Virus record (IMG/VR): IMGVR_UViG_2832142748_000002
Span: 1-64,000 of that record
Strand: one strand, 5' to 3'
Length of the DNA: 64,000 nucleotides
Source of the DNA: a virus
Taxonomy: Duplodnaviria; Caudoviricetes
Made by a program: the position numbers and the translations under genes. The notes below the pieces were generated by a model. That model searched no databases. It saw nothing but the letters and a program-made list of their open reading frames with translations, and had not been told where the DNA came from. How positions within the stretch are numbered: the stretch's first letter is position 1; each line of letters starts with the position of its first letter. Below, in pieces: positions 1 through 64,000 of the stretch.

Positions 1-237
1 CGTCAATCCCGAGGAGTACCTGGCCGACGTGCTGCTGCGCGTCCAGACGCACCCGAACGCCCGCATCGGAGAGATGCTGCCGCACGAGTGGAAGCGCCTT
101 CGCGCCGCCGATTCGTCCTGAGCCCCCTGCTCAGGTCCGCCCCGTCAGCCCGCTCTCACACAGGCTCGCGACCACCGCCGAGCACGGTCCCCGTCCCTCT
201 GCAATAGGCTCGGTCACGTCGCTCGCCGGACGGATAC
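1..237 (+). mobile_element. IS66-family element, 3' end (transposase C-terminus and right terminal IR)
   Basis: Bases 2-121 translate VNPEEYLADVLLRVQTHPNARIGEMLPHEWKRLRAADSS*, an IS66 TnpC C-terminal motif. The sequence ends ...gccggacggatac at 237, the reverse complement of a GTA-type IS66 terminus. Confidence 0.8.
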
Positions 238-960
238 GCTGAGCTGGCGCGGATAGACGCAAGCGAGCCGATATCGAGGGTGAGGGCGGCGCCGAGGAGG
301 GGGCGAGGAGGGCCGCTCATGGGGCCACCCGATCCGTGCGCCAGTCGGATGGAGACGCCGCACAGCTCGTTGAGAGACGCGCTGGACATGGCCGCCCTCA
401 CATCAGGGGCGAACTAGGAGACCTGGATCTCTTGACGCTGGTGAATTGAGCCTCAACACCCGCAACCTGGGGAGACCTCCGGAGCCGGGGCCCGCCGCAC
501 ACCCGCCATGTGCAGGCACTGGCGCTCCTGAATCGCTCCCCCCTCCAGCTTCCTCTACGCACGCCAAACCCGCTGCCTCCACACGTCATCCAGGCGAACA
601 CATCGCGGTCAAACGTCCTCCTCTCGACTCCGTCTCGTCCACTCGCGGCGTCTCCTCCTTCGGCGACTCCTGCCCGGCCTCTACATGGGGCTCCACGCAC
701 ACCTCCTCCTTTGCTTGGGGAACAGCGCCGCGAGCACCGCCTCACGAGGATCCCGTGGAGCTGCAGCGACTGCCGCGCACTTCGCGGGAGTTGGATGCCG
801 GATGGCTGAAGGCCGTGTCGCGCGTGGTGAAGGCGATGGTGTCGGTGCGGCTCGCGCTGCATCCAGCCGCTCCGGTGCCCCGGACGAGGGCATCCGGGGC
901 AGGGAAGAAGCGCCGAGCCCCTGGCCAGGTCTGGTTCACCGGCGGGAGCGCGGGCGTGCC

Positions 961-3207
961 CTACTCGTTCGAATCCTGTCGGACAGGCCTGAGTTCAAAG
1001 TGGGACTGCAACTCCGCCAGAGGAGTGGTGAGCTTGCGCGGTGCAGTGACCACGAGATGGCGAGCCGCACGTGTCAGAGCTACGTATGTTGAGCGCAGCA
1101 ACTGGTCCTCGGTCATGTTGCGCTTCGCACGTCCCGGCTCGATGAGGCCGACGCAGTCGAACTCCAGGCCCTTGGTGTGGAGTGTCGGCGTGATGTGCAC
1201 TGTGTCGCGGTTGTGTAGGTCCACCGCCTTGGATCGACGGCACGAAATATGGTGCTCTTGCAGCAGAGGCTTGACGATGTCTGCCACCTGCTCACGCAGT
1301 TCATCGTCATCGCAGATGAGAACGATGGACCACTCTGGATGCTCCCGTTTCAGCTTGATGACTCGGGACGCGAGTTCCGCGAGCCGGGCTTCAACGTTGC
1401 CTCCCTGAATCAACTCTGGCTTCTGGCCGCTCAGGTCTTCACGTGCCTCAAAGGGAGCAGTTGTGCCGAAGTGCGCCCGGTAGTAGCTCGCAGCGAGTTC
1501 CCCCAATTCGCGCGTCTGCCGGTAATTCTTGCGGAAAAGTCCCACCTGGCCGTCCCCGCCCCCTAGCGAAAATCCACCGTCAGGCCAGGAAGGGAGTCCA
1601 CCCGGGAACTTCAAGCGCTGCATCAGGTCACCCACGGCGGTGACACAGCGGTACTTCGTGTCCGCCAGCTCCAAAAGCAGTCGGGACTCCACAGGGCTGA
1701 AGTCCTGAGCTTCGTCCAATACAAGGTGGCTGACTCGCTCCCAGGGCTTCACGAAGCGCACCGTCGGCGCGGAGGGCACTCCATCTGACATCCAGCGCAC
1801 CATCCAGCCAATCAGAGGGCGGTCATTCTTCCGAATGCGACCTTCGGTCGCGTGTGAGCGCGCCTCGCGGAGTGCGTTCTCGGCCGCCGTGCGCGACAGC
1901 ACCTTGGCTTCAACCAAGGCATTCGCATGCCCTGCGAATGCTTCTGACTGAAGAAAGCCGAGGTAGACCTCTCCATGGTTCACCACTTGAGAGGCGAATG
2001 CATTGAGGCCTTCGCGAACCGCGATGGCCTGTGCCGAATCTCGCTCGCGCGAGAAGTGCTCGTTGGCGATGCGGAATGCCGAGACAAGCTTCCCAAGTCT
2101 CAAGCTTCCTGAGCGCAGGCCCCTCTCCGCTTCCCCAATCTCCCGCAGGTATTCGGCCCTGCGTGCATCCTTCGGACCCAAGCACTGATCGAAGTGGGCC
2201 TCGAGTACCGCAAGCGCCGAAGGCCAGCGGCCGCGCAAGGACTGAACGGTCCAACTCTTCAGCGGCTCGAGAATCGCCGCATGCGTCTTGATGGCCGCGA
2301 GCGCCTTGCTGTCCTTCAGCGGGTCAGCCTTCACATTGTCGAGTGCATGTGCCCCATCCAGCAGGTTTCGGGTCCACGCATCAATCGAGATGACGGGCAC
2401 CTGCGGGATGCGCAGTTCCTTGAGCAACCGCTCAAGGTAGCGCACCAGGATGTCGCTGTACGTCACAACCAGAGTTGACTCCTCGGTGAAGTGGGGGGCA
2501 TCCCGAGGAATATCGAGTTCGTCGTGTTGTGCCTCCAGGGCGTATGCCACCCGCTGAAGTGCGATGGTTGTCTTACCGCTGCCGGGGGCTCCCTCGACGA
2601 CAAGGTGGCCTCGCAGCGGCATCCGCAGATACGTGTCCTGGGTCCGGTCCGTCTCGAAAATGATTTCGCGCAGGCCGAATGCTGCTGCCGCCACCGGGCC
2701 CTCCGGCCGCAGGTCGGATGTAGCTGCATCTATCGTCTGCCGGGCGCTGGCAAAGTCGAATGCTCCCGACAGGGCCTCGTAGCGGCCGTTCCGAAGGTCA
2801 CCTTGCTGCACTTGGAACCTACCGCGCAGGTCAACGCGGTAGGTCTGTTCTCCCTTGGGAACAACGATCTCCTCTTCCTCTCCCAGATCAAACAGTCGCA
2901 GGCGCGCGAGTGGGGAGGTCCATGAGATGATGTGAGCCCCTCCTTGAAGAGCAAGCCCCTGGCGCGCCTTCGTCAGGTAGAGGCGCTTGGCCTCCTTCCC
3001 ATTGCAGATCGCGTCGATACGCACCGAGAAGGGGTCACCTGCCAGTTCGCGAAACGCCGCATACTGGATCTGCCGCTGCTGGTCCAAGGCCTGTGGACCG
3101 AAGACACTCTGCCCTGCCTGCGATGCGCGCTGATTCGCCTCGCGGATGGCGTGGGCCAATGCTGCAAGATCCTCGGTCAAGAGGGCTTTCAGGTTCGACA
3201 CAGTCAT
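961..3207 (-). CDS. HelD/HelR-like superfamily-1 helicase (RNAP-recycling ATPase family)
   Basis: Motifs VEGAPGSGKTTIALQRVAY, VLDEAQDFS, GDLMQR, KGLEFD, YVALTRA, plus a HelD-like N-terminus (PFSVRID..LYL..ISWTSPLA). Start refined to ATG 3207, which has a GGAGA RBS. Confidence 0.75.
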   Translation of the reverse strand: MTVSNLKALLTEDLAALAHAIREANQRASQAGQSVFGPQALDQQRQIQYAAFRELAGDPFSVRIDAICNGKEAKRLYLTKARQGLALQGGAHIISWTSPLARLRLFDLGEEEEIVVPKGEQTYRVDLRGRFQVQQGDLRNGRYEALSGAFDFASARQTIDAATSDLRPEGPVAAAAFGLREIIFETDRTQDTYLRMPLRGHLVVEGAPGSGKTTIALQRVAYALEAQHDELDIPRDAPHFTEESTLVVTYSDILVRYLERLLKELRIPQVPVISIDAWTRNLLDGAHALDNVKADPLKDSKALAAIKTHAAILEPLKSWTVQSLRGRWPSALAVLEAHFDQCLGPKDARRAEYLREIGEAERGLRSGSLRLGKLVSAFRIANEHFSRERDSAQAIAVREGLNAFASQVVNHGEVYLGFLQSEAFAGHANALVEAKVLSRTAAENALREARSHATEGRIRKNDRPLIGWMVRWMSDGVPSAPTVRFVKPWERVSHLVLDEAQDFSPVESRLLLELADTKYRCVTAVGDLMQRLKFPGGLPSWPDGGFSLGGGDGQVGLFRKNYRQTRELGELAASYYRAHFGTTAPFEAREDLSGQKPELIQGGNVEARLAELASRVIKLKREHPEWSIVLICDDDELREQVADIVKPLLQEHHISCRRSKAVDLHNRDTVHITPTLHTKGLEFDCVGLIEPGRAKRNMTEDQLLRSTYVALTRAARHLVVTAPRKLTTPLAELQSHFELRPVRQDSNE

Positions 3208-3465
3208 GCTGTCTCTCCAGGAGCTCACAGCATAGCCTACCGTGCTGGTCGTGACGCCAGCGGCGGTGGAGTCAGTCCCCGCCAACGCAAGATTTGCTGT
3301 CGGTTTGCGGCGGAAGCATTGGACCCTTGAAATCTTCGCAGCCGCTTGTGCAGCCCGGGAGAAGAAGGCGAAGTGGTATGGCCGCCCTTGGAATGAGGGG
3401 GTGGTCGTGACCCCTCCACGAGGCTCATTGTCCCCTCACTCCAAGATGCGCCTAGACTCGCGGCC

Positions 3466-3669
3466 ATGAGACCTCTTCTGCTCTTGTCTCTCCTGTTCAT
3501 TGGTGTCTCCGCTGAAGCTCGCGGTTCTGTCCGGACCAAGGGTTACACAACGAAGCGAGGGACGTATGTGGCGCCCAGCCACCGGACGAAGGGGAACCAT
3601 ACGAAGGTCGACAACTACTCCACCAAGGGCAACTCCAACCCCTACACGGGCAAGAAGGGCTCGAAATAG
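3466..3669 (+). CDS. Small secreted basic protein (VRTKGYTTKRGTYVAPSHRT...GNSNPYTGKKG family)
   Basis: Signal peptide followed by a widely conserved GYxxKxGTYVxPxxRT..N.ST.GN.NPYTG motif. Confidence 0.7.
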   Translation: MRPLLLLSLLFIGVSAEARGSVRTKGYTTKRGTYVAPSHRTKGNHTKVDNYSTKGNSNPYTGKKGSK

Positions 3670-3899
3670 CCTGGCCCGCGCTCTGTCTTGTGGCAATGCC
3701 ACTCCGAAGGCACCTGCAGCACGTCCATGATAAGGCCCTGCCGGCCGAGGCTGCTTTCGGGGAGGAGCGCGCCAATCCACCTTCGTCCAGCGCAGCAGTT
3801 GCTGCTGGGAGTGCGCCAGGTACGGAACGCAGGGCGAGTGCCCACGACTGGAAACGACCCTGTGGCCTGTCAGCCCTGGCCGTGCTGTCATGGATTGTC

Positions 3900-4544
3900 A
3901 TGACAACCGCTGTGGCCTTCCGCCGCGCCGCGAGCGCTGCTGCGCTCCTCGCTCTTGTCGGGTGCGGGTCCGCAACCGTCGGCGGTGGAGGAAGTCCTGC
4001 TCGCGCGAAGTGGGTCAGCCCGGTCGTCACCACGCCGGATGGCGGCCAACTCCGGACGACCATCTACTACGGGCCCTGGCAGTGCAGCGCCGCGTTCCTG
4101 ACTCGCTGCGAGTCGAAGTGCGCGGCGCAGGGCTACCCCCTCATGGGATGCATGTGGCTGGCCGACATCAAGGGGGACTGGCAGGGGCGCTACCTCTTCA
4201 TGCCCGCGGAGGCAGGTGGTCGCCTCGCCATCACCCACTGCTGCTGCGACTACCCCAAGGTGGCGGACCTCCAGCGGCGCCGTGACAAGTGGGACAACGC
4301 GCGCGAGCGCTTCCGGGATGAGTGGGGCTCCGAGTTCGGCGCGTGGCCGGCGACGAGCGCCGGGAAGAACTGGCCGGGACACCACATCTTTGACCTGGCC
4401 CATGGCGGGCCGCCGGTGGCGCCCGACAACGTCCTGCCTGTCCCTGGTGACGTGCACAAGCTCTTCAACGACGAGTACCCCGCCTGCTACGCGCCCGGCA
4501 GGAAGTGGCTGACGCCCGGCCCTGAGCGCCCCTACGCGGACTGA
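3900..4544 (+). CDS. SitA-like lipoprotein toxin with C-terminal HNH-type nuclease (copy 1)
   Basis: Lipobox LLALVG-C, Cys-rich escort region (YYGPWQC...THCCC), nuclease motif GHHIFDLAHGG...DNVLPVP..VH, and an adjacent SUKH immunity gene. Confidence 0.8.
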   Translation: MTTAVAFRRAASAAALLALVGCGSATVGGGGSPARAKWVSPVVTTPDGGQLRTTIYYGPWQCSAAFLTRCESKCAAQGYPLMGCMWLADIKGDWQGRYLFMPAEAGGRLAITHCCCDYPKVADLQRRRDKWDNARERFRDEWGSEFGAWPATSAGKNWPGHHIFDLAHGGPPVAPDNVLPVPGDVHKLFNDEYPACYAPGRKWLTPGPERPYAD

Positions 4545-4554
4545 GGACGCCACC

Positions 4555-5031
4555 ATGCCCATGGACAGCCTGCTGGCGGAGTTCTCCCGGCTCCACTTTC
4601 CCAACGCACCAGCGACACCCGCGCAGATCTCCGCTTTCGAGGCGCGCGTCGGCTGGAAGCTGGACGAGGAACTGCGCGCCTTCTACCTGCACGCGAACGG
4701 CGGCACCCTCTTCACGCCGCCGCCGAACACGAAGTACTGCTTCCTGTCGCTGGACGAAATTGTTCGGGCACGGGTCGCCATACGTGGAAGAGACCAGGAC
4801 AGCGCGGGCCCCGCATCGCACTTCACCCTGGTGGACATGCAGGACACCAACTTCGTCGTCGTGGACGTAGCGAAGCGGGAGGCCGGACACTACCCTCTGC
4901 TCGACGCCTTCCACGAAACGTACCCGGACGAGGTGCCGCGCATCGCCTCGTCCTTCGAGGAGTTCTTGGAGAAGGCCCTGCGCAGTGGCAACCGCTCCTT
5001 CTGGCTGAGCAGCGAGCCGCCAGAGGAGTGA
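4555..5031 (+). CDS. SMI1/KNR4 (SUKH) immunity protein (copy 1)
   Basis: PATPAQISAFEARVGWKLDEELRAFYLHANGG motif; directly downstream of the toxin. Confidence 0.9.
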   Translation: MPMDSLLAEFSRLHFPNAPATPAQISAFEARVGWKLDEELRAFYLHANGGTLFTPPPNTKYCFLSLDEIVRARVAIRGRDQDSAGPASHFTLVDMQDTNFVVVDVAKREAGHYPLLDAFHETYPDEVPRIASSFEEFLEKALRSGNRSFWLSSEPPEE

Positions 5032-5169
5032 GCACGCCGGGTCCATGGTGGCCCGTCCACTCGCGTGAGCTGTCCGCGCCGTGCCCACCCACGGCAAGAC
5101 GAAGACCCTCCCCGGAGCGGCGACGGAGCGTGTTCCCTCCGTCGCCTTCGCGCTTCACGGAGGGAGGCG

Positions 5170-7788
5170 TTACGGAGTGCGGACCAGGCGGATGCCGTAC
5201 CAGCTGCCGCCCAAACGTGCGCGTCCGTAGAAGCTGCCAGCCTTCATGGAATACTTGTAGTTGACCTTGGCGGGGGGCGTTCCCGGCGGTCCGGCGACGC
5301 CTCCGTTCTTCGCGTACCGGAAGCCGGCGTTCGCGTCGAACCGCCAGGTGTTCTGGTGGCTGTAGCACTGGGGCTTTTCACCCGCCCCCATGACCCACCG
5401 GAGCCTGTTCGCGTCATCCAGGTTGGTCACCATCTTCGAGTACGCCTCGTACCGGGTCTTGAACGTGGGGTCGATGGCATCCATCACGTGCGTTTCGATC
5501 CCCTTCCAGATGTTGGTGTAGGCATTGCCAATCAGGGAGTTGATGCCACCGTTGGTCCAGCTGGCGATGTCCTGCGTGGTGATCGGATAGTAGGGGACCT
5601 TGATGTTGACGGAGATGTTCGCCGTCTTCACCAGCCAGTTTCCGATCTTGTAATCCGCCAGGGTGTTGAACTTGGGCCGGGCCAGCGTGTTGTAGTTCTG
5701 GGGATACGGGACGATGTAGTCCGTATCCAGCTTCATGTTGTCCATGCCCACGACGATTTCGTCCGCGTAGGACGGTCCCCAGTAGCCAATCCCCAGGAAG
5801 CGCTTGCGACGCTGGAGCTTGCCCTTGATGCCGATCGTGTGGAACCCCACCTCGTAGTCGCCAATGTTGAGCTGGAAGCCCGGAGACTTGGCCTTGAAGA
5901 CGAAGCGGCGGTTGCCGAAGGGGATGTTCTCGGAGCGCTTGAAGTTCGAGCCCACCGGATAGGGCTGGTAGGCGATCGCGGGCGGAGTGAGGTTGCAGCT
6001 CGGTGCCGGAACGATGGTGCTGTCGCAGATGAAGTCCCGCTCGCCGTTGCCGGAATACGCCGCGGCACAGTTCTGGCTGTTCCACAGGTTGGGCGGCTTG
6101 GCGCTCGCCGCCAGCTCCACGACCGAGTTGGTCCCCGGGAAGAACTTCCGGCAGTACGCGACCGGATCCAGGTTGGCGCCCGAGACACAGTCGTTGTCCT
6201 TCAGCCACGCGCCGCCCGGCGCCTTGTGCGCGTTGACCTTGCCGTACCAGTACGAGATGCGGCCAAGCTCAGCCCCCTTGTTCCGCAGGGGAGCGCTGAC
6301 GCTCGCCAGGCCCTGCTCCGTGCCGTGGGTGCCCGATCCGGCGGGGCTGCCCACATCCGGGAGCGCCTGGAGCGTGGCGGCGCCGCTGGCGTCGTCATCA
6401 AAGCCAAGCAGCTTCACGGAAGGCGTACCGAACCCTCCCACCGTGCGGATGACGCCCGGCATGACCTGGTAGGACCCATTGCCCAGCGACGACTCTCCCG
6501 CGATGGACTGGAAGTTGGGGTCGGTGTTGATGGCATAGGCGTTGGCGTTGAACCAGGCGCGGTAGGCCGCGAGCGAGGACAGGTTGACCTGGAACACGCC
6601 CATGTTGGTGAGGTGGTACAGCTTGCCCTCGACGACGACCTGGAGGTCGCGGTCGACGAGGCGACGCAGGGTGTCGTCCTCGGTCAGGGCCGCGGCGAGG
6701 TCGTCCACGAATTCGCTGTAGGTCACGTCGACAATGGCATCCCCGGCCTGCTCCGAGGGGCGGGCCGTCGCCAGGTACGTCTTCGCGCTCACGAAGTTGG
6801 ACGGCACCATGTCGTTGGGGTGGATCTCCGCGCTCAGCGTGTAGGCCAGCGTGCCGGAGCAGCTCAGCGCCGAATAGCAACCGAGCCGCAGTTCATACAG
6901 GCCCGTGCGGGGCGCGGTGTATGTGATGCGGCTGCCGGTGCCACTGCACGCGTCGTCGCTGGCCACGAGTTCGACGTTGCCCTCGGCATCGATGAGGCGC
7001 AGGTAGGAATCACCGGCCACCGAAGAACCCGTGACACCACACGTGCCCGCGTCGATCACCTGCCCCTGGGACAGGTGGAGGACCAGGGTGGAGTAGCCCG
7101 CGGTGGCGCTGGTCGTGGTCGCGCCGCTGTAGCTCCGCGCGCCGCTGAGCACCGCCGTACGGCCCGGCGTCAGGACCGAGTACCCCACGGTGCCGCTACA
7201 GGTTCCCGTGGAGAAGCAGCCCATGCGGACTTCGTAGACGCCGGCGGTGGCGGCCGTGAAGGACAGGCGGCTGCCCGTGGTGCCACACGCGTCATCGTTG
7301 GCCGTGACCTCGGTGCCATTGAGCATCAGGCGCAGGTAGCTGTCGCCCGTGACCGAGGCTCCTTCGAGATCACAGGTGCCCGCCTCGAAGACCTGGCCCG
7401 CATTCAGCTTCACGGTGAACGACGGAGAGTTGGTCGTCGCGCTCGCGGTGGCGGTGGCGCTGAAGGGAGTGACGCCGCTGCTCCCGGTGCTGGCCGAAGT
7501 CGCGTCGGCGACCGTGTCCAGTGCGGAATAGAAGTCGGCGAAGCCGCTGGCCGTAGCGAAGTTCAGGACGCCGTTCGGGAAGTTGCTGTCCACGAGCAGC
7601 GTCGGCGCGACCCAGGGGCCCGGCGGATAGGAGGCCTCGAACTCCTCATCCACGAGCGCCTGGGTCTGCTCCGGCGGGTGCTCGGGCTCCACGGGACCTG
7701 GAACGTCTTCGCCGCCACATCCCCCGAGACCGAGCGTCAGGGTGACCAGCAGCAATGCCTTGAGGGGTGTCTTCACCGCGCGTTTCAT
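5170..7788 (-). CDS. Large mosaic lipoprotein with two PPC-like beta repeats and a Cys-rich module
   Basis: Lipobox LGLGG-C, two repeats of GQVxxAGTC...GDSYLRL...DDAC..GSR...G.YExRxGC, a YWYGKVN..C..YC module, and an 872-aa ORF with strong codon bias. Confidence 0.75.
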   Translation of the reverse strand: MKRAVKTPLKALLLVTLTLGLGGCGGEDVPGPVEPEHPPEQTQALVDEEFEASYPPGPWVAPTLLVDSNFPNGVLNFATASGFADFYSALDTVADATSASTGSSGVTPFSATATASATTNSPSFTVKLNAGQVFEAGTCDLEGASVTGDSYLRLMLNGTEVTANDDACGTTGSRLSFTAATAGVYEVRMGCFSTGTCSGTVGYSVLTPGRTAVLSGARSYSGATTTSATAGYSTLVLHLSQGQVIDAGTCGVTGSSVAGDSYLRLIDAEGNVELVASDDACSGTGSRITYTAPRTGLYELRLGCYSALSCSGTLAYTLSAEIHPNDMVPSNFVSAKTYLATARPSEQAGDAIVDVTYSEFVDDLAAALTEDDTLRRLVDRDLQVVVEGKLYHLTNMGVFQVNLSSLAAYRAWFNANAYAINTDPNFQSIAGESSLGNGSYQVMPGVIRTVGGFGTPSVKLLGFDDDASGAATLQALPDVGSPAGSGTHGTEQGLASVSAPLRNKGAELGRISYWYGKVNAHKAPGGAWLKDNDCVSGANLDPVAYCRKFFPGTNSVVELAASAKPPNLWNSQNCAAAYSGNGERDFICDSTIVPAPSCNLTPPAIAYQPYPVGSNFKRSENIPFGNRRFVFKAKSPGFQLNIGDYEVGFHTIGIKGKLQRRKRFLGIGYWGPSYADEIVVGMDNMKLDTDYIVPYPQNYNTLARPKFNTLADYKIGNWLVKTANISVNIKVPYYPITTQDIASWTNGGINSLIGNAYTNIWKGIETHVMDAIDPTFKTRYEAYSKMVTNLDDANRLRWVMGAGEKPQCYSHQNTWRFDANAGFRYAKNGGVAGPPGTPPAKVNYKYSMKAGSFYGRARLGGSWYGIRLVRTP

Positions 7789-7846
7789 CCGAACTCCGCT
7801 TGACCGGGGGGCCTTGTGAAATTCCGCATTGCTGGAATATCAAGGT

Positions 7847-9412
7847 TCACTGCTTAACCATGAATATACAATTTTCCACCCATGGTAAAGTCCACCGGCA
7901 CGGGGCGATCCGCCTTGGGCCCCTGCCAGCGTCACGCGCCCGGTGGGGGATGACGTAGAGGAAGGACGGGAGCCCTCCGGGTACCCGATCCAGCGAACGC
8001 GCCTGAACGTCACCGGACAGCAAAACGCCCTGCTTCCCGTGGGGTTGGGAAGCAGGGCGAGTGACCCCGACAGGAATCGAACCTGTGGCCTGCGGTTTAG
8101 GAAACTGGCCAGTGGGGATTGAGCGGCCTTCCCCAGCCTTCCTCTGCCTTGCCAAACCTTCGTTTTTATTCACGTTTCGGCCTCCATGTAGGTCCTCAAC
8201 CTTCCTTGGTAATACCTGCGCTTCCTCAGTCTTCACGCCACGTGGACGCCACGGGTCGAGCGTCGCCGCCACGGCGTCGGAGCCCGCGCGAACGTGCTCA
8301 GGCAGCGCCACCGCGTAGTGCGCGCGCGTCGTCTCCACGTCCGCGTGGCCCAGCACTTCGGCCACCAGGCGGATGTCCTTCGTTGTCTGGTAGGCCACCG
8401 TCCCCCACGTGGAGCGCAGGTGCTTGAAGCGCAGTGTGAGGGGAGTGCCCTTGGGCCACAGCTGGAAGTTGCACCGCGGGCACCGTGAGGGGGCATCGTT
8501 CTGGCGCTCCTCCCGGAAGCCGCAGCCTTTGCGCCGACACACGTGCGTCCAGGCCTGCACCAGGCGGGCCCGCACGAGGGCGCGGCGGATGATGTCGTGG
8601 ATTCGCCAGCTCGGCCCGAAGGGCTTAGTCGTTCCGGGCCGCGGGAAGAGGTGGGGGCCCGGCGTCGCTAGCTGTTCCTCAAGCGTCGGTACCAGCACCT
8701 CGGGAATGGGCACCCGACGCTCGCGCCCACCCTTCGTGGTGTCGCGGTGTCCGCTCCGGCGCACGAGGAGGTAGCGCTCCACGAGGTGGACCTCGTCCTT
8801 GCGCAGCACGCGCACCTCGCCCTTGCGGAGTCCCGTCAGCACGCTGGTGGCAACAGCCGGGCGATGCTCCGGGCTCAGGGCGGCGAAGAGCTGGGCGACC
8901 TGCTCCGGCGTGTAGAAGCCCACTTCGCGCTTGGGCACTCGCACCTTCCCAGCCTTCTTGAAGGGATTGGGCCCGGAGAAGAGGCCGGCCTTCTCGTCCA
9001 GGAACGAGTAGAGGCCCTGCCCTGCCATCCGCACGTGCTCACGCGACTGGGGGGAGAGCTTCGTCAGCTTCGCGAGCACCTGAAGCACGTCCGCCGGCGT
9101 GACGGAGTCCACGAGTCTGGTGCCCAGCGCCGTCGCCACGTAGCGCAGCTTCTGCTCCAGGTTGCGCTTGCTGGCGAACTCCGGCGGAAGTGCATCGAGC
9201 CGCATGCGGATGGCCGCAGCCACGGTCGGTACCTCTCGTCGCTCCGCCTCCAGTCCGGCTTCCTCTCGCCACGCGCGATGCTCCACTTCGTGCGCTTCGC
9301 GGCGCGCCTCAGTGAGCGTTCTCGCGGGAATGACCCGACGGTGCGGCTTACCGTCCTTCCCCACCCAGCCAATCCGGAACTTCCCTGACGGCAGCTTCTG
9401 CGCCCAGGCCAC
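7847..9412 (-). CDS. int: Tyrosine integrase whose C-terminus reads through att into flanking DNA
   Basis: Catalytic motifs TGLRKGE, FKHLRSTW, VLGHADVETTRAHY; Cys-rich insertion; the ORF crosses the tRNA fragment. Confidence 0.95.
   Translation of the reverse strand: MAWAQKLPSGKFRIGWVGKDGKPHRRVIPARTLTEARREAHEVEHRAWREEAGLEAERREVPTVAAAIRMRLDALPPEFASKRNLEQKLRYVATALGTRLVDSVTPADVLQVLAKLTKLSPQSREHVRMAGQGLYSFLDEKAGLFSGPNPFKKAGKVRVPKREVGFYTPEQVAQLFAALSPEHRPAVATSVLTGLRKGEVRVLRKDEVHLVERYLLVRRSGHRDTTKGGRERRVPIPEVLVPTLEEQLATPGPHLFPRPGTTKPFGPSWRIHDIIRRALVRARLVQAWTHVCRRKGCGFREERQNDAPSRCPRCNFQLWPKGTPLTLRFKHLRSTWGTVAYQTTKDIRLVAEVLGHADVETTRAHYAVALPEHVRAGSDAVAATLDPWRPRGVKTEEAQVLPRKVEDLHGGRNVNKNEGLARQRKAGEGRSIPTGQFPKPQATGSIPVGVTRPASQPHGKQGVLLSGDVQARSLDRVPGGLPSFLYVIPHRARDAGRGPRRIAPCRWTLPWVENCIFMVKQ
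8021..8059 (-). terminator. Rho-independent terminator of the host tRNA gene
   Basis: Perfect 13-bp stem cgccctgcttccc/gggaagcagggcg followed by TTTTG on the minus strand, immediately 3' of the tRNA fragment. Confidence 0.8.
8061..8105 (-). other. Prophage att core: displaced 3' half of tRNA-Arg(CCU), not an intact tRNA
   Basis: Minus strand reads GT-TTCCTAA-ACCGCAGGCC-ACAGG-TTCGATT-CCTGT-CGGGGTCA-C (anticodon loop CCT, T-arm, acceptor 3' strand). The D-arm and 5' acceptor strand are absent. Confidence 0.85.
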
Positions 9413-9414
9413 GG

Positions 9415-9618
9415 TTACTTCCCTCCCCGCTGCTGCATCTCACGCCAGGCCAGGAGCCGCGCCGGGTCGAACCGCAGTGAACCGCCCACCTTGAAGCTGG
9501 GAACGCTGCCCTCTGCCGCGAGGCGGTAGAGCGTCTTCTCGCTGATGGCGAGGAACTGGGCGGCACGCCGCACGTCCCACGCGTCCTGCATCTGGCCGTT
9601 GCTGACTTCGCTGTTCAT
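9415..9618 (-). CDS. xis: Excisionase-like HTH protein
   Basis: WDVRRAAQFLAISEKTLYRLAAEGSVPSFKVGGSLRF (HTH_17 pattern), directly upstream of int. Confidence 0.85.
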   Translation of the reverse strand: MNSEVSNGQMQDAWDVRRAAQFLAISEKTLYRLAAEGSVPSFKVGGSLRFDPARLLAWREMQQRGGK

Positions 9619-9667
9619 CGACTTCTCCCACCGCCTGCGGCACTGAACGAAGGATTAGGTTTGAAGT

Positions 9668-9693
9668 GTGACAACAACCTGAAAGGTTGTCAC
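9668..9693. promoter_or_regulatory. Palindromic operator candidate upstream of xis-int
   Basis: gtgacaac...gttgtcac inverted repeat overlapping CAACCTGAAAGGTTG. Confidence 0.5.
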
Positions 9694-10193
9694 CCGGGCC
9701 GCACGGTGCCTGGACTGGAGAACCAGCCAGGGTACGCGCGCGTAGAGCAACTGCCGCGCCAGTTCAGGGTTTAAGCGCGGAGGGGGCGCTTCTCGTCAGC
9801 GCCAGTTCGAGTCCTCGACGACAGCGCACCGCCCCCGGCACGCGAGGGCTGAGCCTCGACGTGGGGAGCGCGAGCGACGGAGGTGCCATGCATGGACGCA
9901 CCGTCCGAGCCTGTGGATCCTGTGCGTGGGGAGCGAAGCGGCGCTGCGTGCGATGACGTCCCATGGCGACCCCAAAACAGGCCCCGCTGGTGCCTAGAGA
10001 ACACCAGCGGGAACCCGCGGACACACCTGCAGCACCATCACGTGGTTACAGGGCCCTATCACCGGCCAGACCATCACGACCAACCGGTGAATTCTGTGGT
10101 GAAGCTTTGGGATGCCCGCCGTCTCTAGGTCAGCGGGTGCTGCGGTACTGCTTCAGTAATCGTTACTGCTGGTGCGACTGAAAAGCAAGTCGA

Positions 10194-11165
10194 CTACTTC
10201 GAGATCGAGCGCGAAGCGCCGTCTTCCGGCTCCGCCTTCACCGGCGCGTAACACCCGCCCTTGTACTCGTAGAGGTCATCAGGACACGGCGGAGCGTCCT
10301 CAACATCCGCCTTCACCCAGCAACCGCCGTTGATCTCCTTCTGACTTCCGCGGCAGGGCGGCCTGCGCTGCACCTTGAAGGGCCGGGACGGCATGTCGCG
10401 AGCGATGAAGGGAGACACCTCGCTGACGAGGAGCACAGGCGCCTCGATCTCTTCGACCGCAGTCTGCCCAACGCCATTGGCCAGGACGGTGGACTCAGGC
10501 GTCTGGAGCTCCGCGACAACCGTGCTGGGAGGCTCATTGGATGGCGCGTGCTGGCGCTGCGGCCAAATGAGGTTGCCAAGAAACGCCGCAACGAGCAGTC
10601 CGAGCGCAGCGTCCTTCCAGTGCTGGACGACGAACGCCCTGCCCCTGTTCGCATGACGTCGCGCCAAGCCACGCCAGCGCTGTGCCCGGGTGAGCGGCGG
10701 TGACAACAGGTGCTCACGCAGCTCCGGCGCCCCCATGGCGCGGTCCAGAAGCTTCGGAAGATCCTCGCTCACAGCTACCAACTCCTCGTGCACCTTGGCG
10801 GTAGCCGCCGCGTGCGGCAGTCGCACCTGGAGCGCGCGGAACGCGGGGGAGTCGGAGGACGTCCAGGTGACCTCGAGGGACGCGCTGGGAAACTGCTCCA
10901 GCACTTCCTCCGGCGTTGTCTGGAGGAGCTGCGACTCCTCAACCTCCGGCCTGACGACGATGGCTGGCAGTCCCGTTTGGACGTGGCGCGCCAGGAAGAC
11001 GTCACCCTGCTCCGTCCGGCGCTCAATGCACCGGCTCAGGTGGTACTGCCCCACACGGCCGGTCTGCCGGCCCTCGTTGGCGCGCGGCTCTCCCGGACTC
11101 GCACCACCACCTCCGCGCGCCCGCTGAGACGCACCACCGCCCCGGCTATTCACACCGCTGCCCAT
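10194..11165 (-). CDS. Pseudokinase-like membrane protein with a myxobacterial Cys-rich ectodomain
   Basis: N-lobe-like YHLSRC..GDVFLARHVQTG with no HRD/DFG, one TM helix, and C-terminal MPSRPF..QRRPPC...EINGGCW...PPC...YEYKGGCY. Confidence 0.6.
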   Translation of the reverse strand: MGSGVNSRGGGASQRARGGGGASPGEPRANEGRQTGRVGQYHLSRCIERRTEQGDVFLARHVQTGLPAIVVRPEVEESQLLQTTPEEVLEQFPSASLEVTWTSSDSPAFRALQVRLPHAAATAKVHEELVAVSEDLPKLLDRAMGAPELREHLLSPPLTRAQRWRGLARRHANRGRAFVVQHWKDAALGLLVAAFLGNLIWPQRQHAPSNEPPSTVVAELQTPESTVLANGVGQTAVEEIEAPVLLVSEVSPFIARDMPSRPFKVQRRPPCRGSQKEINGGCWVKADVEDAPPCPDDLYEYKGGCYAPVKAEPEDGASRSISK

Positions 11166-11238
11166 CGCGCACTCTCGCTCGCCTGCCTGGAGGGGACTCC
11201 AGCGACCTGACTCTACGGCGTTTCCCTGACTCTCCGGG

Positions 11239-11532
11239 CTACTTCTTCGGCGACCGTCCGCGGCGCGGGGCTTCATGAGGCTCCGGCGTCGTCGAAGCCA
11301 GCGCGTCACTCTGCTCCGCCTTCTTCTCGCGGTAGTCGGCGATGGCCCAGCGGAGGAAGTGCTCGCACACGTCGCTGATCGTCCGCTTCTTCTCGGTTCC
11401 GCTCTCGACCTCAGCGATCTCCCTCAGCTCCTCCCACATCGACTCAGGGAGATAGACCGTGGAGCCCTTCTTCTTCTCTTCAGGCGGGGGAAACAGCGGC
11501 ATGGGGCGCTCACTTTCGACGGCTCTCTGCAC
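11239..11532 (-). CDS. Ribbon-helix-helix regulator (candidate repressor); alternative start at 11502
   Basis: GSTVYLPESMWEELREIA...TISDVCEHFLRWAI RHH pattern; divergent from the early operon. Confidence 0.75.
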   Translation of the reverse strand: MQRAVESERPMPLFPPPEEKKKGSTVYLPESMWEELREIAEVESGTEKKRTISDVCEHFLRWAIADYREKKAEQSDALASTTPEPHEAPRRGRSPKK

Positions 11533-11604
11533 TGCTGGCCTCCTTTCGTATGCGTCGGTCGCAGTTCGGTCAACGACGCAAAGATGTAGTCGCCAAGAAC
11601 TCCA

Positions 11605-11647
11605 ACGTCAAACTTGCACTAAACTAAATTTAGTTTAGATTGACGTT
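11605..11647. promoter_or_regulatory. Divergent-promoter operator region
   Basis: Perfect 20-bp palindrome CTAAACTAAATTTAGTTTAG (11619-11638), flanked by an AACGTCAA/TTGACGTT inverted pair. Confidence 0.7.
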
Positions 11648-11828
11648 CATTGAGGCGGACGGACGGGGCTCCACACGGGAGAGGGCGGATGGGCGGGCGC
11701 GAGTCGGGTGGCCGACGAGGACGCCAGCAGGAGCAGCACGGACACCAGCGAGTCAGGGCAGGCGAAGCGCGCGAAGGCGAAGCAGCTGTGCAACTCGGGG
11801 CACGCGGTGCCCCAGAAGGAGGAGTGCC

Positions 11829-11999
11829 GTGGCTGAGAAGAAGACGAAGGCGCCGCGCGAGGTGCTGCGCGCCTACTTCGATGAGCACGAGGTGGAGCCG
11901 GAGGTTCTGCGCGCGTGGCAGGAGCTGGACACCACCATTGGAGGCGTGGCGCTCCGCATGGAGGATGACGTCGCTCGGCTGAAGGGCGGCGCGAAGTAA
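11829..11999 (+). CDS. Phage early hypothetical protein
   Basis: GTG start with GGAG RBS; stop overlaps the next ATG (TAATG). Confidence 0.6.
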   Translation: MAEKKTKAPREVLRAYFDEHEVEPEVLRAWQELDTTIGGVALRMEDDVARLKGGAK

Positions 12000-12352
12000 T
12001 GCCCCTGCACGAGCTGGCCGAGGCGCTCACCGTCCTCGCTCGTGAGGGCTGGACGCCGCCGGACCGCGACGCGGCGAGCCTCGCGCAACAGGTGCGCGAG
12101 CTGGAGGCGCAGCAGGCCCAGACGCAGGAGGCGCTGCAGGCCGTCGAGTACCTCCAGGAGGCGTGCGAGCCCGACGGCACCGACGCCACGCGCGAGCGGT
12201 GGCTGCGCCTCCAGCGCCGCGTCACCAGTTCGCGACTCCAGTTGGCCCGCCTCAACGAGGCGGAGGTGTATCTGCGCGCGGAGTTGGAGCGCCAGGTGTG
12301 GCTCGCGCAGCACCTTCGCGCGCGGGCCGAGTCGCAGCGGGCCGCCGCGTAG
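11999..12352 (+). CDS. Phage early coiled-coil hypothetical protein
   Basis: Coupled to the upstream gene; good codon bias. Confidence 0.65.
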   Translation: MPLHELAEALTVLAREGWTPPDRDAASLAQQVRELEAQQAQTQEALQAVEYLQEACEPDGTDATRERWLRLQRRVTSSRLQLARLNEAEVYLRAELERQVWLAQHLRARAESQRAAA

Positions 12353-12402
12353 CACGTCAGACCTCATTGGCAAGACGAAGGCATTCAACCTGAGAGGTTG
12401 CA

Positions 12403-12612
12403 TTGCCGAATGGACGCCGCTCCCCCTGCCCCGCCTACGCCGAGCACCCGGACAGAAGCTGGGTGCTGTGCGAGCGCGAGTATGGACACGAGGGACGGCA
12501 CCGGTGTCGGGACATGGAGTGGGACTGCCTCACCCCGGAGGACGAGGTGCAGGCCGAGTTGCGAGAACTGCTGCGCCAGGCCGAGCAGGCCGCAGGCGAG
12601 CACTACGAGTAG
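12403..12612 (+). CDS. Phage hypothetical protein with C/H motif (C..C...GH.G.H)
   Basis: Sits in the early operon immediately upstream of the ERF gene. Confidence 0.55.
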   Translation: MPNGRRSPCPAYAEHPDRSWVLCEREYGHEGRHRCRDMEWDCLTPEDEVQAELRELLRQAEQAAGEHYE

Positions 12613-12624
12613 GAGCGGACGGCA

Positions 12625-13422
12625 ATGACGGGCACCAACACAACCACGGGCACCGCGGAGAAACCGCCGGAGCGCAGCTTGGTGCGCAAGCTGGCCGAGG
12701 TCATGGGCGAGGTGGAGCGCGTCCCGAAGTCAGGGCGCAACGACTTCCACCGCTACGACTACGCGACCGAGGCAGACATCGTCTCGGCCGTTCGGAAGGC
12801 CATGGCGGACCGCGCCCTCATGCTGATTCCCTCCGTGGTGAAGACGGAGTGGCGCGAGGTGGAGCGCAACAAGGGCGGCAAGGACCGAATCGCAACGCTG
12901 ACCGTGCGCTTCACACTGACCGACGGCGACAGCGGCGAAGAGCGGTCGTTCGAGGTGCTCGGCGAGGGGCAGGACCAGGGCGACAAGGCCACGTACAAGG
13001 CGCTCACCGGAGCGGTGAAGTACGCCTTGCTCAAGCTCTTCCTGATTCCCACTGGCGATGACCCGGAGGATGACGGGCAAGGCCAAAGCCAGCAGTCCCA
13101 GCGCGGAAGCCAGCAGCGCCCTCGTCAAGCAATGGACGACGGACCGCCCCCTCAGCGCACGGGTGCCCCGGCTCCTCGCACTACTCCTCGGAGTGGAGGT
13201 GCCGACGACGTCGCCGCCGCCATCGTCTCTGAAGCCGAGCAGGTGACCAAGGAGGAGTTCCCCGCGCTCTACGGGCGTGCACAAGGCCTCCCCAAGGGGA
13301 GCAAGGCTCGGGAGGTGGCGGGCGAAGCCGTGAAGGCCTCCGCAAAGCGCCTGGGCTTCTCTGCCAAGCAGGTTGCCGCCATGCAGAAGCCGGTGGGACG
13401 CGAGCCCGGCGCGGAGGGCTGA
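12625..13422 (+). CDS. erf: ERF-family ssDNA annealing recombinase
   Basis: KLAEVMGEVERVPKSGRNDFHRYDYATEADIV...GEGQDQGDKATYKALTGAVKYALLKLFLIPTGDDPE. Confidence 0.9.
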   Translation: MTGTNTTTGTAEKPPERSLVRKLAEVMGEVERVPKSGRNDFHRYDYATEADIVSAVRKAMADRALMLIPSVVKTEWREVERNKGGKDRIATLTVRFTLTDGDSGEERSFEVLGEGQDQGDKATYKALTGAVKYALLKLFLIPTGDDPEDDGQGQSQQSQRGSQQRPRQAMDDGPPPQRTGAPAPRTTPRSGGADDVAAAIVSEAEQVTKEEFPALYGRAQGLPKGSKAREVAGEAVKASAKRLGFSAKQVAAMQKPVGREPGAEG

Positions 13423-13424
13423 CC

Positions 13425-13670
13425 GTGCGCCGCTGCCGCCCGCGCAAGCCGTCCTCCGAAGTCGTTCGGCACCGGTCCAACCGGGCCGAGTACTTCGCGG
13501 GCCTGCGCGCACTGCGCGGCGAACAGCAGGAACTGCCAGCGCCGCGCCAACTCGACGTACGCGTGGACTGCTGCGCGAAAGCAACCATCCAGGACTGCGC
13601 GTGTGGTGGCTCGCGCGTCTGCCCGGACCATGGCGGCCCGGTGTGCTTCGGGAAGTTCAGCCACGACTGA
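13425..13670 (+). CDS. Small Cys-rich phage hypothetical protein
   Basis: Starts 2 nt after erf; DCC...CAC...CPDH...C. Confidence 0.5.
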   Translation: MRRCRPRKPSSEVVRHRSNRAEYFAGLRALRGEQQELPAPRQLDVRVDCCAKATIQDCACGGSRVCPDHGGPVCFGKFSHD

Positions 13671-13727
13671 TTGCGCAGCACCGCGCGTTCCGACAGCCGC
13701 ATCACGCGGCCCGGGCCGATCTCCTAG

Positions 13728-13829
13728 CGCGCGGGGTTGCAACCCGGTGGCATTGGGCCACCGGGCCTTGTCGGTGGAGCGGCCAGCACAACACCTGGCT
13801 GGACGGAGCGTTCCACCTCACCCCGCGCG
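13728..13829 (+). ncRNA. Candidate structured RNA (three-way junction)
   Basis: 10-bp closing stem, a 9-bp hairpin and a 9+5-bp hairpin, all nested in an intergenic gap; strand assumed from operon direction. Confidence 0.35.
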
Positions 13830-13949
13830 GCATAGGGCCTCGCGGGGCCTCTCACGGCGCTGGCGTTGAGCGCTGCCCGGCGAGGGCGGTCCCCACTCCC
13901 GTCCTCGCCGGGTCCTTCTCTCGCAGTGCCACCACAAGAGGCCGTCCTC

Positions 13950-14330
13950 ATGAACGAAGTCGTCGCAGCGATCATCCTTGGCGTGTTCCCCACAGCCCCG
14001 CAGAAGCGAAAGCTTGAGAAGTTGCGCGGTCCGGACGGTGAGTTCGTGGGCTTCCCACTCAAGGACGTCCCCTCCTTCATTGATGGCTCCACGACCGGAA
14101 GCGGTGTGCCCGCCGCCCTCGGCATCCCCGTGGCCATCGCGAACAGGTTCAAGGAGGCCCCCGGCGCCGTGGACCTTCCCGTCTGTCGCGTCGAGGACTT
14201 GTCCAAGGTGCTGAAGAAGCCGCTGGCCTTGGCGACGAAGCGGTGGAAGCAACTCGCGAAGTGGGCTTCCGCGAATGGCGTGGAACTCGGAGAGCCATCG
14301 CTGATCCTCGGACACATCAACAGAGGCTGA
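13950..14330 (+). CDS. Phage hypothetical protein
   Basis: ATG 13950 with GAGG RBS; coding-like composition. Confidence 0.55.
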   Translation: MNEVVAAIILGVFPTAPQKRKLEKLRGPDGEFVGFPLKDVPSFIDGSTTGSGVPAALGIPVAIANRFKEAPGAVDLPVCRVEDLSKVLKKPLALATKRWKQLAKWASANGVELGEPSLILGHINRG

Positions 14331-14486
14331 GCCCCACGAGCAACACCGCGCCACCACCTAGCGCGCGCAACACCAGCAGCACCTGCCGATGACGGGGCGA
14401 GGGCCCCCGCTGGACGTCCCAGCGCTCCCGGTTCGAGTCCGGCGTCGGCAACTCCGTCCAGCCGCAACACCAATCCCCGGAGTCGT

Positions 14487-15620
14487 ATGTCTTTCTCCCC
14501 GCGTCTTATCGCGCTGGCACTCGTGTGCCTCGTCGCGTGCAGTTCCAGCGAGTACAGCACCCGTGGTGAGTCCGAAGCGAAGCCCCGCGCGGACACGGCT
14601 GGCGTCATCCTCTTCGGCCTCCCGTCCTTTCCCAAAAACATGCAGAGCTACTGCCGCAACAGTTCGGACACGGCGATGACCAACTACGAGGCCAAGCGGG
14701 GGGCCATCCCCGACGACCTCGTCAAGTGCACCTCCGTCCATCTCCAGGCGGATTGCCTACGCGCAGCCCTCGCAAAGCACAGCTCCAACTGGAGCGGCGC
14801 CGACGAGGCCTGGGAGGCACGCTTCCCGGCTGCTGACTGGGACAACCTTCCCAACACCGCCTACGCGGATGCCGAGGATGCATTGGACAATGCGGAGGAC
14901 ACGCATCCGGCGTGCAAGGGCAAAGGGGTGGCGTTGAGGGCCGGAGCCATCGTCGGACACATCCTCGCCGGAGCCGGCACCGCAGACGGCAAGCCCTTGG
15001 ACTGGACCGCACACAAGAGCCCCGCCCGGGCGGCCACGTTCGACTTCGAGTCGTTCATCCCCGCCCGGGCTGCTGACTTCGGCGCCCCTCGCGAGGCGCA
15101 GGAGGTCTGGACAGCTTGGCGCAACGAAGCCATCACCGAGGCCCGCTCGGCGGCCGCCAACGCATACCTCGCACAGAAGGAGGGGCGGCTCGACGTGGAC
15201 GGCGCGAAGTGCTTCGTGTGGACCCGCTTCTCCCGTGCCTCCGGTGGGAGCATGAGCCTGATTGATGCCCGAGCCATCGCGCTGGGGGAGAAGATCCGGA
15301 AGGTCCCCATCAACGCGCCGGCCTGGGTGAAGGCCACGTCGAACAAGATCCAGGATGAGGCCGAGGAGAAGTGCGACGACTCGGACAACATCGGCGTCAA
15401 ATACATGAACCGCATCGAGAGTGACGCGCGGCTGGCGGCACTTCGCTCCGAGGCGGACGCAGCCATGATGGGAATGCTGAGGTTCGTCAACAACGCGAAG
15501 ATATTCGTGGAGGCTGCCGCGACTGGTGGACTGAGCCCCGCGAACCTCCCTCTACCGTTCCTCGGCGGGGACCTCGTCGAGAAGTACCGCCCCCACAAGG
15601 GCTACGACGGCCCGCTGTAG
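14487..15620 (+). CDS. Cys-rich lipoprotein of unknown function
   Basis: Lipobox CLVA-C with GGAG RBS; 377 aa; multiple Cys. Confidence 0.7.
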   Translation: MSFSPRLIALALVCLVACSSSEYSTRGESEAKPRADTAGVILFGLPSFPKNMQSYCRNSSDTAMTNYEAKRGAIPDDLVKCTSVHLQADCLRAALAKHSSNWSGADEAWEARFPAADWDNLPNTAYADAEDALDNAEDTHPACKGKGVALRAGAIVGHILAGAGTADGKPLDWTAHKSPARAATFDFESFIPARAADFGAPREAQEVWTAWRNEAITEARSAAANAYLAQKEGRLDVDGAKCFVWTRFSRASGGSMSLIDARAIALGEKIRKVPINAPAWVKATSNKIQDEAEEKCDDSDNIGVKYMNRIESDARLAALRSEADAAMMGMLRFVNNAKIFVEAAATGGLSPANLPLPFLGGDLVEKYRPHKGYDGPL

Positions 15621-15767
15621 GCACTGATGTGGCTGGCCAGCGAGAGCGAGGCCGCCGCGACTCCGAAGCACTTCAAGTACCGAGCGGGCGGCACAGCGCG
15701 GGCCGCCCGCCCGCTTCCCGCGCGCCGTCACGACGGCGGCGCGATCACCCCCAACAACGAGACGAAA

Positions 15768-16178
15768 GTGGCGACGAAGACGGAGACGAAGAGCAGTGGT
15801 GGCCTGCTGGAGCTGGCAGAGAGGCTGGAGGAGGTCGCGCAGCTGCTGCGTGACACTGTGGCGAAGCTGGGTGGCGTGGTGACGTCCGCGCCCGCGGCGA
15901 AGGCGCCCCTGGCGAGCGCGGCCAAGCCGTCGAAGCCCGGCACGGCGAAGGCGGCGCAGGAGGACGGCACGCGCGTGTGCGCCATCAAGGGCTGCGGCAA
16001 GCCCAGCCGGACGAAGGGCTACTGCGCGGCGCACTACCAGAAGCTGCGCAACCTGGAGAAGACGAAGCGGCGTCCGGCGGACTGGGTGGACGACGCGAAG
16101 CCGAACACGGTGGAGGACGTCCTCCTGCCGCGCGGCCGCGCCGCCTCGAAGGCGCTGGCGGAGGCGAGCGCCCAATGA
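15768..16178 (+). CDS. VegA-like (myxobacterial histone-like vegetative protein) homologue
   Basis: C-terminal CAIKGCGKPSRTKGYCAAHYQKLR.LEKT.RRP.DW...LPRGRAASKALA matches the M. xanthus VegA C-terminal domain as I recall it; Ala/Lys-rich linker. Confidence 0.7.
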   Translation: MATKTETKSSGGLLELAERLEEVAQLLRDTVAKLGGVVTSAPAAKAPLASAAKPSKPGTAKAAQEDGTRVCAIKGCGKPSRTKGYCAAHYQKLRNLEKTKRRPADWVDDAKPNTVEDVLLPRGRAASKALAEASAQ

Positions 16179-17703
16179 AGCCAGCGGACGTCAGCGGCCT
16201 GCCGAAGGAGCTGGAGGAAGTCCGTCGCATCGCACTGGGCGAAGTGCCCGCCGATGAGGCGCAGGTCCGGGCCGCGCTGGCTCAGGCATGGGCCTGGCTC
16301 GCGCCGCTGACGTCCGCACTATTGCCGGCTGAACCGTCGCCCGGCGCGGCGAAGCACACGACCGAGGATGTGGAACGGTGGTTCCGGGCAGTGGTCGCGC
16401 GGACAAAGGGTTCCACCGAAACGGTGATGGCCCGGATGCTCCGGGACGCCGCGCTGGAGGGCGCTAAGGTGCCGGGGCTGGTGGCGGACAACGCCGTCCT
16501 CCTGAAGCTCGCCCTGGATGACGTCCCCGCGTGCGATTGGCAAAGCGGGCGGGGCACGTGTGACGAGACGGGGCGCCAGCCGCGGTGCCAATTCTGCCTG
16601 CGCCGGGATGAGCTGATGAACAGCCCCGGCGCATCCATGCTCGCAGAGCACGAGACGAAGGTGTCCGCCCTCCAGGCCCAGGTGGCGCATCTCACGGCCG
16701 AACTGGACAACCTGAAGGACTGCGAGCAAGGGGCGAATGCCGTTGCAGTTGAGGCGATGGCTGCGCAGCGCAAGGCCGAGTCCGAGCAGGACGAAGAACG
16801 CAAGGCGGTGGAGGCGATGACGAAGGCCATCGACAAGCACCTCCCCGGCATCTGCCCGGCGCAGTCCCCGGACGAGGGCATCCACCTGCTGGCCGAGCAG
16901 CGCGACGCCGCCCAGGCCCGCGTGGCGGAGCTGGAGCGCGAGTTGCGCATTCGCAACGATGACCACGCTTTCGAGCAGGACATGCGCATCAAGACCGAGT
17001 CCGAGCGCGACGCCCTCCGCGCAGGTGGAGGCGGTGCGCGACAGGGCGACTGAGGTGGCGGCGGCGCGGCAGGATCTGGCGGAGTGGGATCAGCAGACCG
17101 TGCTCTCATTCGAAGGGCTCCAGAAGGAAGGGCTCTCTGCATTCACCGAACTCTCGGCGGCGTTGGGGGAGGTTGTTCCTCGCCATCCCCGCCCCGCCCG
17201 CCGAGACGCGAGCCGACGAGGCGTCATGCGCGGGTGACGTCCCACCGTGCGAGGACTCCATGTGCGGCGACCCGGTGTGCACGAAGCACCGCGGCGCAAC
17301 GCCCGCCCCGAACTCTCCGGCTCTTCCGGAGGGTTCGACTCCGCCCGCCGAACCTGAAAGCGGGGCTTACACGTTGGCGGCGCGACGCTGGCTGGCGGCC
17401 GTTGAGCGCGCGGCCTCGAATGAGGCCGTCGCGAGTCGCTACCTAGTCAACGCCAATGGCGCATCCGTCCACCCCGGGGCGCTGCGCGAGGCCGTCCGCT
17501 GGGTGCTCCGCGGAGACGAGCCGGTTTGCGGCGAGCCCTCCACCGTGCAGGGCAGCGGCAAACCCGCCTCAAACCCCATGCTGTCCGCGCTCGACGTGCG
17601 CACCGCGGCGCCGCCGGGTCTGCGAGTGCGCGCCTTCGTTAACACCGTCATCGCAACAAGGGCCGGGCTCTCCTCTTCCTGTCCCGGCTCCTCACTCGCT
17701 TGA
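16175..17703 (+). pseudogene. Coiled-coil phage protein apparently broken by two frameshifts (about 17020 and 17180)
   Basis: ERDALRA continues as QVEAVRDRATEVAAARQ in another frame, then a third frame carries DVPPCEDSMCGDPVC. Confidence 0.5.
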
Positions 17704-17821
17704 GAGAGCGTTGCGGCACTTCAGTGAACCTCTGACCTCTCTGCATCCCGAGCCGCTTGAGGTGCGCCTCTCGTCTCGGGTCCTGGGTTCTGCCAAAATG
17801 CCCACGGGGGGCAGCATTCGC

Positions 17822-20800
17822 ATGAGAGAGCACATGCCCAGGCAAATTCTGACGTTGTGGCTCTGCGCCACCATGACACTCGGTGACCTCGCACAGGCCG
17901 CGCAGACACAACAGGCACAAGACGTTTCACCGAGGCTCCGCGGGCTGCTCGCAGCTCTCGATGATCCGAGCGGCCAAGTGGCGGCTGGAGCGCTGCGGTT
18001 GTTGATCAAGGAGAAGCGGGTTCCGGATGAACAGATCCCGCGTCTCGGCCGCATGCTCAAGGACCCCAATCCGCAAACCCGCCTTGACACAGCGCAGGCT
18101 TTGGGAGTCCTCGGCAAGGCCGCCAAGCAGCACGCCCCCCTCCTCACCGGCCTTCTCAGGGATCCAGACGTGTCCGTCCGCCAAGCTGCTGCGGAGGCCC
18201 TGGGAGCCATGGGTGAGGCCGCCAAGGATCAGGCTCCCCTCCTCGTCGACATGCTCAAGGACCCGGATGTGAACGTCCGAATTGCAGCAACGTTTGCGCT
18301 GAGAGAAATGGGCAAGGCCGCACAGGATCAAACCCTACGACTTACCGGCTTGCTGAAAGACCAGCACGGTGGTGTCCGCGCAGCAGCAGTGCAGGTGCTG
18401 GTAGCCATAGGCAAAGTTCCCAAGGAGGAGGCTCCGCACCTCGGCGACCTGCTCAAGGCCCCCAAGGAGAGCGTCCGCTATGCAGCAACGCAAGCGCTGG
18501 GCGCCCTGGGCGAGGCAGCCAAGGAGCAAGCTCCACTCCTCGTTGGCATGCTCAAGGATCCGGATAGTGGCGTCCGTGAGGCCGCAGTTCTAGCACTGGG
18601 TAACATGGGCGAGGCAGCCAAGGAGCAGGCTCCACTCCTCGTTGGCATGCTCAAGGACCCTAATGAGAATGTCAGTAGAGGAGCAGCAAAGGCTCTGGGC
18701 GCCATGGGCGAGGCAGCCAAGGAACAAGCCCCCCTCCTCGTTGACATGCTCAAGGATCCAGACTGGTCCATCCTCATCCCTGCTTTGCAGGCGCTGCAAG
18801 CCATGGGCAAGGCCGCCAGGGAACAGGTCCCGCGCATTAGCAACCTGCTCAAGGATCCGTCACCGTTCCGTCGAATTGTAGCAGCGGAATTGCTGGGACA
18901 CATGGGCGAGGCAGCCAAGGAGCAGGCTCCACTCCTCGTTGGCATGCTCAAGGACCCTAATGAGAATGTCAGTAAAGGAGCAGCAAAGGCTCTGGGCGCC
19001 CTGGGCGAGACAGCCAAGGAGCAGGCTCCATACCTCGCCGACATGCTCAAGGACCCTAATGAGAAAGTCCGCGATGCGGCAGTGCAAGCGCTGCAATACA
19101 TGGGCAAGGCCGCTAAGGATCAAGCTCCGCACCTTGTCGGCCTGCTCAAGGACCCCGAGAAGGACGTCCGCAAGGAAGCAGCGGCGGCACTGGGAGCCAT
19201 GGGCGAGGCAGCCAAGGAGCAGGCTCCATACCTCGCCGACATGCTCAAGGACCCCGATGAGAAAGTCCGCCTTGCAGCAGCGAAGGCGCTGAGCGACATG
19301 GGCGAGTTTGACAGGAAGTACGCGCCTCTAGCTCTGGAGCTTCTGGAGAACGAAACAGTTCAGTATGACTATGAAGCCAAGGGTCTCCTCATGACCATGG
19401 CCCCGCTCGAACTCCAGCACGTTGTCCTGCTCCTGGCGAAGGCAAGCGCGAATCCATGGGATCGCAACGACTGGCTGTTATGCGCTCACGTTACGGGCGG
19501 TGGTGAGCCACCGGTGGAGCGCGTCCTACGTTGGCTCCCAAGGCGGGCCTTCGCGGGACTCCCAACGGAGCTGACGCTCGAGGAGGCCCGGGAGACGATG
19601 CATGCGTTCGCCGTGGTCTGGCAACATTCCGGGAAGTACCCTGACCTGCGGGATGATCTAGCGGAGCAGATTGTACGAGTGGCCAGCCTTACCAAAGGCC
19701 AGTGGACGCTCACTGACGACAAGCTACTCGTGCAGCATCAGACAAACCTGAAGGCCTCCTACCCGGCGCATGCCGAGAGACTTCAGGCCATCAGGTCCTC
19801 TCTAGAGAGCTGGGGGAGAGTGAAGACCTTCGCGTGGACCTGGGTGGGGCACCTCTGCTTCTGGTTGCTCCTCCTGTTCGTCTACCCACGCTCGCCGCAA
19901 GTCCAGGCGGTTTTCTTCTGGAATCCGTGGGTGCGCACCATCACGGGCTTCGGGTATGTGGGCCTTCTGTTGACATGGGTGCCGATCCTGCGGCGCCGCC
20001 TCCTCGCGCCCTTTGCGAACCAGCTCCTGGCGGATGCAGATCTCGAGCGTTTCCCCAAGGAGAGTTACTTCCACGGCTCCCAGGTCTTCATCCCGTCCGC
20101 GGGCCGGAGCGTCCCCCTGCTCTCCGCCGTCCCCCAGCTGCGAGGCCAAGTGGTCTTGGAGGGAGCCTCGGGCCTGGGCAAGTCGCTGTTCATCCGGTAC
20201 CTGCTCCGCCACTCGAAGCAGCTCACGGTGTTTCTGCCCGCAGAGCGATGCCGGGAGGGTGTACTTGAGGCCATCCAGGCCAAGCTGGAGGGGCATGCGA
20301 AGGACACCGCCTTCCTGCAGAGCATCATTTACAGCGGCGCACTGGACATCTACATCGACGGACTCAACGAGGTGACGGCAGACACGCGTGCTCGCATCGT
20401 CCAGTTCGTCGAGCGCAACTTCCACGGCAACATCCTGCTTGCCACCCAGCGCATGGAGTGGACACCGCCCATCACGGCGCGCCTGTACGTGCTGCAGCCC
20501 CTCTCCGACGCCCAGGTGTCCGAGTTTCTGGCCAGCCGTGAGGTGCTGCTGGGTGAGAAGGCGCGGCTGCGTGGTCCAGAGTACCTCCAGTCATGTGAGC
20601 GATTCGTGCAGCGAGTCCTCGCCCCCGAGCAGCCCGAGGAGCTGCGCCTGTCGATGCGCGAGGTGCTCTCCAACCCGATGGACCTCACCGTCATCGCGCA
20701 GATGCTGGGCGAGGGGCACTCGCCGGATCTGTTCCGCCTGCGGCAGCAGCAATACGAGCTGATGGCCAGGGACTACCTGGAGGTCAACCTCGCAGAGTTC

Positions 20801-21295
20801 CCGCTGAATGGGTTCGCCGAGGAGTGCCACAGGATGCGGCTCGAGGATCGGCCGTCTCTGCCGGAGGAGCGCTTCGGTAAGGAGTTGCTGCGCCTGGAGT
20901 CCTTCAAGATCGTGGTGCGCCGGCAGTGGAAGGGGCCTGACGGGCGGGAGCACCGCGAGTGGCGTTTCCGCCATGACAAGCTTCAAGAATTCTTCATCGC
21001 CCAGGCACTCCTGGGGCAGGGCAACCCCCGCATTGCCCAGCACATGGACGATCCGCGCTTCCGGGGCGTCTACTTCCTGTTGGCGCTGCTGATGGATCCG
21101 GAGAGCGCGCATCAACTGCGAGATCGGCTGGTCGTTCACGCCGCCAGGACCCGCGACCACAGCGTGAGCGATGAGTTCGTCACCCTGCTGGAGGCGCGGC
21201 GCAAGTCCGAGCAGCTCCTGCATGCGCCGCCCCCGCGACCGCAGGATGACTCAGATCCCTCAAACAAGCACGGAGGAGGCGAGCGCGTGGCATGA
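17822..21295 (+). CDS. Signal peptide + HEAT-repeat array + 2 TM + NACHT/STAND NTPase
   Basis: About 14 x 33-aa HEAT repeats; TM segments; Walker A GASGLGKS; Walker B IYIDGLNE; WHD motif FRHDKLQEFFIA. Confidence 0.85.
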   Translation: MREHMPRQILTLWLCATMTLGDLAQAAQTQQAQDVSPRLRGLLAALDDPSGQVAAGALRLLIKEKRVPDEQIPRLGRMLKDPNPQTRLDTAQALGVLGKAAKQHAPLLTGLLRDPDVSVRQAAAEALGAMGEAAKDQAPLLVDMLKDPDVNVRIAATFALREMGKAAQDQTLRLTGLLKDQHGGVRAAAVQVLVAIGKVPKEEAPHLGDLLKAPKESVRYAATQALGALGEAAKEQAPLLVGMLKDPDSGVREAAVLALGNMGEAAKEQAPLLVGMLKDPNENVSRGAAKALGAMGEAAKEQAPLLVDMLKDPDWSILIPALQALQAMGKAAREQVPRISNLLKDPSPFRRIVAAELLGHMGEAAKEQAPLLVGMLKDPNENVSKGAAKALGALGETAKEQAPYLADMLKDPNEKVRDAAVQALQYMGKAAKDQAPHLVGLLKDPEKDVRKEAAAALGAMGEAAKEQAPYLADMLKDPDEKVRLAAAKALSDMGEFDRKYAPLALELLENETVQYDYEAKGLLMTMAPLELQHVVLLLAKASANPWDRNDWLLCAHVTGGGEPPVERVLRWLPRRAFAGLPTELTLEEARETMHAFAVVWQHSGKYPDLRDDLAEQIVRVASLTKGQWTLTDDKLLVQHQTNLKASYPAHAERLQAIRSSLESWGRVKTFAWTWVGHLCFWLLLLFVYPRSPQVQAVFFWNPWVRTITGFGYVGLLLTWVPILRRRLLAPFANQLLADADLERFPKESYFHGSQVFIPSAGRSVPLLSAVPQLRGQVVLEGASGLGKSLFIRYLLRHSKQLTVFLPAERCREGVLEAIQAKLEGHAKDTAFLQSIIYSGALDIYIDGLNEVTADTRARIVQFVERNFHGNILLATQRMEWTPPITARLYVLQPLSDAQVSEFLASREVLLGEKARLRGPEYLQSCERFVQRVLAPEQPEELRLSMREVLSNPMDLTVIAQMLGEGHSPDLFRLRQQQYELMARDYLEVNLAEFPLNGFAEECHRMRLEDRPSLPEERFGKELLRLESFKIVVRRQWKGPDGREHREWRFRHDKLQEFFIAQALLGQGNPRIAQHMDDPRFRGVYFLLALLMDPESAHQLRDRLVVHAARTRDHSVSDEFVTLLEARRKSEQLLHAPPPRPQDDSDPSNKHGGGERVA
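17930..19310 (+). repeat. Tandem 99-bp (33-aa) coding repeats
   Basis: Unit KEQAPLLVGMLKDPxxxVxxxAxxALGAMGEAA; 18604-18703 matches 18901-19000 at 99/100 nt. Confidence 0.9.
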
Positions 21296-21398
21296 GGCAG
21301 CGGCCAGGAAGGTGCGGATGAAGTAGAGGACACCGCGAGTGGACTGGGCAGAGTTTAACAGGAGGACATTTGCGGACACGCCCTGGTCCTCGTCCCGG

Positions 21399-21632
21399 AT
21401 GAAGTCTGCCGCGCTTGCATATTGGCCCAAGTTGGAGGGTCGACATGCAGGGGCCTGGAGTGAAGCTGAAGCAGGCGGAGAAGGAGGCGCTGGACGCGCT
21501 GATGTCTCGTACGGTGGCGTCTGCGACACCTGCTCCATCCCCGGGCGCAACAACCAGTGCGGCTCGCTGTGCAGCAACCCCGCGCAGTGCCAGTACTCCG
21601 CGTCCGGCAACTTCCACACCTGCGGATTCTGA
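21399..21632 (+). CDS. Small Cys-rich peptide (six Cys after a GG motif)
   Basis: ...VSYGG-VCDTCSIPGRNNQCGSLCSNPAQCQYSASGNFHTCGF*. Confidence 0.45.
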   Translation: MKSAALAYWPKLEGRHAGAWSEAEAGGEGGAGRADVSYGGVCDTCSIPGRNNQCGSLCSNPAQCQYSASGNFHTCGF

Positions 21633-21753
21633 CGCCCGCTCGTCTGTGGACGGCCGTCCCTGCCGCGAGATGGGACTGTAGGGCAAGCCCAGAGGGGAGA
21701 CGCAGGGCACGCGCGCTGCACACCTCCGGAGGGACACGCCTCACGGAGCCAGC

Positions 21754-22794
21754 ATGGACGCCATCTCACGCAGCCGCACCGCTCTCCTCCCCACCACCTA
21801 CCGCGAGCCCGCAGAGCAGCCCCAGCGCTCCACGCCGAAGCCCCGGGTCCTGGAGAGGTCAATCAACACCGTCGACGCATTCACGCCGCACACGCCCACC
21901 CACAAGGCGCTCGTAGACCAGGTCCGCCGCACGACGACGCCCACGGCCATCTCCATCCGCCCGCCTACCGAGGGTCTGACGAAGTCGGCGGAGAGCGAGC
22001 CGCGCGTCTCCGCCCAGGGCTTCTTCAGCTCCGTCGGCGACGCGCTGAAGGACTTCGGCGGGCGCGTGGTGGACGGAGTGGCTGGCATCGGCAAAGGCAT
22101 CTACGACAGCGTCAAGGGCACCCTGAAGAACACCTGGGAGATGGCGGAGACGTTCGGAAAGGGCATCGCCAACATCTTCACTGGCCGCTTCGCGGAGGGC
22201 TTCACCCAGCTCGGACTGAGCGTCCTCAAGGCCATCCAGACGCCGACGGACGGGCTCCTGCGCCTGGGAGGAAGCATCCTCAGCGCCATCCAGACGATGC
22301 TCTTCATCGAGCCCACGAGCCGCAAGCTGACGGGCGACGAGCTGGCGGCGCTGCACGAGGTGTACGGGGACTCCATCGACTACACGCGCATCGAGATCAA
22401 GGAAGGCAACGCGGGGCTTCTCACGGTGGGGGGACGACCCTTCACCCATGGGGACACCATCTACATTCCCAAGGACTCACTGCCCCTGCAGCCGGAACTG
22501 CTCGTGCACGAGGCGGCCCACGTGTGGCAGCACCAGCACGGGGGCAACGACTACATGTCCGAGGCCCTGGTGGCGCAGCTCTTCGGCGACGGCTACAACG
22601 TCGGCAAGGCCCTCCGGCAAGGCAAGTCCTGGGAGCAGATGAACCCGGAGCAGCAGGCGGAGTTCATTGAGTTGGCCTTCGGTCAGGGCTGCTTCGAGAC
22701 GCCGCCGGCGCCGTTCGAGCTCGGCGGCAAGGACTACACTCAACAGCTTGAGGCCGCGAAGAAGTCCCTCCGCGCCGGCCAGGGAGCACCGTGA
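21754..22794 (+). CDS. DUF4157-like HExxH zinc metallopeptidase / effector
   Basis: YGDSIDYTRIEI...PFTHGDTIY...LLVHEAAHVWQHQHGG...NPEQQAEFI. Confidence 0.75.
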   Translation: MDAISRSRTALLPTTYREPAEQPQRSTPKPRVLERSINTVDAFTPHTPTHKALVDQVRRTTTPTAISIRPPTEGLTKSAESEPRVSAQGFFSSVGDALKDFGGRVVDGVAGIGKGIYDSVKGTLKNTWEMAETFGKGIANIFTGRFAEGFTQLGLSVLKAIQTPTDGLLRLGGSILSAIQTMLFIEPTSRKLTGDELAALHEVYGDSIDYTRIEIKEGNAGLLTVGGRPFTHGDTIYIPKDSLPLQPELLVHEAAHVWQHQHGGNDYMSEALVAQLFGDGYNVGKALRQGKSWEQMNPEQQAEFIELAFGQGCFETPPAPFELGGKDYTQQLEAAKKSLRAGQGAP

Positions 22795-23204
22795 CCATGC
22801 GCCTCCACCGCGTCTTGCCGCGCGCGCTCGTCGTCCTCCAGGTGTTGCTCCTCACCGCCTGCCAACCGCCGCTGGAGGTGACGCTCGCCTCCGGCAACGA
22901 GCGCCTGCCCGGCCCCGTCTTCCTCGTCGACGAGCCGTCCCAGGACGGGGGGCCGCCGCGGTACGACGTCATCCGCGTGCTGTCCGCAGACGGGACGCAG
23001 GTGTGGCACGTCCGCGCCCTCTCCTTCGGTGGGACGCGCGGACGCCGCGTCGTCTACGGCGAGGTGCCGGAGGGCTTCGAGACGGTGCAGCCCCCACAGC
23101 CCTTGGAGAGCGGGCGTCTCTACAGCATCGGCGTCTCAGGGGAAGCGTCGGGCGCGCTGCGCTTCATCGTCGGACAGGACGGCGACGTCCGGCCGGAGAA
23201 GTAG
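22791..23204 (+). CDS. Lipoprotein (candidate immunity partner)
   Basis: Lipobox LLTA-C; GTGA overlap with the peptidase gene. Confidence 0.75.
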   Translation: MTMRLHRVLPRALVVLQVLLLTACQPPLEVTLASGNERLPGPVFLVDEPSQDGGPPRYDVIRVLSADGTQVWHVRALSFGGTRGRRVVYGEVPEGFETVQPPQPLESGRLYSIGVSGEASGALRFIVGQDGDVRPEK

Positions 23205-23443
23205 CCGCCCGCCGGACTGGAGCGCGGCACCGCGAATGCGGCGTTCGAGTAGGCAGATGATGAGAATGACCGCCGCCAAGGCCACTATAGGCGGGCCGGA
23301 GGTGCTTTTGCCATATCTGCGCAAGCATACCGTCACATTGCCAAGCTTGACAGAGGGCAAGATATTGGGCTTTGCCGGCTTGTCCTTACTTTTCCGCCTG
23401 TGCTATAGTTGAACTACAACCCATTGCCCTTCCTAATCTTCCT

Positions 23444-24154
23444 ATGAAATCATCAAGCGCACTTCTTGTTCCTTTAGCCGCCTTCTTGATCCTCGCCGGC
23501 TGCGGCGGCACTCAAGATGAGGCGTTCAATACACTGGAAGACCAACTAAATGCTCTGATTGCACATGAAGAAGGAAGCTCCAGCGGGGAAGCTTGGTCGC
23601 AGCGTATCACTCAAGATGCTTTGACAATCTCGCTTTCATCAGACAGCGATCCACAATCGGTCGAAAGGAAGTTCGAATTAACGATTAAGGACAACAAGAG
23701 CATCCCAATCGAGGAGGAACTTGGGCATACCGAGATTTTGCCCTCATCGGATCTTAGCCTTCTGGTTCTTCATTCCAGTGCCAGCAATGGCATTTACATC
23801 TTCAGCCTTGGAACCGACCAGAATCGCAAGGCAATTGAGCTTTTGAAGAACGATCCGATCCTCAAGACCGCCATCAAGGCTGACGTGCTTTGCGATGGGA
23901 TAGCACTATCTTCCGGTTCCTGGAGGCGAGATGCTCTTCATCCAAAAGATGAAGTTTCGGCCTTTTATGCCCAGCCTGATAGTGGCGGTGGCGGTGGCGG
24001 TGGCACGGCACCTTCCTGCACCTCAGGAGGCGCAGGCTCTTCAAGCTGCTCCATCTCGGAGGCTTATAACATGGGCTGCAGCGTTACCTGTAACGCCGGC
24101 TATTACGCCTGCTGCATGTCGAGCAACACTACATGCAAGTGCTTCAAGGGGTAA
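23444..24154 (+). CDS. Lower-GC lipoprotein with a C-terminal Cys-rich domain
   Basis: Lipobox ILAG-C; poly-Gly linker then SCTSGGAGSSSCS...CSVTCNAGYYACC...CKC. Confidence 0.7.
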   Translation: MKSSSALLVPLAAFLILAGCGGTQDEAFNTLEDQLNALIAHEEGSSSGEAWSQRITQDALTISLSSDSDPQSVERKFELTIKDNKSIPIEEELGHTEILPSSDLSLLVLHSSASNGIYIFSLGTDQNRKAIELLKNDPILKTAIKADVLCDGIALSSGSWRRDALHPKDEVSAFYAQPDSGGGGGGGTAPSCTSGGAGSSSCSISEAYNMGCSVTCNAGYYACCMSSNTTCKCFKG

Positions 24155-24369
24155 GTCCTTCCTCTACATCGTTGCCTCCAAGTCCTTTCTCGTGGACAAG
24201 ATCAACGACCCCTCAATTCTGAGAACTGCAAGGTTCGCCACCACGAGAACCCTGTGTCGGGGGATTCCCTAGATTGTTGGACTGCGCGCGCGGCGTTACT
24301 CGTCGTCCAAACTCGGGCGGGAGGAGGCGCAATGATCCGCTTGGGGTTGTAGCGCCCCTTCGGTGAGGC

Positions 24370-24568
24370 ATGGCCTCCCTCTTCCGCCGTGCCCTCACGG
24401 CCTTGGGCTTCCTGCCCAGCCGCCAAGGGCCCCCTCGTCCACGGCCTGCCCATCTTCTCGTTCTCGCCCCGGCGCGGCAGCCGAGAGGTGCTCGTTGCGT
24501 ACCGGGAGAACGAGGGGCTGCACGTCGTGGTGGACCAGGACGGCAGCGTGCGACCGGAGAAGGAGTAG
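24370..24568 (+). pseudogene. Frameshifted small ORF ending ...VVVDQDGSVRPEKE
   Basis: One frameshift in a C run near 24430 joins MASLFRRAL... to LVHGLPIFSFSPRRG...; its 3' end resembles that of 22791-23204. Confidence 0.4.
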
Positions 24569-24660
24569 CGCGCCTGGGTCGGTCCGCGCGTCCTACCCAA
24601 CAGGATGCACTCGCGGCCGTGACTTAACTTTCTCGTTTTGCCGTGCTGGCATGTTGAGCC

Positions 24661-25302
24661 ATGTCAGCCGCTTTCGTCCTCCGCAGCGCCGTGAGCGCCG
24701 CCGCGATCCTCGCCCTCGCCGGGTGCGGGTCGGCTACCGTCGGTGGGGGTGGTAGTTCTGCGCGTGCGAAGTGGGTCGGCTCGGTCGTCAGGACGCCGGA
24801 CGGCGGGCAGCTGCGCACGACCATCTACTACGGGCCCTGGCAGTGCAGCGCCGCGTTCCTGTCCCGCTGCGAGTCGAAGTGCGCGGCGCAGGGCTACCCT
24901 CTCATGGGCTGCATGTGGCTGGCCGACATCAAGGGGGACTGGCAGGGGCGCTACCTCTTCATGCCCGCGGAGGCCGGTGGCCGCCTCGCCATCACCCACT
25001 GCTGTTGCGATTACCCGACCGTGTCGAACGGCCGCCAGTTGCGGGAGAAGTGGAAAAACGCCCGTGAAGGCTTTCGTCGCCAGTGGGGCTCTGAGTTCGG
25101 AGAGTGGCCGTCAACGAACGGGGCCAACTGGCAGGGCCACCACATCTTCGATTTGGCGCACGGCGGTCCGCCGGTGGCGCCCGACAACGTGCTTCCGGTG
25201 CCGCAGGACGTCCACCAAGTCTTCAACGACGAATACCCCGCCTGCTACGCCCCTGGCGGCAAATGGCTCACGCCAGGTCCCGCGCGGCCGTACGTGGACT
25301 GA
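24661..25302 (+). CDS. SitA-like lipoprotein toxin with HNH-type nuclease (copy 2)
   Basis: Lipobox ILALAG-C; paralogue of 3900-4544. Confidence 0.8.
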   Translation: MSAAFVLRSAVSAAAILALAGCGSATVGGGGSSARAKWVGSVVRTPDGGQLRTTIYYGPWQCSAAFLSRCESKCAAQGYPLMGCMWLADIKGDWQGRYLFMPAEAGGRLAITHCCCDYPTVSNGRQLREKWKNAREGFRRQWGSEFGEWPSTNGANWQGHHIFDLAHGGPPVAPDNVLPVPQDVHQVFNDEYPACYAPGGKWLTPGPARPYVD

Positions 25303-25311
25303 GGAGCCACC

Positions 25312-25770
25312 ATGTCCATGGAAAGCCTGCTGGCCGAAGTCTCCCGACTCCACTTCCCTCGCCCTCCTGCCACGCTCGCGCAGGTCGCCGCCTTCGAGGC
25401 ACGCGTGGGGTGGAGGCTTGATGAGGACCTGCGCGCCTTCTACCTGCACTGCGATGGATGTGATCTCTTCGTTTCCTCGCCGGACACCCGCTTCCGCGTG
25501 CTGCCGCTGGAGCAAATCATGCGGGCGCGCATCGCCGTCCGCGGCAACGACAGGGACGAAGCCGGAGCGGCATCCCTCTACACGCTCGTGGACATGCAGG
25601 ACTCCGACTACGTCGTCCTGGACGTGGCACGGAGTGAGTCCGGCCGCTACTCCCTCTTCGACGCGTGGCACGAGACGTTCCCCGAACTGGTGCCTGTTGC
25701 ATCGTCCTTCAGCGAGTTCCTGGAGAAGGCGCTTCGCAGCAGCAACAGCGCCTTCTGGCTGGACGGATGA
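25312..25770 (+). CDS. SMI1/KNR4 immunity protein (copy 2)
   Basis: PATLAQVAAFEARVGWRLDEDLRAFYLHCDG; paralogue of 4555-5031. Confidence 0.9.
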   Translation: MSMESLLAEVSRLHFPRPPATLAQVAAFEARVGWRLDEDLRAFYLHCDGCDLFVSSPDTRFRVLPLEQIMRARIAVRGNDRDEAGAASLYTLVDMQDSDYVVLDVARSESGRYSLFDAWHETFPELVPVASSFSEFLEKALRSSNSAFWLDG

Positions 25771-25788
25771 GCCCGCCGGAGGGCTGAG

Positions 25789-25833
25789 CGGTTCCGGTTT
25801 CTCGCCCTAATTTGAGAGGGAAAACCGGAACCG
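25789..25833. terminator. Hairpin between convergent units
   Basis: 12-bp inverted repeat cggttccggttt/aaaccggaaccg. Confidence 0.55.
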
Positions 25834-25844
25834 GGTGCGACTCA

Positions 25845-27002
25845 TTCACGCCTCGGGTAATCCGGTCGTCGTCCAAAGCGAGCCGAAGAGCTTGAGGACG
25901 ACGTGAGGCCGTGTCCGGAAGTAGCCCAGGCCCGAGCGCAGCGCCTGTTGCAACTCGGTCATCTCGTCGAAGAGAAGGTTGTGCGTGGCCCGCTGGCGCA
26001 GGGGCCGCCACAGCCGTTCAATGGGTTGAAGCTGAGGGCTGTAGGGCGGCAGCCGGTACAGGGAGAGGTGCGGGAAGCGGCGCAAGGCCCAATCCACGGG
26101 GCGCCCGCGGTGCCAGGGCGCGTTGTCGATGATGAGGACGACTTGCCGCCACGCCGTGGCGGGATAGGCGCGGGCGACGTCGAGCAGGTGGTGGGCGAAA
26201 GCCACCTGCATGCGCTTTGTCTTGGAGAGTCCATCCTTGCGACGCGCTCGGGTGCGGCTGCCGTACAGCCTGCTCGTCACCGCGCCCGTCGTGAGGTTGG
26301 CGGAAGCGAAGGTGTGCACCACGTCCTTACAGTCGCGGGTGCCAATGACGGGGCGGCATCCCTTCACGCCCAGCGTCGCCGTCAGCGTCGGCACCATGGG
26401 AAATCTCGCTTCGTCCTGGCTCAAGAGGGCGATGTCACCTGCTTGCGCCTGGCGTTTTTTTCACTCAATTCCTGCCGCGCCTGCTGCTGGCGTGAAGCGT
26501 CCGCGCGAAGGAAGCGATAGGTGGGCCGGTACAGACGCACGCCATGGCGACGGCAGAAGTCCCCCATGGCCGTCTCCCGCGCCCGAATCCCCGTCTGGCG
26601 GTAGAGGAAGTCCGCCAGCGCCTCATGCGTCCAATTCGCCCGCTTGACGCCGCAGGCCCTTGGCCCCCGCTGGACCCAGCCCAGAATCACTGGCGCCAGC
26701 CCCTCGGGAATCAACGGCGTGCGGCCCGGTGCCCACTGAATCCTCAACCCGCTCAAGCCTCCCGCTCGATAGCGGGCGAGGAAGCGCTGGACGTTGCGTG
26801 GCGTCGTCCCCAGGTCCTCGGCAATCTGCTGCTGGGAGCGCCCTCGGGACGTCATCAGCACCGCCTGGCACCTCTCACGCAGACGTCGGTCCTCCGTCGT
26901 GCGGAAGCAGGATTCCAGCTCGCTCCGCTGCTCCTCGCTCAGCGCCAGTCCGCTCATGCTCCTTCAACCCGGCTGACACGACGGATTCTTCCGGGCCGTG
27001 AA
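25845..27002 (-). mobile_element. IS630-family element; transposase split by an A7 -1 frameshift site
   Basis: HTH ORF 26421-26957 and DDE ORF 25846-26424 (SQDEARF, IIDNAPWH, LPPYSPQLQPIERLW); slip site at 26455-26461; imperfect terminal IRs ttcacg...cgtgaa; TCA repeated on both flanks. Confidence 0.9.
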
Positions 27003-27710
27003 TCAGGCGGCGCGGGCAACCGTGGCCGCGCCTGCCTCAAGGCGCCGCGCGGCGGCCTCGCAGTAGCGCTCTTCCAGTTCCACGCCGACTGCGCGGAGCC
27101 CAAGTGACTGCGCGGCGACGAGCGTGGCCCCGGAGCCGACGAACGGATCCAGGACGAGGCCGCCCGTCGGGCAGGAGCGCTCCAGCAGGTAGCTCAGCAG
27201 GTTGACCGGCTTCTCGGTGGGGTGCGTGCGCGCCCGCGCGGGCACCGGCGGGTAGCCATCGAGGACCGCGCCGTGCCGCTTCCCAGCGAGCGCGCGACGT
27301 GTCGGCCCGGCGCCGTGCAGCACCACCTCGTAGTCCGGCGCGAAGCTGGCGGCGCAGTCACCCATGCCGCCGCGCGCCTTCCACCACATCAGCGCGCCCT
27401 TGATCTTCAGGTGGGCGCTAGCCGCGTCGAAGAAGTCCGGCCAGCTCTCCCAGTGGCAGAAGACGAAGGCGTGCAGGTCCGGCTTCAGCGCGGGCCCCGC
27501 AGCCGTGAGCGCCTGGCGGAAGACGCGCATGCCCTGGCGGGAGCCGTCCGCACGAATGGCGGCGCCGCTCTTCCCCTTTGCCTCGTAGGCCATCCCGTAG
27601 GGCGGGTCGGTGAGGAGCACGTCCACGGATCCGGACGGGAGTCCGGGCAGCGCGTCGCGGCAGTCGGCATGGAGCAGGGTGATGGTGTCGGTCTGGAAGT
27701 AGGGCTTCAC
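27003..27710 (-). CDS. Beta-class N6-A/N4-C DNA methyltransferase
   Basis: TDPPYG precedes HPTEKP and DPFVGSGAT; GTG start at 27710. Confidence 0.9.
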   Translation of the reverse strand: MKPYFQTDTITLLHADCRDALPGLPSGSVDVLLTDPPYGMAYEAKGKSGAAIRADGSRQGMRVFRQALTAAGPALKPDLHAFVFCHWESWPDFFDAASAHLKIKGALMWWKARGGMGDCAASFAPDYEVVLHGAGPTRRALAGKRHGAVLDGYPPVPARARTHPTEKPVNLLSYLLERSCPTGGLVLDPFVGSGATLVAAQSLGLRAVGVELEERYCEAAARRLEAGAATVARAA

Positions 27711-27922
27711 TCTGGGGGCCTCGTCGGGCACGTGGGGCGAGGTGCACCACACGCGCGCGTGGTGCACACGGGATGCCGCTCGGCTGCCATCCTCACTATC
27801 CAGACGTACAGTTCTCAGGAAGGACTGCCACATGGACTGGTAGTCCAAGTCCTTCCGGTGCTTCAGTTCGTCATCAAGCGTGGGACGGGGTGTCTCACGT
27901 CATCGAAGAAAGGAAGTCTGGA

Positions 27923-28246
27923 ATGCCGCACAGCCGTGAAGTCGTAGACCTCATTGCAGAGCTGAAGGCGCAGCGCCCTGTGGGTGAATTCGAAGTCACC
28001 GGACACCACACAGCCGACGAATACATTTGGGTGGCGGTCCGGCACACGGACGGCTCGCCAGCGTGCACCGTGCCGACGAGCATTGTGCCAGCGGATGGCC
28101 TGCAGGGCCTGATTCAGCAGTATGGCCGGCAGGAGTTAACCCGGGGAGCTGGCTGCTTGCCGGAGTGCACACGCTGCTCGAAGGAGATGATCTGGCGGCC
28201 ATTGGACGTGGATGACACCAAGGTCGCGCTCGTCGCCGCTGCGTAG
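27923..28246 (+). CDS. Hypothetical moron protein
   Basis: AAGGAAG RBS, ATG 27923, followed by a terminator hairpin. Confidence 0.55.
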   Translation: MPHSREVVDLIAELKAQRPVGEFEVTGHHTADEYIWVAVRHTDGSPACTVPTSIVPADGLQGLIQQYGRQELTRGAGCLPECTRCSKEMIWRPLDVDDTKVALVAAA

Positions 28247-28262
28247 CCCCCTCAAGCAGCAA

Positions 28263-28293
28263 CGGCCCGCCCCGAGTCATCCGGGGCGGGCCG
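28263..28293. terminator. Bidirectional terminator-like hairpin
   Basis: Perfect 12-bp stem cggcccgccccg/cggggcgggccg between convergent genes. Confidence 0.6.
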
Positions 28294-28300
28294 CAGCGCT

Positions 28301-28485
28301 TCATCAGCCGAACGTCCATCGCACGCCCGCGCCAGCCATCCGCTCGCGCTGATTGGCCTCCACGAAACCGAAGACGCCCAGGTTCTGCCGGAGCCGCGCC
28401 CCACCCTCCAGGCGCGCGTAGGCGCCCGTAAGGGAGGTGACGCCCGCCTGGGCCTCCAGGTAGCCCGAACCGGCATGTCAGACCA
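28301..28485 (-). pseudogene. Displaced 3' remnant of the small beta-rich lysis-region gene
   Basis: SDMPVR-(frameshift)-GYLEAQAGV...FGFVEANQRERMAGAGVRWTFG* parallels SDVPVRHGYAEI...FAFAEASSGTRMAGAGLRWLF*. Confidence 0.65.
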
Positions 28486-28502
28486 ACGTCGTAGGTTGGG
28501 CC

Positions 28503-29144
28503 ATGTCAAACTGCCCGCCAAAACCTCGGAAGCGTCGCAATGTTGCCGAGCGATTCTGGGAAAAGGTCCGCAAGGGAGAGGGGTGTTGGGAGTGGGCCCT
28601 TGCCCACCTGCGGGGATATGGGGTCTTCACAGCGAACGGAAAGCACCTGCGGGCGCACCGGGTCGCATGGGAACTGACCAACGGTCCCATCCCAGATGGC
28701 ATGTTGGTCTGCCACCACTGCGACAATCCTGGGTGCGTCAGGCCCGACCATCTCTTCCTGGGCTCAAATGCCGACAACAGCTCAGACAGGGACTCAAAGG
28801 GACGCCAAGCCCGTGGCGCAAAAGTTGTGCCGCTCACCCTCCCACGCGGTGACGAGCACTGGACTCGTCGTCAACCCGATCGCCTGCAGCGTGGTGACGC
28901 GAATCCGTCTCGAAGGCTTCGGGAGAAGCTCAAGCGCGGCGAGTCGCATCCAAAGGCGAAGATCACCCGCGAAGTTGTTCTTGAAATCAGGGCGGCTCAC
29001 GCCGAGGGCGTCTTGGCCAAAGCTCTGGCGGAACGCTTCGGCGTAAGCCGTCATCTGATCTACCGAGTCGTCAAGAAGACGTTATGGGCGCACGTCGTTT
29101 CAGAAAAGCCACCTGAGCCCGGCCCCTGCCATCCGGGTTCCTGA
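28503..29144 (+). CDS. Free-standing HNH (homing-type) endonuclease
   Basis: RFWEKV...CWEW...GYG...RAHRVAWEL..GPIP.GMLVCHHCDNPGCVRPDHLFLGSNADN. Confidence 0.9.
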   Translation: MSNCPPKPRKRRNVAERFWEKVRKGEGCWEWALAHLRGYGVFTANGKHLRAHRVAWELTNGPIPDGMLVCHHCDNPGCVRPDHLFLGSNADNSSDRDSKGRQARGAKVVPLTLPRGDEHWTRRQPDRLQRGDANPSRRLREKLKRGESHPKAKITREVVLEIRAAHAEGVLAKALAERFGVSRHLIYRVVKKTLWAHVVSEKPPEPGPCHPGS

Positions 29145-29330
29145 CGAGGCTTCGGCGAATGCGAAGGCGCCGAGATGGTTGGTCGGTCGATAGCCAACCT
29201 CTCCGCGAACTCGCCATCCGCTACCCGATGCCACGGTGGCGGTGATCTCGGCATACCCGTGGCGCACCGGCACGTCGCTCAGCACCCGCGACAGCCCCGC
29301 GGCGACTTCTACCCGCGGGGCATCGAAGGG
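29100..29330 (-). CDS. Small beta-strand-rich protein (start uncertain)
   Basis: PFDAPRVEVAAGLSRVLSDVPVR...MAGAGLRWLF*; has a paralogous remnant at 28301-28485. Confidence 0.5.
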   Translation of the reverse strand, partial: PFDAPRVEVAAGLSRVLSDVPVRHGYAEITATVASGSGWRVRGEVGYRPTNHLGAFAFAEASSGTRMAGAGLRWLF

Positions 29331-29839
29331 ACCGCCGCCACCGCCGCCGTGGCGACCGGGCCCAGCGCGGCGGTGCTGCCGATGGCGCCGAGCGCGAGCT
29401 CCAGCGCCTCCGCGCGCACCTTCACGTCGGCCTTCTGCGCGCCGTGGATGGAGGCGAACTCCAGCTTCACGGCCTCCTGCTCCCAGGGCTTCAGCGGGCG
29501 CCAGCCGTTGGCCTTCAGCCAGGAGTCCGCCACCTCCAGGCCCTTGGCCACCTTGTCGAGGGCGTTCTCCTCCTCGTCCATCGCGGCGAAGTCCTCCACC
29601 ACGTGGAAGGCATGGAAGGCCACGGTGGCGACGATGCGCTTGCGCCGGGTGGTAAGCCAGGTGCCGCCGGCGAAGAGGCCGACGGCACCGGCGACGATGC
29701 CCAGGCCGATGCCGATGTTCCCCGGTGTGAACAGCGCGTCCAGGATGCTGGAGCTGGCGCCGGTGGACGCCTGGGCCAGGGCCGCCGGAGCGGCGAGGAC
29801 GACCGGGAGACACGCGGCCAGGGTGAGACGCTTCTTCAT
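29309..29839 (-). CDS. Holin-like membrane protein
   Basis: Two N-terminal hydrophobic segments, a basic TTRRKR stop-transfer, and an LL-H-holin-like tail; lies in the lysis region. Confidence 0.6.
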   Translation of the reverse strand: MKKRLTLAACLPVVLAAPAALAQASTGASSSILDALFTPGNIGIGLGIVAGAVGLFAGGTWLTTRRKRIVATVAFHAFHVVEDFAAMDEEENALDKVAKGLEVADSWLKANGWRPLKPWEQEAVKLEFASIHGAQKADVKVRAEALELALGAIGSTAALGPVATAAVAAVPSMPRG

Positions 29840-29915
29840 GGGGTGCTTCTCCTTCTGGGGTGTGGGGCTCCCGGGAGCGCCCCGGGCGAGCGCCGGCAGC
29901 TGCCGGAGGAAGACG

Positions 29916-30410
29916 TCAGACGCGCGGCATCCAGTTCCAGCAGCCGGGCACGGGCGCCTCGGTGGGGGCCTGGGACACGTCGGACGCCGTGAAGGGCAGG
30001 AAGCGGGGCGGCTTCACCAGGAGCTCCACGGTGCCGTCGTCGTTGACGGCGGTGATGTCCGCCGCGCACACCACCTCGTCGCGCTGGTAGTGGACGGCCC
30101 GGCCGACGCTGGGCTTCTGCCCGGGCGGCACCATGGGAGCGCCGACCGGGCCCGGCGGCACCGCCACGGACGCGACCGGGGTGTTGATGGCCTCGGCCAC
30201 CGCGAGCCAGCCGGCGCGAACCAGCGCGGAGCACTTCTCGAACGGGGGCAGCTCGGCGCCCGTCACCGCGGAGCGCCCGCCGGTGACGCTGCCGTAGCAG
30301 GTGTAGAGCGTGAGGGCCGTGGCGAGCTTGCCGGGGCTGGCCTGGGCCAGAGCCCTTTCGGCGGCGGTGATGAGATCGGCGGGCGGCGTGTACGGCGCGG
30401 GTGAGGACAT
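29916..30410 (-). CDS. Phage hypothetical protein
   Basis: KPSVGRAVHY...AADITAV...W.WMPRV motif common in phage ORFs. Confidence 0.6.
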   Translation of the reverse strand: MSSPAPYTPPADLITAAERALAQASPGKLATALTLYTCYGSVTGGRSAVTGAELPPFEKCSALVRAGWLAVAEAINTPVASVAVPPGPVGAPMVPPGQKPSVGRAVHYQRDEVVCAADITAVNDDGTVELLVKPPRFLPFTASDVSQAPTEAPVPGCWNWMPRV

Positions 30411-30509
30411 GCTGGTGCTCCTGGTGGTGCTGCGGGTTGGACGTCGGGAAAGAGATTCGGCGGCACAGCGGCACCCGAAGAGAGCGCGCCATGGGCAGGC
30501 AGGTGCAAC

Positions 30510-30998
30510 TCAGGAGACGAAGGGCAGGCGCCGGAAGCCGAGAACGTCGGGGCGGTACTCCACGCGGGTGAAGGACTTCACCTTCGCGTCCGCGCGCACC
30601 GCATCGTCCAGCGTGAGCGTCTTGCTGCCGCCCCCGGAGGCGCCCACCACGACTCCCGCGCCCACGTGCACCATGACGTGGTCCGGATCGCCGGCCTTGC
30701 CGTACAGCACCAGGTCTCCAGGCTGCAGGTCCGCCGCGCTCGCCACCGGAGCGCACTCCGCCCACAGCCGGTCCGTGTTGTGCGTCGCGCGCCAGTCCTT
30801 CCCGCCCACCTGATTGAAGCACCACGTCACGAGGCCGGAGCAGTCGAAGAGGCGCGGGCCATCCGCCGCGGCTCGCTGGCCCTTCGCGCCCCAGCGGTAG
30901 GGCGAGTGCATCTGCGCGAGGACGAGCTGAAGGAAGGCGGCGCGCTGCGAGGTGATAGGCATGGTGAGGCTCCGGCTGCTGGGAGTAGGCGGCGTCAT
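30510..30998 (-). CDS. NlpC/P60 cell-wall peptidase (endolysin)
   Basis: PYRWGA...FDCSGLV...LQPGDLVLY...DHVMVHVG. Confidence 0.85.
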   Translation of the reverse strand: MTPPTPSSRSLTMPITSQRAAFLQLVLAQMHSPYRWGAKGQRAAADGPRLFDCSGLVTWCFNQVGGKDWRATHNTDRLWAECAPVASAADLQPGDLVLYGKAGDPDHVMVHVGAGVVVGASGGGSKTLTLDDAVRADAKVKSFTRVEYRPDVLGFRRLPFVS

Positions 30999-31078
30999 GG
31001 AGAAGCGCTGACCCAGACCGCCAGGACGAGGGCGGCGCACACGGCGAGCATGTGCGCGGCGAAGAGGGAGAGGCTCAC
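30995..31078 (-). CDS. 27-aa hydrophobic peptide coupled into the lysis cassette
   Basis: MSLSLFAAHMLAVCAALVLAVWVSASP; GTGA overlap upstream and ATGA overlap downstream. Confidence 0.5.
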   Translation of the reverse strand: MSLSLFAAHMLAVCAALVLAVWVSASP

Positions 31079-31632
31079 CGGCGCCTCATGGGGGAACCGG
31101 GCTCGGACGCGTCCTGCGTGAGCTGGTGCTGGGCGGGCGCCTGGGCCTGGACGAACCAGCGGCCGCAGTCGCGCAGCCCAGCGAGCCCCAGCAGGCCGAC
31201 GACGACGCCCACCACCCACAGCGCCCCAGCCTGACGGGAGTTCCGGTGCTCCTGCGCGTCCTGGCGCTCCCGGATGGCGGGGATGGCCTCCACCGCAACC
31301 CCGTGGGCGGCCGAGGACTTCTCCAGCGCCTCCACCTTCGCTGCCAGCCCGGGCACCGCACCGACGGCCGGCGCGTGCTCCGTCACGCGCCGGTCCACCT
31401 CCATGATGCGATCTTCCAGGCGGCGCACCTGCTCGGCGGTGGCCATGCGCTCGCCGACGCCGCGCACCTCCGTCTGGACGCCCTCCATGAGCCGGTGGAG
31501 GTCCACCGCCATCCGCTCGGCGGCTTTCAGCGCCGTGCCTGCGCGCTCGTTCGTCGCCTCCTGCTGGGCGGCAAGCCGGGCGAGGTCCTCACGGACAGTG
31601 TTGTCGGGGGTACGGCGGGGAGCGGGGGGCAT
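31075..31632 (-). CDS. Coiled-coil protein with a C-terminal TM (XhlA-/holin-like lysis accessory)
   Basis: Long heptad region followed by ALWVVGVVVGLLGLAGL. Confidence 0.6.
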   Translation of the reverse strand: MPPAPRRTPDNTVREDLARLAAQQEATNERAGTALKAAERMAVDLHRLMEGVQTEVRGVGERMATAEQVRRLEDRIMEVDRRVTEHAPAVGAVPGLAAKVEALEKSSAAHGVAVEAIPAIRERQDAQEHRNSRQAGALWVVGVVVGLLGLAGLRDCGRWFVQAQAPAQHQLTQDASEPGSPMRRR

Positions 31633-31824
31633 ACCGCCGCATGGTCAACGCTCGCGTGGACGGTGTCCGGCGGCACTTGTGCGAGCCCGCCCACCGAATC
31701 AGCAGCAAACAGGAGTCGTAGACGCCCCAGGAACACAGGTTCAGATGACAAGCAATAAGTCCGTTCTATAGCGTCTGCCGGAACGCAGGCTCTCTACTTA
31801 GCAATCGGACTCTAAAAACCATCC

Positions 31825-33108
31825 ATGCGAATCATTGAAGAAATCGACAGTGGCGGCTTCGGCAAAATCGAGAAAGTAGAACTCTCAGACGGCACAATCG
31901 CCGCAAGAAAGACTTTCTCACCCAGCGTCAAGGTGGCAACCAATGAGGAGCGCGAGAAGCTAAGAAAACGATTCTGCCGAGAGGTGCGAATTCAGCGCGG
32001 ACTATCGTCCGACCTGTTCCTGCCGGTGCTTGACGCCGATCTTAACGGGCCCGCACCTTGGTTCACAATGCCGCTCGCCGACAAGTCATACATTGAGCAG
32101 ATCGAAGAAGACAAGCAGTCCGGGATCATTACCAGCGAAGCTCTTGCAGACATTCTTAACGGATTAGAGGAACTACACAGGCTTGACTATGTACATCGTG
32201 ACTTAAAACCCGCGAACATCCTTCTTCACGAAGGAACATGGAAACTGGCCGATTTCGGGTTGGCCTTGCCTCCGAACGGAGGGACATCCAGACTGAGTTC
32301 GCAGTATTCAGCGTGGGGCTCAGAACACTATGCAGCCCCCGAACAATACACCGACTTCTCAAACGTTCGACCTTCTGCCGACATCTACTCGTTCGGCTGT
32401 ATTCTTCACGATCTCGTAGCAAACGCGAGCAGAATCCCTTATCAGCGGCAAACCTGTAGCGGGCCGTTCGCCCCAATCATAGAAAAATGCACCGAAACAA
32501 TCCCAACAAAGCGCTTCAAGACAATTAGCGGGCTTCGATCCGCACTTCTAGGTCTCCTCGCTCAGCCGAACAGCATCAAGATCTCTCTCGAATCAGGGGA
32601 GTGGATCAAAGAACTCGACTCAGTCAACACCTGGACAATCGAAACTGTCGCAAACTTCGAGCGCTACTTAAAAACAACCGACACGGAGCAAAAATGGGCC
32701 ATCCTGGATAAGTTCAATGAAGAAACTATCACCATCCTGTCGAAACTCGACCCAGACCTTTGGCTGTCGCTAGGGCTGGTTTATTCCGACTGGGCACGCG
32801 GATCATTCGACTTCTCATACTGCGACGTGGTTGCAGTGCGCCTGCTCGCCATCTTCAAGTCGACAAGCTCACTGGAGCTCAAGGCATCCATTGCGCTTTC
32901 CCTTGCCGAACTTGCATATTCCCACAATCGCTGGTTCGTCATGGAACGACTATTCACGATTTGCGGTCACAGTTGCGACGCAGCCGCAGCCGCTCGAATC
33001 GCTCTTGAGATCCAGGCAGAGGAGTTTCAGAGGCCATTCAAGAGATGTGCAGAGGGAATTCGGCGCACGCCAACCATGTTCCATCCAATTATCGCAGGTG
33101 TCCTCTGA
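31825..33108 (+). CDS. Hanks-type Ser/Thr protein kinase moron
   Basis: SGGFGKI, AARK, VHRDLKPANIL, ADFGLA, YAAPEQ, ADIYSFG; lower GC; antisense to the late operon. Confidence 0.92.
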   Translation: MRIIEEIDSGGFGKIEKVELSDGTIAARKTFSPSVKVATNEEREKLRKRFCREVRIQRGLSSDLFLPVLDADLNGPAPWFTMPLADKSYIEQIEEDKQSGIITSEALADILNGLEELHRLDYVHRDLKPANILLHEGTWKLADFGLALPPNGGTSRLSSQYSAWGSEHYAAPEQYTDFSNVRPSADIYSFGCILHDLVANASRIPYQRQTCSGPFAPIIEKCTETIPTKRFKTISGLRSALLGLLAQPNSIKISLESGEWIKELDSVNTWTIETVANFERYLKTTDTEQKWAILDKFNEETITILSKLDPDLWLSLGLVYSDWARGSFDFSYCDVVAVRLLAIFKSTSSLELKASIALSLAELAYSHNRWFVMERLFTICGHSCDAAAAARIALEIQAEEFQRPFKRCAEGIRRTPTMFHPIIAGVL

Positions 33109-33129
33109 AGCTCAGAGCCGAGCAAGTCG

Positions 33130-33669
33130 CTAGTTCGTTGCCCCAACGGCTCTGTCCTTTCCGACGCCAAGCAACCAGTCGCGAAAGGCGGGCCAGGAGT
33201 CCTCAGTGATGAGTCCGCGTGCGGCAGCGTTCGCCTGCCACTCGCGGATGAGCCCGTCACCGCGCTGGAGCAGCCAGGGCCGCCCGAAGGCGGTCCGCTG
33301 CTCCAGCATGTACTTCTCGAACTCGGCCACCGTCTGCTCGAACGTGGCCAGCGGGTTGAAGACGAGCCAGTCGTAACCCTTGTCCTTCGCGTAGAAGCGC
33401 TCGTCCTGGCCGACCATCTCTACGGTGGAGTACTTCCCCCAGTCGTCGCTGCTGCCGGGGGCCGCGCCCGCGGACTCCAGCTGCACCAGCTCCTGCTCGA
33501 GCGCCGACTTCTTCACCAGCGTGGCGGAGTTCACCTCAGCGGCCGCGCGCGACAGTGCGGCTGAGGCATCGAGCTGCCCCTTGATGCGGGCGATCTCCAG
33601 CCGCAGGTCCCGCTTTCGGGCCTCGTTGGCGTTGATGGTGTAGACGTCGCTCTGCGTGAGGGTGGGCAT
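33130..33669 (-). CDS. Tail-associated hypothetical protein
   Basis: Directly follows the tail fibre gene with a GGAG RBS. Confidence 0.65.
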   Translation of the reverse strand: MPTLTQSDVYTINANEARKRDLRLEIARIKGQLDASAALSRAAAEVNSATLVKKSALEQELVQLESAGAAPGSSDDWGKYSTVEMVGQDERFYAKDKGYDWLVFNPLATFEQTVAEFEKYMLEQRTAFGRPWLLQRGDGLIREWQANAAARGLITEDSWPAFRDWLLGVGKDRAVGATN

Positions 33670-33678
33670 GGCCGACTC

Positions 33679-35814
33679 CTAGATGGGCTGCTTGATGTTG
33701 TGGCTGAGGAGGCCCGCGGACTCGTACGTCCGGGCCCCGTGCACGGTGAGCTTCACGACGGCGCCCTCCCCTTCCGGCGCGACGCGCCGCACGAGCCCCG
33801 GGCGCAGGCCCTCCAGCAGCTCGCCGGGCCGAAGCGCGCGGACCTGCGTCCAACCTGCGAAGCGCCGGTAGACGAGGTGGTTGGGCGTCGCAACCAGGAC
33901 GCGGCCATCCGTCAGCTCCACCCGCCAGCGCGCGGCCCGGTGGCTGGAGGCGGCCGTCACCTCAAAGGTGCCCACCCGGCGCGTGTCCTCGTGCTGGGTG
34001 AGGACGCGCATGCCGGGGCGGATGGACGCCGCAGGCACCTCCTGCCCGTCCTCCAGCGTGATGAGCGTCTCGGGCGCTACGCATGTGCCGCCCGTCCCGC
34101 CGGAGCCGCCGCCGCCGCCACCCGCGGGCGCGCCACTGAAGGGCGAGGTCGTGGACTTCGCGAAGTTGATGCCCAGCCCGGCGCCGAACGTGGGGGTGAA
34201 CCACATGGAGGCGCTCACGCCGTAGACGCCGTGCACCTCGCACAGGAGCGCGACGTACTCTCCCAGGTTCTGGCCGTAGAGCCCCGAGAGGGCCGCCGGG
34301 TACTGGAAGGTGTGGGTGATGGCGATGCGGTTGACCGCGTTGCCGTCCACTGCGGCGGCGTACTTCCGGTCCGCGAGGGTGATGTAGCGCGTGCCCCGGT
34401 ACGTGGCGCTGACGCTGCTGTAGTAGTCCACCTTGAGGTAGCGGAGCGCGTCGAGGTTGTCGTCGATGCTGGAGGGCTGGATGAAGAAGTGGTGCACCAG
34501 CCAGGAGTGGACGATGGGCGTCGTGTACCGGAAGTAGTCCGTGCACTGGACGTCCAGCCGGTCAATGAGCGGCGCCCCGCCGCGCACGCCCGTGTTGTTG
34601 CTCCCCCGGTAGTGGACGCGCCCCGCGGCCGATGTCCCATCCAGCGCCTGGTTGGCCCGGAAGAAAGGCGTGTCCAACAGGTAGCTACCAATCTGCACGT
34701 TGCCGCCGGCCGCCTTGAAGGCGGTGCCCACGTTGTCTAGCTTCGCCCCGGCGACGGGCACGCCGTTGCCGTCCTCCGCGTAGTTGGACGTCTGGAGGGT
34801 GTTGGCCACAAGCAGGTCGAACGTCACCATCTTCCGCATGGAGATGGCGTCCAGGTACACGGCCTTGCCGGCGTCCGCTCCCACGGCATTGAGCTCGAAG
34901 TACAGCTGCACGCCGGTGCACCCGGCCGGGCACGTGCCCTTCAGCTTCACGCGCTGGTAGCCCGTCGTGAGCGTGACGGCGACGGAGGTGATCTGACCGT
35001 CGTAGCTGCCGCTCGCCCCCTCCCAGAGAAGGAAGAGCGTCGCGCCAGACTGGGCGAGCGCGGCCGAGGACTTCACCCAGGCCTCGGCGTAGAACTGATC
35101 CCCAGCGGTGCACTTGATGCGGCCACCGGGTGCGGTGCTCCGGTAGCCGCCGATGAAGTTGAGGCCCACGAAGCCGCCCCCCACGGGCACGGGCAGCTTG
35201 CGGCACCAGCGCCCCTCCTTCGCGCTGGAGGGCTCCTCCACCAGCCTGTCACCCTCGGGGGACTGGCCCAGTGCGGCCGCGCCGGCTTCCGAGTACCCGT
35301 TGGGCACCAGGTTGTCCGTGGGCGGCAGCAGCAGGTGCGTGAAGCTGATGGCCGCCGCCGCCACCGCGGCGCTGGTGACGGAGCTCGCCGACATGTGCCG
35401 GGCGTAGACGCTCCCCGTCGGCACATTGGAGAGGTCCGCCACTGCCATGGTGAGGGTGTCCGGGTCCGCCACCACGCTACCGCCGAGGACGCGCCAGTTG
35501 CTCTGGCTGCCGTTGGTGTAGAGGGCCTGGACAGCGCACTGCACCTCCGTCGGCAGCTTCAGCTTCAGCGGCGCCACCCACCGTCTCTCGGAGGGGCCGA
35601 ACTTCCGGGGCTCCAGCAGGTAGCTGTCCGTGTTGTTGGGGTCGCTGCCCTCGTAGACGACGACCTGGAAGCCCGCGAGGAGGTGCGCGGGGAGCACCTC
35701 CTCGTGCGTCCAGCGGATGTCCAGGTAGCGCGACTTGACGAGCTGTGGGGAGCGGACGCCGTCCACCTCCCGGTCGTAGACGCCGGCCGCTTCTTCCTGC
35801 TCGCGCGAGCGCAT
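33679..35814 (-). CDS. Tail fibre / receptor-binding protein with a C-terminal Hint domain
   Basis: FN3-like N-terminus, CBM-like segment (NLVPNGYSE), Gly linker, Hint C...ATPNH...LLSHN (33697-34083). Confidence 0.8.
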   Translation of the reverse strand: MRSREQEEAAGVYDREVDGVRSPQLVKSRYLDIRWTHEEVLPAHLLAGFQVVVYEGSDPNNTDSYLLEPRKFGPSERRWVAPLKLKLPTEVQCAVQALYTNGSQSNWRVLGGSVVADPDTLTMAVADLSNVPTGSVYARHMSASSVTSAAVAAAAISFTHLLLPPTDNLVPNGYSEAGAAALGQSPEGDRLVEEPSSAKEGRWCRKLPVPVGGGFVGLNFIGGYRSTAPGGRIKCTAGDQFYAEAWVKSSAALAQSGATLFLLWEGASGSYDGQITSVAVTLTTGYQRVKLKGTCPAGCTGVQLYFELNAVGADAGKAVYLDAISMRKMVTFDLLVANTLQTSNYAEDGNGVPVAGAKLDNVGTAFKAAGGNVQIGSYLLDTPFFRANQALDGTSAAGRVHYRGSNNTGVRGGAPLIDRLDVQCTDYFRYTTPIVHSWLVHHFFIQPSSIDDNLDALRYLKVDYYSSVSATYRGTRYITLADRKYAAAVDGNAVNRIAITHTFQYPAALSGLYGQNLGEYVALLCEVHGVYGVSASMWFTPTFGAGLGINFAKSTTSPFSGAPAGGGGGGSGGTGGTCVAPETLITLEDGQEVPAASIRPGMRVLTQHEDTRRVGTFEVTAASSHRAARWRVELTDGRVLVATPNHLVYRRFAGWTQVRALRPGELLEGLRPGLVRRVAPEGEGAVVKLTVHGARTYESAGLLSHNIKQPI

Positions 35815-35824
35815 GCCCTCCCAT

Positions 35825-38305
35825 TTACGGAGGAGGCGTGGACGAAATCCCCAGGGTAAGGGTGGCAGGCACCGTGGGCACGGACACCACGAGGACGCTC
35901 GCCGCGCTGGTGCTGTAGTTGCCCGAGGTGTCGATGGCCTTCACGTGCACCAGCTGGTTGGTGCCCGGCGCCGGCAGGGCCCATTCGTAGGTGGTGGCTC
36001 GCACCTTGCCGATGAGGCTGCCCACCTCCCAGCTGCTGCCGTAGCGCAGCTCGTAGGTGTCCCGGTCCAGGTCCGGCACCTCCGCCCAGCGCAACGTCGC
36101 GGTGCTTCCGTTGAGGACGCAGGTGAGGCCCGTCACGTTGGAGGGAGGGGCCGCCTTGCCCACCACGGTGTGGCTGGCCGAGGCGTAGGTGGTGACGAGG
36201 CCGTTGAGGACGGCGGCCACCTGGACGGTGTACTCGCCCGGCAGGCAGTCCTGGAGCTCCCAGAAGTGCGTCTGCACCGGTGGCTCCGACGTCCAGTTGC
36301 CGCCCTCGCGCCGCCAGCGCACGCGGTACTCCGTGGCCGTGGCCACCTGCGTCCAGCGGGCCGTCACCATGACCTTCACGCCACCATTCGTCGTCTTGTA
36401 CAGCGACTCGCCCACCGCGAGGCCCGCAGGTGGCGCGGACGAGGGCAGCACGGACGTGGGCAAGGGCTGCAGCTTCACGCCGTGCTCCACCTCCGCGTAC
36501 TTCCCCGGCTCGTGGCGCAGGGCGGTGATTTCGTAGAGGTGCGGCTCCACCTCCGCGACGTTGAGGATGCGCCAGAGGGTGGGCGTCAAGTCGGACGCGG
36601 CCAGCACCCAGACGGCCTGGGGCTGGGGCGCGGCCGAGAAGGGCGTGGCCACCGTGAGGGCCCGGTACGGCGCCGGCGCGAGCGCGGCCAGCGGGCGCTC
36701 CTCCACGGTGCCGTCCGGCAGCACCGCGGAGAGGGCGTACGTCTTCCCTGCTTCCAGGGTGACGTCCGCGTCGAGCTCCACCTGGCTGGCGGTGGCGGCC
36801 ACCACGCGCCCGCCCCACCTGCGCCCGGCGCGGTATGGGTCCTGGAGCTTCACCACGGCGCCGGGGTTGCGCATGGCGCCCTCGAAGCCGGTGCGGAACG
36901 TCACCGTCTCCGTCTCCAGCCTCTCGGTGAGGAGCAGCCACCGGCCCACGCGCTGCGCCTGGCCCCGGGAGGTGCAGCCGAGCGCCACCACCTCGGTGGG
37001 GTTGTAGCCGTAGGTGGCGAGGCCCTCTTCGTCGGTGACGTACTCCTGGGCCACCTTGAAGTGGTTGTCCGGGTCGTTCCAGCTGACGAGGGCCACCGTG
37101 TGGCGTGCGCGCTTGCCGCTGGAGGCATACGTGAAGAGGCCCTCCACCACGTTGGCCGGCGTGAAGAGGTACTCGGCGTCGCGCGGCGCGTCCTGGGCGA
37201 CGAAGACGGCGCCGGAGGCCCAGTACGTCATGCCGCGGAAGACGGACGCGAGGTTGTTGATGACCTTGTACGCGTCCTCCTGCGTCTGGAGGTAGAGGTT
37301 GCAGCGGAAGCGCGGCTCCATGCCGCCCTTCCCGTCCGGCACCAACTCGTCGCAGTACTTCCCCACCGTGTAGAGGCCCCATTTGTCCACGGCGGCCTCG
37401 TTGAGGTAGCGGCCCAGGCCGTAGCGCTTCGTCGTCAGCAAGTCGTAGAAGCACCAGGCCGGGTTGTCCGTCCAGGCCACCTTCCACGTGCCGTCCCAGG
37501 TGCCCTCGTACGTCCGGGCCACGGGGTTGTAGTTGCTGGGCACGCGCACCCGCAGCCCGCGAATCCGGTAGCTGCGCGTGGGGATGCTGCTGAACTGGCT
37601 CGCCGGCACCTGCAGCGCGCAGAGGGCGGTGTTGGGGAAGGAGAGCTTCTCGTCCAGCAGCGTTGCGTAGGACTTCCAGAGGACCTTGTTCTGCTTCGTG
37701 ACGCTGTCGGCCTCCTCGCTGACGCGCGTGACGCGGATGTCCCACGGGGGCGAGCCCGTCAGCTCCACGCGGAAGGTGCGCTCGTAGGGGCTGGTGCACT
37801 TCCCGCGGAAGAGCTCCGCGCCCTGGAAGGACTGCTCCACGTAGCCGCCGCCGTTGCTCTGCACGGCGATGGAGACGAGGACGCGGGTGGGCAGCAGGTC
37901 GCCCGTCGTCGGATCCTGGTAGGTGAGCTGGGGCGCCTGGAGGGTGACGCGCACGGCGTCCACCCCCGGGTCCGTCACGGTGCGCACCACCGGGGTTGCG
38001 TGCTTCACCTCCACGCCCACGGAGTACTCCGCCTCGCCGGACGGGAAGCCGGGGATGTACTCCTGGGACTGCGTGCCGCGCACGTCGTAGACGGTGACGC
38101 CGGTGAAGTTGAAGGTGCCGTCGGGATTCTGGATGGCGACGCCGTCCAGGTAGACGGACTTCAGCCCGTCGACGAGGCCCTGAATCTCCCCCTCGCACAG
38201 CAGGTCCAACACGCGCGCCTTGGAGCTGGACTTCAACGTGTTCGGAGACTCGACGGGCGTCCGCTGGGCGCCGCCCTCCCCCTTGCCGCCGCTGCTGCCA
38301 CCCAT
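35825..38305 (-). CDS. Lambda gpJ-like central tail fibre / host specificity protein
   Basis: TPVESPNTLKS...DLLCEGEIQGL...AWTDNPAWCFYDLLT..RYGLG; FN3 repeats. Confidence 0.92.
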   Translation of the reverse strand: MGGSSGGKGEGGAQRTPVESPNTLKSSSKARVLDLLCEGEIQGLVDGLKSVYLDGVAIQNPDGTFNFTGVTVYDVRGTQSQEYIPGFPSGEAEYSVGVEVKHATPVVRTVTDPGVDAVRVTLQAPQLTYQDPTTGDLLPTRVLVSIAVQSNGGGYVEQSFQGAELFRGKCTSPYERTFRVELTGSPPWDIRVTRVSEEADSVTKQNKVLWKSYATLLDEKLSFPNTALCALQVPASQFSSIPTRSYRIRGLRVRVPSNYNPVARTYEGTWDGTWKVAWTDNPAWCFYDLLTTKRYGLGRYLNEAAVDKWGLYTVGKYCDELVPDGKGGMEPRFRCNLYLQTQEDAYKVINNLASVFRGMTYWASGAVFVAQDAPRDAEYLFTPANVVEGLFTYASSGKRARHTVALVSWNDPDNHFKVAQEYVTDEEGLATYGYNPTEVVALGCTSRGQAQRVGRWLLLTERLETETVTFRTGFEGAMRNPGAVVKLQDPYRAGRRWGGRVVAATASQVELDADVTLEAGKTYALSAVLPDGTVEERPLAALAPAPYRALTVATPFSAAPQPQAVWVLAASDLTPTLWRILNVAEVEPHLYEITALRHEPGKYAEVEHGVKLQPLPTSVLPSSAPPAGLAVGESLYKTTNGGVKVMVTARWTQVATATEYRVRWRREGGNWTSEPPVQTHFWELQDCLPGEYTVQVAAVLNGLVTTYASASHTVVGKAAPPSNVTGLTCVLNGSTATLRWAEVPDLDRDTYELRYGSSWEVGSLIGKVRATTYEWALPAPGTNQLVHVKAIDTSGNYSTSAASVLVVSVPTVPATLTLGISSTPPP

Positions 38306-38306
38306 G

Positions 38307-39365
38307 TCAGTCCTCCACCGTTGGGTCCGCCTTCTTCACGTTGTGGCTGAGGAGGCCGTCGGAGACGTAGGTGTGCGCGCCCGCCACGGTGAGGCGTACC
38401 ACCGGCCCGCGCTCACCGCGCGTCACCTGGCGCACCACGCCCGGCCGGGCGCCCACCAGTCGCGTGCCGGCCGCGAGGTGCCGCAGTTCCACCCAGGCGT
38501 CCTCCGTCCGCACGCGGTGGGTGCCGGTGGCCTCCAGGCGTCGGCCGTCCTCCAACTCCAGCAGCCAGCGGACGCCCTCGGCGGGCTCCGCTGCGATGAC
38601 GGGGAAGACGTCCCACTCCAGCGTCTCCTCGTCCTGGGTGCGCACCGCCATGCCCACCTGGACTTCGCCTGCCGGCACTTCCCGGCCGTCCGCCAGGAGG
38701 ATGGGCACCCACGGCGCGGGGCAGGTGCCGCCGCCAGGGGTGGTTCCGCCGACGCCCGTCTGTCCGCTGCCGCTGTTGCCCCCGAAGCCGCCGTCGGACC
38801 ACTCGGTGACGATGCCGGCGGAGACGACGCAGCTGCCCACCTCCATCTCCCCGTAGCAGATGGGCACCGGGTGGCCCTGGGCGAGCGTGTTGACGGGGCC
38901 GTTGAAGACGTAGCTGGGCTTGTTGGCGTCCTTCTCGTCAGGCCCATTCGCGGTGGGCGGGGCGAAGAGGAGCTGGGAGACGCCGCCGGCCATCAGGGAG
39001 ATGCCCGCGGTGATGAGGGGCACGCCCGCGCCGTACCCGTAGACGGAGAGGACGACGCCGGCGGCGATGAGCACCGCACCCGCCACCACCTGGAACCAGC
39101 CGGACTTCGCCCCGGCCAGCGCGGGCATGAGGGTGAGGACGCGCGCGCCGGTGGGCATGCCCAGGTCGTCCTCCCCCACGTCCCGCTTGCCCGCGAAGAC
39201 GTGGTAGCCGGGCTCGCTGTTCTCCGCGAGGTAGCGCCGGAAGCCGTCGCAGACGGCCGAGAGGGCGCGCACCGCCTCCGCAGGCGAGGGCACCGAGAGG
39301 TCCATCTTCCACACGCGCCCGAAGCGCTTCCCCAGCGGACCACCCAGGACGATGGTCGTCAGCAT
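38307..39365 (-). CDS. Lambda gpI-like tail assembly protein with an appended Hint domain
   Basis: LGGPLGKRFGR..SPAEAVRAL...FNGPVNTLAQGHPVPICYGEMEVGS; Hint C...ATGTH...LLSHN (38340-38723). Confidence 0.9.
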   Translation of the reverse strand: MLTTIVLGGPLGKRFGRVWKMDLSVPSPAEAVRALSAVCDGFRRYLAENSEPGYHVFAGKRDVGEDDLGMPTGARVLTLMPALAGAKSGWFQVVAGAVLIAAGVVLSVYGYGAGVPLITAGISLMAGGVSQLLFAPPTANGPDEKDANKPSYVFNGPVNTLAQGHPVPICYGEMEVGSCVVSAGIVTEWSDGGFGGNSGSGQTGVGGTTPGGGTCPAPWVPILLADGREVPAGEVQVGMAVRTQDEETLEWDVFPVIAAEPAEGVRWLLELEDGRRLEATGTHRVRTEDAWVELRHLAAGTRLVGARPGVVRQVTRGERGPVVRLTVAGAHTYVSDGLLSHNVKKADPTVED

Positions 39366-40090
39366 CGGGAGACGTGCCTCACGACGCGCTGGGTGATGCG
39401 CTCCCAGAAGCCGGAGTACGTCTCCCGGCCGGACAGGCGCCCCATGACGTGGTGCAGGAGGACATCCCCGCCCAGGTAGACGCCCGCGTGGTTGGGCACC
39501 GGGGCGCGCAGCTGCATAAGGAGGACGTCATGCTCGCGCAGGGCCTGGCCCGTCACATCCACGAAGCCCGCCCGGCCGAAGCCCTCCTGGTAGAGGTTGC
39601 CACCCTTCGCCCACCAGTCGTCCGGGCGCTCGAAGTCGGGCAGTGCCAGGCCCAGGCGCTCCCGGTAGTAGTCCTGGATGAGGGAGTAGCAGTCCAGGAC
39701 GCCGTGGCTGAAGGTGCGGCCCACCAGCGGCGGCCGGTAGCCGTCCGGGTACCAGAGGCACCAGTGCCCCACCGGCACGTTGAGGATAAGCCAGGGCAGG
39801 CCCCAGCGCTCCATCATCACCCGGTCCGCCTCGCTCGGCTCCGGCGCGGCGTTGGGGTGGGAGTGCACCACTGCCACCACCTCGCCATCCCCTTCCGCCC
39901 GCGCATAGTCCTCGGGCGACAGGACGAAGTGCGCCTGGCCGTCGGCGAGGTTCCGGCAGGGCCGGTACCGCTGGGCGCCTCCAACCAGCACCACGAGGCC
40001 GCAGGACTCGCGGGGATAGTCCGCCTGGGCGTGTGCGAACGCGGCGCCCAGGACGTCATCAGCCAGCGTCAGCCGGCAGGGGTCGACCAT
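39359..40090 (-). CDS. Lambda gpK-like JAB + NlpC/P60 tail assembly protein
   Basis: RESCGLVV, VHSHPNAAPEPSEAD, GVLDCYSL, NHAGVY. Confidence 0.92.
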   Translation of the reverse strand: MVDPCRLTLADDVLGAAFAHAQADYPRESCGLVVLVGGAQRYRPCRNLADGQAHFVLSPEDYARAEGDGEVVAVVHSHPNAAPEPSEADRVMMERWGLPWLILNVPVGHWCLWYPDGYRPPLVGRTFSHGVLDCYSLIQDYYRERLGLALPDFERPDDWWAKGGNLYQEGFGRAGFVDVTGQALREHDVLLMQLRAPVPNHAGVYLGGDVLLHHVMGRLSGRETYSGFWERITQRVVRHVSRC

Positions 40091-40146
40091 GCCGGCATCG
40101 TCGGCGGTAGCGTGGACGACGTCCCTTCAGACTCTGCACGCCAACA

Positions 40147-40974
40147 TCAATGCTGCATCTCGTTGATGACCGCATCCACGAACTGCAGGCGACACTCCGG
40201 AGCGGGATGTTTCGACTGCGCTTCGCCCTCATCACATCGGATTGGCAGAACCAGAGCCGGCTGCTCGCACGAAACGGAATTGATCCCGGCATCGGCAAGA
40301 TCGGCACGGGCGCGCGCAATCATCTTGGCGACAGGCGTATTGGGCGACTCGGCGAGAGCCCGGAGTTCCTCGTTCGTGACAACACCACCGTCGGCGCGCT
40401 TCATGTTTGGCCCTCTCAACCGGAGCATCAGCTGGAAAGAGCATGACTCAACGGAACGCGCGAACAGGCGCGCGCTCTCTTTATCTATTTTATCCTTCGC
40501 CTTTGGCCCGGCCCAGGCCACCCGACAGTCCTTGATGACGGGCCGCTTGAGGAGGAGGCCTCGCACTGTACCGTGGAAGGCAACAAGCTGCCCCTTCGCC
40601 AGCTCCGCGACGGCTTGCATCTGCTCGTCCGGAACAAGGCACATGACAGAGCTCATCATCTCGCCCACGTCCAGCGAGATGACGATGTTATCTGTCGCGT
40701 CCTTGGCAATGTCTTGGATGAGTCCCGTCACCTCCACCTGCTTGCTGCGGTACTTCATGTCCGCTGCCACCTCGTTCTCGGCGTAAGCCTCCCAAAGCTG
40801 GCGCGGGCCCACGAGGATGAGCCCTGGTGCGGCAGGAGCTGGAGGTGGACTGGGAGCCCTGGCGGCTGGGCCCGAGGTATCGCTGGGTGCTGCTGCCACC
40901 TGCTCCGGGGCCCGTCCCGCCTCCTGCTTGCACCCGACTACCGTCAGCACTGCAACAAGCCACCACGCGCGCAT
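40147..40974 (-). CDS. OB-fold (tRNA_anti-like) lipoprotein moron
   Basis: Lipobox VVG-C; YAENEVAADMKYRSKQVEVTGLIQDI. Confidence 0.75.
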   Translation of the reverse strand: MRAWWLVAVLTVVGCKQEAGRAPEQVAAAPSDTSGPAARAPSPPPAPAAPGLILVGPRQLWEAYAENEVAADMKYRSKQVEVTGLIQDIAKDATDNIVISLDVGEMMSSVMCLVPDEQMQAVAELAKGQLVAFHGTVRGLLLKRPVIKDCRVAWAGPKAKDKIDKESARLFARSVESCSFQLMLRLRGPNMKRADGGVVTNEELRALAESPNTPVAKMIARARADLADAGINSVSCEQPALVLPIRCDEGEAQSKHPAPECRLQFVDAVINEMQH

Positions 40975-41067
40975 CGTCCCCTCCAGTGAGACGTGGGAGG
41001 ACAGCACGGGGCACCAGAACGACGCAAGGAGTCGGGCTTGGCGGCGGGCGTCTCTGGAAAGGATGGA

Positions 41068-41580
41068 TCACACCTCCACCAGCAGAACCGCCAGGGCCAG
41101 CAGCCGCTCCCGGACGCGGGCGCGCAGGGTGGCGGCGGCGGCCACGGCACGGCGCCAGGCATTCAGCGCGGCGGACGCCTCGCGCGCCAGCTCCGCCAGC
41201 AGCAGCGGCACGGGACGACGCGACAGATTCGTGGCCTGGGCGCAGTAATCACGTGCGGGACCCGTGCGGCCCGCGCTTCGGTACAGCGTGGCCCGGCGTG
41301 CGAGTAGCTCCGCGCGGGCCTCCCCTGACGCGGCGGACACCAGCCTGCCCAGTGGCTCCAGCCGCTCTGCCTCTTCTTCCGGCGTGCCCGTGCCGGGCGG
41401 AGGCAGCAGGTCCAGCAGCGCCTGTGCCGCCCACGCGTCCAGCGGCCCCTCCGCCAGTAGGCTGCGCAGCGAATCTGCGGCGGCGCTCGCGCGGCCCAGT
41501 GCGAGGCACAGCTAGGCTAGTTCGCGGCGGGCCTGACAGCGGGCGTCGCCCGCCAGCCGGGGTCGCAGTTCCACCACGTC
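41068..41580 (-). pseudogene. Fragment A of a large myxobacterial TPR protein
   Basis: ELRPRLAGDARCQARRELA*LCLALGRA...AWAAQALLDLLPPPGTGTPEEEAERLE with an in-frame TAG. Confidence 0.6.
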
Positions 41581-41611
41581 TCCCACGCCTCGCGCAAGTT
41601 GGCAAGCCGCG

Positions 41612-42541
41612 TCAGATGACCTCGATGGTCGGCTCAGCGTCTTCACCAGTGCCAACTGCGAGAACGCTCCGCCGCCGAGCCGGGTCAGCCTTCGAGCGCT
41701 CCTTCGCAACTTTCTGAACGAGGTCAGCTCGGTGGATGGTCGCGGCCGCTTCCGCCTTCACATCGTTCACGACCACGAGGCCGCAGGACGATGAGAGGTG
41801 ACGGGGCACTCCTTTCACCTTGACCGTCTCCCCGGAGAGCGATGCCAAGGCCGCATGCAGGCGACGCCGTGCCTGTTCCAGCGGAGTCGCTGGCATCACG
41901 ACAACAACCTCATCACCGCCCTTTCTGTAGGCATCGCCCACGTCGGAGACTGCCTTTTCGAGGACATGGAAGAACGCCTTGATGGCCTCATCGCCAGTGG
42001 CGTGATCACCGTCCTCGTTGAATGCCTTGAGCCCGTTCATGTCGAGATAGGCCACAGAAACTGGCGAATCTGCCTGGATATTCATAATGGCGATCGCCAA
42101 GTCACGCTCAGCATAGCGTCCATCGTAAAGGATATCAAAAGGCTCTCGAAGCCGGGTCGCCCGAAGCTCGTCTTGCAGTCGCGCCAATTCCAGTCGACCC
42201 AGGTGGCCCATCTCCAGGCCTACAGTCTGCCCCGACAATAGCCGCCCGACAAGCAATGCCTGTTCTCGGCGGTCTTCGCTCTCCATCTGCTGGGCGAGCG
42301 TACTCGTGTATCGCATGTCGATAGAGTCATAGCCCCTTCGAGTATCGGGGCCATTGAGGATGCCGCGATGAATGAGCGACATCACCATTTGCATTTTTTT
42401 CGCGGACATGAACTCACTCCCGCCCAGAGGGAATGAAACGCTAATCCAGCGCTCCTGCTCAAATCGAGCAAGGAACTGCAACTCGCGGAAACGAGCATCA
42501 TTCACGTAGTCAGCCATGCCGGATGGGTCCTCGTGCGCCAT
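41612..42541 (-). CDS. GGDEF-domain protein (diguanylate cyclase-like) moron
   Basis: AYLDMNGLKAFNEDGDHATGD...AYRKGGDEV; novel N-terminal domain; alternative start at 42517. Confidence 0.85.
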   Translation of the reverse strand: MAHEDPSGMADYVNDARFRELQFLARFEQERWISVSFPLGGSEFMSAKKMQMVMSLIHRGILNGPDTRRGYDSIDMRYTSTLAQQMESEDRREQALLVGRLLSGQTVGLEMGHLGRLELARLQDELRATRLREPFDILYDGRYAERDLAIAIMNIQADSPVSVAYLDMNGLKAFNEDGDHATGDEAIKAFFHVLEKAVSDVGDAYRKGGDEVVVVMPATPLEQARRRLHAALASLSGETVKVKGVPRHLSSSCGLVVVNDVKAEAAATIHRADLVQKVAKERSKADPARRRSVLAVGTGEDAEPTIEVI

Positions 42542-42664
42542 ACACAGGCAGCAACGCCTGCTTTGTCAGCGAACCATAAGAGAAGAAGACAACGGGGCAG
42601 AAGCACTATCCCTTGGCCAGCGGAATGCCTCAGGGGTCTTCATGACCCGCCCGAGAAAAGAAGC

Positions 42665-43360
42665 CTACCGGATCAGCCCTACCGCCGGAAATCCCCCGTA
42701 CGGAAGCACTGCGGTAGTCCCAAAGCGCAGCTTGCAGCTTGTGAGGCGCTTCCCGCAGCGGTCCTCGGTGGCACTGGACGTCAGCGTATCGTCCAGCTTC
42801 GCTACCGGGGGCCCCGCGTAGCCGCAGCCCTCCCCCCGGTACTCCCAGGGGCACATCTGCGTGATGATGCGCAGGGGGATGCGGACGCCGTCCAGGTCGC
42901 ACTTCGCGGCCAGGCTGAACTCGATGACGTGCTTGTTCTCCACCGTCTTCTGATCCACCACGAATTCGTCGTCCGGGAAGGCATCCAGCGGCGAGGCGGT
43001 GGGGTTGACGCCCCCGGGGTAGTTCACCGCGTCCAGGTAGCGGACGAAGGTGCGCTTCCGGAGGACGCGCGCGCCCAGCAGATCGTTCAAGTCCCGCGCC
43101 ATGGCGCCGATGGTGCCGGCGACGTTGGCGAGCGTCAGGGTGGGCCGGGGCAGCCGGCCCATGCCCGACTTGTCGAAGCCCTTCACCTGGATGGCCCAGG
43201 GCTCGTACGCCATGCCCTGCCAGACGACGGGCCCGCGGAGGCCATTGGTACCCGCGTGGAAGTGGCTGACGCCCCCGCCAGGCAGGTTGGTGGCGTCCAG
43301 GACGAAGAGCTCCACGAGGGCCCCCGCGTCCAGCCTCTGGATGTCGTTGGCGATGCTCAC
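42665..43360 (-). CDS. Lambda gpL-like minor tail protein
   Basis: VELFVLD...WQG.AY.PW..PRPTLTLAN...CPWEYRGEGCGY...CGKRLTSCKLRF. Confidence 0.92.
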   Translation of the reverse strand: MSIANDIQRLDAGALVELFVLDATNLPGGGVSHFHAGTNGLRGPVVWQGMAYEPWAIQVKGFDKSGMGRLPRPTLTLANVAGTIGAMARDLNDLLGARVLRKRTFVRYLDAVNYPGGVNPTASPLDAFPDDEFVVDQKTVENKHVIEFSLAAKCDLDGVRIPLRIITQMCPWEYRGEGCGYAGPPVAKLDDTLTSSATEDRCGKRLTSCKLRFGTTAVLPYGGFPAVGLIR

Positions 43361-43944
43361 CCTGCCTCCTCCTGGAACGTCGCAGTGAAGTCGTAGGCAT
43401 TGAAGCCCTTCGCGGTGCGGTGCCACTCCTCGCACACGACGTGCGCCACCAGTTCGCCCGCGCCGGTGAAGGTGAGCGCCGCCCCAGCGGCTGGCGCCGC
43501 AGTGAAGGTGACGAGACCCGAGGCAGAGAGCACGTAGGCGGTCCCCGCCACCTGGGCGACGCCCGCCACGTAGACGGTGGGCGGCGCCGACCAGTCTGCG
43601 GCGGGCACCAGCAGATGCGGCATCTCCGGGGACAGCGGACGCTGGAGGAGCCACTGTGTCCGCGCCTCGTCTCCCACCCCGAAGGGCTGCGCGGCGACCG
43701 ACCAAGCTGTGTCCGGGGTGACGAACTCGAAGGGCTCGACGCCCGCGCGGGCGCGCAGGAAGGACTCCAGGGCGTCCGCGTCCACCTTCGTGAGGCTGGA
43801 GAACTGGAGGGCCCAGCGCCGCAGGACGGGGTTGAGTCCGTCCCCGGATCGCTGGGTGTAGCCCTCACCGAACTGCGCCTTGCGCACCCGGAGCACCGAG
43901 TCCGCCTGGGCCCCGTAGTCCGGAGTGAAGGGGAAGCGCTCCAT
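43357..43944 (-). CDS. Lambda gpM-like distal tail protein with an inserted beta domain
   Basis: VRKAQFGEGYTQRSGDGLN...FL..RAGVEPF.F; insert QPFGVGD...GLVTFTAAPAAGAALT. Confidence 0.85.
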   Translation of the reverse strand: MERFPFTPDYGAQADSVLRVRKAQFGEGYTQRSGDGLNPVLRRWALQFSSLTKVDADALESFLRARAGVEPFEFVTPDTAWSVAAQPFGVGDEARTQWLLQRPLSPEMPHLLVPAADWSAPPTVYVAGVAQVAGTAYVLSASGLVTFTAAPAAGAALTFTGAGELVAHVVCEEWHRTAKGFNAYDFTATFQEEAG

Positions 43945-44163
43945 GGCCTACCGCCCCCTTTTGGGCATCCACCTGGTCATGCGGCAGATCATTGGCGACA
44001 GCGTGGACGGTGGCCGTCGTGACTTCGAGGCAGTCCTGAAGCGCAGTCGTCCATCCTGACGCTAGGGCGGACCGCCCCTTCGCTGCATGTAAAGTCTCGC
44101 TCCTCAGGTCCTGCTCCCTAACAAGAGCGTCTCCGCCGCATTTTCCGAGTTACAGTTGCAAGG

Positions 44164-44598
44164 CTAGTATGGAATGTCCTCGTCCGAGGAAATGCCATCC
44201 TTGACTGAGACGCGGACGCAACTGTCGCAGAGTCTCTTTCCAGAGAATTCTCCCGCGCCCGGCGAAGTAACCAAGGGCCACGGGGCGGTATACGGAACAG
44301 ACTTGCGGCACTTTGCGCAAGTAACGAATTTCGCCTTTAGGCGTGATTGCTCACTCGATTTGGGGACCAATAGAAGTTCTTGAGCGGTGCCGTTGCTAAA
44401 GTGAGCGCATAGCTCATCTGCAGTGAGCCTTTTTGCGCGAACAAGATCAGCCGCACTTCGGCAGAACTCCACAACCGCCTTTAGGCAGGCGCTGCAATAG
44501 ATGACCGGGTCCTTGCCTAGTTGAATGCGCGCCCAGTCGTCCACGCGCTGGGAGCAGAATCGACAAGGAAGCTGACCGGATTTCTTCACTCGTGCCAC
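44164..44598 (-). CDS. Double zinc-finger protein (ClpX-ZBD-like first finger)
   Basis: CRFC...IYCSAC and CAKC...LCDSC; AAGGAGG RBS before GTG 44598. Confidence 0.6.
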   Translation of the reverse strand: MARVKKSGQLPCRFCSQRVDDWARIQLGKDPVIYCSACLKAVVEFCRSAADLVRAKRLTADELCAHFSNGTAQELLLVPKSSEQSRLKAKFVTCAKCRKSVPYTAPWPLVTSPGAGEFSGKRLCDSCVRVSVKDGISSDEDIPY

Positions 44599-44870
44599 GT
44601 CCCTCACCTCCTTGGCGACCCTACCAGACCGACGGGCCAAATACGTGGATCCAGCACGGATCGCACAGCCGAACTCCGAGAGCCTTCGCGCGCACCGATG
44701 TTCACCTGCTTGCCCCGTGCACCCCGCGCGATTCAAGCAGGAAGGGCGCGCGTCAAGGCTACGTCGTCCTGCGGGTCCACAAAGTCCGAAGGCGCGCAGA
44801 CTGCCGGGGTACAATCCTGCGTTCGTTATGCAACCTCGGTGTAGATGACCGAGCGAGACAGGACCATTTC

Positions 44871-45179
44871 ATGAGCGGCTTTGAAAAAGGTGGCATGTAC
44901 GATCTCACATGGAAGAAGGCCGTGACGTGGCACTCTCCGGTCTGCCAAGCCAATGCGTGCTGGCACGAGAATTCTTACAACGGAGGAGACGACTTCCTCG
45001 ATCAGCTCTTCGAAACCCAACTTCGACCGCGCGGATTCGCCCGCCATCCAATCAAGACTACTTCAGCATTGCGTCTCTCGGGACCGGGCATCAGCGCCGG
45101 GAGCACAGACGAACTGTTCTCTGCGATCCGAAAGCCTCTTCCAGCGCCGATACATCCTAGAAACGTGTCTTCGCCATGA
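44871..45179 (+). CDS. Hypothetical moron protein
   Basis: Short lower-GC ORF with an AGGA RBS-like sequence. Confidence 0.3.
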   Translation: MSGFEKGGMYDLTWKKAVTWHSPVCQANACWHENSYNGGDDFLDQLFETQLRPRGFARHPIKTTSALRLSGPGISAGSTDELFSAIRKPLPAPIHPRNVSSP

Positions 45180-45306
45180 CGGCCTTCTGCTAGCGGCCCG
45201 GAGGCATCATTACCGCTGACCGCCTGTCACAAGGAGCAGAGCGAACAGATCCGTTTCCTGGCTTGGTCGCGCAGCGCTGCCAGCGTGAAGGCCTTCCCCA
45301 GCGCCG

Positions 45307-45416
45307 CCTACCTACTCAACAAAGGTGTGCGTCATTCCACCTGGGGCCCTCTCCTCGCGCCTCACCTTGCGGACTGCGTCAAGGCGGCGGCCCAGGCGCT
45401 TCGCCTCAGCGCGCCC
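45307..45416 (-). repeat. Degenerate copy of the tape measure gene 3' end
   Basis: 45325-45380 matches 47337-47392 at 49/56 nt, then 32/35 nt after a 3-nt gap. Confidence 0.85.
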
Positions 45417-45486
45417 TCGTCGGCGCTCGCCTTGACGCTGGGGGCGCTGCGCCAGGTTCGGACCGGCGGCCGCAGTTCAGCAGCAG

Positions 45487-45804
45487 CTACCTCAACTCGC
45501 GTCGTCGTAACAGCCTGCCCGCGTAGTCCCGCTTGGCGTAGCAGTTCGTTGCCCGGTGTCCTTTGTGGCCGCAGCGGAAGCACACGAAGCCTTTCGCACC
45601 GTGGATGCGGCCGTGGACGCCTCGCGACACCGCAGTGAGGTTCTCCGGCCGGTTGTCCCCCTTGTCGCCGTTGATGTGGTGGACGACTTGCCCCTCTTGG
45701 AGAGGCCCCCCGAGCTTCTCCTCCATCGTGTAGACGTGGACGAACCGCATCCGTCCGTCACGGGCCCGGAACGTCTTGTAGCCGTTCTTCCATCCGAAGC
45801 TCAT
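45487..45804 (-). CDS. Mini HNH nuclease fused to a CCHC zinc knuckle
   Basis: VVHHINGDKGDNRPENL...H...H followed by CFRCGHKGHRATNC. Confidence 0.8.
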   Translation of the reverse strand: MSFGWKNGYKTFRARDGRMRFVHVYTMEEKLGGPLQEGQVVHHINGDKGDNRPENLTAVSRGVHGRIHGAKGFVCFRCGHKGHRATNCYAKRDYAGRLLRRRELR

Positions 45805-45957
45805 GCGGCCTCCTGGGTGCCCACGTGGCGGCAGTGCTACGTGGGGAACCCCAATAGCATACCACAAAAGACCACATTGGACCACCTGCACGAATGAATG
45901 AGCCCCGCATATGCGGAGTAGCCGCTGGGCGGCTGAGTTACTGACGACGCCAAGCTC

Positions 45958-47050
45958 AAGGCGAACGTGGAAGCGCGGCTGGTGCGCGTGGGCGACGCGC
46001 TGGTGGCGCTGGAGAAGGCCGCGCGGCTCGCGCCGGACGCGGCCGTGCTGCTGGACCTGGAGGACCTGAGCCTGCGCTGCGAGCGGCCCGAGCATGCCCG
46101 CAGTGCGCTGGAGTCGCTGCTGTCCACGCTGCCGCGCACCGCGGCGCCGGAGAAGCTGGCGGACGTGCGCGCGCGGCTGGGCCGGGCGTGTGAGCTCCTG
46201 GGCGACCGTGAGGGCGCCATTGCCGCGTACGCGCAGGCGTTCCCGCTGCGGCGGCTGGACGACGTGCGCGCCACTCGGCTGGAAGCCCTCTACACGGAGG
46301 CCGGCGAGATGCAGGCACTGGCCGAGCTATGGGCCACGCGCGCGCAGGCGCTGGCGGGCGCGGACCGGTCGGAAGAAGCGGCGCCGCTGTTCTTCCAGAG
46401 CGCGCGCGCCCTGCTGGAGCGCGGGGAGAAGGCCGCCGCGCTGATGCGCCTGGCTTCCGCGCTGGAGGCGAGCCCCGAGGGACCGCTCGCCGCGGAAGTG
46501 CTGGAGGCCCTGGCCGAGCTGGAGCTGGAGCGCGGCGAGAAGCTGGAGGCGGCGCGGCTGTACGCGCGGCGGGCCACGCTGGTGCCAGAGGCCCGGGCGG
46601 GCGCGAAGCTGCTCTTCCGCGTCGCTGCTGGCCGCGGGCACCAGCCGCGAGGAGGCCTTCCTCGCCGAGGCGCTGGAGCGCGACGCGACGTTCGCGCCCG
46701 CGCGGATCCGCCGGGGCGAGCTGCGGCTGACCACGGATGCCCGCGCCGCGCTGGAGGACTTCGAGGCGGTGCTGGCCCTGCCGCCCGCGGACGTGGATGC
46801 CCCGCGTGAGGCGGAGCGCGTGGCCCTCACGCGCAAGGCCGCCACCGCCGCCGTGCGCGCGAACCGCACGGACGCGGCCCGGCGCCTGCTCGCGGAGTTC
46901 TGCGCGCGCACGCCGAAGGACTTGGACGCGCGGCTTGAGTTGGCCGCGCTGCACCGCAAGGCCGGCGCCAGCCGGGCCCGGGCGGACCTGCTGGCGGAGC
47001 TGTGGCCGCGCCTCGCCGGAGCCGCCCGCTGCCCGCCCTGCGAATCCTGA
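45958..47050 (+). pseudogene. Fragment B of a large myxobacterial TPR protein
   Basis: TPR-like helices, frameshift near 46621, ends DLLAELWPRLAGAARC; abrupt GC rise. Confidence 0.65.
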
Positions 47051-47072
47051 GCGGGCGGCCGCGGCTCTACCT

Positions 47073-47210
47073 CTAGAAGAACGCCGCGAGCAGGCTGAGC
47101 ACCGCAGGCAAGAGCAACAACAGGTTGATGACCGCGTAGAGGAGAGAGAGCCACGCTGCGGTACGGCGGATGGACGACGTCTTGATTCGCTTGGTGATGT
47201 TCTTGTTCAT
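47073..47210 (-). CDS. 45-aa basic/hydrophobic membrane peptide
   Basis: MNKNITKRIKTSSIRRTAAWLSLLYAVINLLLLLPAVLSLLAAFF. Confidence 0.5.
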   Translation of the reverse strand: MNKNITKRIKTSSIRRTAAWLSLLYAVINLLLLLPAVLSLLAAFF

Positions 47211-47317
47211 ACCCACCACGTAACGAATTGATCTAAAAATTTGACGGATGGTCCGTTCTCCCCATACCCCTGGTCGGCGCCTCGACCATGGACGGGGTAC
47301 GCCCCTCCCCTCTTCTC

Positions 47318-50300
47318 CTACCGCCCCCGGACGAACGTGTACGTCATGCCTCCGGGGGCCATCTCCTCGCGCATCACCTTCCGGACTGCGTCCGCGAGGC
47401 GGCGGCCCAGACGCTCCGCCTCCGCGCGCCCGCCCTCCCCTGACGCGCTCACCTGGGAGGAGCCGTCCGAGTTGATGGTGATGGAGATGGTCTGGTTAAC
47501 GTCCCCTCCCCCCAGCGCCTCGTTGGGGACGATGCGGCCGGAGCTGGAAGGGATGAAGAGCTCCGGCCCCAACTCGCCCACCAGGTGCGCCTGCTGCGCG
47601 CGGACGGACCCGCCGGCCGCGTGCGCGCCGCCCAGCATGAAGTTGTAGGTGCCGCTCATGTCCGCGCCGCCGACCATGGTGGAGCCGCTGCCGCCGGACG
47701 AGCCCATCCCGCTGATGGCGTCCATGCCCAGGTTGACGAGCGCCATGAAGGCCTTCTGCGCCGCGAGCCGCGCCAGGTCCTTCAGGATGCCATCCACGAG
47801 GGCGGAGAACTCCAGCCGGCCCGTGGTGACGAAATTCGCGAAGGCGTCCGCCATGTGCTGCGTGGCCGTGCCGACGATCTCCTTCGTGTAGGAGAAGCCA
47901 CCGTGGAGCTGGTCCTGGAGGCGCTCCACTTCCTGCCGGTACTGCTCCGCGGTGATGCGCCCCTCGGCGAAGAGCTGCTTCACCATCTCCAGGCGCTTCT
48001 GCAGCTCCGCCGTCGGGTTGAGCTGCTTGGCGAGTTGGTCCATCTCCGTCTTCAGCGCCGCCTCGGCCTTGCCCTCCGGCGTCCACATCTCCCGGGCCTT
48101 CTTCATGGCCTTCGCGTACTCCTCCGCCTTGATGCGCTGAGCCGCGAGCTCCTCGCCCAGCAGCTTCTGGGCCTGGGCGTACTTCACGGTGTCCTGATTG
48201 CCCAGCTCGCGATTGAGGCTCTGGAGCACCTGCTTGCGCTCCTCCTCCGCCTTCTTCACCCGCTCCGTCTCCTCCTTCTGCTTCCGGAGGGCCTCCAACT
48301 GGGCGATGGCCGCGTCCGCCCGCGCGATCATCTTCGGGTCTTTCAGCGAGCGGTATTCGTCGGAGAGCTCCTTCGCTTCGTCCTTCGTCTTGCCGAGGGT
48401 GCGCGCCTCCTCTTCCAGGTTCATCAGCCACTGCTCCTGGCGCTTGAGCAGCTTCTCCCGGGCCTTCTCCTCCTGCTCTGCCTCCTTGAGTGAGGCCTTC
48501 GTGTTGGCGGTGCTCTCCTTCGCGGCGGCCGCGCTCACCTTCGCGTCTTCCGCTCGTGCAGCCCGCACCCGCTGGAGGCTCTTCTCGATGTCGGCCGCGC
48601 GCTGCATTTGGATGCTGAGATCCTTCTCCAGGGGCGCTAGCTTCTTCTCAATGTCCTCGGCGTAGGCGGGGTCCGCACGAACCTTCGAGAATGGCACGTC
48701 ACGACCTATGTTCTTCGACAGCCTTTCATCGTTGTAGTGATTCAGCACGATCCAACGCTTCACGCCGTTGTTGGGATCGTTGATTTCCTTTTCGAGCCGG
48801 TCAATCTCAGCCAAGGCCGCCACCAGATCCTCCTGGGAGAGGCTTTCGTAAACCCTGACGACATCCTCCGCTGAGTCGCCAACGTTTTTCAGGGCATCCT
48901 GGTATCTCCCCCCCAGCGACGCCATTTCCGTGCGCGCGATAGCGGCGGCCTTCTGCGCCTTCTCGTAGTCCTTGAGGGCCTTCGTTTCGCGGATGAGGTT
49001 CTCCGCGATTTGACTGCCACGGGTGGCGTTGGCGCCGCTCTCTTGAGCGAACTGCCGCGTCTTCTCCTTCGCGTCCTCTGCGGCTTTGCCGTACTCGTGC
49101 CAGAGGGCGACCGCCGTGGTGAGGGCGCCGGTGATGATGCCGATGGGCCCACCCATGAACTCCAGCGCCGTCTTCCCCGCGCGCGCCGCCAGGGACGCGC
49201 CCTCGATGGCTGACGCCTCCCTCACCTTCGCCAGCGCCAGCTCCGTGGAAGCCAGCGTGGCACGCTTCGTCGCCGACATGAGGCTGCCCTCCACGGCCGC
49301 CGAAGCCTGGAGCGCCGCGAGCTTCTTCTCCAACATGGCCTGCGCCGAGCGGAGCGCGGCGATGCGGCTCTCGTCGGCGGCCCGGGCGTACTTCGCCTCG
49401 GCGAGCGCGGCGCTCGCAGCGGACTCGCGCGCCTGGGTGAGCGCGGTGGACTTCGCAACCAGCCCCTTCACCCACTCCTGGGCCCACGTGGCCCCGCGCA
49501 TGGCCGCCACCACCACCAGCGCCTCACCGAAGAGCTTCACGGCGTAGGTGGCCGTCTCGAAGTTCTCCGTCAGCGCCCGGACTCCCGGCTCCGTCGCGGA
49601 GAGGATGTCGCCGCCCACCTCGCCCTGGAGCTCCGAGAAGCGCGCGCGGAGCTGGTCCAAGGCGAATTGGGGCGTGCTCGCCATCTTGTTGAAGGCGGCC
49701 TCCGTGCGTCCGGCGGAGTCCTGCATGTGCTTCAGGGAGGCGGCGAAGTCCGCGGAGGCGGTGCCGGTGAGCGTCATCACCGGAAGCAGGGCTTCCACGC
49801 CCCCGAAGAGCATGGCCATCTCCTCGGTACTGCCACGCGTCTTCTCTTTCACGTCCTGGAGGAAGCCGGCGAGCCCTTTGGCCTTCAGCGCGGTGACGGA
49901 GAACTCCAGGCCGAGCGCGTCCGCGAGCTTCGCTGCTTCGTGGGACGGCTTCGCGGTGGCGGCGATGATGGCGCGCAGGCCTTCCATGGCCGTGGACGTC
50001 TGGATGTTGTTCTTCGTGAGGGCACCCGTGGCCGCGAGCAGTTCCGCGAGGCTGACGCCCGTCTGGGAGGCGATGGGGGCCACCCGGCCGATGAAGCGTG
50101 AGAGGTCCTCGATGCTCGTCTTCCCATCCGCGGCGCTCACGAACATCATGTCCGCCGCCTGGGTGACGTTGCGCAGCTGGCTGCCGTAGCTGGCCATGAC
50201 GCCCGTCAGGCCGTCCGCAGCCGTCCTCACGTCCGTCACGCCGCCAATGGCCAGCTTGTTGGAGACGGTGAGCAACTCCGTGGCCTTCGCCGCGTCGCTC

Positions 50301-51061
50301 GCGCCCGCGCTGAGGATTTCGTAGAGGGCCCCGGCCTGGTCCGTGGGTGTCCGGCCGAACTGGTTGCCCAGCTCCTTCACCTTCGCGGTGAGGGAGTCCA
50401 TCATCCCCAGCTGGTCCTGCTCCAGCACCGTGGAAACCTGGGCCATCGCCGTCGAGAACCGCAGCGCCTCTTCCGTGGCGCTCTTGATGGCGGCTCCCGC
50501 CGCCGCGACGCCGAGGAACTGGCCCGCCAGGCTCTTCATCCCGTCCGCGAACTTGCTCACCGGAGGCTCGGCCTTTGCGGCCTCCTCCTTCACCTTGCGG
50601 AGAGCGTCCGCCGCCCCCTCTTTCTGCTTCCCCATCTCGTCGAAGCGCTTGTTGAGGGACTCCACATGCCCCAGGAAGCGCGACAGCGCGGACGTGTCCG
50701 CGAGCGTCGCCTGGAGCTTTCCGGCCGCGCCACCGAGGGACATGAGCTGGGCCTCCAGCGCCCCCGTCGCCGTCGCCGTCGCCGTGAAGGCTGTCTGGAT
50801 CTTCGCCGCGGACTGCTCCAGCACCGAAAGGTGCGAGGTGGCGGCCCGGATGTCGGCCAGCGCCTTCGACGTGCCGTCCAGGCTCCGCGTCGCGCGGGCG
50901 AAGGCCTTCGTGAGGGCCTCGGTGGCGTTCTCCAGGCCCGATGTCCTCCGCTCCGTCTTCTCGGCAGCCTCCTCCAGCCCACCCAGCGACGTGACGGCCT
51001 CTTTCGCGTCGGAGGTGTCGATGCGGATGCTCAGCTCAGCCAGGTCAAAGCCACCGGACAT
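47318..51061 (-). CDS. Tape measure protein
   Basis: 1247-aa Ala-rich helical protein with a TP901-type core (FSTAMAQVSTV...GKTSIEDL) and a lambda-H-like C-terminus (LVGELGPELFIP..GRIVPN). Confidence 0.92.
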   Translation of the reverse strand: MSGGFDLAELSIRIDTSDAKEAVTSLGGLEEAAEKTERRTSGLENATEALTKAFARATRSLDGTSKALADIRAATSHLSVLEQSAAKIQTAFTATATATGALEAQLMSLGGAAGKLQATLADTSALSRFLGHVESLNKRFDEMGKQKEGAADALRKVKEEAAKAEPPVSKFADGMKSLAGQFLGVAAAGAAIKSATEEALRFSTAMAQVSTVLEQDQLGMMDSLTAKVKELGNQFGRTPTDQAGALYEILSAGASDAAKATELLTVSNKLAIGGVTDVRTAADGLTGVMASYGSQLRNVTQAADMMFVSAADGKTSIEDLSRFIGRVAPIASQTGVSLAELLAATGALTKNNIQTSTAMEGLRAIIAATAKPSHEAAKLADALGLEFSVTALKAKGLAGFLQDVKEKTRGSTEEMAMLFGGVEALLPVMTLTGTASADFAASLKHMQDSAGRTEAAFNKMASTPQFALDQLRARFSELQGEVGGDILSATEPGVRALTENFETATYAVKLFGEALVVVAAMRGATWAQEWVKGLVAKSTALTQARESAASAALAEAKYARAADESRIAALRSAQAMLEKKLAALQASAAVEGSLMSATKRATLASTELALAKVREASAIEGASLAARAGKTALEFMGGPIGIITGALTTAVALWHEYGKAAEDAKEKTRQFAQESGANATRGSQIAENLIRETKALKDYEKAQKAAAIARTEMASLGGRYQDALKNVGDSAEDVVRVYESLSQEDLVAALAEIDRLEKEINDPNNGVKRWIVLNHYNDERLSKNIGRDVPFSKVRADPAYAEDIEKKLAPLEKDLSIQMQRAADIEKSLQRVRAARAEDAKVSAAAAKESTANTKASLKEAEQEEKAREKLLKRQEQWLMNLEEEARTLGKTKDEAKELSDEYRSLKDPKMIARADAAIAQLEALRKQKEETERVKKAEEERKQVLQSLNRELGNQDTVKYAQAQKLLGEELAAQRIKAEEYAKAMKKAREMWTPEGKAEAALKTEMDQLAKQLNPTAELQKRLEMVKQLFAEGRITAEQYRQEVERLQDQLHGGFSYTKEIVGTATQHMADAFANFVTTGRLEFSALVDGILKDLARLAAQKAFMALVNLGMDAISGMGSSGGSGSTMVGGADMSGTYNFMLGGAHAAGGSVRAQQAHLVGELGPELFIPSSSGRIVPNEALGGGDVNQTISITINSDGSSQVSASGEGGRAEAERLGRRLADAVRKVMREEMAPGGMTYTFVRGR

Positions 51062-51159
51062 GCTCCAGCCCTTTCACGCAAACCCACGATCCTCAACGCC
51101 CGCCACAACTGAACACACGTCAAGTGGAACTACTCACACAAACATGGTGGCATCGGGGC

Positions 51160-52146
51160 ATGAGATCGCTAGTCATTTTCATTTTTATTGCTACATCGTC
51201 AGCAGCAACAGCAGCAGACAACCCCACATCTTCGGGCGAGGCGACTCAAAAACAGCTTTCAGAATCAATCAGCGGGCTTGAATCAATCTCAATGCTCTCC
51301 GCCTACGCATTCGCCACAATCCCGCATTCTATAGAGCAAGCCGGACTGAGCGAGCCAAGTCTACAAGCGCTTACCAGAGCGCAGCTTCAGGCCGCTGGAC
51401 TCACAATCGGAACTACCGCCGAGGACAATGGCCCTAACCTAATAGTATCCCTCAAGATCCTTGCTACGGGGACTGGGAAGTCCAGCCAGCACGTAGTTGA
51501 AATCCAAATGCGACTACACCAAGAGGCACTTCTAGCGTCAGACCAGCGAAGAACGCGACCCATTACTTGGTTCTACAGCAAGCTCAGCCTACACCCCAGC
51601 AACGCAAAGCAGACAGCAAGCGCGGCTCTTGACGAGCTTACGAACGGAATAGATAAGTTCATCGCCGACACTGCGGCAGCAAAAGCCAGGCTTGTGCGAC
51701 TCAAGGCAATTAGCCTAGCCAACTCATCTACAGCGCTCATCAAGGAGACTGACGACAAAGAGTCCGCCACAACAAGACACTACGGCGCCGCCCCAGAAAC
51801 GACCGAGACGAAGAGGCAACGTCGTATTGCTTTCTACAACTCACCCAGTACCCCGAGAAGCGACCCGGACTTCTACACGACAACCTCGGGAGCAGACGCC
51901 ACGACGTTCGTTCGAATGTTCCGCCTCAAGGAACTGAATCCTTCAAAACGGAAAGAGTTCCTCGAATCCGACGCTGAGTTGTTCGGATGTGTCGCGCAGA
52001 CGTTCTTGGAAATGGGTTTCAGTCGCCTTTCCGTCCAGGAGATGGACACCCACGAAGAAGTCGTAAAGGAAATGGCATCGCTAAAATCCTCGGTCAAATG
52101 CGAGAGCGCCCAAGCGGGCGACAAGCGGACCTCCGCCCAGGACTGA
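51160..52146 (+). CDS. Secreted hypothetical moron
   Basis: Signal peptide MRSLVIFIFIATSSAATA; lower GC; antisense to the tail operon. Confidence 0.65.
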   Translation: MRSLVIFIFIATSSAATAADNPTSSGEATQKQLSESISGLESISMLSAYAFATIPHSIEQAGLSEPSLQALTRAQLQAAGLTIGTTAEDNGPNLIVSLKILATGTGKSSQHVVEIQMRLHQEALLASDQRRTRPITWFYSKLSLHPSNAKQTASAALDELTNGIDKFIADTAAAKARLVRLKAISLANSSTALIKETDDKESATTRHYGAAPETTETKRQRRIAFYNSPSTPRSDPDFYTTTSGADATTFVRMFRLKELNPSKRKEFLESDAELFGCVAQTFLEMGFSRLSVQEMDTHEEVVKEMASLKSSVKCESAQAGDKRTSAQD

Positions 52147-52174
52147 TCGCCTGCCATTACCAATCCATCTCTCC

Positions 52175-52534
52175 TCACTTCTTCGAGACTTCGACCAGGA
52201 ACGCTTCGTCTAACCGGCGGAGGAGCTGCACCTCGAAGGGCGTGGGGCGGCTGCCGGAGAGGCGGCCCCAGGACTCCATGTCCTGGAAGGAGATGGGGTT
52301 GAGGGTGAAGGCGCCGGCACCGCGGGCGTTGGACAGCTCGGCGAACCACCCCCAGACGTGGGCGAGGGCCTCGGGCAGAGGGGGCGCCTCCAATAACTCC
52401 GGCGGCGGCTTCCCGGTGGCGCGCTCCACCTGCTCCAGGTGGGCACGGACGGAGACGCCCTCCGCGTCGGTGCGGCTCAGGCGGAATTCGTGACGGGCGA
52501 AGTCGAGGAGTCGCTCGGCTTCTCCTCGAAAAAA
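52175..52534 (-). CDS. Tail assembly chaperone gpT part (-1 frameshift extension)
   Basis: T TTT TTC heptamer at 52528-52534; continues RGEAERLLDFARHEF...VWGWFAELS. Confidence 0.8.
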   Translation of the reverse strand, partial: FFRGEAERLLDFARHEFRLSRTDAEGVSVRAHLEQVERATGKPPPELLEAPPLPEALAHVWGWFAELSNARGAGAFTLNPISFQDMESWGRLSGSRPTPFEVQLLRRLDEAFLVEVSKK

Positions 52535-52932
52535 CTCGCGCGGTCCCCCACCGCCTCGTCCACCTGGCGGCGCAGCCACGGGTGCGCGGTGAAGAGGCGC
52601 CGGGCATTGTCGGGCGTGAGGGGCACCGCCGCGCCGTGCTCCATGACACCCGTCCAGGAGACGGTGCAGGACACCAGCAGCTCCAGCGCGTCGGCCTCCA
52701 TGTCCCGCGGCACCTCCTGCCGGGCGCGGCGGCCGGCACGCGGCGCGCTGGCGGTGGCCCTGTCGATGAGGGAGCGCGTGGCGTCGCGGTAGCGCGGCGA
52801 GTCCATGCCAGCCACCTCCACCTGCATGCCCGTGGGCTGGCCGGTGACGGGGTGGAGGATGTCCACGGTGAGGGTGTCGTGGTGGATGAGGCTGGAAAGG
52901 TCGAAGCCGGAGGCGGCGGGGGCGGTGCTCAT
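52477..52932 (-). CDS. Tail assembly chaperone gpG
   Basis: Lies between tail tube and tape measure; slippery site near its 3' end. Confidence 0.85.
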   Translation of the reverse strand: MSTAPAASGFDLSSLIHHDTLTVDILHPVTGQPTGMQVEVAGMDSPRYRDATRSLIDRATASAPRAGRRARQEVPRDMEADALELLVSCTVSWTGVMEHGAAVPLTPDNARRLFTAHPWLRRQVDEAVGDRASFFEEKPSDSSTSPVTNSA

Positions 52933-52975
52933 GGGGTGCTCCTGGTGAGGGGGGACGGGCTGCGCAGGCCGCGGG

Positions 52976-54124
52976 CTACGCGTTGCTGCGCTGGTAGAGG
53001 ATGGAGGCGCCGGACGTGGAGTCCAGCAGCGCCGTGAAGGGCATGGACACCTGGACGGGCCCCTCCTTCGGGTTGTCGAGTTCGCCGCCCGTGTACTTGA
53101 GGCGGGGAATCCGGAGGGTGTGGAAGTCCGTCCCGTTGACGTCCTGCAGCACCACCTCCAGCGAGGACTCGGACTCGTCGAGGAACTTCGCCAGCAGCTC
53201 CTGCCCCATGAAGTAGGCCGAGAGGGTGCCGGACACGCCGAAGCCGCCCTCGTGGATCTCCGTGGCGGAGCGCTGGCCGATGACGCCCTTCGTGGAGCGC
53301 CCGTTGGTGATGTCCAGGTCCAGGGACGTGACGTTGGCCACCAGCTGCCCGCCCTCGCGCAGGCTGCCGGTGAAGGCGTCGAAGGGGCTGTTGGTGCCCG
53401 GGGGCGTGACGGTGGCCGCGTGCGACGCCGTGGCCATCTGCATGTCCTTGCCCAGCAGGGCGAAGGTGCCGGTGATGATCTCCTCCGGCTTGATGGAGAG
53501 CTTCAGGCTGTCCACCGCGCAGCCGCGGTAGAGGGCGTACTGGTTGATGTCCGTGAAGGCGCGCTCGAAGGAGAACGTCTTCAGGACGGTGCCGGACTTC
53601 AGCCGGCGGCCCACCAGCGCCACGGTGCGCCCGGCGGCGGCCACGTCGTCCTCCAGCTCCCGGTCCACCGTGAGGGCCAGGGCGGTGACGGCCTCGACGC
53701 GCGCGCGGCCGTTGTTGCCCGCTTCCGCGAAGCCGGACACCAGCACCTGGTCCCCGGGCAGGAAGCCTTCGGCGAGGAAGCTGCCGGCGGTGCGCACCAG
53801 GGTGCCCGTGGCCGCGTCCGCGGCGAGGGAGACGCTGCCGGTGGTGGCCGTGGCCCAGGTGCCGCTGAGGGCGGCCTCCAGCAGGTCGTCGAAGGTGCCG
53901 AGGGAGAGCTCGACGCCGATGTCCCCGCCGACGCTCACCATGCCGTGGCGCAAGTCGGAGAGGTGCCGGTCGGCCCGAATCTCGTTGGACTGGTAGTTGG
54001 CCTTCGAGAGGTTGAGGCCCGTGCTGGTGAAGCGCAGGGCCTTGTAGGTGGTGCTGGCCGCGACGCCGAAGGAGGCCTCGGAGGTGAAGCGCAGCGCAGT
54101 GCGCTGGCCGGAAGCGGAAGGCAT
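52976..54124 (-). CDS. Major tail tube protein
   Basis: LRFTSTGLNLSK..YQSNEIRADR...VGGDIGVELS; GCAVDSLKLSI. Confidence 0.85.
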   Translation of the reverse strand: MPSASGQRTALRFTSEASFGVAASTTYKALRFTSTGLNLSKANYQSNEIRADRHLSDLRHGMVSVGGDIGVELSLGTFDDLLEAALSGTWATATTGSVSLAADAATGTLVRTAGSFLAEGFLPGDQVLVSGFAEAGNNGRARVEAVTALALTVDRELEDDVAAAGRTVALVGRRLKSGTVLKTFSFERAFTDINQYALYRGCAVDSLKLSIKPEEIITGTFALLGKDMQMATASHAATVTPPGTNSPFDAFTGSLREGGQLVANVTSLDLDITNGRSTKGVIGQRSATEIHEGGFGVSGTLSAYFMGQELLAKFLDESESSLEVVLQDVNGTDFHTLRIPRLKYTGGELDNPKEGPVQVSMPFTALLDSTSGASILYQRSNA

Positions 54125-54154
54125 GGGTTTCTCCTGTCGCGCGAGGCGACGGTG

Positions 54155-54574
54155 CTACGCGTGGACGAGCCAGAAGACGGAAACGGGACGCATCCACCAG
54201 GGCTCCTCGCGGAGGCCCGGCCCGGCGGAGGCGGACTGGATGCGGACGACGGTGGCGCCTACCTGCAGTGAGGTGCCGCGCGCGAAGCCGTCGCACACGG
54301 CCTGCGCGGCGGCGTTGGCGGGCCCTGCGCCCTCACCCAGGGGATAGAAGAGGGACACCTGGAAGACGCCAGGGTGGCGCGTCTGCGCATCCTGGCCCAG
54401 GCCAGCGGCGCCGGTGCGTGCGGGCAGGTGGTCCACCCGCGCCCAGGGCATGCCCTCCTTCGGTGAGAAGAGGACGTTGGGGAAGGCGATGTTGTCCACC
54501 CCCACCACGGACGCCAGCACGTCCGCGGCCCGCGCCTCCAGCGCCCGGGGGATGTCCAGGAGGACGGTGCTCAC
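54155..54574 (-). CDS. Tail terminator-like protein
   Basis: IAFPNVLFSP...GVFQVSLFYPLGEG; position in the module. Confidence 0.75.
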   Translation of the reverse strand: MSTVLLDIPRALEARAADVLASVVGVDNIAFPNVLFSPKEGMPWARVDHLPARTGAAGLGQDAQTRHPGVFQVSLFYPLGEGAGPANAAAQAVCDGFARGTSLQVGATVVRIQSASAGPGLREEPWWMRPVSVFWLVHA

Positions 54575-54990
54575 TTCGCCGCCTCCTCGAGGATTTCATC
54601 CAGCTGGGCGAGGGTGGTGCGCACGACGCCCTTCGGGGCCTGCTGACTCCAGCCGAACTCAATCCGGCGGGCGTAGGGCAGGTTGTTGGTGATGAAGACG
54701 GTGTCGCCCAGCTCCACCCCCTCCAGCTTCGCGCCCTCGCGGGAGATGGTGCCGCTGCCGTCCTTGTCCTCCGCCTCCACGGTGCCAGCGGGCCGCTCAG
54801 CAATGCCCACCTGCCAGTTGCCGCGGAAGCGTCCGGTGTCCACCGGGGAGGCGGTGACGACGTTGGCCAGGACGCCCAGCGCCGTCTTGCGCACCACCTC
54901 GTTGGCCTTCGCCTGGGTGGCTTTCACGGAGGCCTGCACCTGCTTGGAGAAGCGGGCCCCCTTGCGGATGCGCGAGTCCACCTTCGTCAT
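54571..54990 (-). CDS. HK97 gp10-like neck protein
   Basis: SPVDTGRFRGNWQ...ITNNLPYARRIEFGWSQQAPKGVVR. Confidence 0.85.
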   Translation of the reverse strand: MTKVDSRIRKGARFSKQVQASVKATQAKANEVVRKTALGVLANVVTASPVDTGRFRGNWQVGIAERPAGTVEAEDKDGSGTISREGAKLEGVELGDTVFITNNLPYARRIEFGWSQQAPKGVVRTTLAQLDEILEEAAK

Positions 54991-55373
54991 GCGGACACCC
55001 GGAGGTTGAAGAGGATGGGGGTGCCGCCCAGCTGCGTCGGCGGGTCCGTGCGCAGCACGCGCCAGGTGCGGCCCTCCAGTGGGCCCACGGTGTCGCCCGG
55101 CGCCGGCACCACAGGCAGGCCGCCAGCCGCGACGAGCACCTTCCGCCGGTCCGCGCGGGTGGTGCCGCCGTCGGTGAGGCTGTCGCCCTCCTTGTCCTGG
55201 CCGCTGTCCGCCTGCACCAGCACCTGGACGGGGTACGTCGCCGTGGACGCCACCACCTTCGCGGTGGCCACGTCGTAGGTGCCCGGCCCGGCCCGCGTGA
55301 GGGTGGCCTCCTGGCCGTAGCGCTTCACCAGCGCCAGGGCCTTCGTCGCCAACCTGTCGGCCTGGGCGCTCAT
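54987..55373 (-). CDS. Head-closure / head-tail joining protein
   Basis: LVKRYGQEATLTR...PAPGDTV; coupled by ATGA overlaps. Confidence 0.75.
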   Translation of the reverse strand: MSAQADRLATKALALVKRYGQEATLTRAGPGTYDVATAKVVASTATYPVQVLVQADSGQDKEGDSLTDGGTTRADRRKVLVAAGGLPVVPAPGDTVGPLEGRTWRVLRTDPPTQLGGTPILFNLRVSA

Positions 55374-55861
55374 CCGCGCACCGTGGTGTGGACGCGGATG
55401 CCGCCCGCGCTGCCCTGGACGAGGGGCCCCAGCAGCGCCAGTACCTGGGAGGGGATGGGCCGGTGCGTCTCCTTCGACGTCTTCAGCGGGCCCACCGTCA
55501 CGCCCTCGTCCACCACGGGCCCGAGGCCGGCCGTCCAGTCCTCGCCCAGCAGCCGGAAGGCGAACTCCGCCACCGCGGCCTTCACGCGCCGGGGGACGGC
55601 GCCCTCCGCCACCGGGCACCCGTCGAGCACCACGCCCCGGCGTGGCCAGGCCAGTGCCTGCTCCGCGTCGGCGCGCGCGCCCAGCCACTCACAGCGCGAG
55701 TCCAGGACGGACGTCGCCCACTGCAGGTGCCGCTCCTTCGCCGCCACGTCAGCAGCGGCCCAGGCGTCGTTGTGGCCGCGCGCCGCGTGGTAGGCGTCCG
55801 CCTCCGCGACGTCGCAGTAGGAGTCGGTGAGCGGGCCGCCGGGGGTGGTGTCGAGCGCCAT
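55370..55861 (-). CDS. Head-tail adaptor (DnaT-like annotation family)
   Basis: DSYCDVAEADAYHAARG...QALAWPR...VPRRVKAA. Confidence 0.8.
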   Translation of the reverse strand: MALDTTPGGPLTDSYCDVAEADAYHAARGHNDAWAAADVAAKERHLQWATSVLDSRCEWLGARADAEQALAWPRRGVVLDGCPVAEGAVPRRVKAAVAEFAFRLLGEDWTAGLGPVVDEGVTVGPLKTSKETHRPIPSQVLALLGPLVQGSAGGIRVHTTVRG

Positions 55862-55882
55862 GGGCAGGTCCTCGTGCGCGGA

Positions 55883-56374
55883 CTACTTCGCCGCCTTGCC
55901 GGCCTTGGGCGCCTTCTCCTGGGCCTCGGTGGCGGGCGCGTCGGTGGCCGGTGCGCCCTTGGCACTGTTCTCGGTGGCGCCAGCGGTCGCACCCGCCTTG
56001 GCCTTCGCCTCCGCGCGCGCCAGCTTCGCCTCCAGGTCCTCGCGCTCGCGCCGGGCCCTCTCCAGCAGGCTCTCGCGCTCGCGGTGGGCCGCCTCCAACT
56101 GGGCCTGCAAATCCTCCACGTCCCGCGCGCTCACCTCCGAGGACGCCCCGCGGGCGGACGGCGTCTCGCCCTGGGACGCCAGCCAGGCGCGGTGCGCCTC
56201 GCGCCCTTCCAGGCTGCCCTCGGGGTAGGCGCTGTAGTAGCGCGTGAGGAGGCGCTGCGCGTGCTCACTGCCGCGCGAGGGGAGGATGAGCTCTCCCTCC
56301 TCGAAGCGGAAGCCGCCCAGCTCAATGTCCTTGCCCGCGTTCGGGCCCACCAAAACCATACGAATGCCGTCCAT
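55883..56374 (-). CDS. Hypothetical head-associated protein
   Basis: Lies between capsid and adaptor; Ala/Lys-rich tail. Confidence 0.65.
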   Translation of the reverse strand: MDGIRMVLVGPNAGKDIELGGFRFEEGELILPSRGSEHAQRLLTRYYSAYPEGSLEGREAHRAWLASQGETPSARGASSEVSARDVEDLQAQLEAAHRERESLLERARREREDLEAKLARAEAKAKAGATAGATENSAKGAPATDAPATEAQEKAPKAGKAAK

Positions 56375-56448
56375 GCGAAAGGCTCCTGTGCTGCCGAAGG
56401 TGTGAGGGAAGGAGGAGGGGCTGCCGACGCGGCCGACTCCTGGTGACG

Positions 56449-57381
56449 TCAGGCGAGGGGCGCGACGCGCACGCCCTTCACCACCGCGAGGGCGTAGTCG
56501 TTGTAGTTGGCCATGCCGCAGTACCAGACGATGCGGTCGATGCTCTCGTCCTTGGCCTGCGCCTCGCCCACCGTCTTGATGTGGATGCCCGCGCTGTCGC
56601 CCGGCGCCGTCAGCCCGGCGATGCCCACCTTCCGGCTGCCGTCGTCGAAGCAGCCCGCGGCGATGGTGGTGCAGTCGGTGGCCGTCCCCTGCGTCTGGTT
56701 GGTGGGGATGGAGTCATTCACGAAGATGGGAATGCCCCGGTACACCGGCACCGTCTTCCCACTGGGCAGGGTGAGGACGTCGTTGATGCTCGCGCCCCCC
56801 AGCTTGCGCAGGTAGGCGTAGTGCCGGTTGAGGAGCACCTCCGCCATGGTGATGAAGTCCACCTCGCCGTCCTTCGCCTTCACCTTCGAGATGAGGTCGT
56901 CGAGGATGCCCACGTCGTAGAGGGCGCCGTTGGTGCCGGCCACCAGCGTCTGGCCCGCCGCTACCTGGGTGAGGAGGCCGGGGAACTCGTCGTTGAGCCC
57001 CGTGCCGTTGATGAACATGTTGCGGAAGCGGCGCCCCGCGGCCTTCGCCTTGCTGGCCACCTGGTACGTCCGCTGGTCGTTGACGTTGCTGCGCGTGGCC
57101 TGGATGAGTCCGTCCACCTCCGCGTCGCCGATGATGCGCGTCAGCGTCGCGGTGGACTGCTCCACCGTGGCCGGATTCTTCGCGGTGATGGTGCCGCCGA
57201 CGCCGAGCACCTGCACGTCACCCAGCACCGACTCCTTGTTCCACGTGTGCGAGTTGCCCTCCAACTCGTCGAAGGGCAGCCGCTCGTAGAGGCGGTCGGT
57301 GGTGATGATGGTTTCGACGACACCGGCAACCAGGTCGTCTTTGCACAGCTTGGCGGACTCAGCGAGGGTGATGGAAGGCAT
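56449..57381 (-). CDS. Major capsid protein (HK97 fold)
   Basis: MPSITLAESAKL...LPFDELEGN...IIGDAEVD; follows the scaffold; GAGGAG RBS. Confidence 0.85.
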   Translation of the reverse strand: MPSITLAESAKLCKDDLVAGVVETIITTDRLYERLPFDELEGNSHTWNKESVLGDVQVLGVGGTITAKNPATVEQSTATLTRIIGDAEVDGLIQATRSNVNDQRTYQVASKAKAAGRRFRNMFINGTGLNDEFPGLLTQVAAGQTLVAGTNGALYDVGILDDLISKVKAKDGEVDFITMAEVLLNRHYAYLRKLGGASINDVLTLPSGKTVPVYRGIPIFVNDSIPTNQTQGTATDCTTIAAGCFDDGSRKVGIAGLTAPGDSAGIHIKTVGEAQAKDESIDRIVWYCGMANYNDYALAVVKGVRVAPLA

Positions 57382-57554
57382 GCGGGTGGACTCCTCCTCG
57401 GGGAGAGGGAGGTGAAACAGGGCGGGAAGACGCGCCAAGGGCGAAGGGGTGTCAGGGCCCCGGGGCGTATGAAAGGGATTGGACGAGAGGGGCACTGCCG
57501 GGCATCCCGCCCGGTTCGCCTCGGTGACGCATCCCGCGTCCTCGGGGCCTACTC

Positions 57555-58304
57555 CTATTTGCGATTGGCCAAGCCCGCCGAGATGCGCTGCGTCGGGTTC
57601 AGCTTGTCGCTACCGCTGGGCATCGCGCCCGTCCTCGGCCCCGGTTGCGTCCCGCTTCCGGAGGCACTCGTGCTGTCGAAGGCACGAGCGAAGTTGGCGT
57701 CCTTCTTGAGCTCCGTGACGAACTCTCGAATCGTCAGGAAGCCGCCCTTGCCGTTGCCGCGAGGATCGCCCTCCGCGTCAACAACCCGAGCCAAGAATGA
57801 ACCACCTTCCTCAATCACTTTCACATGCTTCTGGACGTGGGGCAAGAGCAACACCGCACTTCCTTTCAGCTCCGCGAGGGCTGCCGTGGCCTCCGCGTCC
57901 ACGAGGTGCTTGTGGAGCGAGGCGCGCATGCGCTCCACGACGGTGTCGCGCTCGCCGAGCGCCTTCGCGTGGCCGGCCTCGAGGTCCGCCTTCAGCTTCT
58001 CGAAGTTGGCAGCGCCGTCCTTCCCTTCCTGGGCCTTCGCCAGCGCCGCCTTCAGCTCGCCGAGGGACTTCTCCACGTCCTCCGGCGTCTTGCCGAGCTT
58101 CAGCCACGCCGCCTGGGCCGTCGTCAGCGCCTTGCTGCTCTTGCGCTCCTTGTCCAGGGCGGTGGTGAGCCCACTGTGGTCCATGCGCTTGAAGACGTCC
58201 GCGTCGAGGGCGAACTTGCCGCCCTCCCCCTTCGCGTACAGCCCGCGGAACTTCTCCGGGACGATGTCCAGCGCGTCCAGCTCCTGCTGCCACTCGAATT
58301 CCAC
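57555..58304 (-). CDS. Capsid scaffolding protein
   Basis: Coiled coil, GLTTALDKERK, C-terminal SGSG...NPTQRISAGL. Confidence 0.8.
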   Translation of the reverse strand: MEFEWQQELDALDIVPEKFRGLYAKGEGGKFALDADVFKRMDHSGLTTALDKERKSSKALTTAQAAWLKLGKTPEDVEKSLGELKAALAKAQEGKDGAANFEKLKADLEAGHAKALGERDTVVERMRASLHKHLVDAEATAALAELKGSAVLLLPHVQKHVKVIEEGGSFLARVVDAEGDPRGNGKGGFLTIREFVTELKKDANFARAFDSTSASGSGTQPGPRTGAMPSGSDKLNPTQRISAGLANRK

Positions 58305-58334
58305 GTGTCTGCCTTTCTCGGCCCAACGGGCCGG

Positions 58335-59534
58335 CTACAGCTGTGCCTTCTTGAAAGCGGCGGCCTCGGTGGCGCGCAGCGCGTCCAGGGTGAGCGTCTT
58401 GCCGCTGGCGTCGGTGAAGCTGCCGAGGCGGAGGCCTCCGTCCCGGAAGAGGCGCCCGCGCGCGGGCCCCAACACCTCGTCCTGGAAGCTGGTGGGCTGA
58501 CGGCGCAGCCAGTCCTCGTAGGACAGGCCCTTCGGCGCGGAGCCGATGTTCTCCTTGGCCCAGCGCTCGCGGACGCGCTTCACCGCAGCGCCGCGCTCCT
58601 TCTCCGTCATGTCCTTCCATGCCTCGCCGGCCTTCGCCTTTGCCTCGGCCCGGAAGTCGATTTCCCGGTTCCGCCTGTCGCGCGTGTCCCGGACGGTGGG
58701 CCTGTCGCCCACGAGGCGCACGCCGTCGATGACGGGGATGGTGGTGCTGCGGCAGCGCCAGTGCGCCGGCGGTCGCGGGCCCCCGCGCACCGGGAAGGTG
58801 TGGCCGTCACGGGAGGCGCACAGCAGCGTGGTGCGGCCGTCCAGCGTGGACACCCAGCGCACCTCTCGCACCAGGTCCTCGTTGGCCCGGTACACCTCCT
58901 CGCGGGCCTGGGTGGCCACGTGGTTGAGGGCGGTGCGCGCCACGGCTTCCGCGCCGCGGCGGCTGCCCTCCAGTGCCCCATCCCCGCTGACGAGGTCCCG
59001 GACAATCTGCTGCGTCGTCCGGCCCTCCACCACCCCGGCCTGAATGGTGCGCTCGATGCGCGCCAGGTCCGCCGGCTCCATGCCGCCCACCCACGTCTCG
59101 AAGAGGGCGCCGTTGAAGGGCCTGGAGAAGACGGCCGCCTCCAGCACCTCCGCCGTGGGCGCGGCGATGGAGACGTCCACGATGAGCGTCTCCTCCAGCA
59201 GGGCCGCCTGCCACCGCGCCTCGTACGCCGCGAAGGAGGCCGCCTCCTCCTGCAGCGTGCTGGAGATGGCCGCGTAGGCTCCGGCCCGGAGGGTGCGCAC
59301 CTCGGACAGCAGGCCCGCGATGCGCTCCGTCGTCTCGCGGCCGGTGTCGTACCCGCCCGTGTCCTCGACGGCCTGGAGGCGCGAGGCGAGCTGCTCCGTC
59401 AGGCGCTCCTCCGTGTCATTGAGGAGGCCCACGACGCGCCGGGCGACGCCCGCCTTGTAGCGCTCCAGCTGGACGGCGTGCGCGACGGAGCGCTCCAGCA
59501 GCTCCTCGTTGGCGGTGGGGAGGCCGGTGCTCAC
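58335..59534 (-). CDS. SPP1 gp7 / Mu gpF-like head morphogenesis protein
   Basis: VARTALNH...RWVSTLDGRTT..C...PPAHWRCRSTTIP. Confidence 0.9.
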   Translation of the reverse strand: MSTGLPTANEELLERSVAHAVQLERYKAGVARRVVGLLNDTEERLTEQLASRLQAVEDTGGYDTGRETTERIAGLLSEVRTLRAGAYAAISSTLQEEAASFAAYEARWQAALLEETLIVDVSIAAPTAEVLEAAVFSRPFNGALFETWVGGMEPADLARIERTIQAGVVEGRTTQQIVRDLVSGDGALEGSRRGAEAVARTALNHVATQAREEVYRANEDLVREVRWVSTLDGRTTLLCASRDGHTFPVRGGPRPPAHWRCRSTTIPVIDGVRLVGDRPTVRDTRDRRNREIDFRAEAKAKAGEAWKDMTEKERGAAVKRVRERWAKENIGSAPKGLSYEDWLRRQPTSFQDEVLGPARGRLFRDGGLRLGSFTDASGKTLTLDALRATEAAAFKKAQL

Positions 59535-59749
59535 CGCGTCCCCCGCTTCACCTGGACGGGTGCGTTGGAGCGCTGCTCGCGGAGATGCCGCGCCTGATGC
59601 AGCTCACGCAGACGGCGGCGTACCTTCCGCGCACCGCGGCGGTTGGAGCGGAACCAGTGGGCGGCCCGCGCGAAGTCTTCCGTGAGGCACGGCAGTTGCT
59701 CCCCAAGGAGTCCCGCCGCGCACAGCGTCTCGTCATGGAGCAGCTTCAC
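59531..59749 (-). CDS. Small basic hypothetical protein
   Basis: Four-base start/stop overlaps with both portal and gp7. Confidence 0.55.
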   Translation of the reverse strand: MKLLHDETLCAAGLLGEQLPCLTEDFARAAHWFRSNRRGARKVRRRLRELHQARHLREQRSNAPVQVKRGTR

Positions 59750-61227
59750 AGGGCACCTCCGGCGAGCTGCCCAGGCCCCTGCGCGGACGGCACCTGGCCG
59801 CCAGCCGCCGGCGCCGTGCGGAGGCTGCCCAGGGCGGGCCCCTCGCTCGCGAGGCGCTCCCCATCCGCCTCCACGTCGAAGTCGGCCATGAGGACGCCGC
59901 GGCGCTTGAGCTCCGCCAGGAAGGCCTCGCGGGAAATCTCCCGGGCCGCGCGCGCCTTGAAGAGGACGTCCAGGCCCTGCGCGTCAGACTCGGAGATGCC
60001 GAAGTCGGTGTGCACCTCCACCTTCAGCTTCGCGTCTTCCACGTCCAGGGCCAGCCACCGGGCCGCGAAGTAAAAAGCCAGCTCCAGCGCGTCGCTGAAG
60101 GACTCCGCCATGGCCTGCAGCTCGGAGTGCGACTGCGCGGTGTTGATCGACTTCTCGGTGGCCGTGGGGGTGCCGGAGCGCCGGACGAGGAGTTCCACGC
60201 CCAGCATGGCCATCTCGTCCTTCAAGTCCTCCAGGTCCTGCCGGCCGGCCTCGATGGCCTTCCCCGAGTGCTCGACGTAGTAGAACTTCCCCTGCGGACT
60301 GCTGGTGGTGAGGAGCGCGTGGGGCCCCACCGTCACCTTCCCCGAGCCTCGTGACTCCCCTTCCCCGCGGTCCTGCTCCAGCCCAGAGGCCGCCAGGATG
60401 GGGAAGCGCGCCACGTTGAGGATGTTCCGCTGGTCGCTGGCGGACTGCCAGTGCTCCACGTTCTTGTCCGCCAGGTCCATCAGCGGCGGCTTCGCGGCGC
60501 ACAGGGCCGTGCGCTCCCCGGCGTACCAGGTGACGAGGGGGATGAAGCCCAGCGTGTTGGGGCCGCTCGCAGCCTCCTTCCACTCGCTGGTGCCGCTGCG
60601 CTCGTAGACGGTCCAGGTGTCGCGCTCGAGGACGCGCACCCGCTCCACCTTCACCTCGTCGAAGCCGTCCCGGCGCGTCTCGCTCTCGCGGATGCGCACG
60701 TGGGTGAGCACCTCCACCCCGCCCACCGTCTCCGCGTACGCGGCGATGAGGGACTCGGCGGAGACGTGCACGAAGTAAGGGCGGAGGCCGGCGCGCTGCT
60801 CGTCCTCCAGCGTCTTCACCGTCTCCGAGTCCACCACCGGGAAGTCCACGAGGATGTGGGCGAGGCCCTTGGCCAGGCCGTCCCGGAAGACGCCGCGGGC
60901 CCAGGCGGTGACGTCGCTGCCCTGCCTGTCCACGTCATCCACCAGGACGCGCAGCGGCTCCGGCGCGGAGTCGCCCAGGCGCACCGGCTTGGCGAAGGGC
61001 TTCGCGGCGAGGTTGCGCACCGTCTTGCCGAAGACGTTGAGGAGGACGGCGCGCGCGAGGCGCTCCTTGTACGCCGCGTCCTCCTCCGCGTGGTACTGCG
61101 GCAGGTAGGTGCGGCCGGCGGCGCGCATGGTGCCGGTGCCGCCCAGGAGGGCCAGGACGAGGGCCCATGCGGGCTGCATGGCCCGGTAGGCGCCGCTGGG
61201 GGTGCTGACGTCGGAGGCGCCGCTCAT
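59746..61227 (-). CDS. Portal protein (DUF4055-like)
   Basis: LLGGTGTMRAAGRTYLP...Y..RLARAVLLN...KPPLMDLA..NVEHWQSASD. Confidence 0.9.
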   Translation of the reverse strand: MSGASDVSTPSGAYRAMQPAWALVLALLGGTGTMRAAGRTYLPQYHAEEDAAYKERLARAVLLNVFGKTVRNLAAKPFAKPVRLGDSAPEPLRVLVDDVDRQGSDVTAWARGVFRDGLAKGLAHILVDFPVVDSETVKTLEDEQRAGLRPYFVHVSAESLIAAYAETVGGVEVLTHVRIRESETRRDGFDEVKVERVRVLERDTWTVYERSGTSEWKEAASGPNTLGFIPLVTWYAGERTALCAAKPPLMDLADKNVEHWQSASDQRNILNVARFPILAASGLEQDRGEGESRGSGKVTVGPHALLTTSSPQGKFYYVEHSGKAIEAGRQDLEDLKDEMAMLGVELLVRRSGTPTATEKSINTAQSHSELQAMAESFSDALELAFYFAARWLALDVEDAKLKVEVHTDFGISESDAQGLDVLFKARAAREISREAFLAELKRRGVLMADFDVEADGERLASEGPALGSLRTAPAAGGQVPSAQGPGQLAGGAL

Positions 61228-61760
61228 CCGGGCACCACGAGGAAGGGGCCTCGCACGCCGTTGTTGAAGCGCTCCGCCGCGCGAAGGGCCGTACGCACGC
61301 GCTCCACCGGCTTCGCGCCCTTGGTGGCGAAAAGGGCTCCGCGCGCGACGTCCGCACCGCAGCCGACAGCCGCGAAGGAGTCCCGCGACTCGCCCACCTG
61401 GTAGTCGTCTTCGACCGTGAAGAGGCGGCCGCAGACGCCCACCAGGAAGTGGCCACCGCGCTCCTGTCCGTTCTCCTGGTGCGCGAAACCCGCGTCCTTC
61501 AGCGTCGCGCGCAAGGCATCAACGAAGTCCACCACCATGAAGCGCTCCAGGGCGCTTGTCCGGCGAGGTGGCGGCGGCGGCCGGAAGGCGTGGCGCAGCA
61601 CCTGTCCCATCCGGAAGGAGGTGGTGAAACCGAGGACGTAGGGCCCGTTGCGGAACACCTTCGCGTCCTTCCGCACCACCAACTGCCAGCTGTTGGAGCC
61701 AGCGCTGTCCCCGCCGACGTACACGCGTCCCTGGTGAACCACTCCGGCAATGCACGTCAC
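61224..61760 (-). CDS. HslV / proteasome-beta-like Ntn threonine peptidase
   Basis: After Met removal: T1, D17 and K33 at canonical spacing; AAVGCG in place of AIGSG. Confidence 0.8.
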   Translation of the reverse strand: MTCIAGVVHQGRVYVGGDSAGSNSWQLVVRKDAKVFRNGPYVLGFTTSFRMGQVLRHAFRPPPPPRRTSALERFMVVDFVDALRATLKDAGFAHQENGQERGGHFLVGVCGRLFTVEDDYQVGESRDSFAAVGCGADVARGALFATKGAKPVERVRTALRAAERFNNGVRGPFLVVPG

Positions 61761-62254
61761 AGCACCACCTCCATGCGGCGGATCGCCGCCTCGCCGCACA
61801 CCGCGGTGAAGACGCTCGCCACCACGTGGCCCTGCATCGCGGACGGGCCGGACAGCAGCAGGTGCAGCACCTCCGGCCGCTCGGCGTTGAGGGTCTCGCG
61901 AACGGAGGCCTCGTCGGTGCGCGACAACCTGGCGGGCCCACCCGGGTGGGTGTGCCAGTCGCCCAGGTAGCGCAGGCACGGAGACACCCGGCCCAGGAGG
62001 CGGTTGTCGCGGACGCGGTCCGCCGCGAAGCCCACGCGGCCGCGCACGGCACGCCGGCCTGGGCCGGTGATGGCGAGCACGTGGGCCTCGCCGTCCACCA
62101 CGGCGCCCAGCAGCAGGCCGCCCGTCTCCAGCGGGGCGCGTACCCGCGCCAGGCGCAGGGCCTTCGCCAAGACGCCGGGCGCCAGGCGCACGCGGTAGCC
62201 GTCGGAGACGTAAAGGGCCGGCGCCGACGCCGACGGCAGCGGGCAGGCCATCAC
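61757..62254 (-). CDS. Prok-JAB / JAMM metalloisopeptidase (deubiquitinase-like)
   Basis: ETGGLLLG...AITGPG...YLGDWHTHPGGPARLSRTD = E...HxH-x7-S-x2-D. Confidence 0.88.
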   Translation of the reverse strand: MMACPLPSASAPALYVSDGYRVRLAPGVLAKALRLARVRAPLETGGLLLGAVVDGEAHVLAITGPGRRAVRGRVGFAADRVRDNRLLGRVSPCLRYLGDWHTHPGGPARLSRTDEASVRETLNAERPEVLHLLLSGPSAMQGHVVASVFTAVCGEAAIRRMEVVL

Positions 62255-63807
62255 CGGTAGCTCCTCACCTGGAAGGTGGCGGTCCCCTCGCCGAGCATCA
62301 GCTCCGTGAGGGCCCACACCTCCGCGTCCATGCGGTTGGGGCTCCAGGTGGACTCCCCGGGCACCCACGTCGTCTGCTCGTCCTCCAGCGCGGGCAGGCG
62401 CCCCACGTGGTGGGCCATGCCGCGCTCGAAGAGGGCCGCCACCGGCTCCGCGCGCTTCGCCTTGCCACGCGAGGCCGTCACCACCTTTACGGTGACGTGC
62501 TTCTTCATCTCGCGGGCCTTGGCGCGGAGGTTCGTCTCCACCATGTCGCCGCCGAAGTTCTTCTCGCCCACAACAGCGTCCGCGCTCTCTTTCTCGTAGA
62601 CGGCCAGGGACTTCGCGGCCCATCCCTCCGCGGAGTACTTCGCGGAGTCGTCGCGCCAAACGTAGGCGTGGCCGTTGCTGGCCTTGCCCGCGCAGACGAT
62701 GCCCACCTCGTCGTTGGCGGGCCCGTCGCCGCCGGCAGGGTCGACCGCCACCACCACGCGCACCATGGGCAGGGGGTTGCCCTCGGCGTCCTTCGGCAGC
62801 GAGGAGACGCGGGTGTTGTCCAGCACCTCCTGCGTCCACAGCGCGCCCACCGCTGCGGCCTTGAAGGCCTCCTCCACCGTCGCCGGGTACTCGCGGCGGA
62901 AGTCGTGGATGCCCTTCTCGTAGACGGAAATCTTCGCCCGGCGCCAGGCGAGCTGCGCGTCGTCCAGCTCGAAGCCGTGCGCCTCGCGGCAGAGGGCGGC
63001 GTACCGCTCCTCCTCGCTGGTGCGCTCGAAGCCGGGCGGCACCTCGCGCCGGTACTCCTCCTGCCAGAACCAGGGGACGAAGATGAGCTCGAAGTCGTTC
63101 TCCCCCTTCTGCGCCGCCATGCACAGGTGGTGGAAGAGGCCCTGGGGCCCGTCGCTGGTGCTCTCCAGGATGACTTCGGTGCCCGGCGCCGTCGGCACGC
63201 CCTCCATGACGCCGCGCATGTGCGTCGCGGCGTTGGGCCAGAAGGCCACCTCGCTGCCGTGGAAGTACTGGATGGTGGAGGAGCGGCCCGTCCCTTTCGC
63301 GCCCGCAGTGCCCACCTTGTAGCCGGAGGACAGCTTGTCGAAGAGGAGCTCCTTCGCGTTGGAGGCGCTCGTCGAAGGCTTCACCAGGGCCGGAACGTGG
63401 TCGTGGTACCTCTTCGCCATGTCGAAGAGGTTCACCGTCGCCGCGTCCTCGTGCGTGAGGATGTAGGCGCGCACGCCCTTCAGGTGGCTCACCTTCCAGT
63501 AGAAGCGGGCCTCGACGTACGTGCTGCAGCCCTGCTGGCGCCCCTTCAGGACGATGGCGCGCACGAAGCCCCGGCGCTTCAGCTGGGCCTCCAGCCGCTC
63601 GTGGATGTACAGCTGCGCGCGGTTCAGCTTCAGCGCCGGCAGCTCCCCGCCCGTCACCTCCTTCGGGCGGATGCGCAGGCACCGCGAGGCGTAGTGCGGG
63701 AAGTCGTCCTTCAGCCGCTGGCGGATGGCCTTCTCTCGCGCAGAGAGGGGCGCTGGGGCCGCGCCCTGGCGGGACTCGGCCGCGCGGCGGCGGGCGGGGG
63801 CGCTCAT
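62251..63807 (-). CDS. terL: Terminase large subunit
   Basis: IVLKGRQQGCST, FHGSEVAFW, ILEST..G, VVAVDPAGG, RMDAEVWAL. Confidence 0.93.
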   Translation of the reverse strand: MSAPARRRAAESRQGAAPAPLSAREKAIRQRLKDDFPHYASRCLRIRPKEVTGGELPALKLNRAQLYIHERLEAQLKRRGFVRAIVLKGRQQGCSTYVEARFYWKVSHLKGVRAYILTHEDAATVNLFDMAKRYHDHVPALVKPSTSASNAKELLFDKLSSGYKVGTAGAKGTGRSSTIQYFHGSEVAFWPNAATHMRGVMEGVPTAPGTEVILESTSDGPQGLFHHLCMAAQKGENDFELIFVPWFWQEEYRREVPPGFERTSEEERYAALCREAHGFELDDAQLAWRRAKISVYEKGIHDFRREYPATVEEAFKAAAVGALWTQEVLDNTRVSSLPKDAEGNPLPMVRVVVAVDPAGGDGPANDEVGIVCAGKASNGHAYVWRDDSAKYSAEGWAAKSLAVYEKESADAVVGEKNFGGDMVETNLRAKAREMKKHVTVKVVTASRGKAKRAEPVAALFERGMAHHVGRLPALEDEQTTWVPGESTWSPNRMDAEVWALTELMLGEGTATFQVRSYR

Positions 63808-64000
63808 TCCAGCGCCCCCAGCGCGTCCTCGTGGCTGAACTGGACGGTGGTCTCCACCTTGTCGACGAAGAGGCGCAGGTGCTTGCCCAGCAGCTCCAAG
63901 GACTTCGTCTTGTCCCAGAGCTTCACCTTGGCCACGGTGCCGATGGCCTCGCCGTCCACGGTGAGCTGCTCCACCTCGATGGAGGAGATGGCTCGGCGCA
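63804..64000 (-). CDS. terS: Terminase small subunit (partial, C-terminal end)
   Basis: AISSIEVEQ...KVKLWDKTKSLELLGKHLRLF; ATGA overlap with terL. Confidence 0.85.
   Translation of the reverse strand, partial: RRAISSIEVEQLTVDGEAIGTVAKVKLWDKTKSLELLGKHLRLFVDKVETTVQFSHEDALGALE

What the first reader, a model, noticed from the sequence alone, without database searches (positions are those of the whole stretch)
15768..16178. Prophage homologue of the myxobacterial histone-like protein VegA
Seen: a C-x4-C...C-x2-H motif domain ending LPRGRAASKALA, behind an Ala/Lys-rich linker. From memory, this C-terminal domain closely matches chromosomal M. xanthus VegA, while the N-terminal helical region differs. 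Inference: the phage may use it as a nucleoid remodeller or a dominant-negative mimic of a core host factor.
Basis: partly seen in the sequence, partly recalled or inferred. Interest (0 to 1): 0.7.

Follow-up and report, generated by a model that had tools for sequence, protein, structure and literature searches.

The report
Prophage copy of host VegA domain
A complete tailed prophage in a Corallococcus genome carries an early gene whose zinc-finger half was taken from the host's universal VegA protein and joined to a phage-only front end, giving a new example of a phage borrowing a host DNA-associated protein.

Summary
Window 15768-16178 (+) is a real 136-aa gene with a GTG start and GC3 of 0.91. 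It has a helix, an Ala/Pro/Lys linker, a C-x4-C-x9-C-x2-H finger and a tail ending LPRGRAASKALAEASAQ.

It lies in the rightward early operon of a complete siphovirus-like prophage. The same gene sits in the same slot in six related Corallococcus prophages.

Residues 61-136 are 76% identical to core VegA orthologues (hhalign E 3e-48). Identity to the Myxococcus xanthus orthologue is 63% (E 2e-36). VegA-type genes occur in 55 of 61 genomes sampled from the family; the phage type occurs in 2 of 21 Corallococcus species.

The phage copies differ from host VegA in several ways:
- The N-terminal 45 residues have no relatives outside this prophage clade.
- They lack the host's invariant RGRKP/GRP AT-hook-like linker.
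- They differ at residues that are invariant or nearly so in the host (M95, Y109, K119).

The finger module occurs in tandem arrays fused to HNH and GIY-YIG nucleases, so DNA binding is the likely activity.

Homology and phage residence are supported. The nucleoid-remodelling and dominant-negative roles are untested. A poisoning mechanism through mixed oligomers looks unlikely. The scan noted the same thing on another genome (e1-5867750).

The parts
15768..16178 (+). vegA-like gene of the prophage, 136 aa, GTG start, TGA stop
   Evidence: Homologues of 133-137 aa sit in the same slot of related prophages.
15798..15866 (+). N-terminal amphipathic helix (residues 11-33, GLLELAERLEEVAQLLRDTVAKL) with Leu/Val at heptad spacing; presumed dimerisation helix; found only in this prophage clade
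   Evidence: AF2 model helix 11-33. No relatives outside the prophage clade. Not aligned to host VegA by hhalign. Dimerisation is an inference.
15867..15965 (+). Ala/Pro/Lys-rich disordered linker (residues 34-66), weakly basic, without the RGRKP/GRP motifs of host VegA
   Evidence: pLDDT below 50. Alignments A1 and A5. Four K+R in 31 residues against 10 in 42 in the host linker.
15966..16136 (+). VegA-type C-terminal domain: zinc finger (C71, C76, C86, H89 at nt 15978, 15993, 16023, 16032), basic helix 87-98, conserved W106 stretch, invariant LPRGR (nt 16125-16139)
   Evidence: pLDDT about 90. Invariant columns. 76% identity to host VegA. The finger core superposes on A20-type fingers at rmsd 1.0-1.3 A over 31-33 residues, Z about 3.
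16137..16175 (+). C-terminal helix (residues 124-136, RAASKALAEASAQ)
   Evidence: conserved in host and phage copies.
15683..15767 (+). conserved upstream leader with two 9-bp G+C hairpins and the motif CAACAACGAGACGAA before the start codon
   Evidence: Conserved in five prophages although the gene upstream differs. The folding energy is not unusual for this composition (z -0.73). No sigma-70-like promoter was found.
16175..17053 (+). downstream gene (292 aa) whose ATG overlaps the vegA-like stop (ATGA). Its first 60 or so residues are conserved in related prophages; the rest varies.
   Evidence: no family match. Counterparts are 281 aa, and 776 aa with a MazG-like part.
7847..9618 (-). prophage integrase (7847-9412) and HTH_17 excisionase-like gene (9415-9618)
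   Evidence: Pfam Phage_integrase 7.7e-14, HTH_17 7.8e-10
12625..13422 (+). ERF single-strand annealing protein in the same rightward early operon
   Evidence: Pfam ERF 6.7e-19, phrog_155 1.4e-39. Replaced by RecT or AAA_24 in sister prophages.
33679..63807 (-). late region: tail fibre, gpJ-like tip, tape measure (47318-51061), major head (56449-57495), portal (59746-61227), large terminase (62251-63807)

Best explanation
The gene encodes a chimeric early phage protein. Its C-terminal 70 residues are a VegA-type zinc-finger/RGR domain captured from the core vegA lineage of Corallococcus-like hosts. Its N-terminal helix and Ala/Pro/Lys linker belong to the phage alone.

Shown: homology, phage residence, conserved position, intact ligands, and the replaced modules.

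Inferred: (1) the domain binds DNA; (2) the N-terminal amphipathic helix makes homodimers; (3) because nearly every conserved basic residue and every zinc ligand of the host domain is kept, the phage protein recognises the same DNA features as VegA; (4) because it lacks VegA's first helix and both AT-hook-like linker motifs and differs at M95, Y109 and K119, it is uncoupled from whatever VegA does through those parts. During early lytic growth it would therefore occupy VegA-type sites on phage or host DNA as a stand-in or competitor for VegA. This resembles the Lsr2-, H-NS- or WhiB-type homologues that other phages and prophages carry.
For: - Homology is limited to residues 61-136: 76% identity, E 3e-48. 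Identity to the M. xanthus orthologue is 63%, E 2e-36.
- The phage clade is monophyletic (SH-aLRT 97, UFBoot 94). It groups with core VegA of Corallococcus, Myxococcus and Archangium, not with paralogues C310 and C59. Joining it to C310 is rejected (AU p 0.013).
- dN to Corallococcus VegA is 0.06-0.12, lower than to M. xanthus VegA at 0.14-0.17.
- The gene keeps the same slot in seven prophages or UViGs: the window, L009, L010, L042, L043, L044 and L045. Gene context was listed for the first five; for L044 and L045 I saw only the gene and, in L044, its immediate neighbours. In the five with listed context the recombinase is swapped among ERF, RecT and AAA_24 and the upstream cargo varies.
- The finger module occurs in 4-15 tandem copies fused to HNH_3 and GIY-YIG nuclease domains, and at the N-terminus of phage HNH endonucleases. 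The whole domain is once fused to HTH_17 plus a receiver domain.
- Ligands, basic residues and LPRGR are invariant in 10 phage and 101 host sequences. Host-invariant M95 is N or S in 8 of 10 phage copies. Host Y109 (101/101) and K119 (98/101) are replaced in all 10.
- The host linker has invariant RGRKP and GRP motifs that the phage copies lack.
- The gene lies on the strand of the early operon and is translationally coupled to the next gene. Neighbours in sister phages are nucleotide-metabolism genes.
Against: - There is no direct evidence of expression, zinc binding or DNA binding.
- VegA's own function is essentially unknown, so 'VegA-type sites' is a placeholder.
- The only structural likeness of the finger is to A20-type fingers, which bind ubiquitin rather than DNA, and at low Z (about 3).
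- dN/dS among phage copies is 0.35-0.74. In the domain it is 0.34-0.44, against 0.04-0.19 for host VegA. Constraint is therefore relaxed.
- Nesting inside the crown VegA group is not statistically secured (AU p 0.109).
- No promoter was found, and timing is inferred only from gene order.
Confidence: 0.5

Rival explanations
1. Classical dominant-negative: the phage protein forms mixed oligomers with host VegA and poisons them.
For: Both proteins begin with a predicted amphipathic helix. MAFFT places the phage helix beside the second helix of VegA.
Against: Profile-profile comparison finds no N-terminal homology. A search with residues 1-45 finds only the prophage clade. The first VegA helix (MSVDKAFR.MIRNEIE.QLKPL), nearly invariant in hosts, is absent.
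Confidence: 0.07
2. A phage-private regulator. The captured domain has been retargeted to phage DNA only (for example an origin, a late promoter or a packaging region) and has no bearing on host VegA.
For: Conserved backbone position between the recombination and nucleotide-metabolism genes, and translational coupling to a phage gene with a conserved N-terminus. Clade-specific residue changes. Phages often recruit host transcription-factor folds (PMC8612146).
Against: The presumed DNA-contacting residues are unchanged from the host, so a new specificity is not evident. No repeated candidate sites were sought or found in the prophage.
Confidence: 0.25
3. A lysogeny-expressed silencer or 'stealth' protein like CgpS or Sfh. 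It would be made by the resident prophage to keep phage genes quiet, or to prevent titration of host VegA by the extra DNA.
For: Prophage- and plasmid-borne homologues of host nucleoid proteins do this (PMC5137423, PMC7074111). The prophage is slightly poorer in G+C than the genome (67.5% against 69.9%), with pockets near 47%. A conserved 85-bp leader could hold a promoter of its own.
Against: The gene lies inside the rightward early operon downstream of the switch region, not beside the integrase/repressor side. No promoter-like site was found. The G+C difference is small.
Confidence: 0.1
4. The conserved domain is a protein-binding module, as A20-type fingers are. The phage copy would titrate a host partner of VegA rather than bind DNA.
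For: The best structural matches are A20 zinc fingers in complex with ubiquitin. The residues changed in the phage (M95, Y109, K119) could mark an interface.
Against: Z is only about 3 for a 31-residue motif. The ligand spacing and last ligand differ (x9 and His, against x11 and Cys). The same finger is arrayed on HNH and GIY-YIG homing nucleases, where DNA targeting is the expected role. The domain is strongly basic (pI 9.9).
Confidence: 0.08

Closest known systems
VegA ('Vegetative protein') of Myxococcus xanthus and its orthologues; NCBI calls most of them 'cell wall protein'
   Same: The C-terminal 70 or so residues: C-x4-C-x9-C-x2-H finger, basic helix HYQKLR.L.KT.RRP, W, V.D..LPRGRA.SKALA. 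76% identity by profile; 63-77% to individual orthologues.
   Different: No MSVDKAFR...QLKPL first helix. No RGRKP/GRP AT-hook-like linker. 136 aa against about 174. Replacements at host-invariant or near-invariant M95, Y109 and K119. Accessory and prophage-borne rather than universal and chromosomal. Higher dN/dS.
Phage- and prophage-encoded homologues of host nucleoid-associated proteins or regulators: CgpS (Lsr2-like, CGP3 prophage of Corynebacterium glutamicum), Lsr2/WhiB-type genes of actinophages, plasmid H-NS homologue Sfh
   Same: A mobile element carries a diverged copy of a small host DNA-associated protein with a two-domain layout of oligomerisation helix, linker and DNA-binding domain (PMC5137423, PMC8612146, PMC7074111).
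   Different: A different protein family (zinc finger rather than the Lsr2 or H-NS fold). Only the C-terminal domain is shared with the host protein. No functional data exist for either the host or the phage protein.
N-terminal zinc-finger modules of phage HNH endonucleases (phrog_5351, phrog_1271) and tandem arrays on HNH_3 / GIY-YIG proteins; Pfam Zf_WRKY19 (PF24906)
   Same: The 25-30-residue finger C..(G/E)C.........G.C..HY.
   Different: No nuclease domain. A single finger followed by the VegA-specific 40-residue tail. The Pfam score of 16.3 bits is below the 27-bit cut-off.
A20-type zinc finger (TNFAIP3 ZnF4/ZnF7, ZNF216)
   Same: The predicted backbone of residues 67-100 superposes at rmsd 1.0-1.3 A over 31-33 residues with 19-29% identity. 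These are the top matches among 48,161 chains.
   Different: Z is only about 3. The spacing is x9 rather than x11 and the last ligand is His rather than Cys. A20 fingers bind ubiquitin in eukaryotes.

Membership tests
VegA family (myxobacterial 'Vegetative protein') | C-terminal domain of about 70 aa with C-x4-C-x9-C-x2-H, W, and LPRGRA.SKALA | tested here: met
   (E 3e-48, 76% identity)
VegA family (myxobacterial 'Vegetative protein') | N-terminal helix MSVDKAFR.MIRNEIE.QLKPL, nearly invariant in 28 orthologues | tested here: not met
VegA family (myxobacterial 'Vegetative protein') | Basic linker with invariant RGRKP and GRP (AT-hook-like) motifs | tested here: not met
VegA family (myxobacterial 'Vegetative protein') | Universal chromosomal gene (orthologue) | tested here: not met
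   VegA-type genes are in 55 of 61 family genomes, and the core copy is in 21 of 21 genus genomes. The phage type is in 2 of 21 and always in a prophage.
VegA family (myxobacterial 'Vegetative protein') | Domain residues invariant or nearly so in the host: M95 (101/101), Y109 (101/101), K119 (98/101) | tested here: not met
   Y109 and K119 are replaced in all 10 phage-clade sequences. M95 is N or S in 8 of 10.
HNH homing endonucleases with N-terminal zinc fingers (phrog_5351 and relatives) | HNH catalytic domain | tested here: not met
   The match covers only profile positions 6-40 of 171. Pfam finds no HNH.
Pfam Zf_WRKY19 (PF24906) | Score at or above the gathering cut-off (27 bits) | tested here: not met
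   16.3 bits, E 0.0089
A20-type zinc finger | C-x2-4-C-x11-C-x2-C ligands and the A20 fold | tested here: inconclusive
   The fold superposes (rmsd 1.0-1.3 A, Z about 3). Spacing and last ligand differ.
Phage-encoded nucleoid-associated protein homologues (CgpS / Lsr2-like, H-NS-like) | Binds DNA broadly and alters transcription or nucleoid structure | not testable with these tools
   Needs EMSA, ChIP-seq and RNA-seq.
Phage-encoded nucleoid-associated protein homologues (CgpS / Lsr2-like, H-NS-like) | Encoded on a prophage and homologous to a host chromosomal DNA-associated protein | tested here: met
   That VegA is DNA-associated rests on memory and on domain associations.

The most novel reading that the evidence does not exclude
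The phage protein is a dedicated anti-VegA factor. By keeping VegA's DNA-recognition domain but shedding its AT hooks, first helix and a three-residue host interface (M95, Y109, K119), it displaces VegA from DNA early in lytic growth. That would switch off a host chromatin or transcription function that no one has yet defined. If so, the phage gene would be a natural separation-of-function allele that reveals what the universal, long-neglected VegA does in myxobacteria.
Probability: 0.15. Interest if true: 0.65.

Novelty: new variant of a known kind. Interest (0 to 1): 0.42.

Why it matters
VegA is present in nearly all genomes sampled from the family (55 of 61). It was named in 1987, yet I found no functional work on it in the searched library. 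Databases call it 'cell wall protein', which is probably a misnomer.

A phage lineage has kept only VegA's zinc-finger/RGR domain, changed three residues that are invariant or nearly so in the host, and dropped the AT-hook linker. This amounts to a natural domain dissection. It shows which part carries the transferable activity and which residues are candidates for host-specific contacts.

The case also extends to Myxococcota, and to a zinc-finger family, the known theme of phages carrying diverged copies of host nucleoid proteins or regulators (Lsr2, H-NS, WhiB). Without experiments it remains a well-documented homology with an inferred role.

Tried and rejected
- Foldseek against the PDB found nothing for the whole protein or the domain. 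A sequence search of the PDB found nothing meaningful.
- NCBIfam gave no hit. Pfam gave only a sub-threshold Zf_WRKY19 match.
- No sequenced phage in INPHARED holds the gene or the region.
- The longer ORF from ATG 15627 (183 aa) was rejected as the gene. The antisense ORF 15552-16175 was rejected on codon-position G+C.
- Literature searches for vegA returned author names only. A myxophage review and a 2026 preprint do not mention VegA.
- The upstream hairpins are not energetically unusual. There is no Rfam match in 13500-17500 and no sigma-70-type promoter.
- The tree cannot name a donor: the crown is a polytomy, and placing the phage clade outside it is not rejected (p 0.109).
- The ESM Atlas returned only the family's own clusters.

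Full report
**The gene.** Window 15768-16178 (+) is an open frame of 136 codons starting at GTG and ending at TGA. G+C by codon position (0.68 / 0.57 / 0.91) is that of a real gene in this genome. The frame stays open up to ATG 15627, but that extension is not a gene. All close homologues are 133-137 aa. The stretch upstream of the GTG differs between related prophages by indels that break the frame, and each copy has its own GTG or ATG start at the aligned place. The stop overlaps the ATG of the next gene (ATGA).

**Anatomy.** AlphaFold2 with a 43-sequence alignment gives:
- a helix at residues 11-33;
- a disordered Ala/Pro/Lys-rich linker at 34-66;
- a confidently modelled domain at 67-123 (pLDDT about 90), made of short hairpins carrying C71, C76, C86 and H89, then helix 87-98 and an extended stretch;
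- a last helix at 124-135. The domain alone gives the same picture.

The N-terminal helix has Leu/Val at heptad spacing (L13, L16, L20, V23, L27, V31, L34). I read this as a dimerisation helix, which is an inference. The protein is basic (pI 9.7) and the C-terminal domain has pI 9.9.

**It is in a prophage.** The window holds:
- an integrase (7847-9412, -) and an HTH_17 excisionase-like gene (9415-9618, -);
- a rightward operon with an ERF annealing protein (12625-13422) and a tRNA-like gene (14384-14452);
- a DNA methylase (27003-27848);
- leftward late genes: gpJ-like tip protein, tail assembly protein I, minor tail proteins, tape measure, head-tail adaptor, major head, scaffold, head morphogenesis, portal and large terminase.

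Close homologues of the gene (66-85% identity) sit at the same place in integrated elements of C. exiguus, Corallococcus sp. EGB, sp. bb12-1 and C. exercitus, and in two IMG/VR proviruses. In the four genome loci the backbone is the same (int, xis, small ORFs, recombinase, cargo, this gene, a coupled gene, nucleotide-metabolism genes). The recombinase is swapped among ERF, RecT and AAA_24, and the cargo differs. The gene is therefore a backbone gene of a mosaic temperate phage lineage, not a one-off passenger. No sequenced phage in INPHARED carries it.

**Relation to VegA.** The window's genome (10.8 Mb, Corallococcus by its nearest relatives) has four genes with the full domain:
- this gene;
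- a 174-aa gene on contig C243 beginning MSVDKAFREMIRNEIEVQLKPL;
- two longer paralogues on contigs C310 and C59.

The C243 type is the one that sources name 'Vegetative protein' in Stigmatella, Archangium, Cystobacter and Melittangium. It has a 178-aa orthologue in M. xanthus AM003. Profile-profile comparison of the phage clade with 28 such orthologues aligns residues 61-136 only, at 76% identity and E 3e-48. BLASTP against the M. xanthus protein gives 63% identity, E 2e-36. The N-terminal 45 residues find nothing outside the prophage clade.

**What the phage copies lack.** Host VegA has two further conserved parts. One is the first helix. The other is a very basic linker (pI 12) with an invariant RGRKP and a GRP motif, which resemble AT hooks. 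The phage copies have neither.

**Distribution.**
- The domain profile finds one to four copies in 55 of 61 genomes sampled from the family.
- In 21 species of the genus, all have the core gene and the C310-type paralogue.
- Five or six of the 21 have the C59 type.
- Only two have the phage type: this genome and one other, which has two copies.

**Origin.** In a tree of 180 domains the ten phage-type sequences form one clade (SH-aLRT 97) inside the clade of core VegA orthologues. A careful tree of 38 domains puts the five phage rows (UFBoot 94) in an unresolved crown with VegA of Corallococcus and neighbouring genera, away from C310 and C59. Joining the phage clade to C310 is rejected (AU p 0.013). 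Placing it just outside the crown is not rejected (p 0.109).

At the DNA level the domain is 82-87% identical to Corallococcus vegA, with dS 0.4-0.6. That is similar to or larger than the dS between Corallococcus and Myxococcus vegA (0.27-0.37). dN is smaller to Corallococcus (0.06-0.12) than to M. xanthus (0.14-0.17). I read this as an old capture from a Corallococcus-like vegA, not a recent one. The donor cannot be named.

**Divergence within the domain.** In 101 host domains and 10 phage domains, the zinc ligands, the basic residues and LPRGR are invariant in both sets. Three columns differ:
- M95 is M in 101 of 101 hosts, and N or S in 8 of 10 phage copies.
- Y109 is Y in 101 of 101 hosts, and N or D in 10 of 10 phage copies.
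- K119 is K in 98 of 101 hosts, and Q, L or H in at least 9 of the 10 phage copies and never K.

An acidic residue before the first Cys is also lost. dN/dS in the domain is 0.34-0.44 among phage copies against 0.04-0.19 among host genes.

**What the domain does.** There is no solved relative by sequence or by Foldseek. An all-against-all structural search gives A20-type zinc fingers as the top matches for the finger core (rmsd 1.0-1.3 A over 31-33 residues, 19-29% identity). Z is only about 3, and the ligand spacing and last ligand differ.

A profile search of 1.8 billion representatives is more telling. The first 30 positions (the finger) match 8156 clusters at E up to 0.001. Many of the best hits hold 4-15 tandem fingers, and examples are fused to HNH_3 or GIY-YIG nuclease domains. 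The finger also heads phage HNH endonucleases. The full 70-residue domain is once fused to HTH_17 plus a receiver domain. This association points to DNA targeting. The invariant PRGR recalls the RGR minor-groove motif of H-NS and Lsr2; that comparison is from my own knowledge and is not tested here.

**Mechanism.** My best reading (about 0.5) is an early phage DNA-binding protein. It would keep VegA's DNA recognition, dimerise through its own helix, and be uncoupled from VegA's other parts. It would then act on VegA-type sites as a stand-in or competitor. A phage-private regulator is the main rival (0.25). A lysogeny-expressed silencer of the CgpS kind (0.1), a protein-titrating role for the finger (0.08) and poisoning by mixed oligomers (0.07) are less likely, the last because the N-termini are unrelated. 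None of this was tested by experiment, and the complex predictor was not available.

**Comparison and novelty.** Phages, prophages and plasmids are known to carry diverged copies of host nucleoid proteins and regulators: CgpS (PMC5137423), Lsr2- and WhiB-type genes of actinophages (PMC8612146) and H-NS homologues (PMC7074111). This case belongs to that kind. It involves a different, zinc-finger family in Myxococcota, and a chimeric protein that shares only one domain with the host protein. I found no mention of it in a myxophage review or a 2026 survey. The scan's first stage noted the same feature on another genome (e1-5867750). I rate it a new variant of a known kind, of moderate interest.

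Noticed in passing
window 14384-14452 (+): ARAGORN calls a 69-nt tRNA-Thr (CGT), but Rfam finds no tRNA there at E up to 0.1. The stretch is conserved inside the related prophages (window 14367-14532 aligns to L009 and L010), so it is phage-borne, not an attachment site.
   Followed up: partly
window 17456-21295 (+): A 1279-aa ORF with many HEAT repeats and a C-terminal P-loop-like region (GASGLGKS). It lies in a stretch (about 16350-21500) that the sister prophages L009 and L010 lack, so it is cargo specific to this prophage.
   Followed up: partly
own genome contig C59:4936-5343 (L004, L064); L046 / L066 (Stigmatella aurantiaca CP002271): The C59-type VegA paralogue (231-244 aa) is accessory: 5-6 of 21 species of the genus. 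It sits in mobile or defence-like islands. In this genome its neighbours are DUF2924 and Amidoligase_2 + GGACT. In Stigmatella they are TIR-NACHT, DUF4365, transposases and a Phage_capsid_4 gene, inside an IMG/VR provirus call. This is a second VegA-like lineage on mobile DNA.
   Followed up: partly
L041 (Logan SRR16630557 contig, gene 1280-1759; P0141): A 159-aa VegA-like protein with a phage-type beginning (MATKTKTQ...) that still has an RRGRKP motif. It lies in a run of short overlapping + strand genes with HTH_3, LexA_DNA_bind and PadR: a possible intermediate or separate phage-borne form.
   Followed up: partly
P0122, P0126, P0131, P0134 and many others: The 25-30-residue finger C..GC.........G.C..HY forms arrays of 4-15 copies in thousands of protein clusters, some fused to HNH_3 or GIY-YIG. 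Pfam covers it only weakly (Zf_WRKY19, DUF5763). This genome has three further finger-only genes (contigs C13, C55, C102).
   Followed up: partly
window 16175-17053 (+) and counterparts in L009, L010, L044: The gene coupled to the vegA-like gene keeps a conserved N-terminal 60 or so residues, while its remainder differs between prophages (281 aa; 292 aa; 776 aa with a MazG-like pyrophosphohydrolase part). No family match for the window's version.
   Followed up: partly
window 15683-15745 (+): Two perfect 9-bp G+C hairpins just upstream of the gene, conserved in five prophages although the preceding gene differs. The folding energy is not unusual for the composition (z -0.73).
   Followed up: yes
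genus-wide: Core vegA and the C310-type paralogue lie 45-75 kb apart on the same contig in every genome where both are on one contig (for example G012 C7, G063, G074, G065). This suggests an old, syntenic duplication.
   Followed up: no
window 25312-25770 (+): A SMI1/KNR4 (SUKH-1) immunity-type gene directly after a 213-aa ORF (24661-25302). The same pair ends the related locus L042. This fits the toxin-immunity cargo noted by another reader.
   Followed up: no
database names: NCBI names most family members 'cell wall protein'. Nothing in the sequence (no signal peptide; a basic zinc-finger protein) supports that name. It probably comes from the Ala/Pro-rich linker.
   Followed up: partly

Follow-up and report, generated by a model that had tools for sequence, protein, structure and literature searches.

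The stretch of DNA analysed here, referred to as the window, comprises 64,000 nucleotides (positions 1 to 64,000 of IMG/VR record IMGVR_UViG_2832142748_000002; Duplodnaviria, Caudoviricetes). Between an Erf-like gene and a methyltransferase gene, inside a siphovirus-like prophage of a Corallococcus-like myxobacterium, lies a plus-strand gene (17834..21295) that encodes a 1,153-aa SP-HEAT-TM-NACHT protein and is single copy in this genome. The intact open reading frame spans 17456-21295 (+). The longer frame from 17456 is unconserved, because homology to a prophage of C. exiguus starts sharply at approximately 17578. An earlier note on this DNA placed the start at 17822. An in-frame ATG does exist there, one ATG ahead of 17834, but the database gene call P0002 begins at ATG 17834 (MPRQ...) and the C. 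exiguus allele uses the matching ATG. The interval 17578..17833 (+) is a conserved 5' part of the cassette, approximately 97-100% identical to the C. exiguus prophage locus L002 until the ATG, and may serve as a promoter or leader. A search for a sigma-70 consensus within it gave no match, and upstream of approximately 17578 the sequence is unrelated to that locus. The C. exiguus prophage has a different early region and carries the gene at the same place. The GC3 of the gene is approximately 0.70 versus approximately 0.9 in the prophage structural genes, and its composition is foreign to the prophage. The gene is a cargo gene (moron) of a temperate siphovirus-like prophage.

The protein reads, in order, as a Sec-type signal peptide, HEAT units, a helical juxtamembrane region, a TM helix, a conserved weakly hydrophobic segment, a NACHT module, and a 23-aa tail. 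The putative signal peptide (residues 1-22; 17834..17899, +) has an n-region MPR, an h-region ILTLWLCATMTLG, and a c-region DLAQA with cleavage predicted before the next A, so that A-Q-A occupies positions -3 to -1. Neither a lipobox nor a twin-arginine motif is present in residues 1-22. The hydrophobicity of this h-region is moderate (KD 1.9), slightly under the cut of 2.0 used to define a strong N-terminal h-region across the family. Such a strong region is found in 154 of the 190 full-length members, across phyla, and usually ends in VSA before K or ARA before A at the cleavage site. The signal-peptide-like N-terminus described in the earlier note is therefore borne out by readable n-, h-, and c-regions and by conservation of the h-region. 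In one subfamily a Cys pair follows immediately behind the signal peptide, as would be expected of a disulphide-forming pair in an oxidising compartment.

The HEAT (PBS-lyase/alphaRep-type) solenoid (residues 28-522; 17915..19399, +), predicted to be periplasmic, was delimited with Pfam, PDB profiles, and tandem repeats. Tandem helix-turn-helix units of approximately 31-33 aa match HEAT profiles, which places the region in the HEAT family. Pfam recognizes HEAT_2 in 8 stretches (E 6.7e-86) and HEAT (E 7.4e-72), and a profile search of the PDB with the ectodomain matched alphaRep structures with E down to 5e-46. By hand count there are 13 canonical 33-aa units (residues 61-489; 18014-19300, +) between a degenerate N-cap and a degenerate C-cap, in good agreement with the figure of about 14 repeats proposed before. 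Tandem Repeats Finder reports a 99-nt period with 12.3 copies at 18090-19306 and a super-period of 297 nt, and the units at residues 259-291 and 358-390 share 97% DNA identity. Variable positions within the unit are 19-24, 26-27, 29, and 32. As in alphaRep/PBS-lyase-type HEAT proteins, variability is seen past the conserved 'DP' turn and along the unit's second helix; unlike the AlphaRep proteins, the array here is natural, predicted to be exported, and fused to a membrane NACHT. A phycobilisome lyase identity was rejected; NCBIfam lyase models score far under their cut-offs. The sequence-variable juxtamembrane region (residues 523-664; 19400..19825, +) has a column entropy of approximately 3 bits and a dN/dS of 0.68 between the Corallococcus-like and C. 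exiguus alleles. In the AF2 model it forms helices at model residues 14-127, and an unbroken helix at 131-170 continues into the TM helix.

Two hydrophobic segments, residues 666-684 and 703-719, are separated by an 18-residue loop. The first (TM1; 19829..19885, +) was assigned from hydropathy, Hessa free energy, and its uncharged core, and is strongly hydrophobic throughout the family. Its KD is at most 1.7 in the prophage protein and at most 2.8 in homologues, its summed Hessa free energy is +0.4 here with a family mean of 2.1, and its core lacks charge in 231 homologues. Its H673 is nearly invariant and one Trp is fully invariant; in homologues the helix always lies 114-92 residues ahead of Walker A. 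Residues 685-720 (19886..19993, +), the most conserved part of the protein, consist of a YPRSP-VQA-FFWNPWVR loop followed by a Gly-rich segment ITGFGYVGLLLTWVPIL, whose flanks are RR and RRK in the consensus of the family and RT and RRR in the prophage protein. Their entropy is 1.15-1.28 bits versus 1.59 for the NBD. The second hydrophobic segment, 17 residues long and rich in Gly and Pro, has a Hessa sum of +5.2 here (family mean +7.0) and scores worse than TM1 in 97% of members. AF2 gives it short helices instead of one, and its end, from approximately model residue 196, superposes on the part of NLRC4 and NLRP3 that precedes the NBD. The segment is predicted to be non-spanning and at the cytoplasmic face.

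These data bear on the topology. The earlier note had proposed two TM helices together with a periplasmic HEAT region and a cytoplasmic NACHT; both hydrophobic segments exist, but only the first is TM-like by Hessa energy, charge flanks, and AF2. A signal peptide with two TM helices would put the NACHT ATPase in the periplasm, and the ATPase is cytoplasmic only with a signal peptide and a single TM. The proposed placement of the two domains is therefore incompatible with two TM helices and works if the second segment does not span, as the data indicate. A spanning role for that segment is unlikely, so a single-pass protein, N-out and C-in, is probable, as judged from our hydropathy and charge analysis and AF2 secondary structure. 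The same hydropathy and charge analysis suggests export of the HEAT region, and family-wide sequence features favour a type I layout with a predicted cleavable signal peptide and one spanning helix. A KAP P-loop NTPase was considered and rejected: the hydrophobic segments precede Walker A by 60-115 residues and are outside the NBD, and there is no KAP_NTPase Pfam match.

The NACHT module (residues 750-1130; 20081..21223, +) was located by PDB profile, Foldseek, and VIA, and divides into NBD (750-888), HD1 (889-963), WHD (964-1048), and HD2 (1049-1130). All three motifs reported previously were found: Walker A GASGLGKS (residues 777-784; 20162-20185, +), IDGLNE (841-846), and FRHDKLQEFF (1045-1054; WHD motif FRHDK, 20966-20995, +). 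The G, S, G, G, and K of Walker A are invariant in 50 homologues. The Walker B (20342-20371, +) reads D-G-L-N-E (842-846) and matches only partially the NACHT form D[GAS]hDE given by Kibby et al. (bioRxiv 10.1101/2022.07.19.500537): the small residue and the second acidic residue are kept, and Asn stands in place of the first acidic residue in nearly all members. The F-R-H-D-K...EFF motif is nearly invariant and is located at the WHD end in the AF2 model; by motif resemblance, its His may correspond to the ADP-contacting His of NLRs.

The AF2 model has a pLDDT of 91.8. In a sequence-profile search of the PDB the NLRC4 NBD was the sole significant match (E 4.7e-5), and the top Foldseek ranks are all animal NLRs. 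VIA aligned 375 residues to autoinhibited NLRC4 (4kxf) with a Z of 19.7. Other NLRs gave Z 17-19 (NLRP3, NOD2, NLRP9, and NLRP1; 18-19 for NLRP3 and NOD2), versus 12.3 for the NB-ARC protein NRC1 and approximately 12 for proteasomal or generic AAA+ proteins. The model lies at an rmsd of approximately 4 A from inactive NLR conformers and 13-15 A from active ones. By its modelled structure the NTPase is a complete NACHT-type STAND module, NBD-HD1-WHD-HD2, nearer to NACHT structures than to NB-ARC or AAA+, as had been suggested from the motifs. Pfam PF05729 (NACHT) does not match the prophage protein even at E<=10, and only AAA_16 and AAA_22 appear at E of approximately 0.01. Homologue P0171 reaches 20 bits against Pfam NACHT, under the cut-off of 26.7, and the nearest atlas cluster carries Pfam NACHT in 57% of its members. 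The SP-HEAT-TM-NACHT family is outside the current Pfam NACHT model. Behind the module is a short unconserved tail of 23 aa (residues 1131-1153; 21224..21292, +; pLDDT approximately 50, low alignment occupancy), and profile searches of the protein detected no effector domain, consistent with the earlier description.

The family comprises 466 clusters at 50% identity (E<1e-30). A search for homologues of the same architecture, one of the checks proposed for this protein, found the domain order conserved over hundreds of clusters. Besides filamentous cyanobacteria and myxobacteria, where it is concentrated, the family is represented in Planctomycetota and Bipolaricaulia; it is widespread among cyanobacteria. 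The cytoplasmic module retains 50-54% identity across phyla. Some genomes carry several paralogues, and presence is patchy (8 of 121 Myxococcaceae species genomes). Most homologues are chromosomal, beside ordinary genes and outside obvious defence islands; no neighbour was conserved among homologue loci within +/-4 kb, and searches of two phage collections found no homologue. Short members with little or no ectodomain also exist (P0161, P0237, and P0264). Current annotation calls these proteins only "HEAT repeat" or "PBS lyase", and we found no published description of the family. Among PADLOC models only HEAT-containing ones match, via the repeat region, with nothing significant in the NTPase and no Avs model; the lone non-HEAT match (residues 944-985; E 0.057, 8 bits) is negligible.

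Of the 132 differences from the 99%-related C. exiguus prophage allele, 128 are in the ectodomain; there is, in addition, a 39-aa repeat indel. The dN between the two alleles is 0.080 in the HEAT region, 0.064 in the pre-TM region, 0.006 in the TM, and 0.003 in the NACHT, i.e., non-synonymous evolution of the ectodomain at approximately 25 times the NACHT rate. Across the family, entropy drops sharply at TM1 (approximately 3 bits outside, 1.1-2.2 bits inside). The ectodomain evolves fast. Its dN/dS is below 1 (0.52-0.68) and its dS is raised too (0.15 vs 0.03); recombination or relaxed constraint could be a partial cause of the contrast with the NACHT.

Among bacterial NACHT proteins, bNACHT proteins have N-terminal effectors and C-terminal sensors and TM regions, and HEAT repeats are one of the 'antigen-receptor-type' sensors described (Kibby et al., bioRxiv 10.1101/2022.07.19.500537). 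The prophage protein shares with them a NACHT-type STAND module in multicellular bacteria, with the order inverted to SP-HEAT-TM-NACHT and no effector; this comparison upholds the inverted architecture recognized in the earlier note. Neither a bacterial HEAT-before-NACHT architecture nor the homologue accessions searched for occur in the accessible part of Table S1 of Kibby et al. Avs/AVAST proteins are single-gene STAND sensors that detect phage proteins by means of a variable repeat or helical sensor and subsequently oligomerise (PMC13581612). They act in the cytoplasm and carry an enzymatic or TM effector at the N-terminus and the sensor at the C-terminus (PMC13581612), and the protein here differs in these respects. 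It thus departs from the tripartite bNACHT/Avs order of N-terminal effector, central NTPase, and C-terminal sensor, all cytoplasmic.

Animal NLRs (NLRC4, NLRP3, and NOD2) have the same NBD-HD1-WHD-HD2 fold, alignable over approximately 375 residues with Z 17-20. Walker A and a Walker B of the form DG-h-x-E are also common to both, and the WHD motif F-x-H...QEFF of the prophage protein resembles the ADP-contacting His motif of NLRs. The closed state is predicted here; NACHT sequence identity to the animal NLRs is only 10-15%. Unlike them, the prophage protein has N-terminal HEAT rather than LRR repeats, predicted to be extracytoplasmic, a TM before the NACHT, and no CARD or PYD. Toll-like receptors and plant receptor kinases combine a signal peptide, an extracytoplasmic solenoid repeat sensor, a single TM, and a cytoplasmic signalling domain. 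Only this logic is shared, without homology; here the cytoplasmic part is an NLR-type NTPase instead of a TIR or kinase domain. Zorya ZorAB are membrane proteins forming a motor-like complex that has been proposed or shown to link envelope events to an anti-phage response. The M. xanthus anti-sigma DdvA, likewise a membrane protein, also couples envelope events to an anti-phage response, through ECF sigma release (PMC11506125). Both are conceptual analogies only, and their proteins and outputs are unrelated to the prophage protein.

On balance we favour, with somewhat better than even confidence, a single-pass receptor in the inner membrane, belonging to the NACHT branch of STAND NTPases and acting as a stand-alone outside-in sensor of conflict (defence or exclusion). 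The Sec signal peptide would export the approximately 500-aa alphaRep-like HEAT solenoid to the periplasm as the variable ligand-binding part. A long helix from the juxtamembrane region would pass through the sole true TM helix to the conserved aromatic and Gly-rich segment at the cytoplasmic face, and from there directly to the NACHT, modelled in a closed, ADP-type state. Binding of an extracytoplasmic ligand, possibly an infecting-phage component crossing the envelope or material of another cell, would be transmitted along the helix and release NACHT autoinhibition; nucleotide exchange and oligomerisation would follow. Injection machinery and outer-membrane-exchange cargo were the candidate ligands put forward in the earlier note. 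Because no enzymatic effector is present, the output would most likely be clustering of the conserved TM/interface segments, disturbing or opening the membrane; it may alternatively be recruitment of an unlinked partner. The data show which domains the protein has, that the family is conserved, that the NTPase has a NACHT fold, that the gene lies in a prophage, and that the ectodomain evolves fast; export and the single-pass topology, like the direction of signalling, oligomerisation, the membrane output, and the defence role, are what we infer. Patchy distribution, paralogues, cross-phylum spread, lack of a conserved neighbour, prophage carriage, and foreign composition together form a circumstantial signature of a conflict system. 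The case for defence is likewise circumstantial, because the protein has no identified effector, no significant PADLOC match in the NTPase, and no homologue in the two phage collections.

Other readings differ in topology, direction, or purpose. If both hydrophobic segments spanned as a hairpin and the N-terminal stretch were not a signal peptide, the HEAT and NACHT regions would both be cytoplasmic and merely anchored to the membrane. The short loop between the segments and the marginal h-region of the prophage protein would fit this, and the positive-inside rule by itself does not exclude it. However, members from distant phyla share a signal peptide with an AxA-type site, and the Cys pair behind it in one subfamily also argues for export. 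The second segment is short, Gly/Pro-rich, costly to insert, and broken by AF2, its end aligns with a soluble NLR region, and the periplasmic loop of a hairpin would bear a charge of approximately +3 without any acidic residue; we consider this arrangement very improbable. It is also quite improbable, in our judgement, that the exported solenoid serves as an anchor or scaffold (e.g., to peptidoglycan or a periplasmic complex) while the NACHT senses a cytoplasmic cue and signals inside-out, as thought for short-tailed bNACHT01-like proteins. NACHT proteins with only short C-terminal extensions do defend against phage (Kibby et al.), and P0161, P0237, and P0264 manage with little or no ectodomain, but these may be metagenomic-contig fragments. 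If the ectodomain were an anchor, conservation would be expected; instead it is the variable part, with peaks at defined repeat positions.

A more substantial alternative, still unlikely, keeps the architecture and topology and drops defence. Multicellular bacteria would use the protein as a transmembrane signalling receptor that reads the state of the envelope, cues from kin or neighbours, or developmental signals; the NACHT would serve an unlinked cytoplasmic partner as switch or scaffold, and the prophage would carry its copy incidentally. The chromosomal setting of most homologues beside ordinary genes, the centring of the family on filamentous cyanobacteria and myxobacteria, and the lack of an effector domain agree with such a role, and the cross-phylum identity of the cytoplasmic module fits an unchanging contact with a conserved partner. 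Nevertheless, no partner gene is conserved in the surroundings searched, and the distribution is patchy even inside one genus. Fast ectodomain turnover, with repeat gain or loss between closely related alleles, and an autonomous cassette in two different prophage backbones also weigh against it.

The conflict sensor can be framed in a bolder form, which we offer tentatively and regard as rather doubtful: the protein may be the first NLR-type receptor to sense the extracytoplasm. Its hypervariable periplasmic HEAT solenoid would capture a foreign molecule on its way through the envelope (a phage tail or ejection protein, for example, or other-cell cargo) and signal via one TM to NACHT oligomerisation. 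The TM/interface bundle, with buried His673 and a GxGYVG motif, would then be the membrane-permeabilising effector of a membrane-resident 'resistosome' by which a prophage excludes competitors.

To our knowledge, the cytoplasm is what all characterised NLR/STAND immune receptors survey, whether in animals, plants, fungi, or bacteria; surveillance outside it falls to unrelated classes such as TLRs and receptor kinases. The family is probably missing from censuses of NLRs and defence systems, because the Pfam NACHT model does not see it and PADLOC does not see its NTPase part. The natural alphaRep-like array, with its recent unit duplications, offers a ready example of binder diversification. 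If the proposed reading is true, an exported, fast-diversifying repeat sensor joined to a NACHT engine via a single TM would unite both logics in one polypeptide. It would open to test whether bacteria detect phages or competitors ahead of DNA entry, how a STAND NTPase may be gated across a membrane, and whether the TM segment of a NACHT protein can itself be the effector.

The receptor gene is held in an open reading frame at 17456-21295 (+), whose first 126 codons give a translation rich in proline, arginine, alanine, and serine. Both the database gene call P0002 (1153 aa) and its C. exiguus allele P0003 start at ATG 17834 (MPRQ...). Aligning the DNA against the C. exiguus locus revealed that homology begins sharply at about 17578 and continues at ~97-100% identity up to this ATG, and that the two sequences are unrelated upstream of that point. 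Because of this alignment and the shared starts, we take the gene to be 17834-21295, accompanied by a conserved 255-nt 5' region that travels along with it. The long ORF start at 17456 was dropped, as the DNA upstream of ~17578 is unconserved and its P/R/A-rich translation looks non-coding. The earlier note had placed the gene at 17822-21295; its reading frame and end are retained, and its start, four codons before ATG 17834, is replaced, as P0002 and P0003 both begin at 17834. The non-coding stretch 5' of the gene is better conserved between the two prophages (~97-100%) than the sequence coding for the HEAT repeats, which suggests a regulatory region retained with the cassette. A promoter and terminator scan gave nothing convincing at either end of the gene. 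Identical sigma-70-like sites (TTGGCA-17-GAGAAT) occur at 18642-18670 and 18939-18967 (+), within two HEAT units 297 nt apart; these are probably chance matches, both being copies of one repeat sequence.

Residues 1-22 comprise a basic n-region, a 13-residue h-region of moderate hydrophobicity (mean KD 1.9), and A-Q-A preceding the predicted cut. A lipoprotein was ruled out for want of a lipobox, and Tat export for want of an RR motif. A strong N-terminal h-region is present in 154 of 190 full-length homologues, and most of the remaining 36 are visibly mis-started within the signal peptide or the repeats. The signal-peptide-like N-terminus of the earlier note is borne out at the level of sequence, and the predicted signal peptide is a family trait. 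It ends in ...LPWVSA|KE in cyanobacterial members and in ...GGxARA|AP in myxobacterial members. One subfamily contains exactly two cysteines, the first 2-4 residues past the cut and the second 20-30 residues further on, the arrangement expected of a periplasmic disulphide.

The predicted ectodomain is a HEAT solenoid. Pfam matched HEAT_2 (E 6.7e-86) and HEAT (7.4e-72) over residues ~40-530 of P0002, and a profile that included the repeats matched engineered alphaRep proteins at E 5e-46. At the DNA level this region is a tandem array of 99 nt, present in 12.3 copies at 18090-19306, with a super-period of 297 nt. Counted in register, it contains an N-cap, 13 canonical 33-aa units (residues 61-489) with the consensus GEAAKEQAPLLVGMLKDPDESVRIAAAQALGAM, and a degenerate C-cap, so that the roughly 14 repeats first proposed correspond to 13 units and two caps. 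Variability among the units is focused on positions 19-24, 26-27, 29, and 32. The units at residues 259-291 and 358-390 share 97% DNA identity, which indicates a recent three-unit duplication. An NCBIfam scan of the receptor returned HEAT and lyase matches only, all below threshold, and a phycobilin lyase identity was rejected.

How the protein crosses the membrane decides on which side its ATPase lies. Hydropathy analysis of P0002 marks two segments, TM1 (residues 666-684) and a second at residues 703-719, and the earlier note read both as transmembrane helices. The periplasm contains no ATP. A signal peptide followed by two true transmembrane helices would leave the ATPase in that compartment, whereas a signal peptide with one helix would place the HEAT repeats outside and the NACHT module inside. 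Positions counted from Walker A in 143 cluster representatives put TM1 at -114 to -92, with strong hydrophobicity in every case (KD up to 2.8), and the second segment at -77 to -56, where it is mostly sub-threshold. The membrane region was also compared in 231 sequences anchored on an invariant FWN motif. In these, the TM1 core is uncharged over ~16-23 residues and carries a near-invariant His, the following loop has K/R at three positions and lacks acidic residues, and the second segment spans 17 residues (ILGxGYVGxLLTWVPFL) with RR before and RRK after it. On the summed Hessa biological scale, the best 19-mer scores +0.4 for TM1 (family mean 2.1) against +5.2 for the second segment (mean 7.0), and TM1 has the more favourable score of the two in 97% of members. 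An AF2 model of residues 514-1153, built from a 50-sequence alignment (pLDDT 91.8, pTM 0.77), contains a single continuous 40-residue helix that spans the juxtamembrane region and TM1, and splits the second segment into short helices. Superposition of the model on NLRC4 and NLRP3 starts as early as about model residue 196, in their pre-NBD region. The Hessa scores and the split segment speak against two transmembrane helices, and the receptor is predicted to be single-pass, N-out, and C-in, with the second segment at the cytoplasmic face.

The NTPase part matched the Pfam models AAA_16 and AAA_22 weakly (E ~0.01) and did not match the NACHT model. A profile of 12 short homologues gave human NLRC4 as its sole significant PDB match (E 4.7e-5), over a stretch that starts at Walker A and extends past Walker B. 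A Foldseek search with the AF2 model returned animal NLRs at all top ranks. VIA-align scored autoinhibited NLRC4 (4kxf) highest, with Z 19.7 and an rmsd of 4.2 A over 375 residues (model 196-613 on chain 94-570), followed by NLRP3, NOD2, NLRP9, and NLRP1 (Z 17-19), the NB-ARC protein NRC1 (Z 12.3), and proteasomal and clamp-loader AAA+ proteins (Z about 12); active NLR conformers gave lower Z and an rmsd of 13-15 A. These scores point to a complete NBD-HD1-WHD-HD2 module, modelled in the closed state. Walker A is GASGLGKS, and Walker B, IDGLNE, is near the NACHT signature D[GAS]hDE, with Asn replacing the first acidic residue. The receptor has TQ(R/P) at the position of the NLR motif TSRP, and its FRHDKxxEFF, which is near-invariant, is similar to the WHD motif FxHxSFQEF of NLRs. 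Its neighbour in a protein-language-model atlas is a cluster whose members have a Pfam NACHT match in 57% of cases. On motifs and modelled fold, the NACHT named in the earlier note holds, and we file the NTPase as NACHT-like, on a divergent branch beyond the current Pfam model. PADLOC models found nothing significant outside the HEAT region, and a KAP NTPase identity was rejected.

Sequence conservation changes abruptly at the membrane. Column entropy in a 50-sequence alignment is ~3 bits for the final repeats, the juxtamembrane stretch, and the helix that leads up to the membrane; it falls to 1.97 for TM1, 1.28 for the loop, and 1.15 for the second segment, which is the best-conserved part of the protein, and is 1.59 for the NBD. 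Of the 132 differences that separate the two prophage alleles, 128 lie in residues 1-658, among them a 39-aa repeat indel, and four in the other 495 residues. Nei-Gojobori estimates (dN, dS, dN/dS) were 0.080, 0.153, and 0.52 for HEAT; 0.064, 0.093, and 0.68 for the pre-TM region; 0.006, 0.114, and 0.05 for the TM/interface region; and 0.003, 0.026, and 0.12 for NACHT. The ectodomain therefore evolves ~25 times faster than NACHT at non-synonymous sites. Ratios of 0.52 and 0.68 from two alleles do not demonstrate positive selection on the ectodomain, and the raised dS suggests recombination as a further contributor. Allelic differences peak at HEAT unit positions 19-21 and 24-25 and are only modestly enriched at positions that vary among the paralogous units (29 of 63; 22.9 expected).

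The earlier note had proposed a search for homologues of the same architecture, and such homologues are numerous. With the TM and NACHT module alone as query, the cluster representatives (50% identity) retrieved numbered 855 at E<1e-3 and 466 at E<1e-30. The family's ectodomains are almost always HEAT arrays. Nearly all of the best 120 of 804 matches in a word-indexed search bear the annotation "HEAT repeat domain-containing" or "PBS lyase"; the name "NACHT domain-containing" is given to a few N-terminally truncated fragments. A scan of one genome per species gave 258 loci, the best 80 of which belong chiefly to Nostocales and other filamentous cyanobacteria and also include Archangium, Hyalangium, Vitiosangium, a Planctomycetota MAG, and a Bipolaricaulia MAG; two to three copies per genome are common among these 80. 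The cytoplasmic module is 50-54% identical between the receptor and cyanobacterial members, and proteins range from about 650 to over 1700 aa with ectodomain length. In a few members, a second STAND (nSTAND1) follows at the C-terminal side. In P0134, P0155, and P0196, a second STAND NTPase (nSTAND1, nSTAND6, or AAA_16) is fused after the NACHT module, and these are either true tandem STANDs or merged neighbouring genes. Four short homologues (P0161, P0237, P0255, and P0264; 456-504 aa) begin shortly before the TM helix without a HEAT ectodomain, and may be fragments or real 'sensor-less' TM-NACHT proteins. Archangium violaceum Cb vi76 has two paralogues (L010/L011) a few kb apart on contig NZ_JPMI01000299.1 and a third on another contig, and Mastigocoleus, Hyalangium, and several Nostoc genomes have at least two copies each. 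The gene was present in only 8 of 121 sampled Myxococcaceae species genomes, among them 2 of 8 in the source genus, and as a single copy in the source genome. Three chromosomal loci, from Archangium, Myxococcus, and N. punctiforme, lie in unrelated surroundings. When flanking ORFs of 80 loci were clustered all against all, no neighbour proved conserved across phyla; only the receptor gene and its antisense shadow ORFs were common.

By PHROGs annotation, the window is a siphovirus-like prophage, largely 7847-64000, with an integrase (7847-9412), an Erf-like annealing protein (12625-13422), a DNA methyltransferase (27003-27848), tail protein J, a 1247-aa tape measure, major head, portal, and large terminase. 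ARAGORN detected a 69-nt tRNA-Thr (anticodon CGT) in the early region at 14384-14452 (+). The receptor gene is flanked by the early genes on one side and a cargo-gene block on the other, and its GC3 is ~0.70 compared with ~0.9 in the structural genes. The 99%-related allele occupies the matching position in a related C. exiguus prophage, where the downstream region is syntenic and the early region differs; from this arrangement, the gene behaves as a moron cassette. The downstream genes at 21754-25770 (346, 137, 213, and 152 aa) are syntenic with 14037-16688 of the C. exiguus locus L002, whose 152-aa product carries SMI1_KNR4 (SUKH immunity-like), and a toxin-immunity cargo pair probably adjoins the receptor. 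Ten flanking ORFs had no Pfam match; PHROGs was more informative. INPHARED had no match by tblastn of the receptor protein or megablast of 7000-31000, and an IMG/VR pattern scan found no relatives.

Membrane-associated STANDs are already known as an idea. In a PNAS 2024 paper, some DGR-diversified STAND proteins are predicted to have lectin sensors that face the periplasm, and a 2025 preprint mentions "transmembrane STAND ATPases" in the role of sensors that are fused to proteases. For the SP-HEAT-TM-NACHT family, our literature searches found no description and no citation of member accessions. The architecture is absent from the accessible part of the bNACHT table (Kibby et al., bioRxiv 10.1101/2022.07.19.500537, Table S1), an absence that is uninformative for 'TM+NACHT' as that part carries no TM annotation.

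The anatomy is that of an outside-in receptor, with an exported solenoid that varies, conservation that steps up sharply at the membrane, and an autoinhibited NACHT that stays constant on the inner side; we infer this role from sequence and model. NACHT oligomerisation would cluster the membrane-interface segments and could thereby damage the membrane or open a channel. Such clustering would be the most economical output, because an enzymatic effector is absent and the membrane-interface segment is the best conserved; alternatively, the receptor may recruit an unlinked partner. The patchiness, paralogy, cross-phylum spread, autonomy, and prophage carriage seen in this family are the usual marks of conflict systems.

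What the first reader, a model, noticed from the sequence alone, without database searches (positions are those of the whole stretch)
33679..34200. Second, paralogous Hint domain at the C-terminus of the tail fibre
Seen: GGSGGTGGT|CVAPET...ATPNH...LLSHN-IKQPI*. By manual alignment it is about 50% identical (64/129) to the gpI Hint, and both are preceded by GGT. Known: many fibres end in an autocleaving Peptidase_S74 intramolecular chaperone. Inference: the Hint may replace S74 as a self-removing folding module, or both tail proteins may expose the same activated GGT end for a shared conjugation reaction.
Basis: partly seen in the sequence, partly recalled or inferred. Interest (0 to 1): 0.8.

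Follow-up and report, generated by a model that had tools for sequence, protein, structure and literature searches.

The report
Self-cutting Hint cap on tail fibre
The tail-tip fibre of a Corallococcus prophage ends in a small intein-like (Hint) domain, an old paralogue of the one on the neighbouring gpI plug protein, that very probably cuts itself off after translation. This end-cap is common on phage tail-tip proteins, but I found no paper saying what it is for.

Summary
The minus-strand gene 33679-35814 (711 aa) ends in a 15-residue Gly-rich linker, a 129-residue Hint domain (C578 to N706) and the 5-residue tail IKQPI. This Hint is 49% identical (65/132, E 2e-30) to the Hint that ends gpI (38307-39365).

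- **Fold:** the AlphaFold model (pLDDT 93) matches mini-inteins, the Tetrahymena BIL2 domain and a Clostridium BIL domain (TM about 0.85, Z about 20).
- **Catalytic residues:** Cys1, block-B TxxH and the terminal His-Asn are kept. The +1 residue is Ile, so canonical splicing is excluded.
- **The "fibre":** it is really the split-off distal part of a gpJ-type central fibre: FN3, CBM-like sandwich, tip domain, then Hint.
- **Coupling:** that tip domain occurs 23 times in 401 Myxococcota genomes, each time directly followed by a Hint.
- **Family:** it is large (130 cluster representatives at E<=1e-30), sits mostly on phage tail-tip proteins, and nearly always has Lys at +1 or +2.

Best reading: a type-A-BIL-like, self-removing C-terminal cap. 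The "shared GGT end" idea is not supported, because residue -1 varies and each Hint also occurs without the other. Lys-mediated transfer or conjugation is not excluded.

The scan has noted this module many times on other DNA. I found no paper describing it.

The parts
33679..35814 (-). Whole gene: 711-aa distal tail-tip fibre protein ending in a Hint (P0001)
   Evidence: ORF list and translation. It starts 10 nt after the gpJ stop. NCBI names its orthologues 'Hint domain-containing protein' in Corallococcus.
35425..35814 (-). N-terminal FN3-like beta domain (res 1-130), probable adaptor to gpJ
   Evidence: The AF2 model is all-beta with pLDDT 72-92. The domain is kept in G174, where the rest of the fibre is different. 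In single-chain relatives it follows other tail parts (P0058, P0112).
34825..35262 (-). CBM4/16/22-like beta-sandwich (res 185-330)
   Evidence: VIA-align Z 10-12 to CBM4-2, CBM16, CBM22, CBA120 TSP4 and Kp7 gp52. Weak PHROG tail-fibre and NCBIfam GTA_spike_fiber hits. Pfam CBM_4_9 in 4/55 relatives.
34120..34662 (-). Tip domain (res 385-565), fold unassigned, always followed by a Hint
   Evidence: It lies directly before the Hint in 59 of 182 collected proteins, including the gpJ fusions P0062 and P0109. It had 23/23 occurrences in 401 Myxococcota genomes with a Hint directly downstream. The Atlas lead Ig_GpJ_C scored 0.80, a lead only.
34084..34128 (-). Gly-rich flexible linker PAGGGGGGSGGTGGT (res 563-577); predicted scissile bond T577|C578
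   Evidence: Translation; pLDDT below 50 for 567-575. Across the family, -2 is Gly in 94/124 and -3 is Gly in 84/124.
33697..34083 (-). Hint domain (C578-N706): Cys1, block B T643-x-x-H646, terminal H705-N706
   Evidence: AF2 pLDDT 93. Foldseek and VIA matches to BIL2, DnaB mini-inteins, Cth BIL and Hedgehog. Invariant columns in A1.
33682..33696 (-). 5-residue tail IKQPI with Lys708 at +2; no +1 nucleophile
   Evidence: Across the family, +2 is Lys in 102/124 and +1 is Lys in 18/124; the commonest tail lengths are 4-5 aa.
38340..38723 (-). Paralogous Hint ending gpI/TAPI (gene 38307-39365), tail VKKADPTVED
   Evidence: The N-terminal part matches phrog_32 tail assembly protein at 1.6e-55.
35825..38305 (-). 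gpJ-type central fibre/hub protein (826 aa; lambda J is longer by recollection, not tested here), the probable attachment site of the fibre
   Evidence: phrog_31 at 1.4e-287; Pfam FNIII-A_GpJ and Phage-tail_3. It is fused to mid+tip+Hint in P0062 and P0109.
33130..33669 (-). 179-aa gene translationally coupled to the fibre; function unknown
   Evidence: The RBS AGGAG overlaps the fibre stop. The gene is conserved downstream of fibre-Hint genes in 6 related loci. No Pfam or PHROG hit.

Best explanation
The 711-aa protein is the distal, receptor-side part of the prophage's central tail fibre. Its parts are an FN3 adaptor, a carbohydrate-binding-like sandwich and a tip domain. It is made as a precursor with a type-A-BIL-like Hint tethered to its C-terminus by a flexible glycine linker.

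After translation, Cys578 attacks the T577-C578 peptide bond (N-to-S acyl shift, helped by T643/H646). The resulting thioester is then resolved so that the Hint leaves, and the mature fibre ends at or near ...GGT. His705-Asn706 cyclisation cuts off the IKQPI tail.

The Hint therefore acts as a single-use, self-removing cap on a trimeric tail-tip component. Until it leaves, it probably keeps the tip domain soluble, masked or unable to assemble. The gpI Hint would do the same for the lumenal plug.

Shown here: domain identity, fold, conserved catalytic residues, family distribution and coupling to the tip domain. Inferred: that cleavage happens, where it happens, and what it is for.
For: - Fold and residues: AF2 pLDDT 93; Foldseek TM 0.83-0.87 to BIL2 (6y75/6tmm) and to Ssp and Npu DnaB mini-inteins, 0.85 to Cth BIL 2lwy and 0.80 to Hedgehog 1at0; VIA Z 18-20.
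- C1, block-B His and terminal H-N are invariant in A1, A2 and A3. Cys1 is present in 124/124 representatives.
- No +1 nucleophile: Ile here, and S/T in only 10/124. This fits type A BILs, in which cleavage dominates (PMC4031507, PMC7664689).
- Position: the Hint is terminal with a tail of 25 aa or less in 84 of 140 top representatives. The commonest tail lengths are 4-5 aa.
- Host proteins are phage tail-tip parts: Phage-tail_3 20/55, phrog_31 gpJ 11/55, phrog_32 TAPI 5/55, plus Rcc01698_C and PB4_spike. A gpJ-like protein on an uncultured gut-phage contig has the same end.
- The tip domain is always followed by a Hint in the genomes searched, 23/23.
- Lambda gpI residues 135-223 form a plug inside the tip lumen (PMC10721106). 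An extra 14-kDa domain per chain is hard to fit there, which argues for removal of the paralogous cap.
Against: - No experiment or virion proteome exists for any member. Apart from one unverified metagenomic contig, no record in the INPHARED phage collection carries this Hint clade.
- The strict conservation of terminal His-Asn, of a tail of at least 2-4 residues and of Lys at +1/+2 is not needed for simple N-terminal cleavage. It hints at a more elaborate reaction.
- The long flexible linker argues against an S74-like templating role, so the benefit of the cap remains conjecture.
- Pfam Hint-clan models all score below their gathering cut-offs on this protein.
Confidence: 0.6

Rival explanations
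1. The Hint excises itself and joins the two flanks, either by type-A-BIL splicing or by Lys transfer. After the thioester forms and Asn706 cyclises, the alpha-amine of Ile707 or the epsilon-amine of Lys708 attacks the thioester. The mature fibre then ends ...GGT-IKQPI, through a peptide or an isopeptide bond.
For: - Type A BILs can splice without a +1 nucleophile by exactly this aminolysis route (PMC4031507).
- The best structural match, BIL2, forms a Lys epsilon-amine isopeptide (PMC8616854).
- Terminal His-Asn is invariant. A short tail is always kept (only 2 of the 86 tails of 25 aa or less are shorter than 4 residues). Lys is at +2 in 102/124 and at +1 in 18/124.
Against: In tested BILs cleavage products dominate over spliced ones (PMC4031507, PMC7664689). 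No function is evident for adding 4-5 residues to a flexible Gly tail. The tail sequence beyond the Lys is poorly conserved.
Confidence: 0.17
2. Intermolecular conjugation. The Hint-made thioester at T577 is resolved by a nucleophile on another molecule: a Lys of a neighbouring fibre chain, gpJ or gpI, or a lipid or sugar. This would covalently cross-link or modify the tail tip, in the manner of Hedgehog cholesterol transfer or BIL2 ubiquitin-like conjugation.
For: There is precedent in BIL2, which dispenses a ubiquitin-like domain to substrates (PMC8616854), and in Hedgehog (PMC7765530). Two tail-tip proteins of one particle carry the module. Six prophage loci in five of the sampled genomes carry the pair 4.6 kb apart.
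Against: - The pair is not obligatory: G174 has only the gpI Hint, and G245 has only the fibre Hint, with no gpK/I/J within 9 kb.
- The -1 residue and the linker are not conserved between partners outside Corallococcus.
- There is no sterol-recognition-like or adaptor region after the Hint, only 5 residues.
- No acceptor has been identified.
Confidence: 0.1
3. The Hint is retained in the virion as a structural or adhesive end-domain, and its processing chemistry is not used.
For: No processing data exist. The domain sits at the very tip, where a binding domain could act.
Against: Every catalytic position is invariant across very diverged members: mean column identity is 10% in A2, yet C, H, H and N are invariant. 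Retention in the gpI position would put three extra domains in the tip lumen (PMC10721106). The surface of the Hint is not notably variable as a receptor-binding domain would be; fibre orthologues are 85-93% identical.
Confidence: 0.08
4. It is a selfish intein-like parasite, or a decayed remnant of one, with no role for the phage.
For: Inteins are common in phage genes such as portal, terminase and RNR. HNH homing endonuclease genes lie in the same tail operon.
Against: - There is no endonuclease domain, no +1 nucleophile and no real C-extein.
- It is not inserted in a conserved site but appended to variable proteins.
- The fibre and gpI Hints each sit in well-supported clades of their own across Corallococcus, Myxococcus and Pyxidicoccus.
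- It is strictly coupled to the tip domain.
Confidence: 0.05

Closest known systems
Type A bacterial intein-like (BIL) domains, Pfam PT-HINT PF07591 (Amitai 2003 and Dassa 2004 as summarised in PMC4031507; C. thermocellum BIL structure 2lwy)
   Same: HINT fold (TM 0.85, Z 19.6 to 2lwy), Cys1, block-B TxxH, terminal His-Asn and no +1 nucleophile. Both sit in variable, non-housekeeping proteins. Long-tailed relatives of this clade pass the PT-HINT cut-off.
   Different: Here the Hint is the end of the protein, with only 5 residues after it, so there is no toxin or other cargo to release. The hosts are phage tail-tip proteins. Lys at +1/+2 is almost universal. This protein scores 15.8 bits on PT-HINT against a cut-off of 27.7.
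BIL2 of the Tetrahymena thermophila BUBL1 polyubiquitin-like locus (PDB 6y75/6tmm)
   Same: It is the best Foldseek match (E 2e-11, TM 0.86), with Cys1 and terminal Asn. Its reaction uses a C-flank Lys to make an isopeptide (PMC8616854). That parallels the conserved Lys here.
   Different: Identity is only 17-19%. BIL2 lies between two ubiquitin-like domains, whereas here the N-flank is a fibre tip and the C-flank is a pentapeptide. Whether any Lys transfer occurs here is untested.
Peptidase_S74 intramolecular chaperone domains of endosialidases and tail fibres/spikes
   Same: A C-terminal, self-removing module on trimeric phage fibres, coupled to particular upstream folds.
   Different: The fold and chemistry are unrelated: by recollection, not looked up here, S74 uses a Ser-Lys dyad and works as a trimer, whereas this is a thioester-forming Hint. 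No sequence match was found. The Hint is joined by a flexible Gly linker rather than packed on the fibre. This is an analogy only.
Hedgehog C-terminal autoprocessing (Hog) domain (1at0)
   Same: A C-terminal Hint that cleaves at its own Cys1 and releases the N-terminal functional protein (VIA Z 18.4).
   Different: There is no sterol-recognition region after the Hint. The terminal His-Asn present here is an intein/BIL feature, not a Hog feature.
Canonical class 1 mini-inteins (Npu/Ssp DnaB, Mtu RecA)
   Same: The same fold and blocks A, B and G (TM 0.84-0.86, up to 26-28% identity to Npu DnaB).
   Different: There is no +1 Cys/Ser/Thr and no C-extein to ligate. It is not inserted in a conserved site. 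The block-F position that is Asp in most inteins is Lys/Arg/Met/Gln here.

Membership tests
HINT superfamily | Hint (Hedgehog/intein) horseshoe beta fold | tested here: met
   AF2 pLDDT 93.1, pTM 0.86. Foldseek E 2e-11 to 9e-9 and TM 0.80-0.87 to BIL2, mini-inteins, Cth BIL and Hedgehog. VIA Z 18-20, rmsd 1.6-2.1 over 123-138 residues.
HINT superfamily | N-terminal Cys/Ser nucleophile and block-B T-x-x-H | tested here: met
   C578, T643 and H646. Cys and His are invariant in A1, A2 and A3. Cys1 in 124/124.
Type A BIL domain | C-terminal His-Asn | tested here: met
   H705-N706, invariant in all three alignments. Definition taken from PMC4031507.
Type A BIL domain | No nucleophilic +1 residue | tested here: met
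   +1 is Ile707 in the fibre and Val in gpI. Across the family: A 28, V 24, I 22, K 18, L 9, M 9, S 6, T 4, C 0 of 124.
Type A BIL domain | Autocleavage (N- and/or C-terminal) demonstrated | not testable with these tools
   This needs expression and MS. No literature on any member was found.
Pfam PT-HINT (PF07591) | Score at or above the gathering cut-off of 27.7 bits | tested here: not met
   15.8 bits for the fibre Hint and 14.1 for the gpI Hint. 7/55 terminal-Hint relatives match at E<=1e-3. 3 of 10 long-tailed relatives pass the cut-off.
Canonical intein | +1 Cys/Ser/Thr and a C-extein that completes a conserved host protein | tested here: not met
   +1 is Ile, and only 5 residues follow. 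NCBIfam intein_Nterm scores 23.9 bits against a cut-off of 24.5.
Hedgehog Hog domain | Sterol-recognition region after the Hint module | tested here: not met
   The protein ends 5 residues after the Hint. Pfam Hint PF01079 scores 16.8-18.3 bits against a cut-off of 29.7.
Peptidase_S74 intramolecular chaperone | Sequence match to the S74 chaperone family | tested here: not met
   No S74 hit at E<=0.01 on the whole protein. The C-terminal fold is a Hint.
Lambda-type central fibre (gpJ) distal region | Continuity with a gpJ hub and FN3 region | tested here: met
   The gene starts 10 nt after gpJ. In P0062 (1380 aa) and P0109 (1500 aa), gpJ, mid, tip and Hint form one chain. The match to lambda's own Ig_GpJ_C domain is only an Atlas lead at 0.80.

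The most novel reading that the evidence does not exclude
The glycine-linker, Hint, His-Asn, x-Lys module may be a thioester-based protein ligation device of phage tails. The conserved Lys at +1/+2, or a Lys on a partner tail protein, would resolve the thioester. The tips of the fibre and of gpI would then become isopeptide-modified or covalently cross-linked without ATP, as Tetrahymena BIL2 does with ubiquitin-like domains.
Probability: 0.2. Interest if true: 0.85.

Novelty: new variant of a known kind. Interest (0 to 1): 0.6.

Why it matters
Phage fibres are known to mature through separate chaperones or through C-terminal S74 self-cleaving chaperones. A thioester-forming Hint as a routine end-cap of tail-tip proteins (gpJ-type fibres, gpI plugs, GTA-type host-specificity proteins) would be a third, chemically different route.

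It is common. There are 130 clusters at 50% identity with E<=1e-30, yet the module is almost absent from the deposited phage records searched (one unverified metagenomic contig), so it has escaped study.

It matters in three practical ways:
- for predicting the mature receptor-binding end of prophage and metagenomic fibres;
- for expressing such fibres;
- possibly as a source of compact self-cleaving or Lys-ligating tags.

The strict coupling of one tip domain to the Hint gives a clean system in which to test what the cap does.

Tried and rejected
- **Literature:** five full-text searches joining Hint/BIL/intein-like with tail fibre, tail tip, gpJ or tail assembly protein found no description of this module. 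The phiCbK paper's Hint is a TerL intein. The Iyer/Aravind TAPI paper does not mention a Hint. Dassa 2004 is not held.
- **Deposited phages:** tblastn of the fibre Hint, the gpI Hint and a distant Hint against INPHARED gave one uncultured gut-phage contig and otherwise only ordinary inteins in portal, terminase and RNR genes. No virion proteome could therefore be consulted.
- **Tip-domain fold:** Foldseek and VIA on the 711-aa model were dominated by the Hint and the CBM domain. The Atlas gave only a 0.80 lead to Ig_GpJ_C.
- **Word-indexed search with the tip domain:** it found only Corallococcus orthologues, so the coupling test was done by genome search instead.
- **Recent duplication or gene conversion of the two Hints:** rejected, because each sits in its own well-supported clade with orthologues from other genera.
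- **A side-fibre (Stf-like) reading:** rejected in favour of a split central fibre.
- **PDB sequence search:** it gave only linker artefacts and weak intein hits.
Full report
**Setting.** The window is a contig of a Corallococcus-type myxobacterium (closest proteins are from Corallococcus; G000:C144). On the minus strand it carries a lambda-like siphovirus tail operon:
- tape measure, 47318-51061;
- gpM-like minor tail protein, 43357-43944;
- gpK with JAB and NlpC/P60 domains, 39359-40090;
- a gpI/TAPI homologue, 38307-39365;
- a gpJ homologue, 35825-38305 (phrog_31, E 1.4e-287);
- ten bases later, the 711-aa gene 33679-35814.

**Observation.** The 711-aa protein (P0001) ends with:
- the linker PAGGGGGGSGGTGGT;
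- a 129-residue domain that starts CVAPET, holds ATPNH and ends GLLSHN;
- the tail IKQPI and a stop.

gpI (P0002, 352 aa; by recollection about 130 residues longer than lambda gpI) ends the same way, with GGT|CPAPWV...ATGTH...GLLSHN|VKKADPTVED. BLASTP aligns the two ends at 65/132 identities, E 2e-30. All coordinates were re-derived by translation.

**It is a Hint.**
- Pfam Hint-clan models (Hint, Vint, Hint_2, PT-HINT, Intein_splicing) all hit weakly and below their cut-offs.
- NCBIfam intein_Nterm just misses (23.9 bits against 24.5), and intein_Cterm just passes on the gpI copy.
- A Hint-only alignment of 20 myxobacterial copies (A1) gave an AlphaFold model with pLDDT 93.1.
- That model matches Tetrahymena BIL2, Ssp and Npu DnaB mini-inteins, the Mtu RecA mini-intein, the C. 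thermocellum BIL domain and Hedgehog Hh-C, at Foldseek E 2e-11 to 9e-9 and TM 0.80-0.87. VIA-align Z is 18-20.
- Cys1, the block-B His and the terminal His-Asn are invariant in A1, A2 and A3.
- The +1 residue is Ile, so the canonical intein transesterification cannot occur.
- Taken together, these are the features reviews use to define type A BIL domains, in which cleavage dominates and splicing by aminolysis is possible (PMC4031507, PMC7664689, PMC7765530).

**The family.** A profile of A1, run against 1.84 billion cluster representatives, found 130 proteins at E<=1e-30 and 2015 at E<=1e-10.
- Of the 140 top representatives that could be classified, 84 carry one Hint at the very end (tail of 25 aa or less), 38 have a longer C-terminal region and 18 have tandem Hints.
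- In 124 single-Hint representatives Cys1 is universal.
- Position -2 is Gly in 94 and position -3 is Gly in 84.
- Position -1 is variable (G 39, T 25, Y 14, S 12 and others).
- Position +1 is mostly A/V/I/K/L/M, with S or T in only 10.
- Lys is at +2 in 102 and at +1 in 18.
- The commonest tail lengths are 4 and 5 residues.
- Fifty-five terminal-Hint proteins were scanned. Hits were Phage-tail_3 in 20, phrog_31 (gpJ) in 11, phrog_1101 (tail protein) in 15 and phrog_32 (TAPI) in 5, plus Rcc01698_C, PB4_spike, Phage_Tail_Tip, CBM and collagen.
- On an uncultured gut-phage contig, a 734-aa gpJ-like protein ends GGGY|C...SHN|IKQQEQLQ.
- Long-tailed relatives reach the PT-HINT cut-off.
- So this is a phage-tail branch next to PT-HINT and type A BIL.

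**What the "fibre" is.** The AF2 model of the whole protein (pLDDT 73) shows these parts:
- an N-terminal all-beta FN3-like domain;
- a disordered stretch;
- a beta-sandwich at residues 185-330 that matches CBM4/16/22 modules and phage spike and fibre domains (Z 10-12);
- a beta-rich tip domain at about residues 385-565;
- the disordered Gly linker;
- the Hint.

Local iterative searches among the collected proteins show the tip domain directly before the Hint in 59 of 182. These include P0062 (1380 aa) and P0109 (1500 aa), in which gpJ, mid, tip and Hint form one chain. The window's gene is therefore the split-off distal part of a gpJ-type central fibre, not a lambda Stf-type side fibre.

**Coupling.** Searching 401 Myxococcota genomes with the tip domain alone gave 23 matches in 14 genomes. 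Every one lies about 35 to 90 nt upstream of a Hint match from the independent Hint search.
- The genomes are related and the query reaches only detectable homologues, so this is not a statistical proof. No Hint-less tip domain was found.
- The converse does not hold: Hints also end gpI and many other tail proteins.

**Relation of the two Hints.**
- In a maximum-likelihood tree of 151 Hints (quick search), the fibre copy sits in a well-supported clade (97) with Corallococcus fibre orthologues. That clade lies inside a group of 17 that is nearly all tip-type (support 89).
- The gpI copy sits in a clade (99) of 11 Hints, 7 of them on recognised gpI proteins, the named ones from Corallococcus, Myxococcus and Pyxidicoccus.
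- They are old paralogues inherited with their host genes, not a recent duplication.
- Six prophage loci in five of the sampled genomes have both copies 4.6 kb apart.
- G174 has gpK, gpI+Hint, gpJ and a fibre with the same N-terminal domain but no mid, tip or Hint. G245 has three mid+tip+Hint genes, and the copy examined has no gpK/I/J within 9 kb.
- In the Myxococcus/Pyxidicoccus loci and proteins examined, the junctions are G-Y|C in the fibre and G-G|C in gpI.
- The shared GGT of Corallococcus is therefore a lineage feature, not a requirement.

**Mechanism.** The most economical reading is a single-use, self-removing cap:
- an N-to-S acyl shift at T577|C578;
- loss of the Hint by hydrolysis of the thioester;
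- Asn706 cyclisation that releases the pentapeptide.

For the paralogue this fits lambda, where gpI residues 135-223 form the plug inside the tip lumen (PMC10721106). There is little room there for three extra domains.

What the cap is for is inference. It might mask the tip, keep it soluble or time its assembly. The flexible 15-residue linker argues against S74-like templating.

One feature is not explained by plain N-cleavage: the strict retention of His-Asn, of a short tail and of Lys at +1/+2. Two precedents keep a transfer reaction open:
- type A BIL aminolysis (PMC4031507);
- the Lys-isopeptide reaction of BIL2, which is the top structural match (PMC8616854).

I put plain self-removal at 0.6, excision with transfer to the tail at about 0.17, intermolecular conjugation at about 0.1, a retained inert domain at 0.08 and a selfish element at 0.05.

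**Novelty and context.** NCBI already labels these proteins 'Hint domain-containing protein', and the fold and chemistry are known, so this is a new variant of a known kind. Its use as a routine end-cap of phage tail-tip proteins was not found in any paper searched.

Earlier notes of this scan describe the same module on this prophage's gpI, on sister genomes and on many other phages. My results agree with them and add four points:
- the identity of the fibre as a split central fibre;
- the 23/23 coupling of tip domain and Hint;
- the separate-clade result for the two Hints;
- the evidence against a shared GGT end.

Noticed in passing
window 33130-33669 (-): A 179-aa gene with an N-terminal coiled-coil-like stretch. 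Its RBS overlaps the fibre's stop codon. It is conserved directly downstream of fibre-Hint genes in six related loci (L005, L006, L011, L014, L027, L018), with no Pfam or PHROG match. It may be a fibre assembly factor.
   Followed up: partly
P0045, P0049, P0059, P0080, P0100, P0103; L024 (G170:C16) around 1501: Proteins made of tandem Hint domains joined by only HN-KG(G)-CF (five or more in a row). This is a different sub-branch from the terminal caps, and its purpose is unexplained. The scan has a separate note on such arrays.
   Followed up: no
L034 (G174:C1:7640000-7656000), 4335-9006: A Myxococcus-type prophage with gpK, gpI+Hint and gpJ. Its fibre keeps the window fibre's N-terminal domain (63% identity) but has a different distal part without a Hint. 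This looks like modular swapping of the fibre end behind a constant adaptor.
   Followed up: partly
L033 (G245:C1:6088500-6100500) and two further copies in G245: Three copies per genome of a roughly 1080-aa FN3+mid+tip+Hint gene. The copy examined has no lambda-type gpK/I/J within 9 kb, so it may belong to a different, repeated element.
   Followed up: no
window 40147-42541 (-) and 45487-46095 (-): Non-tail genes are inserted in the tail operon: a GGDEF protein (41612-42541), an OB-fold tRNA_anti-like / Sie-like protein (40147-41007) and an HNH endonuclease (45487-46095). A second HNH gene lies at 28503-29144 (+).
   Followed up: no
window 31825-33108 (+): A Ser/Thr protein kinase gene (Pkinase E 1.9e-26; phrog_2361) lies on the opposite strand just beyond the fibre module.
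   Followed up: no
A1 columns 113-125 (window about 33724-33762): The block-F position that is Asp in most inteins is Lys/Arg/Met/Gln in this clade. The following x-T-Y motif has His in gpI-type copies but Arg/Lys/Met in fibre-type copies.
   Followed up: no
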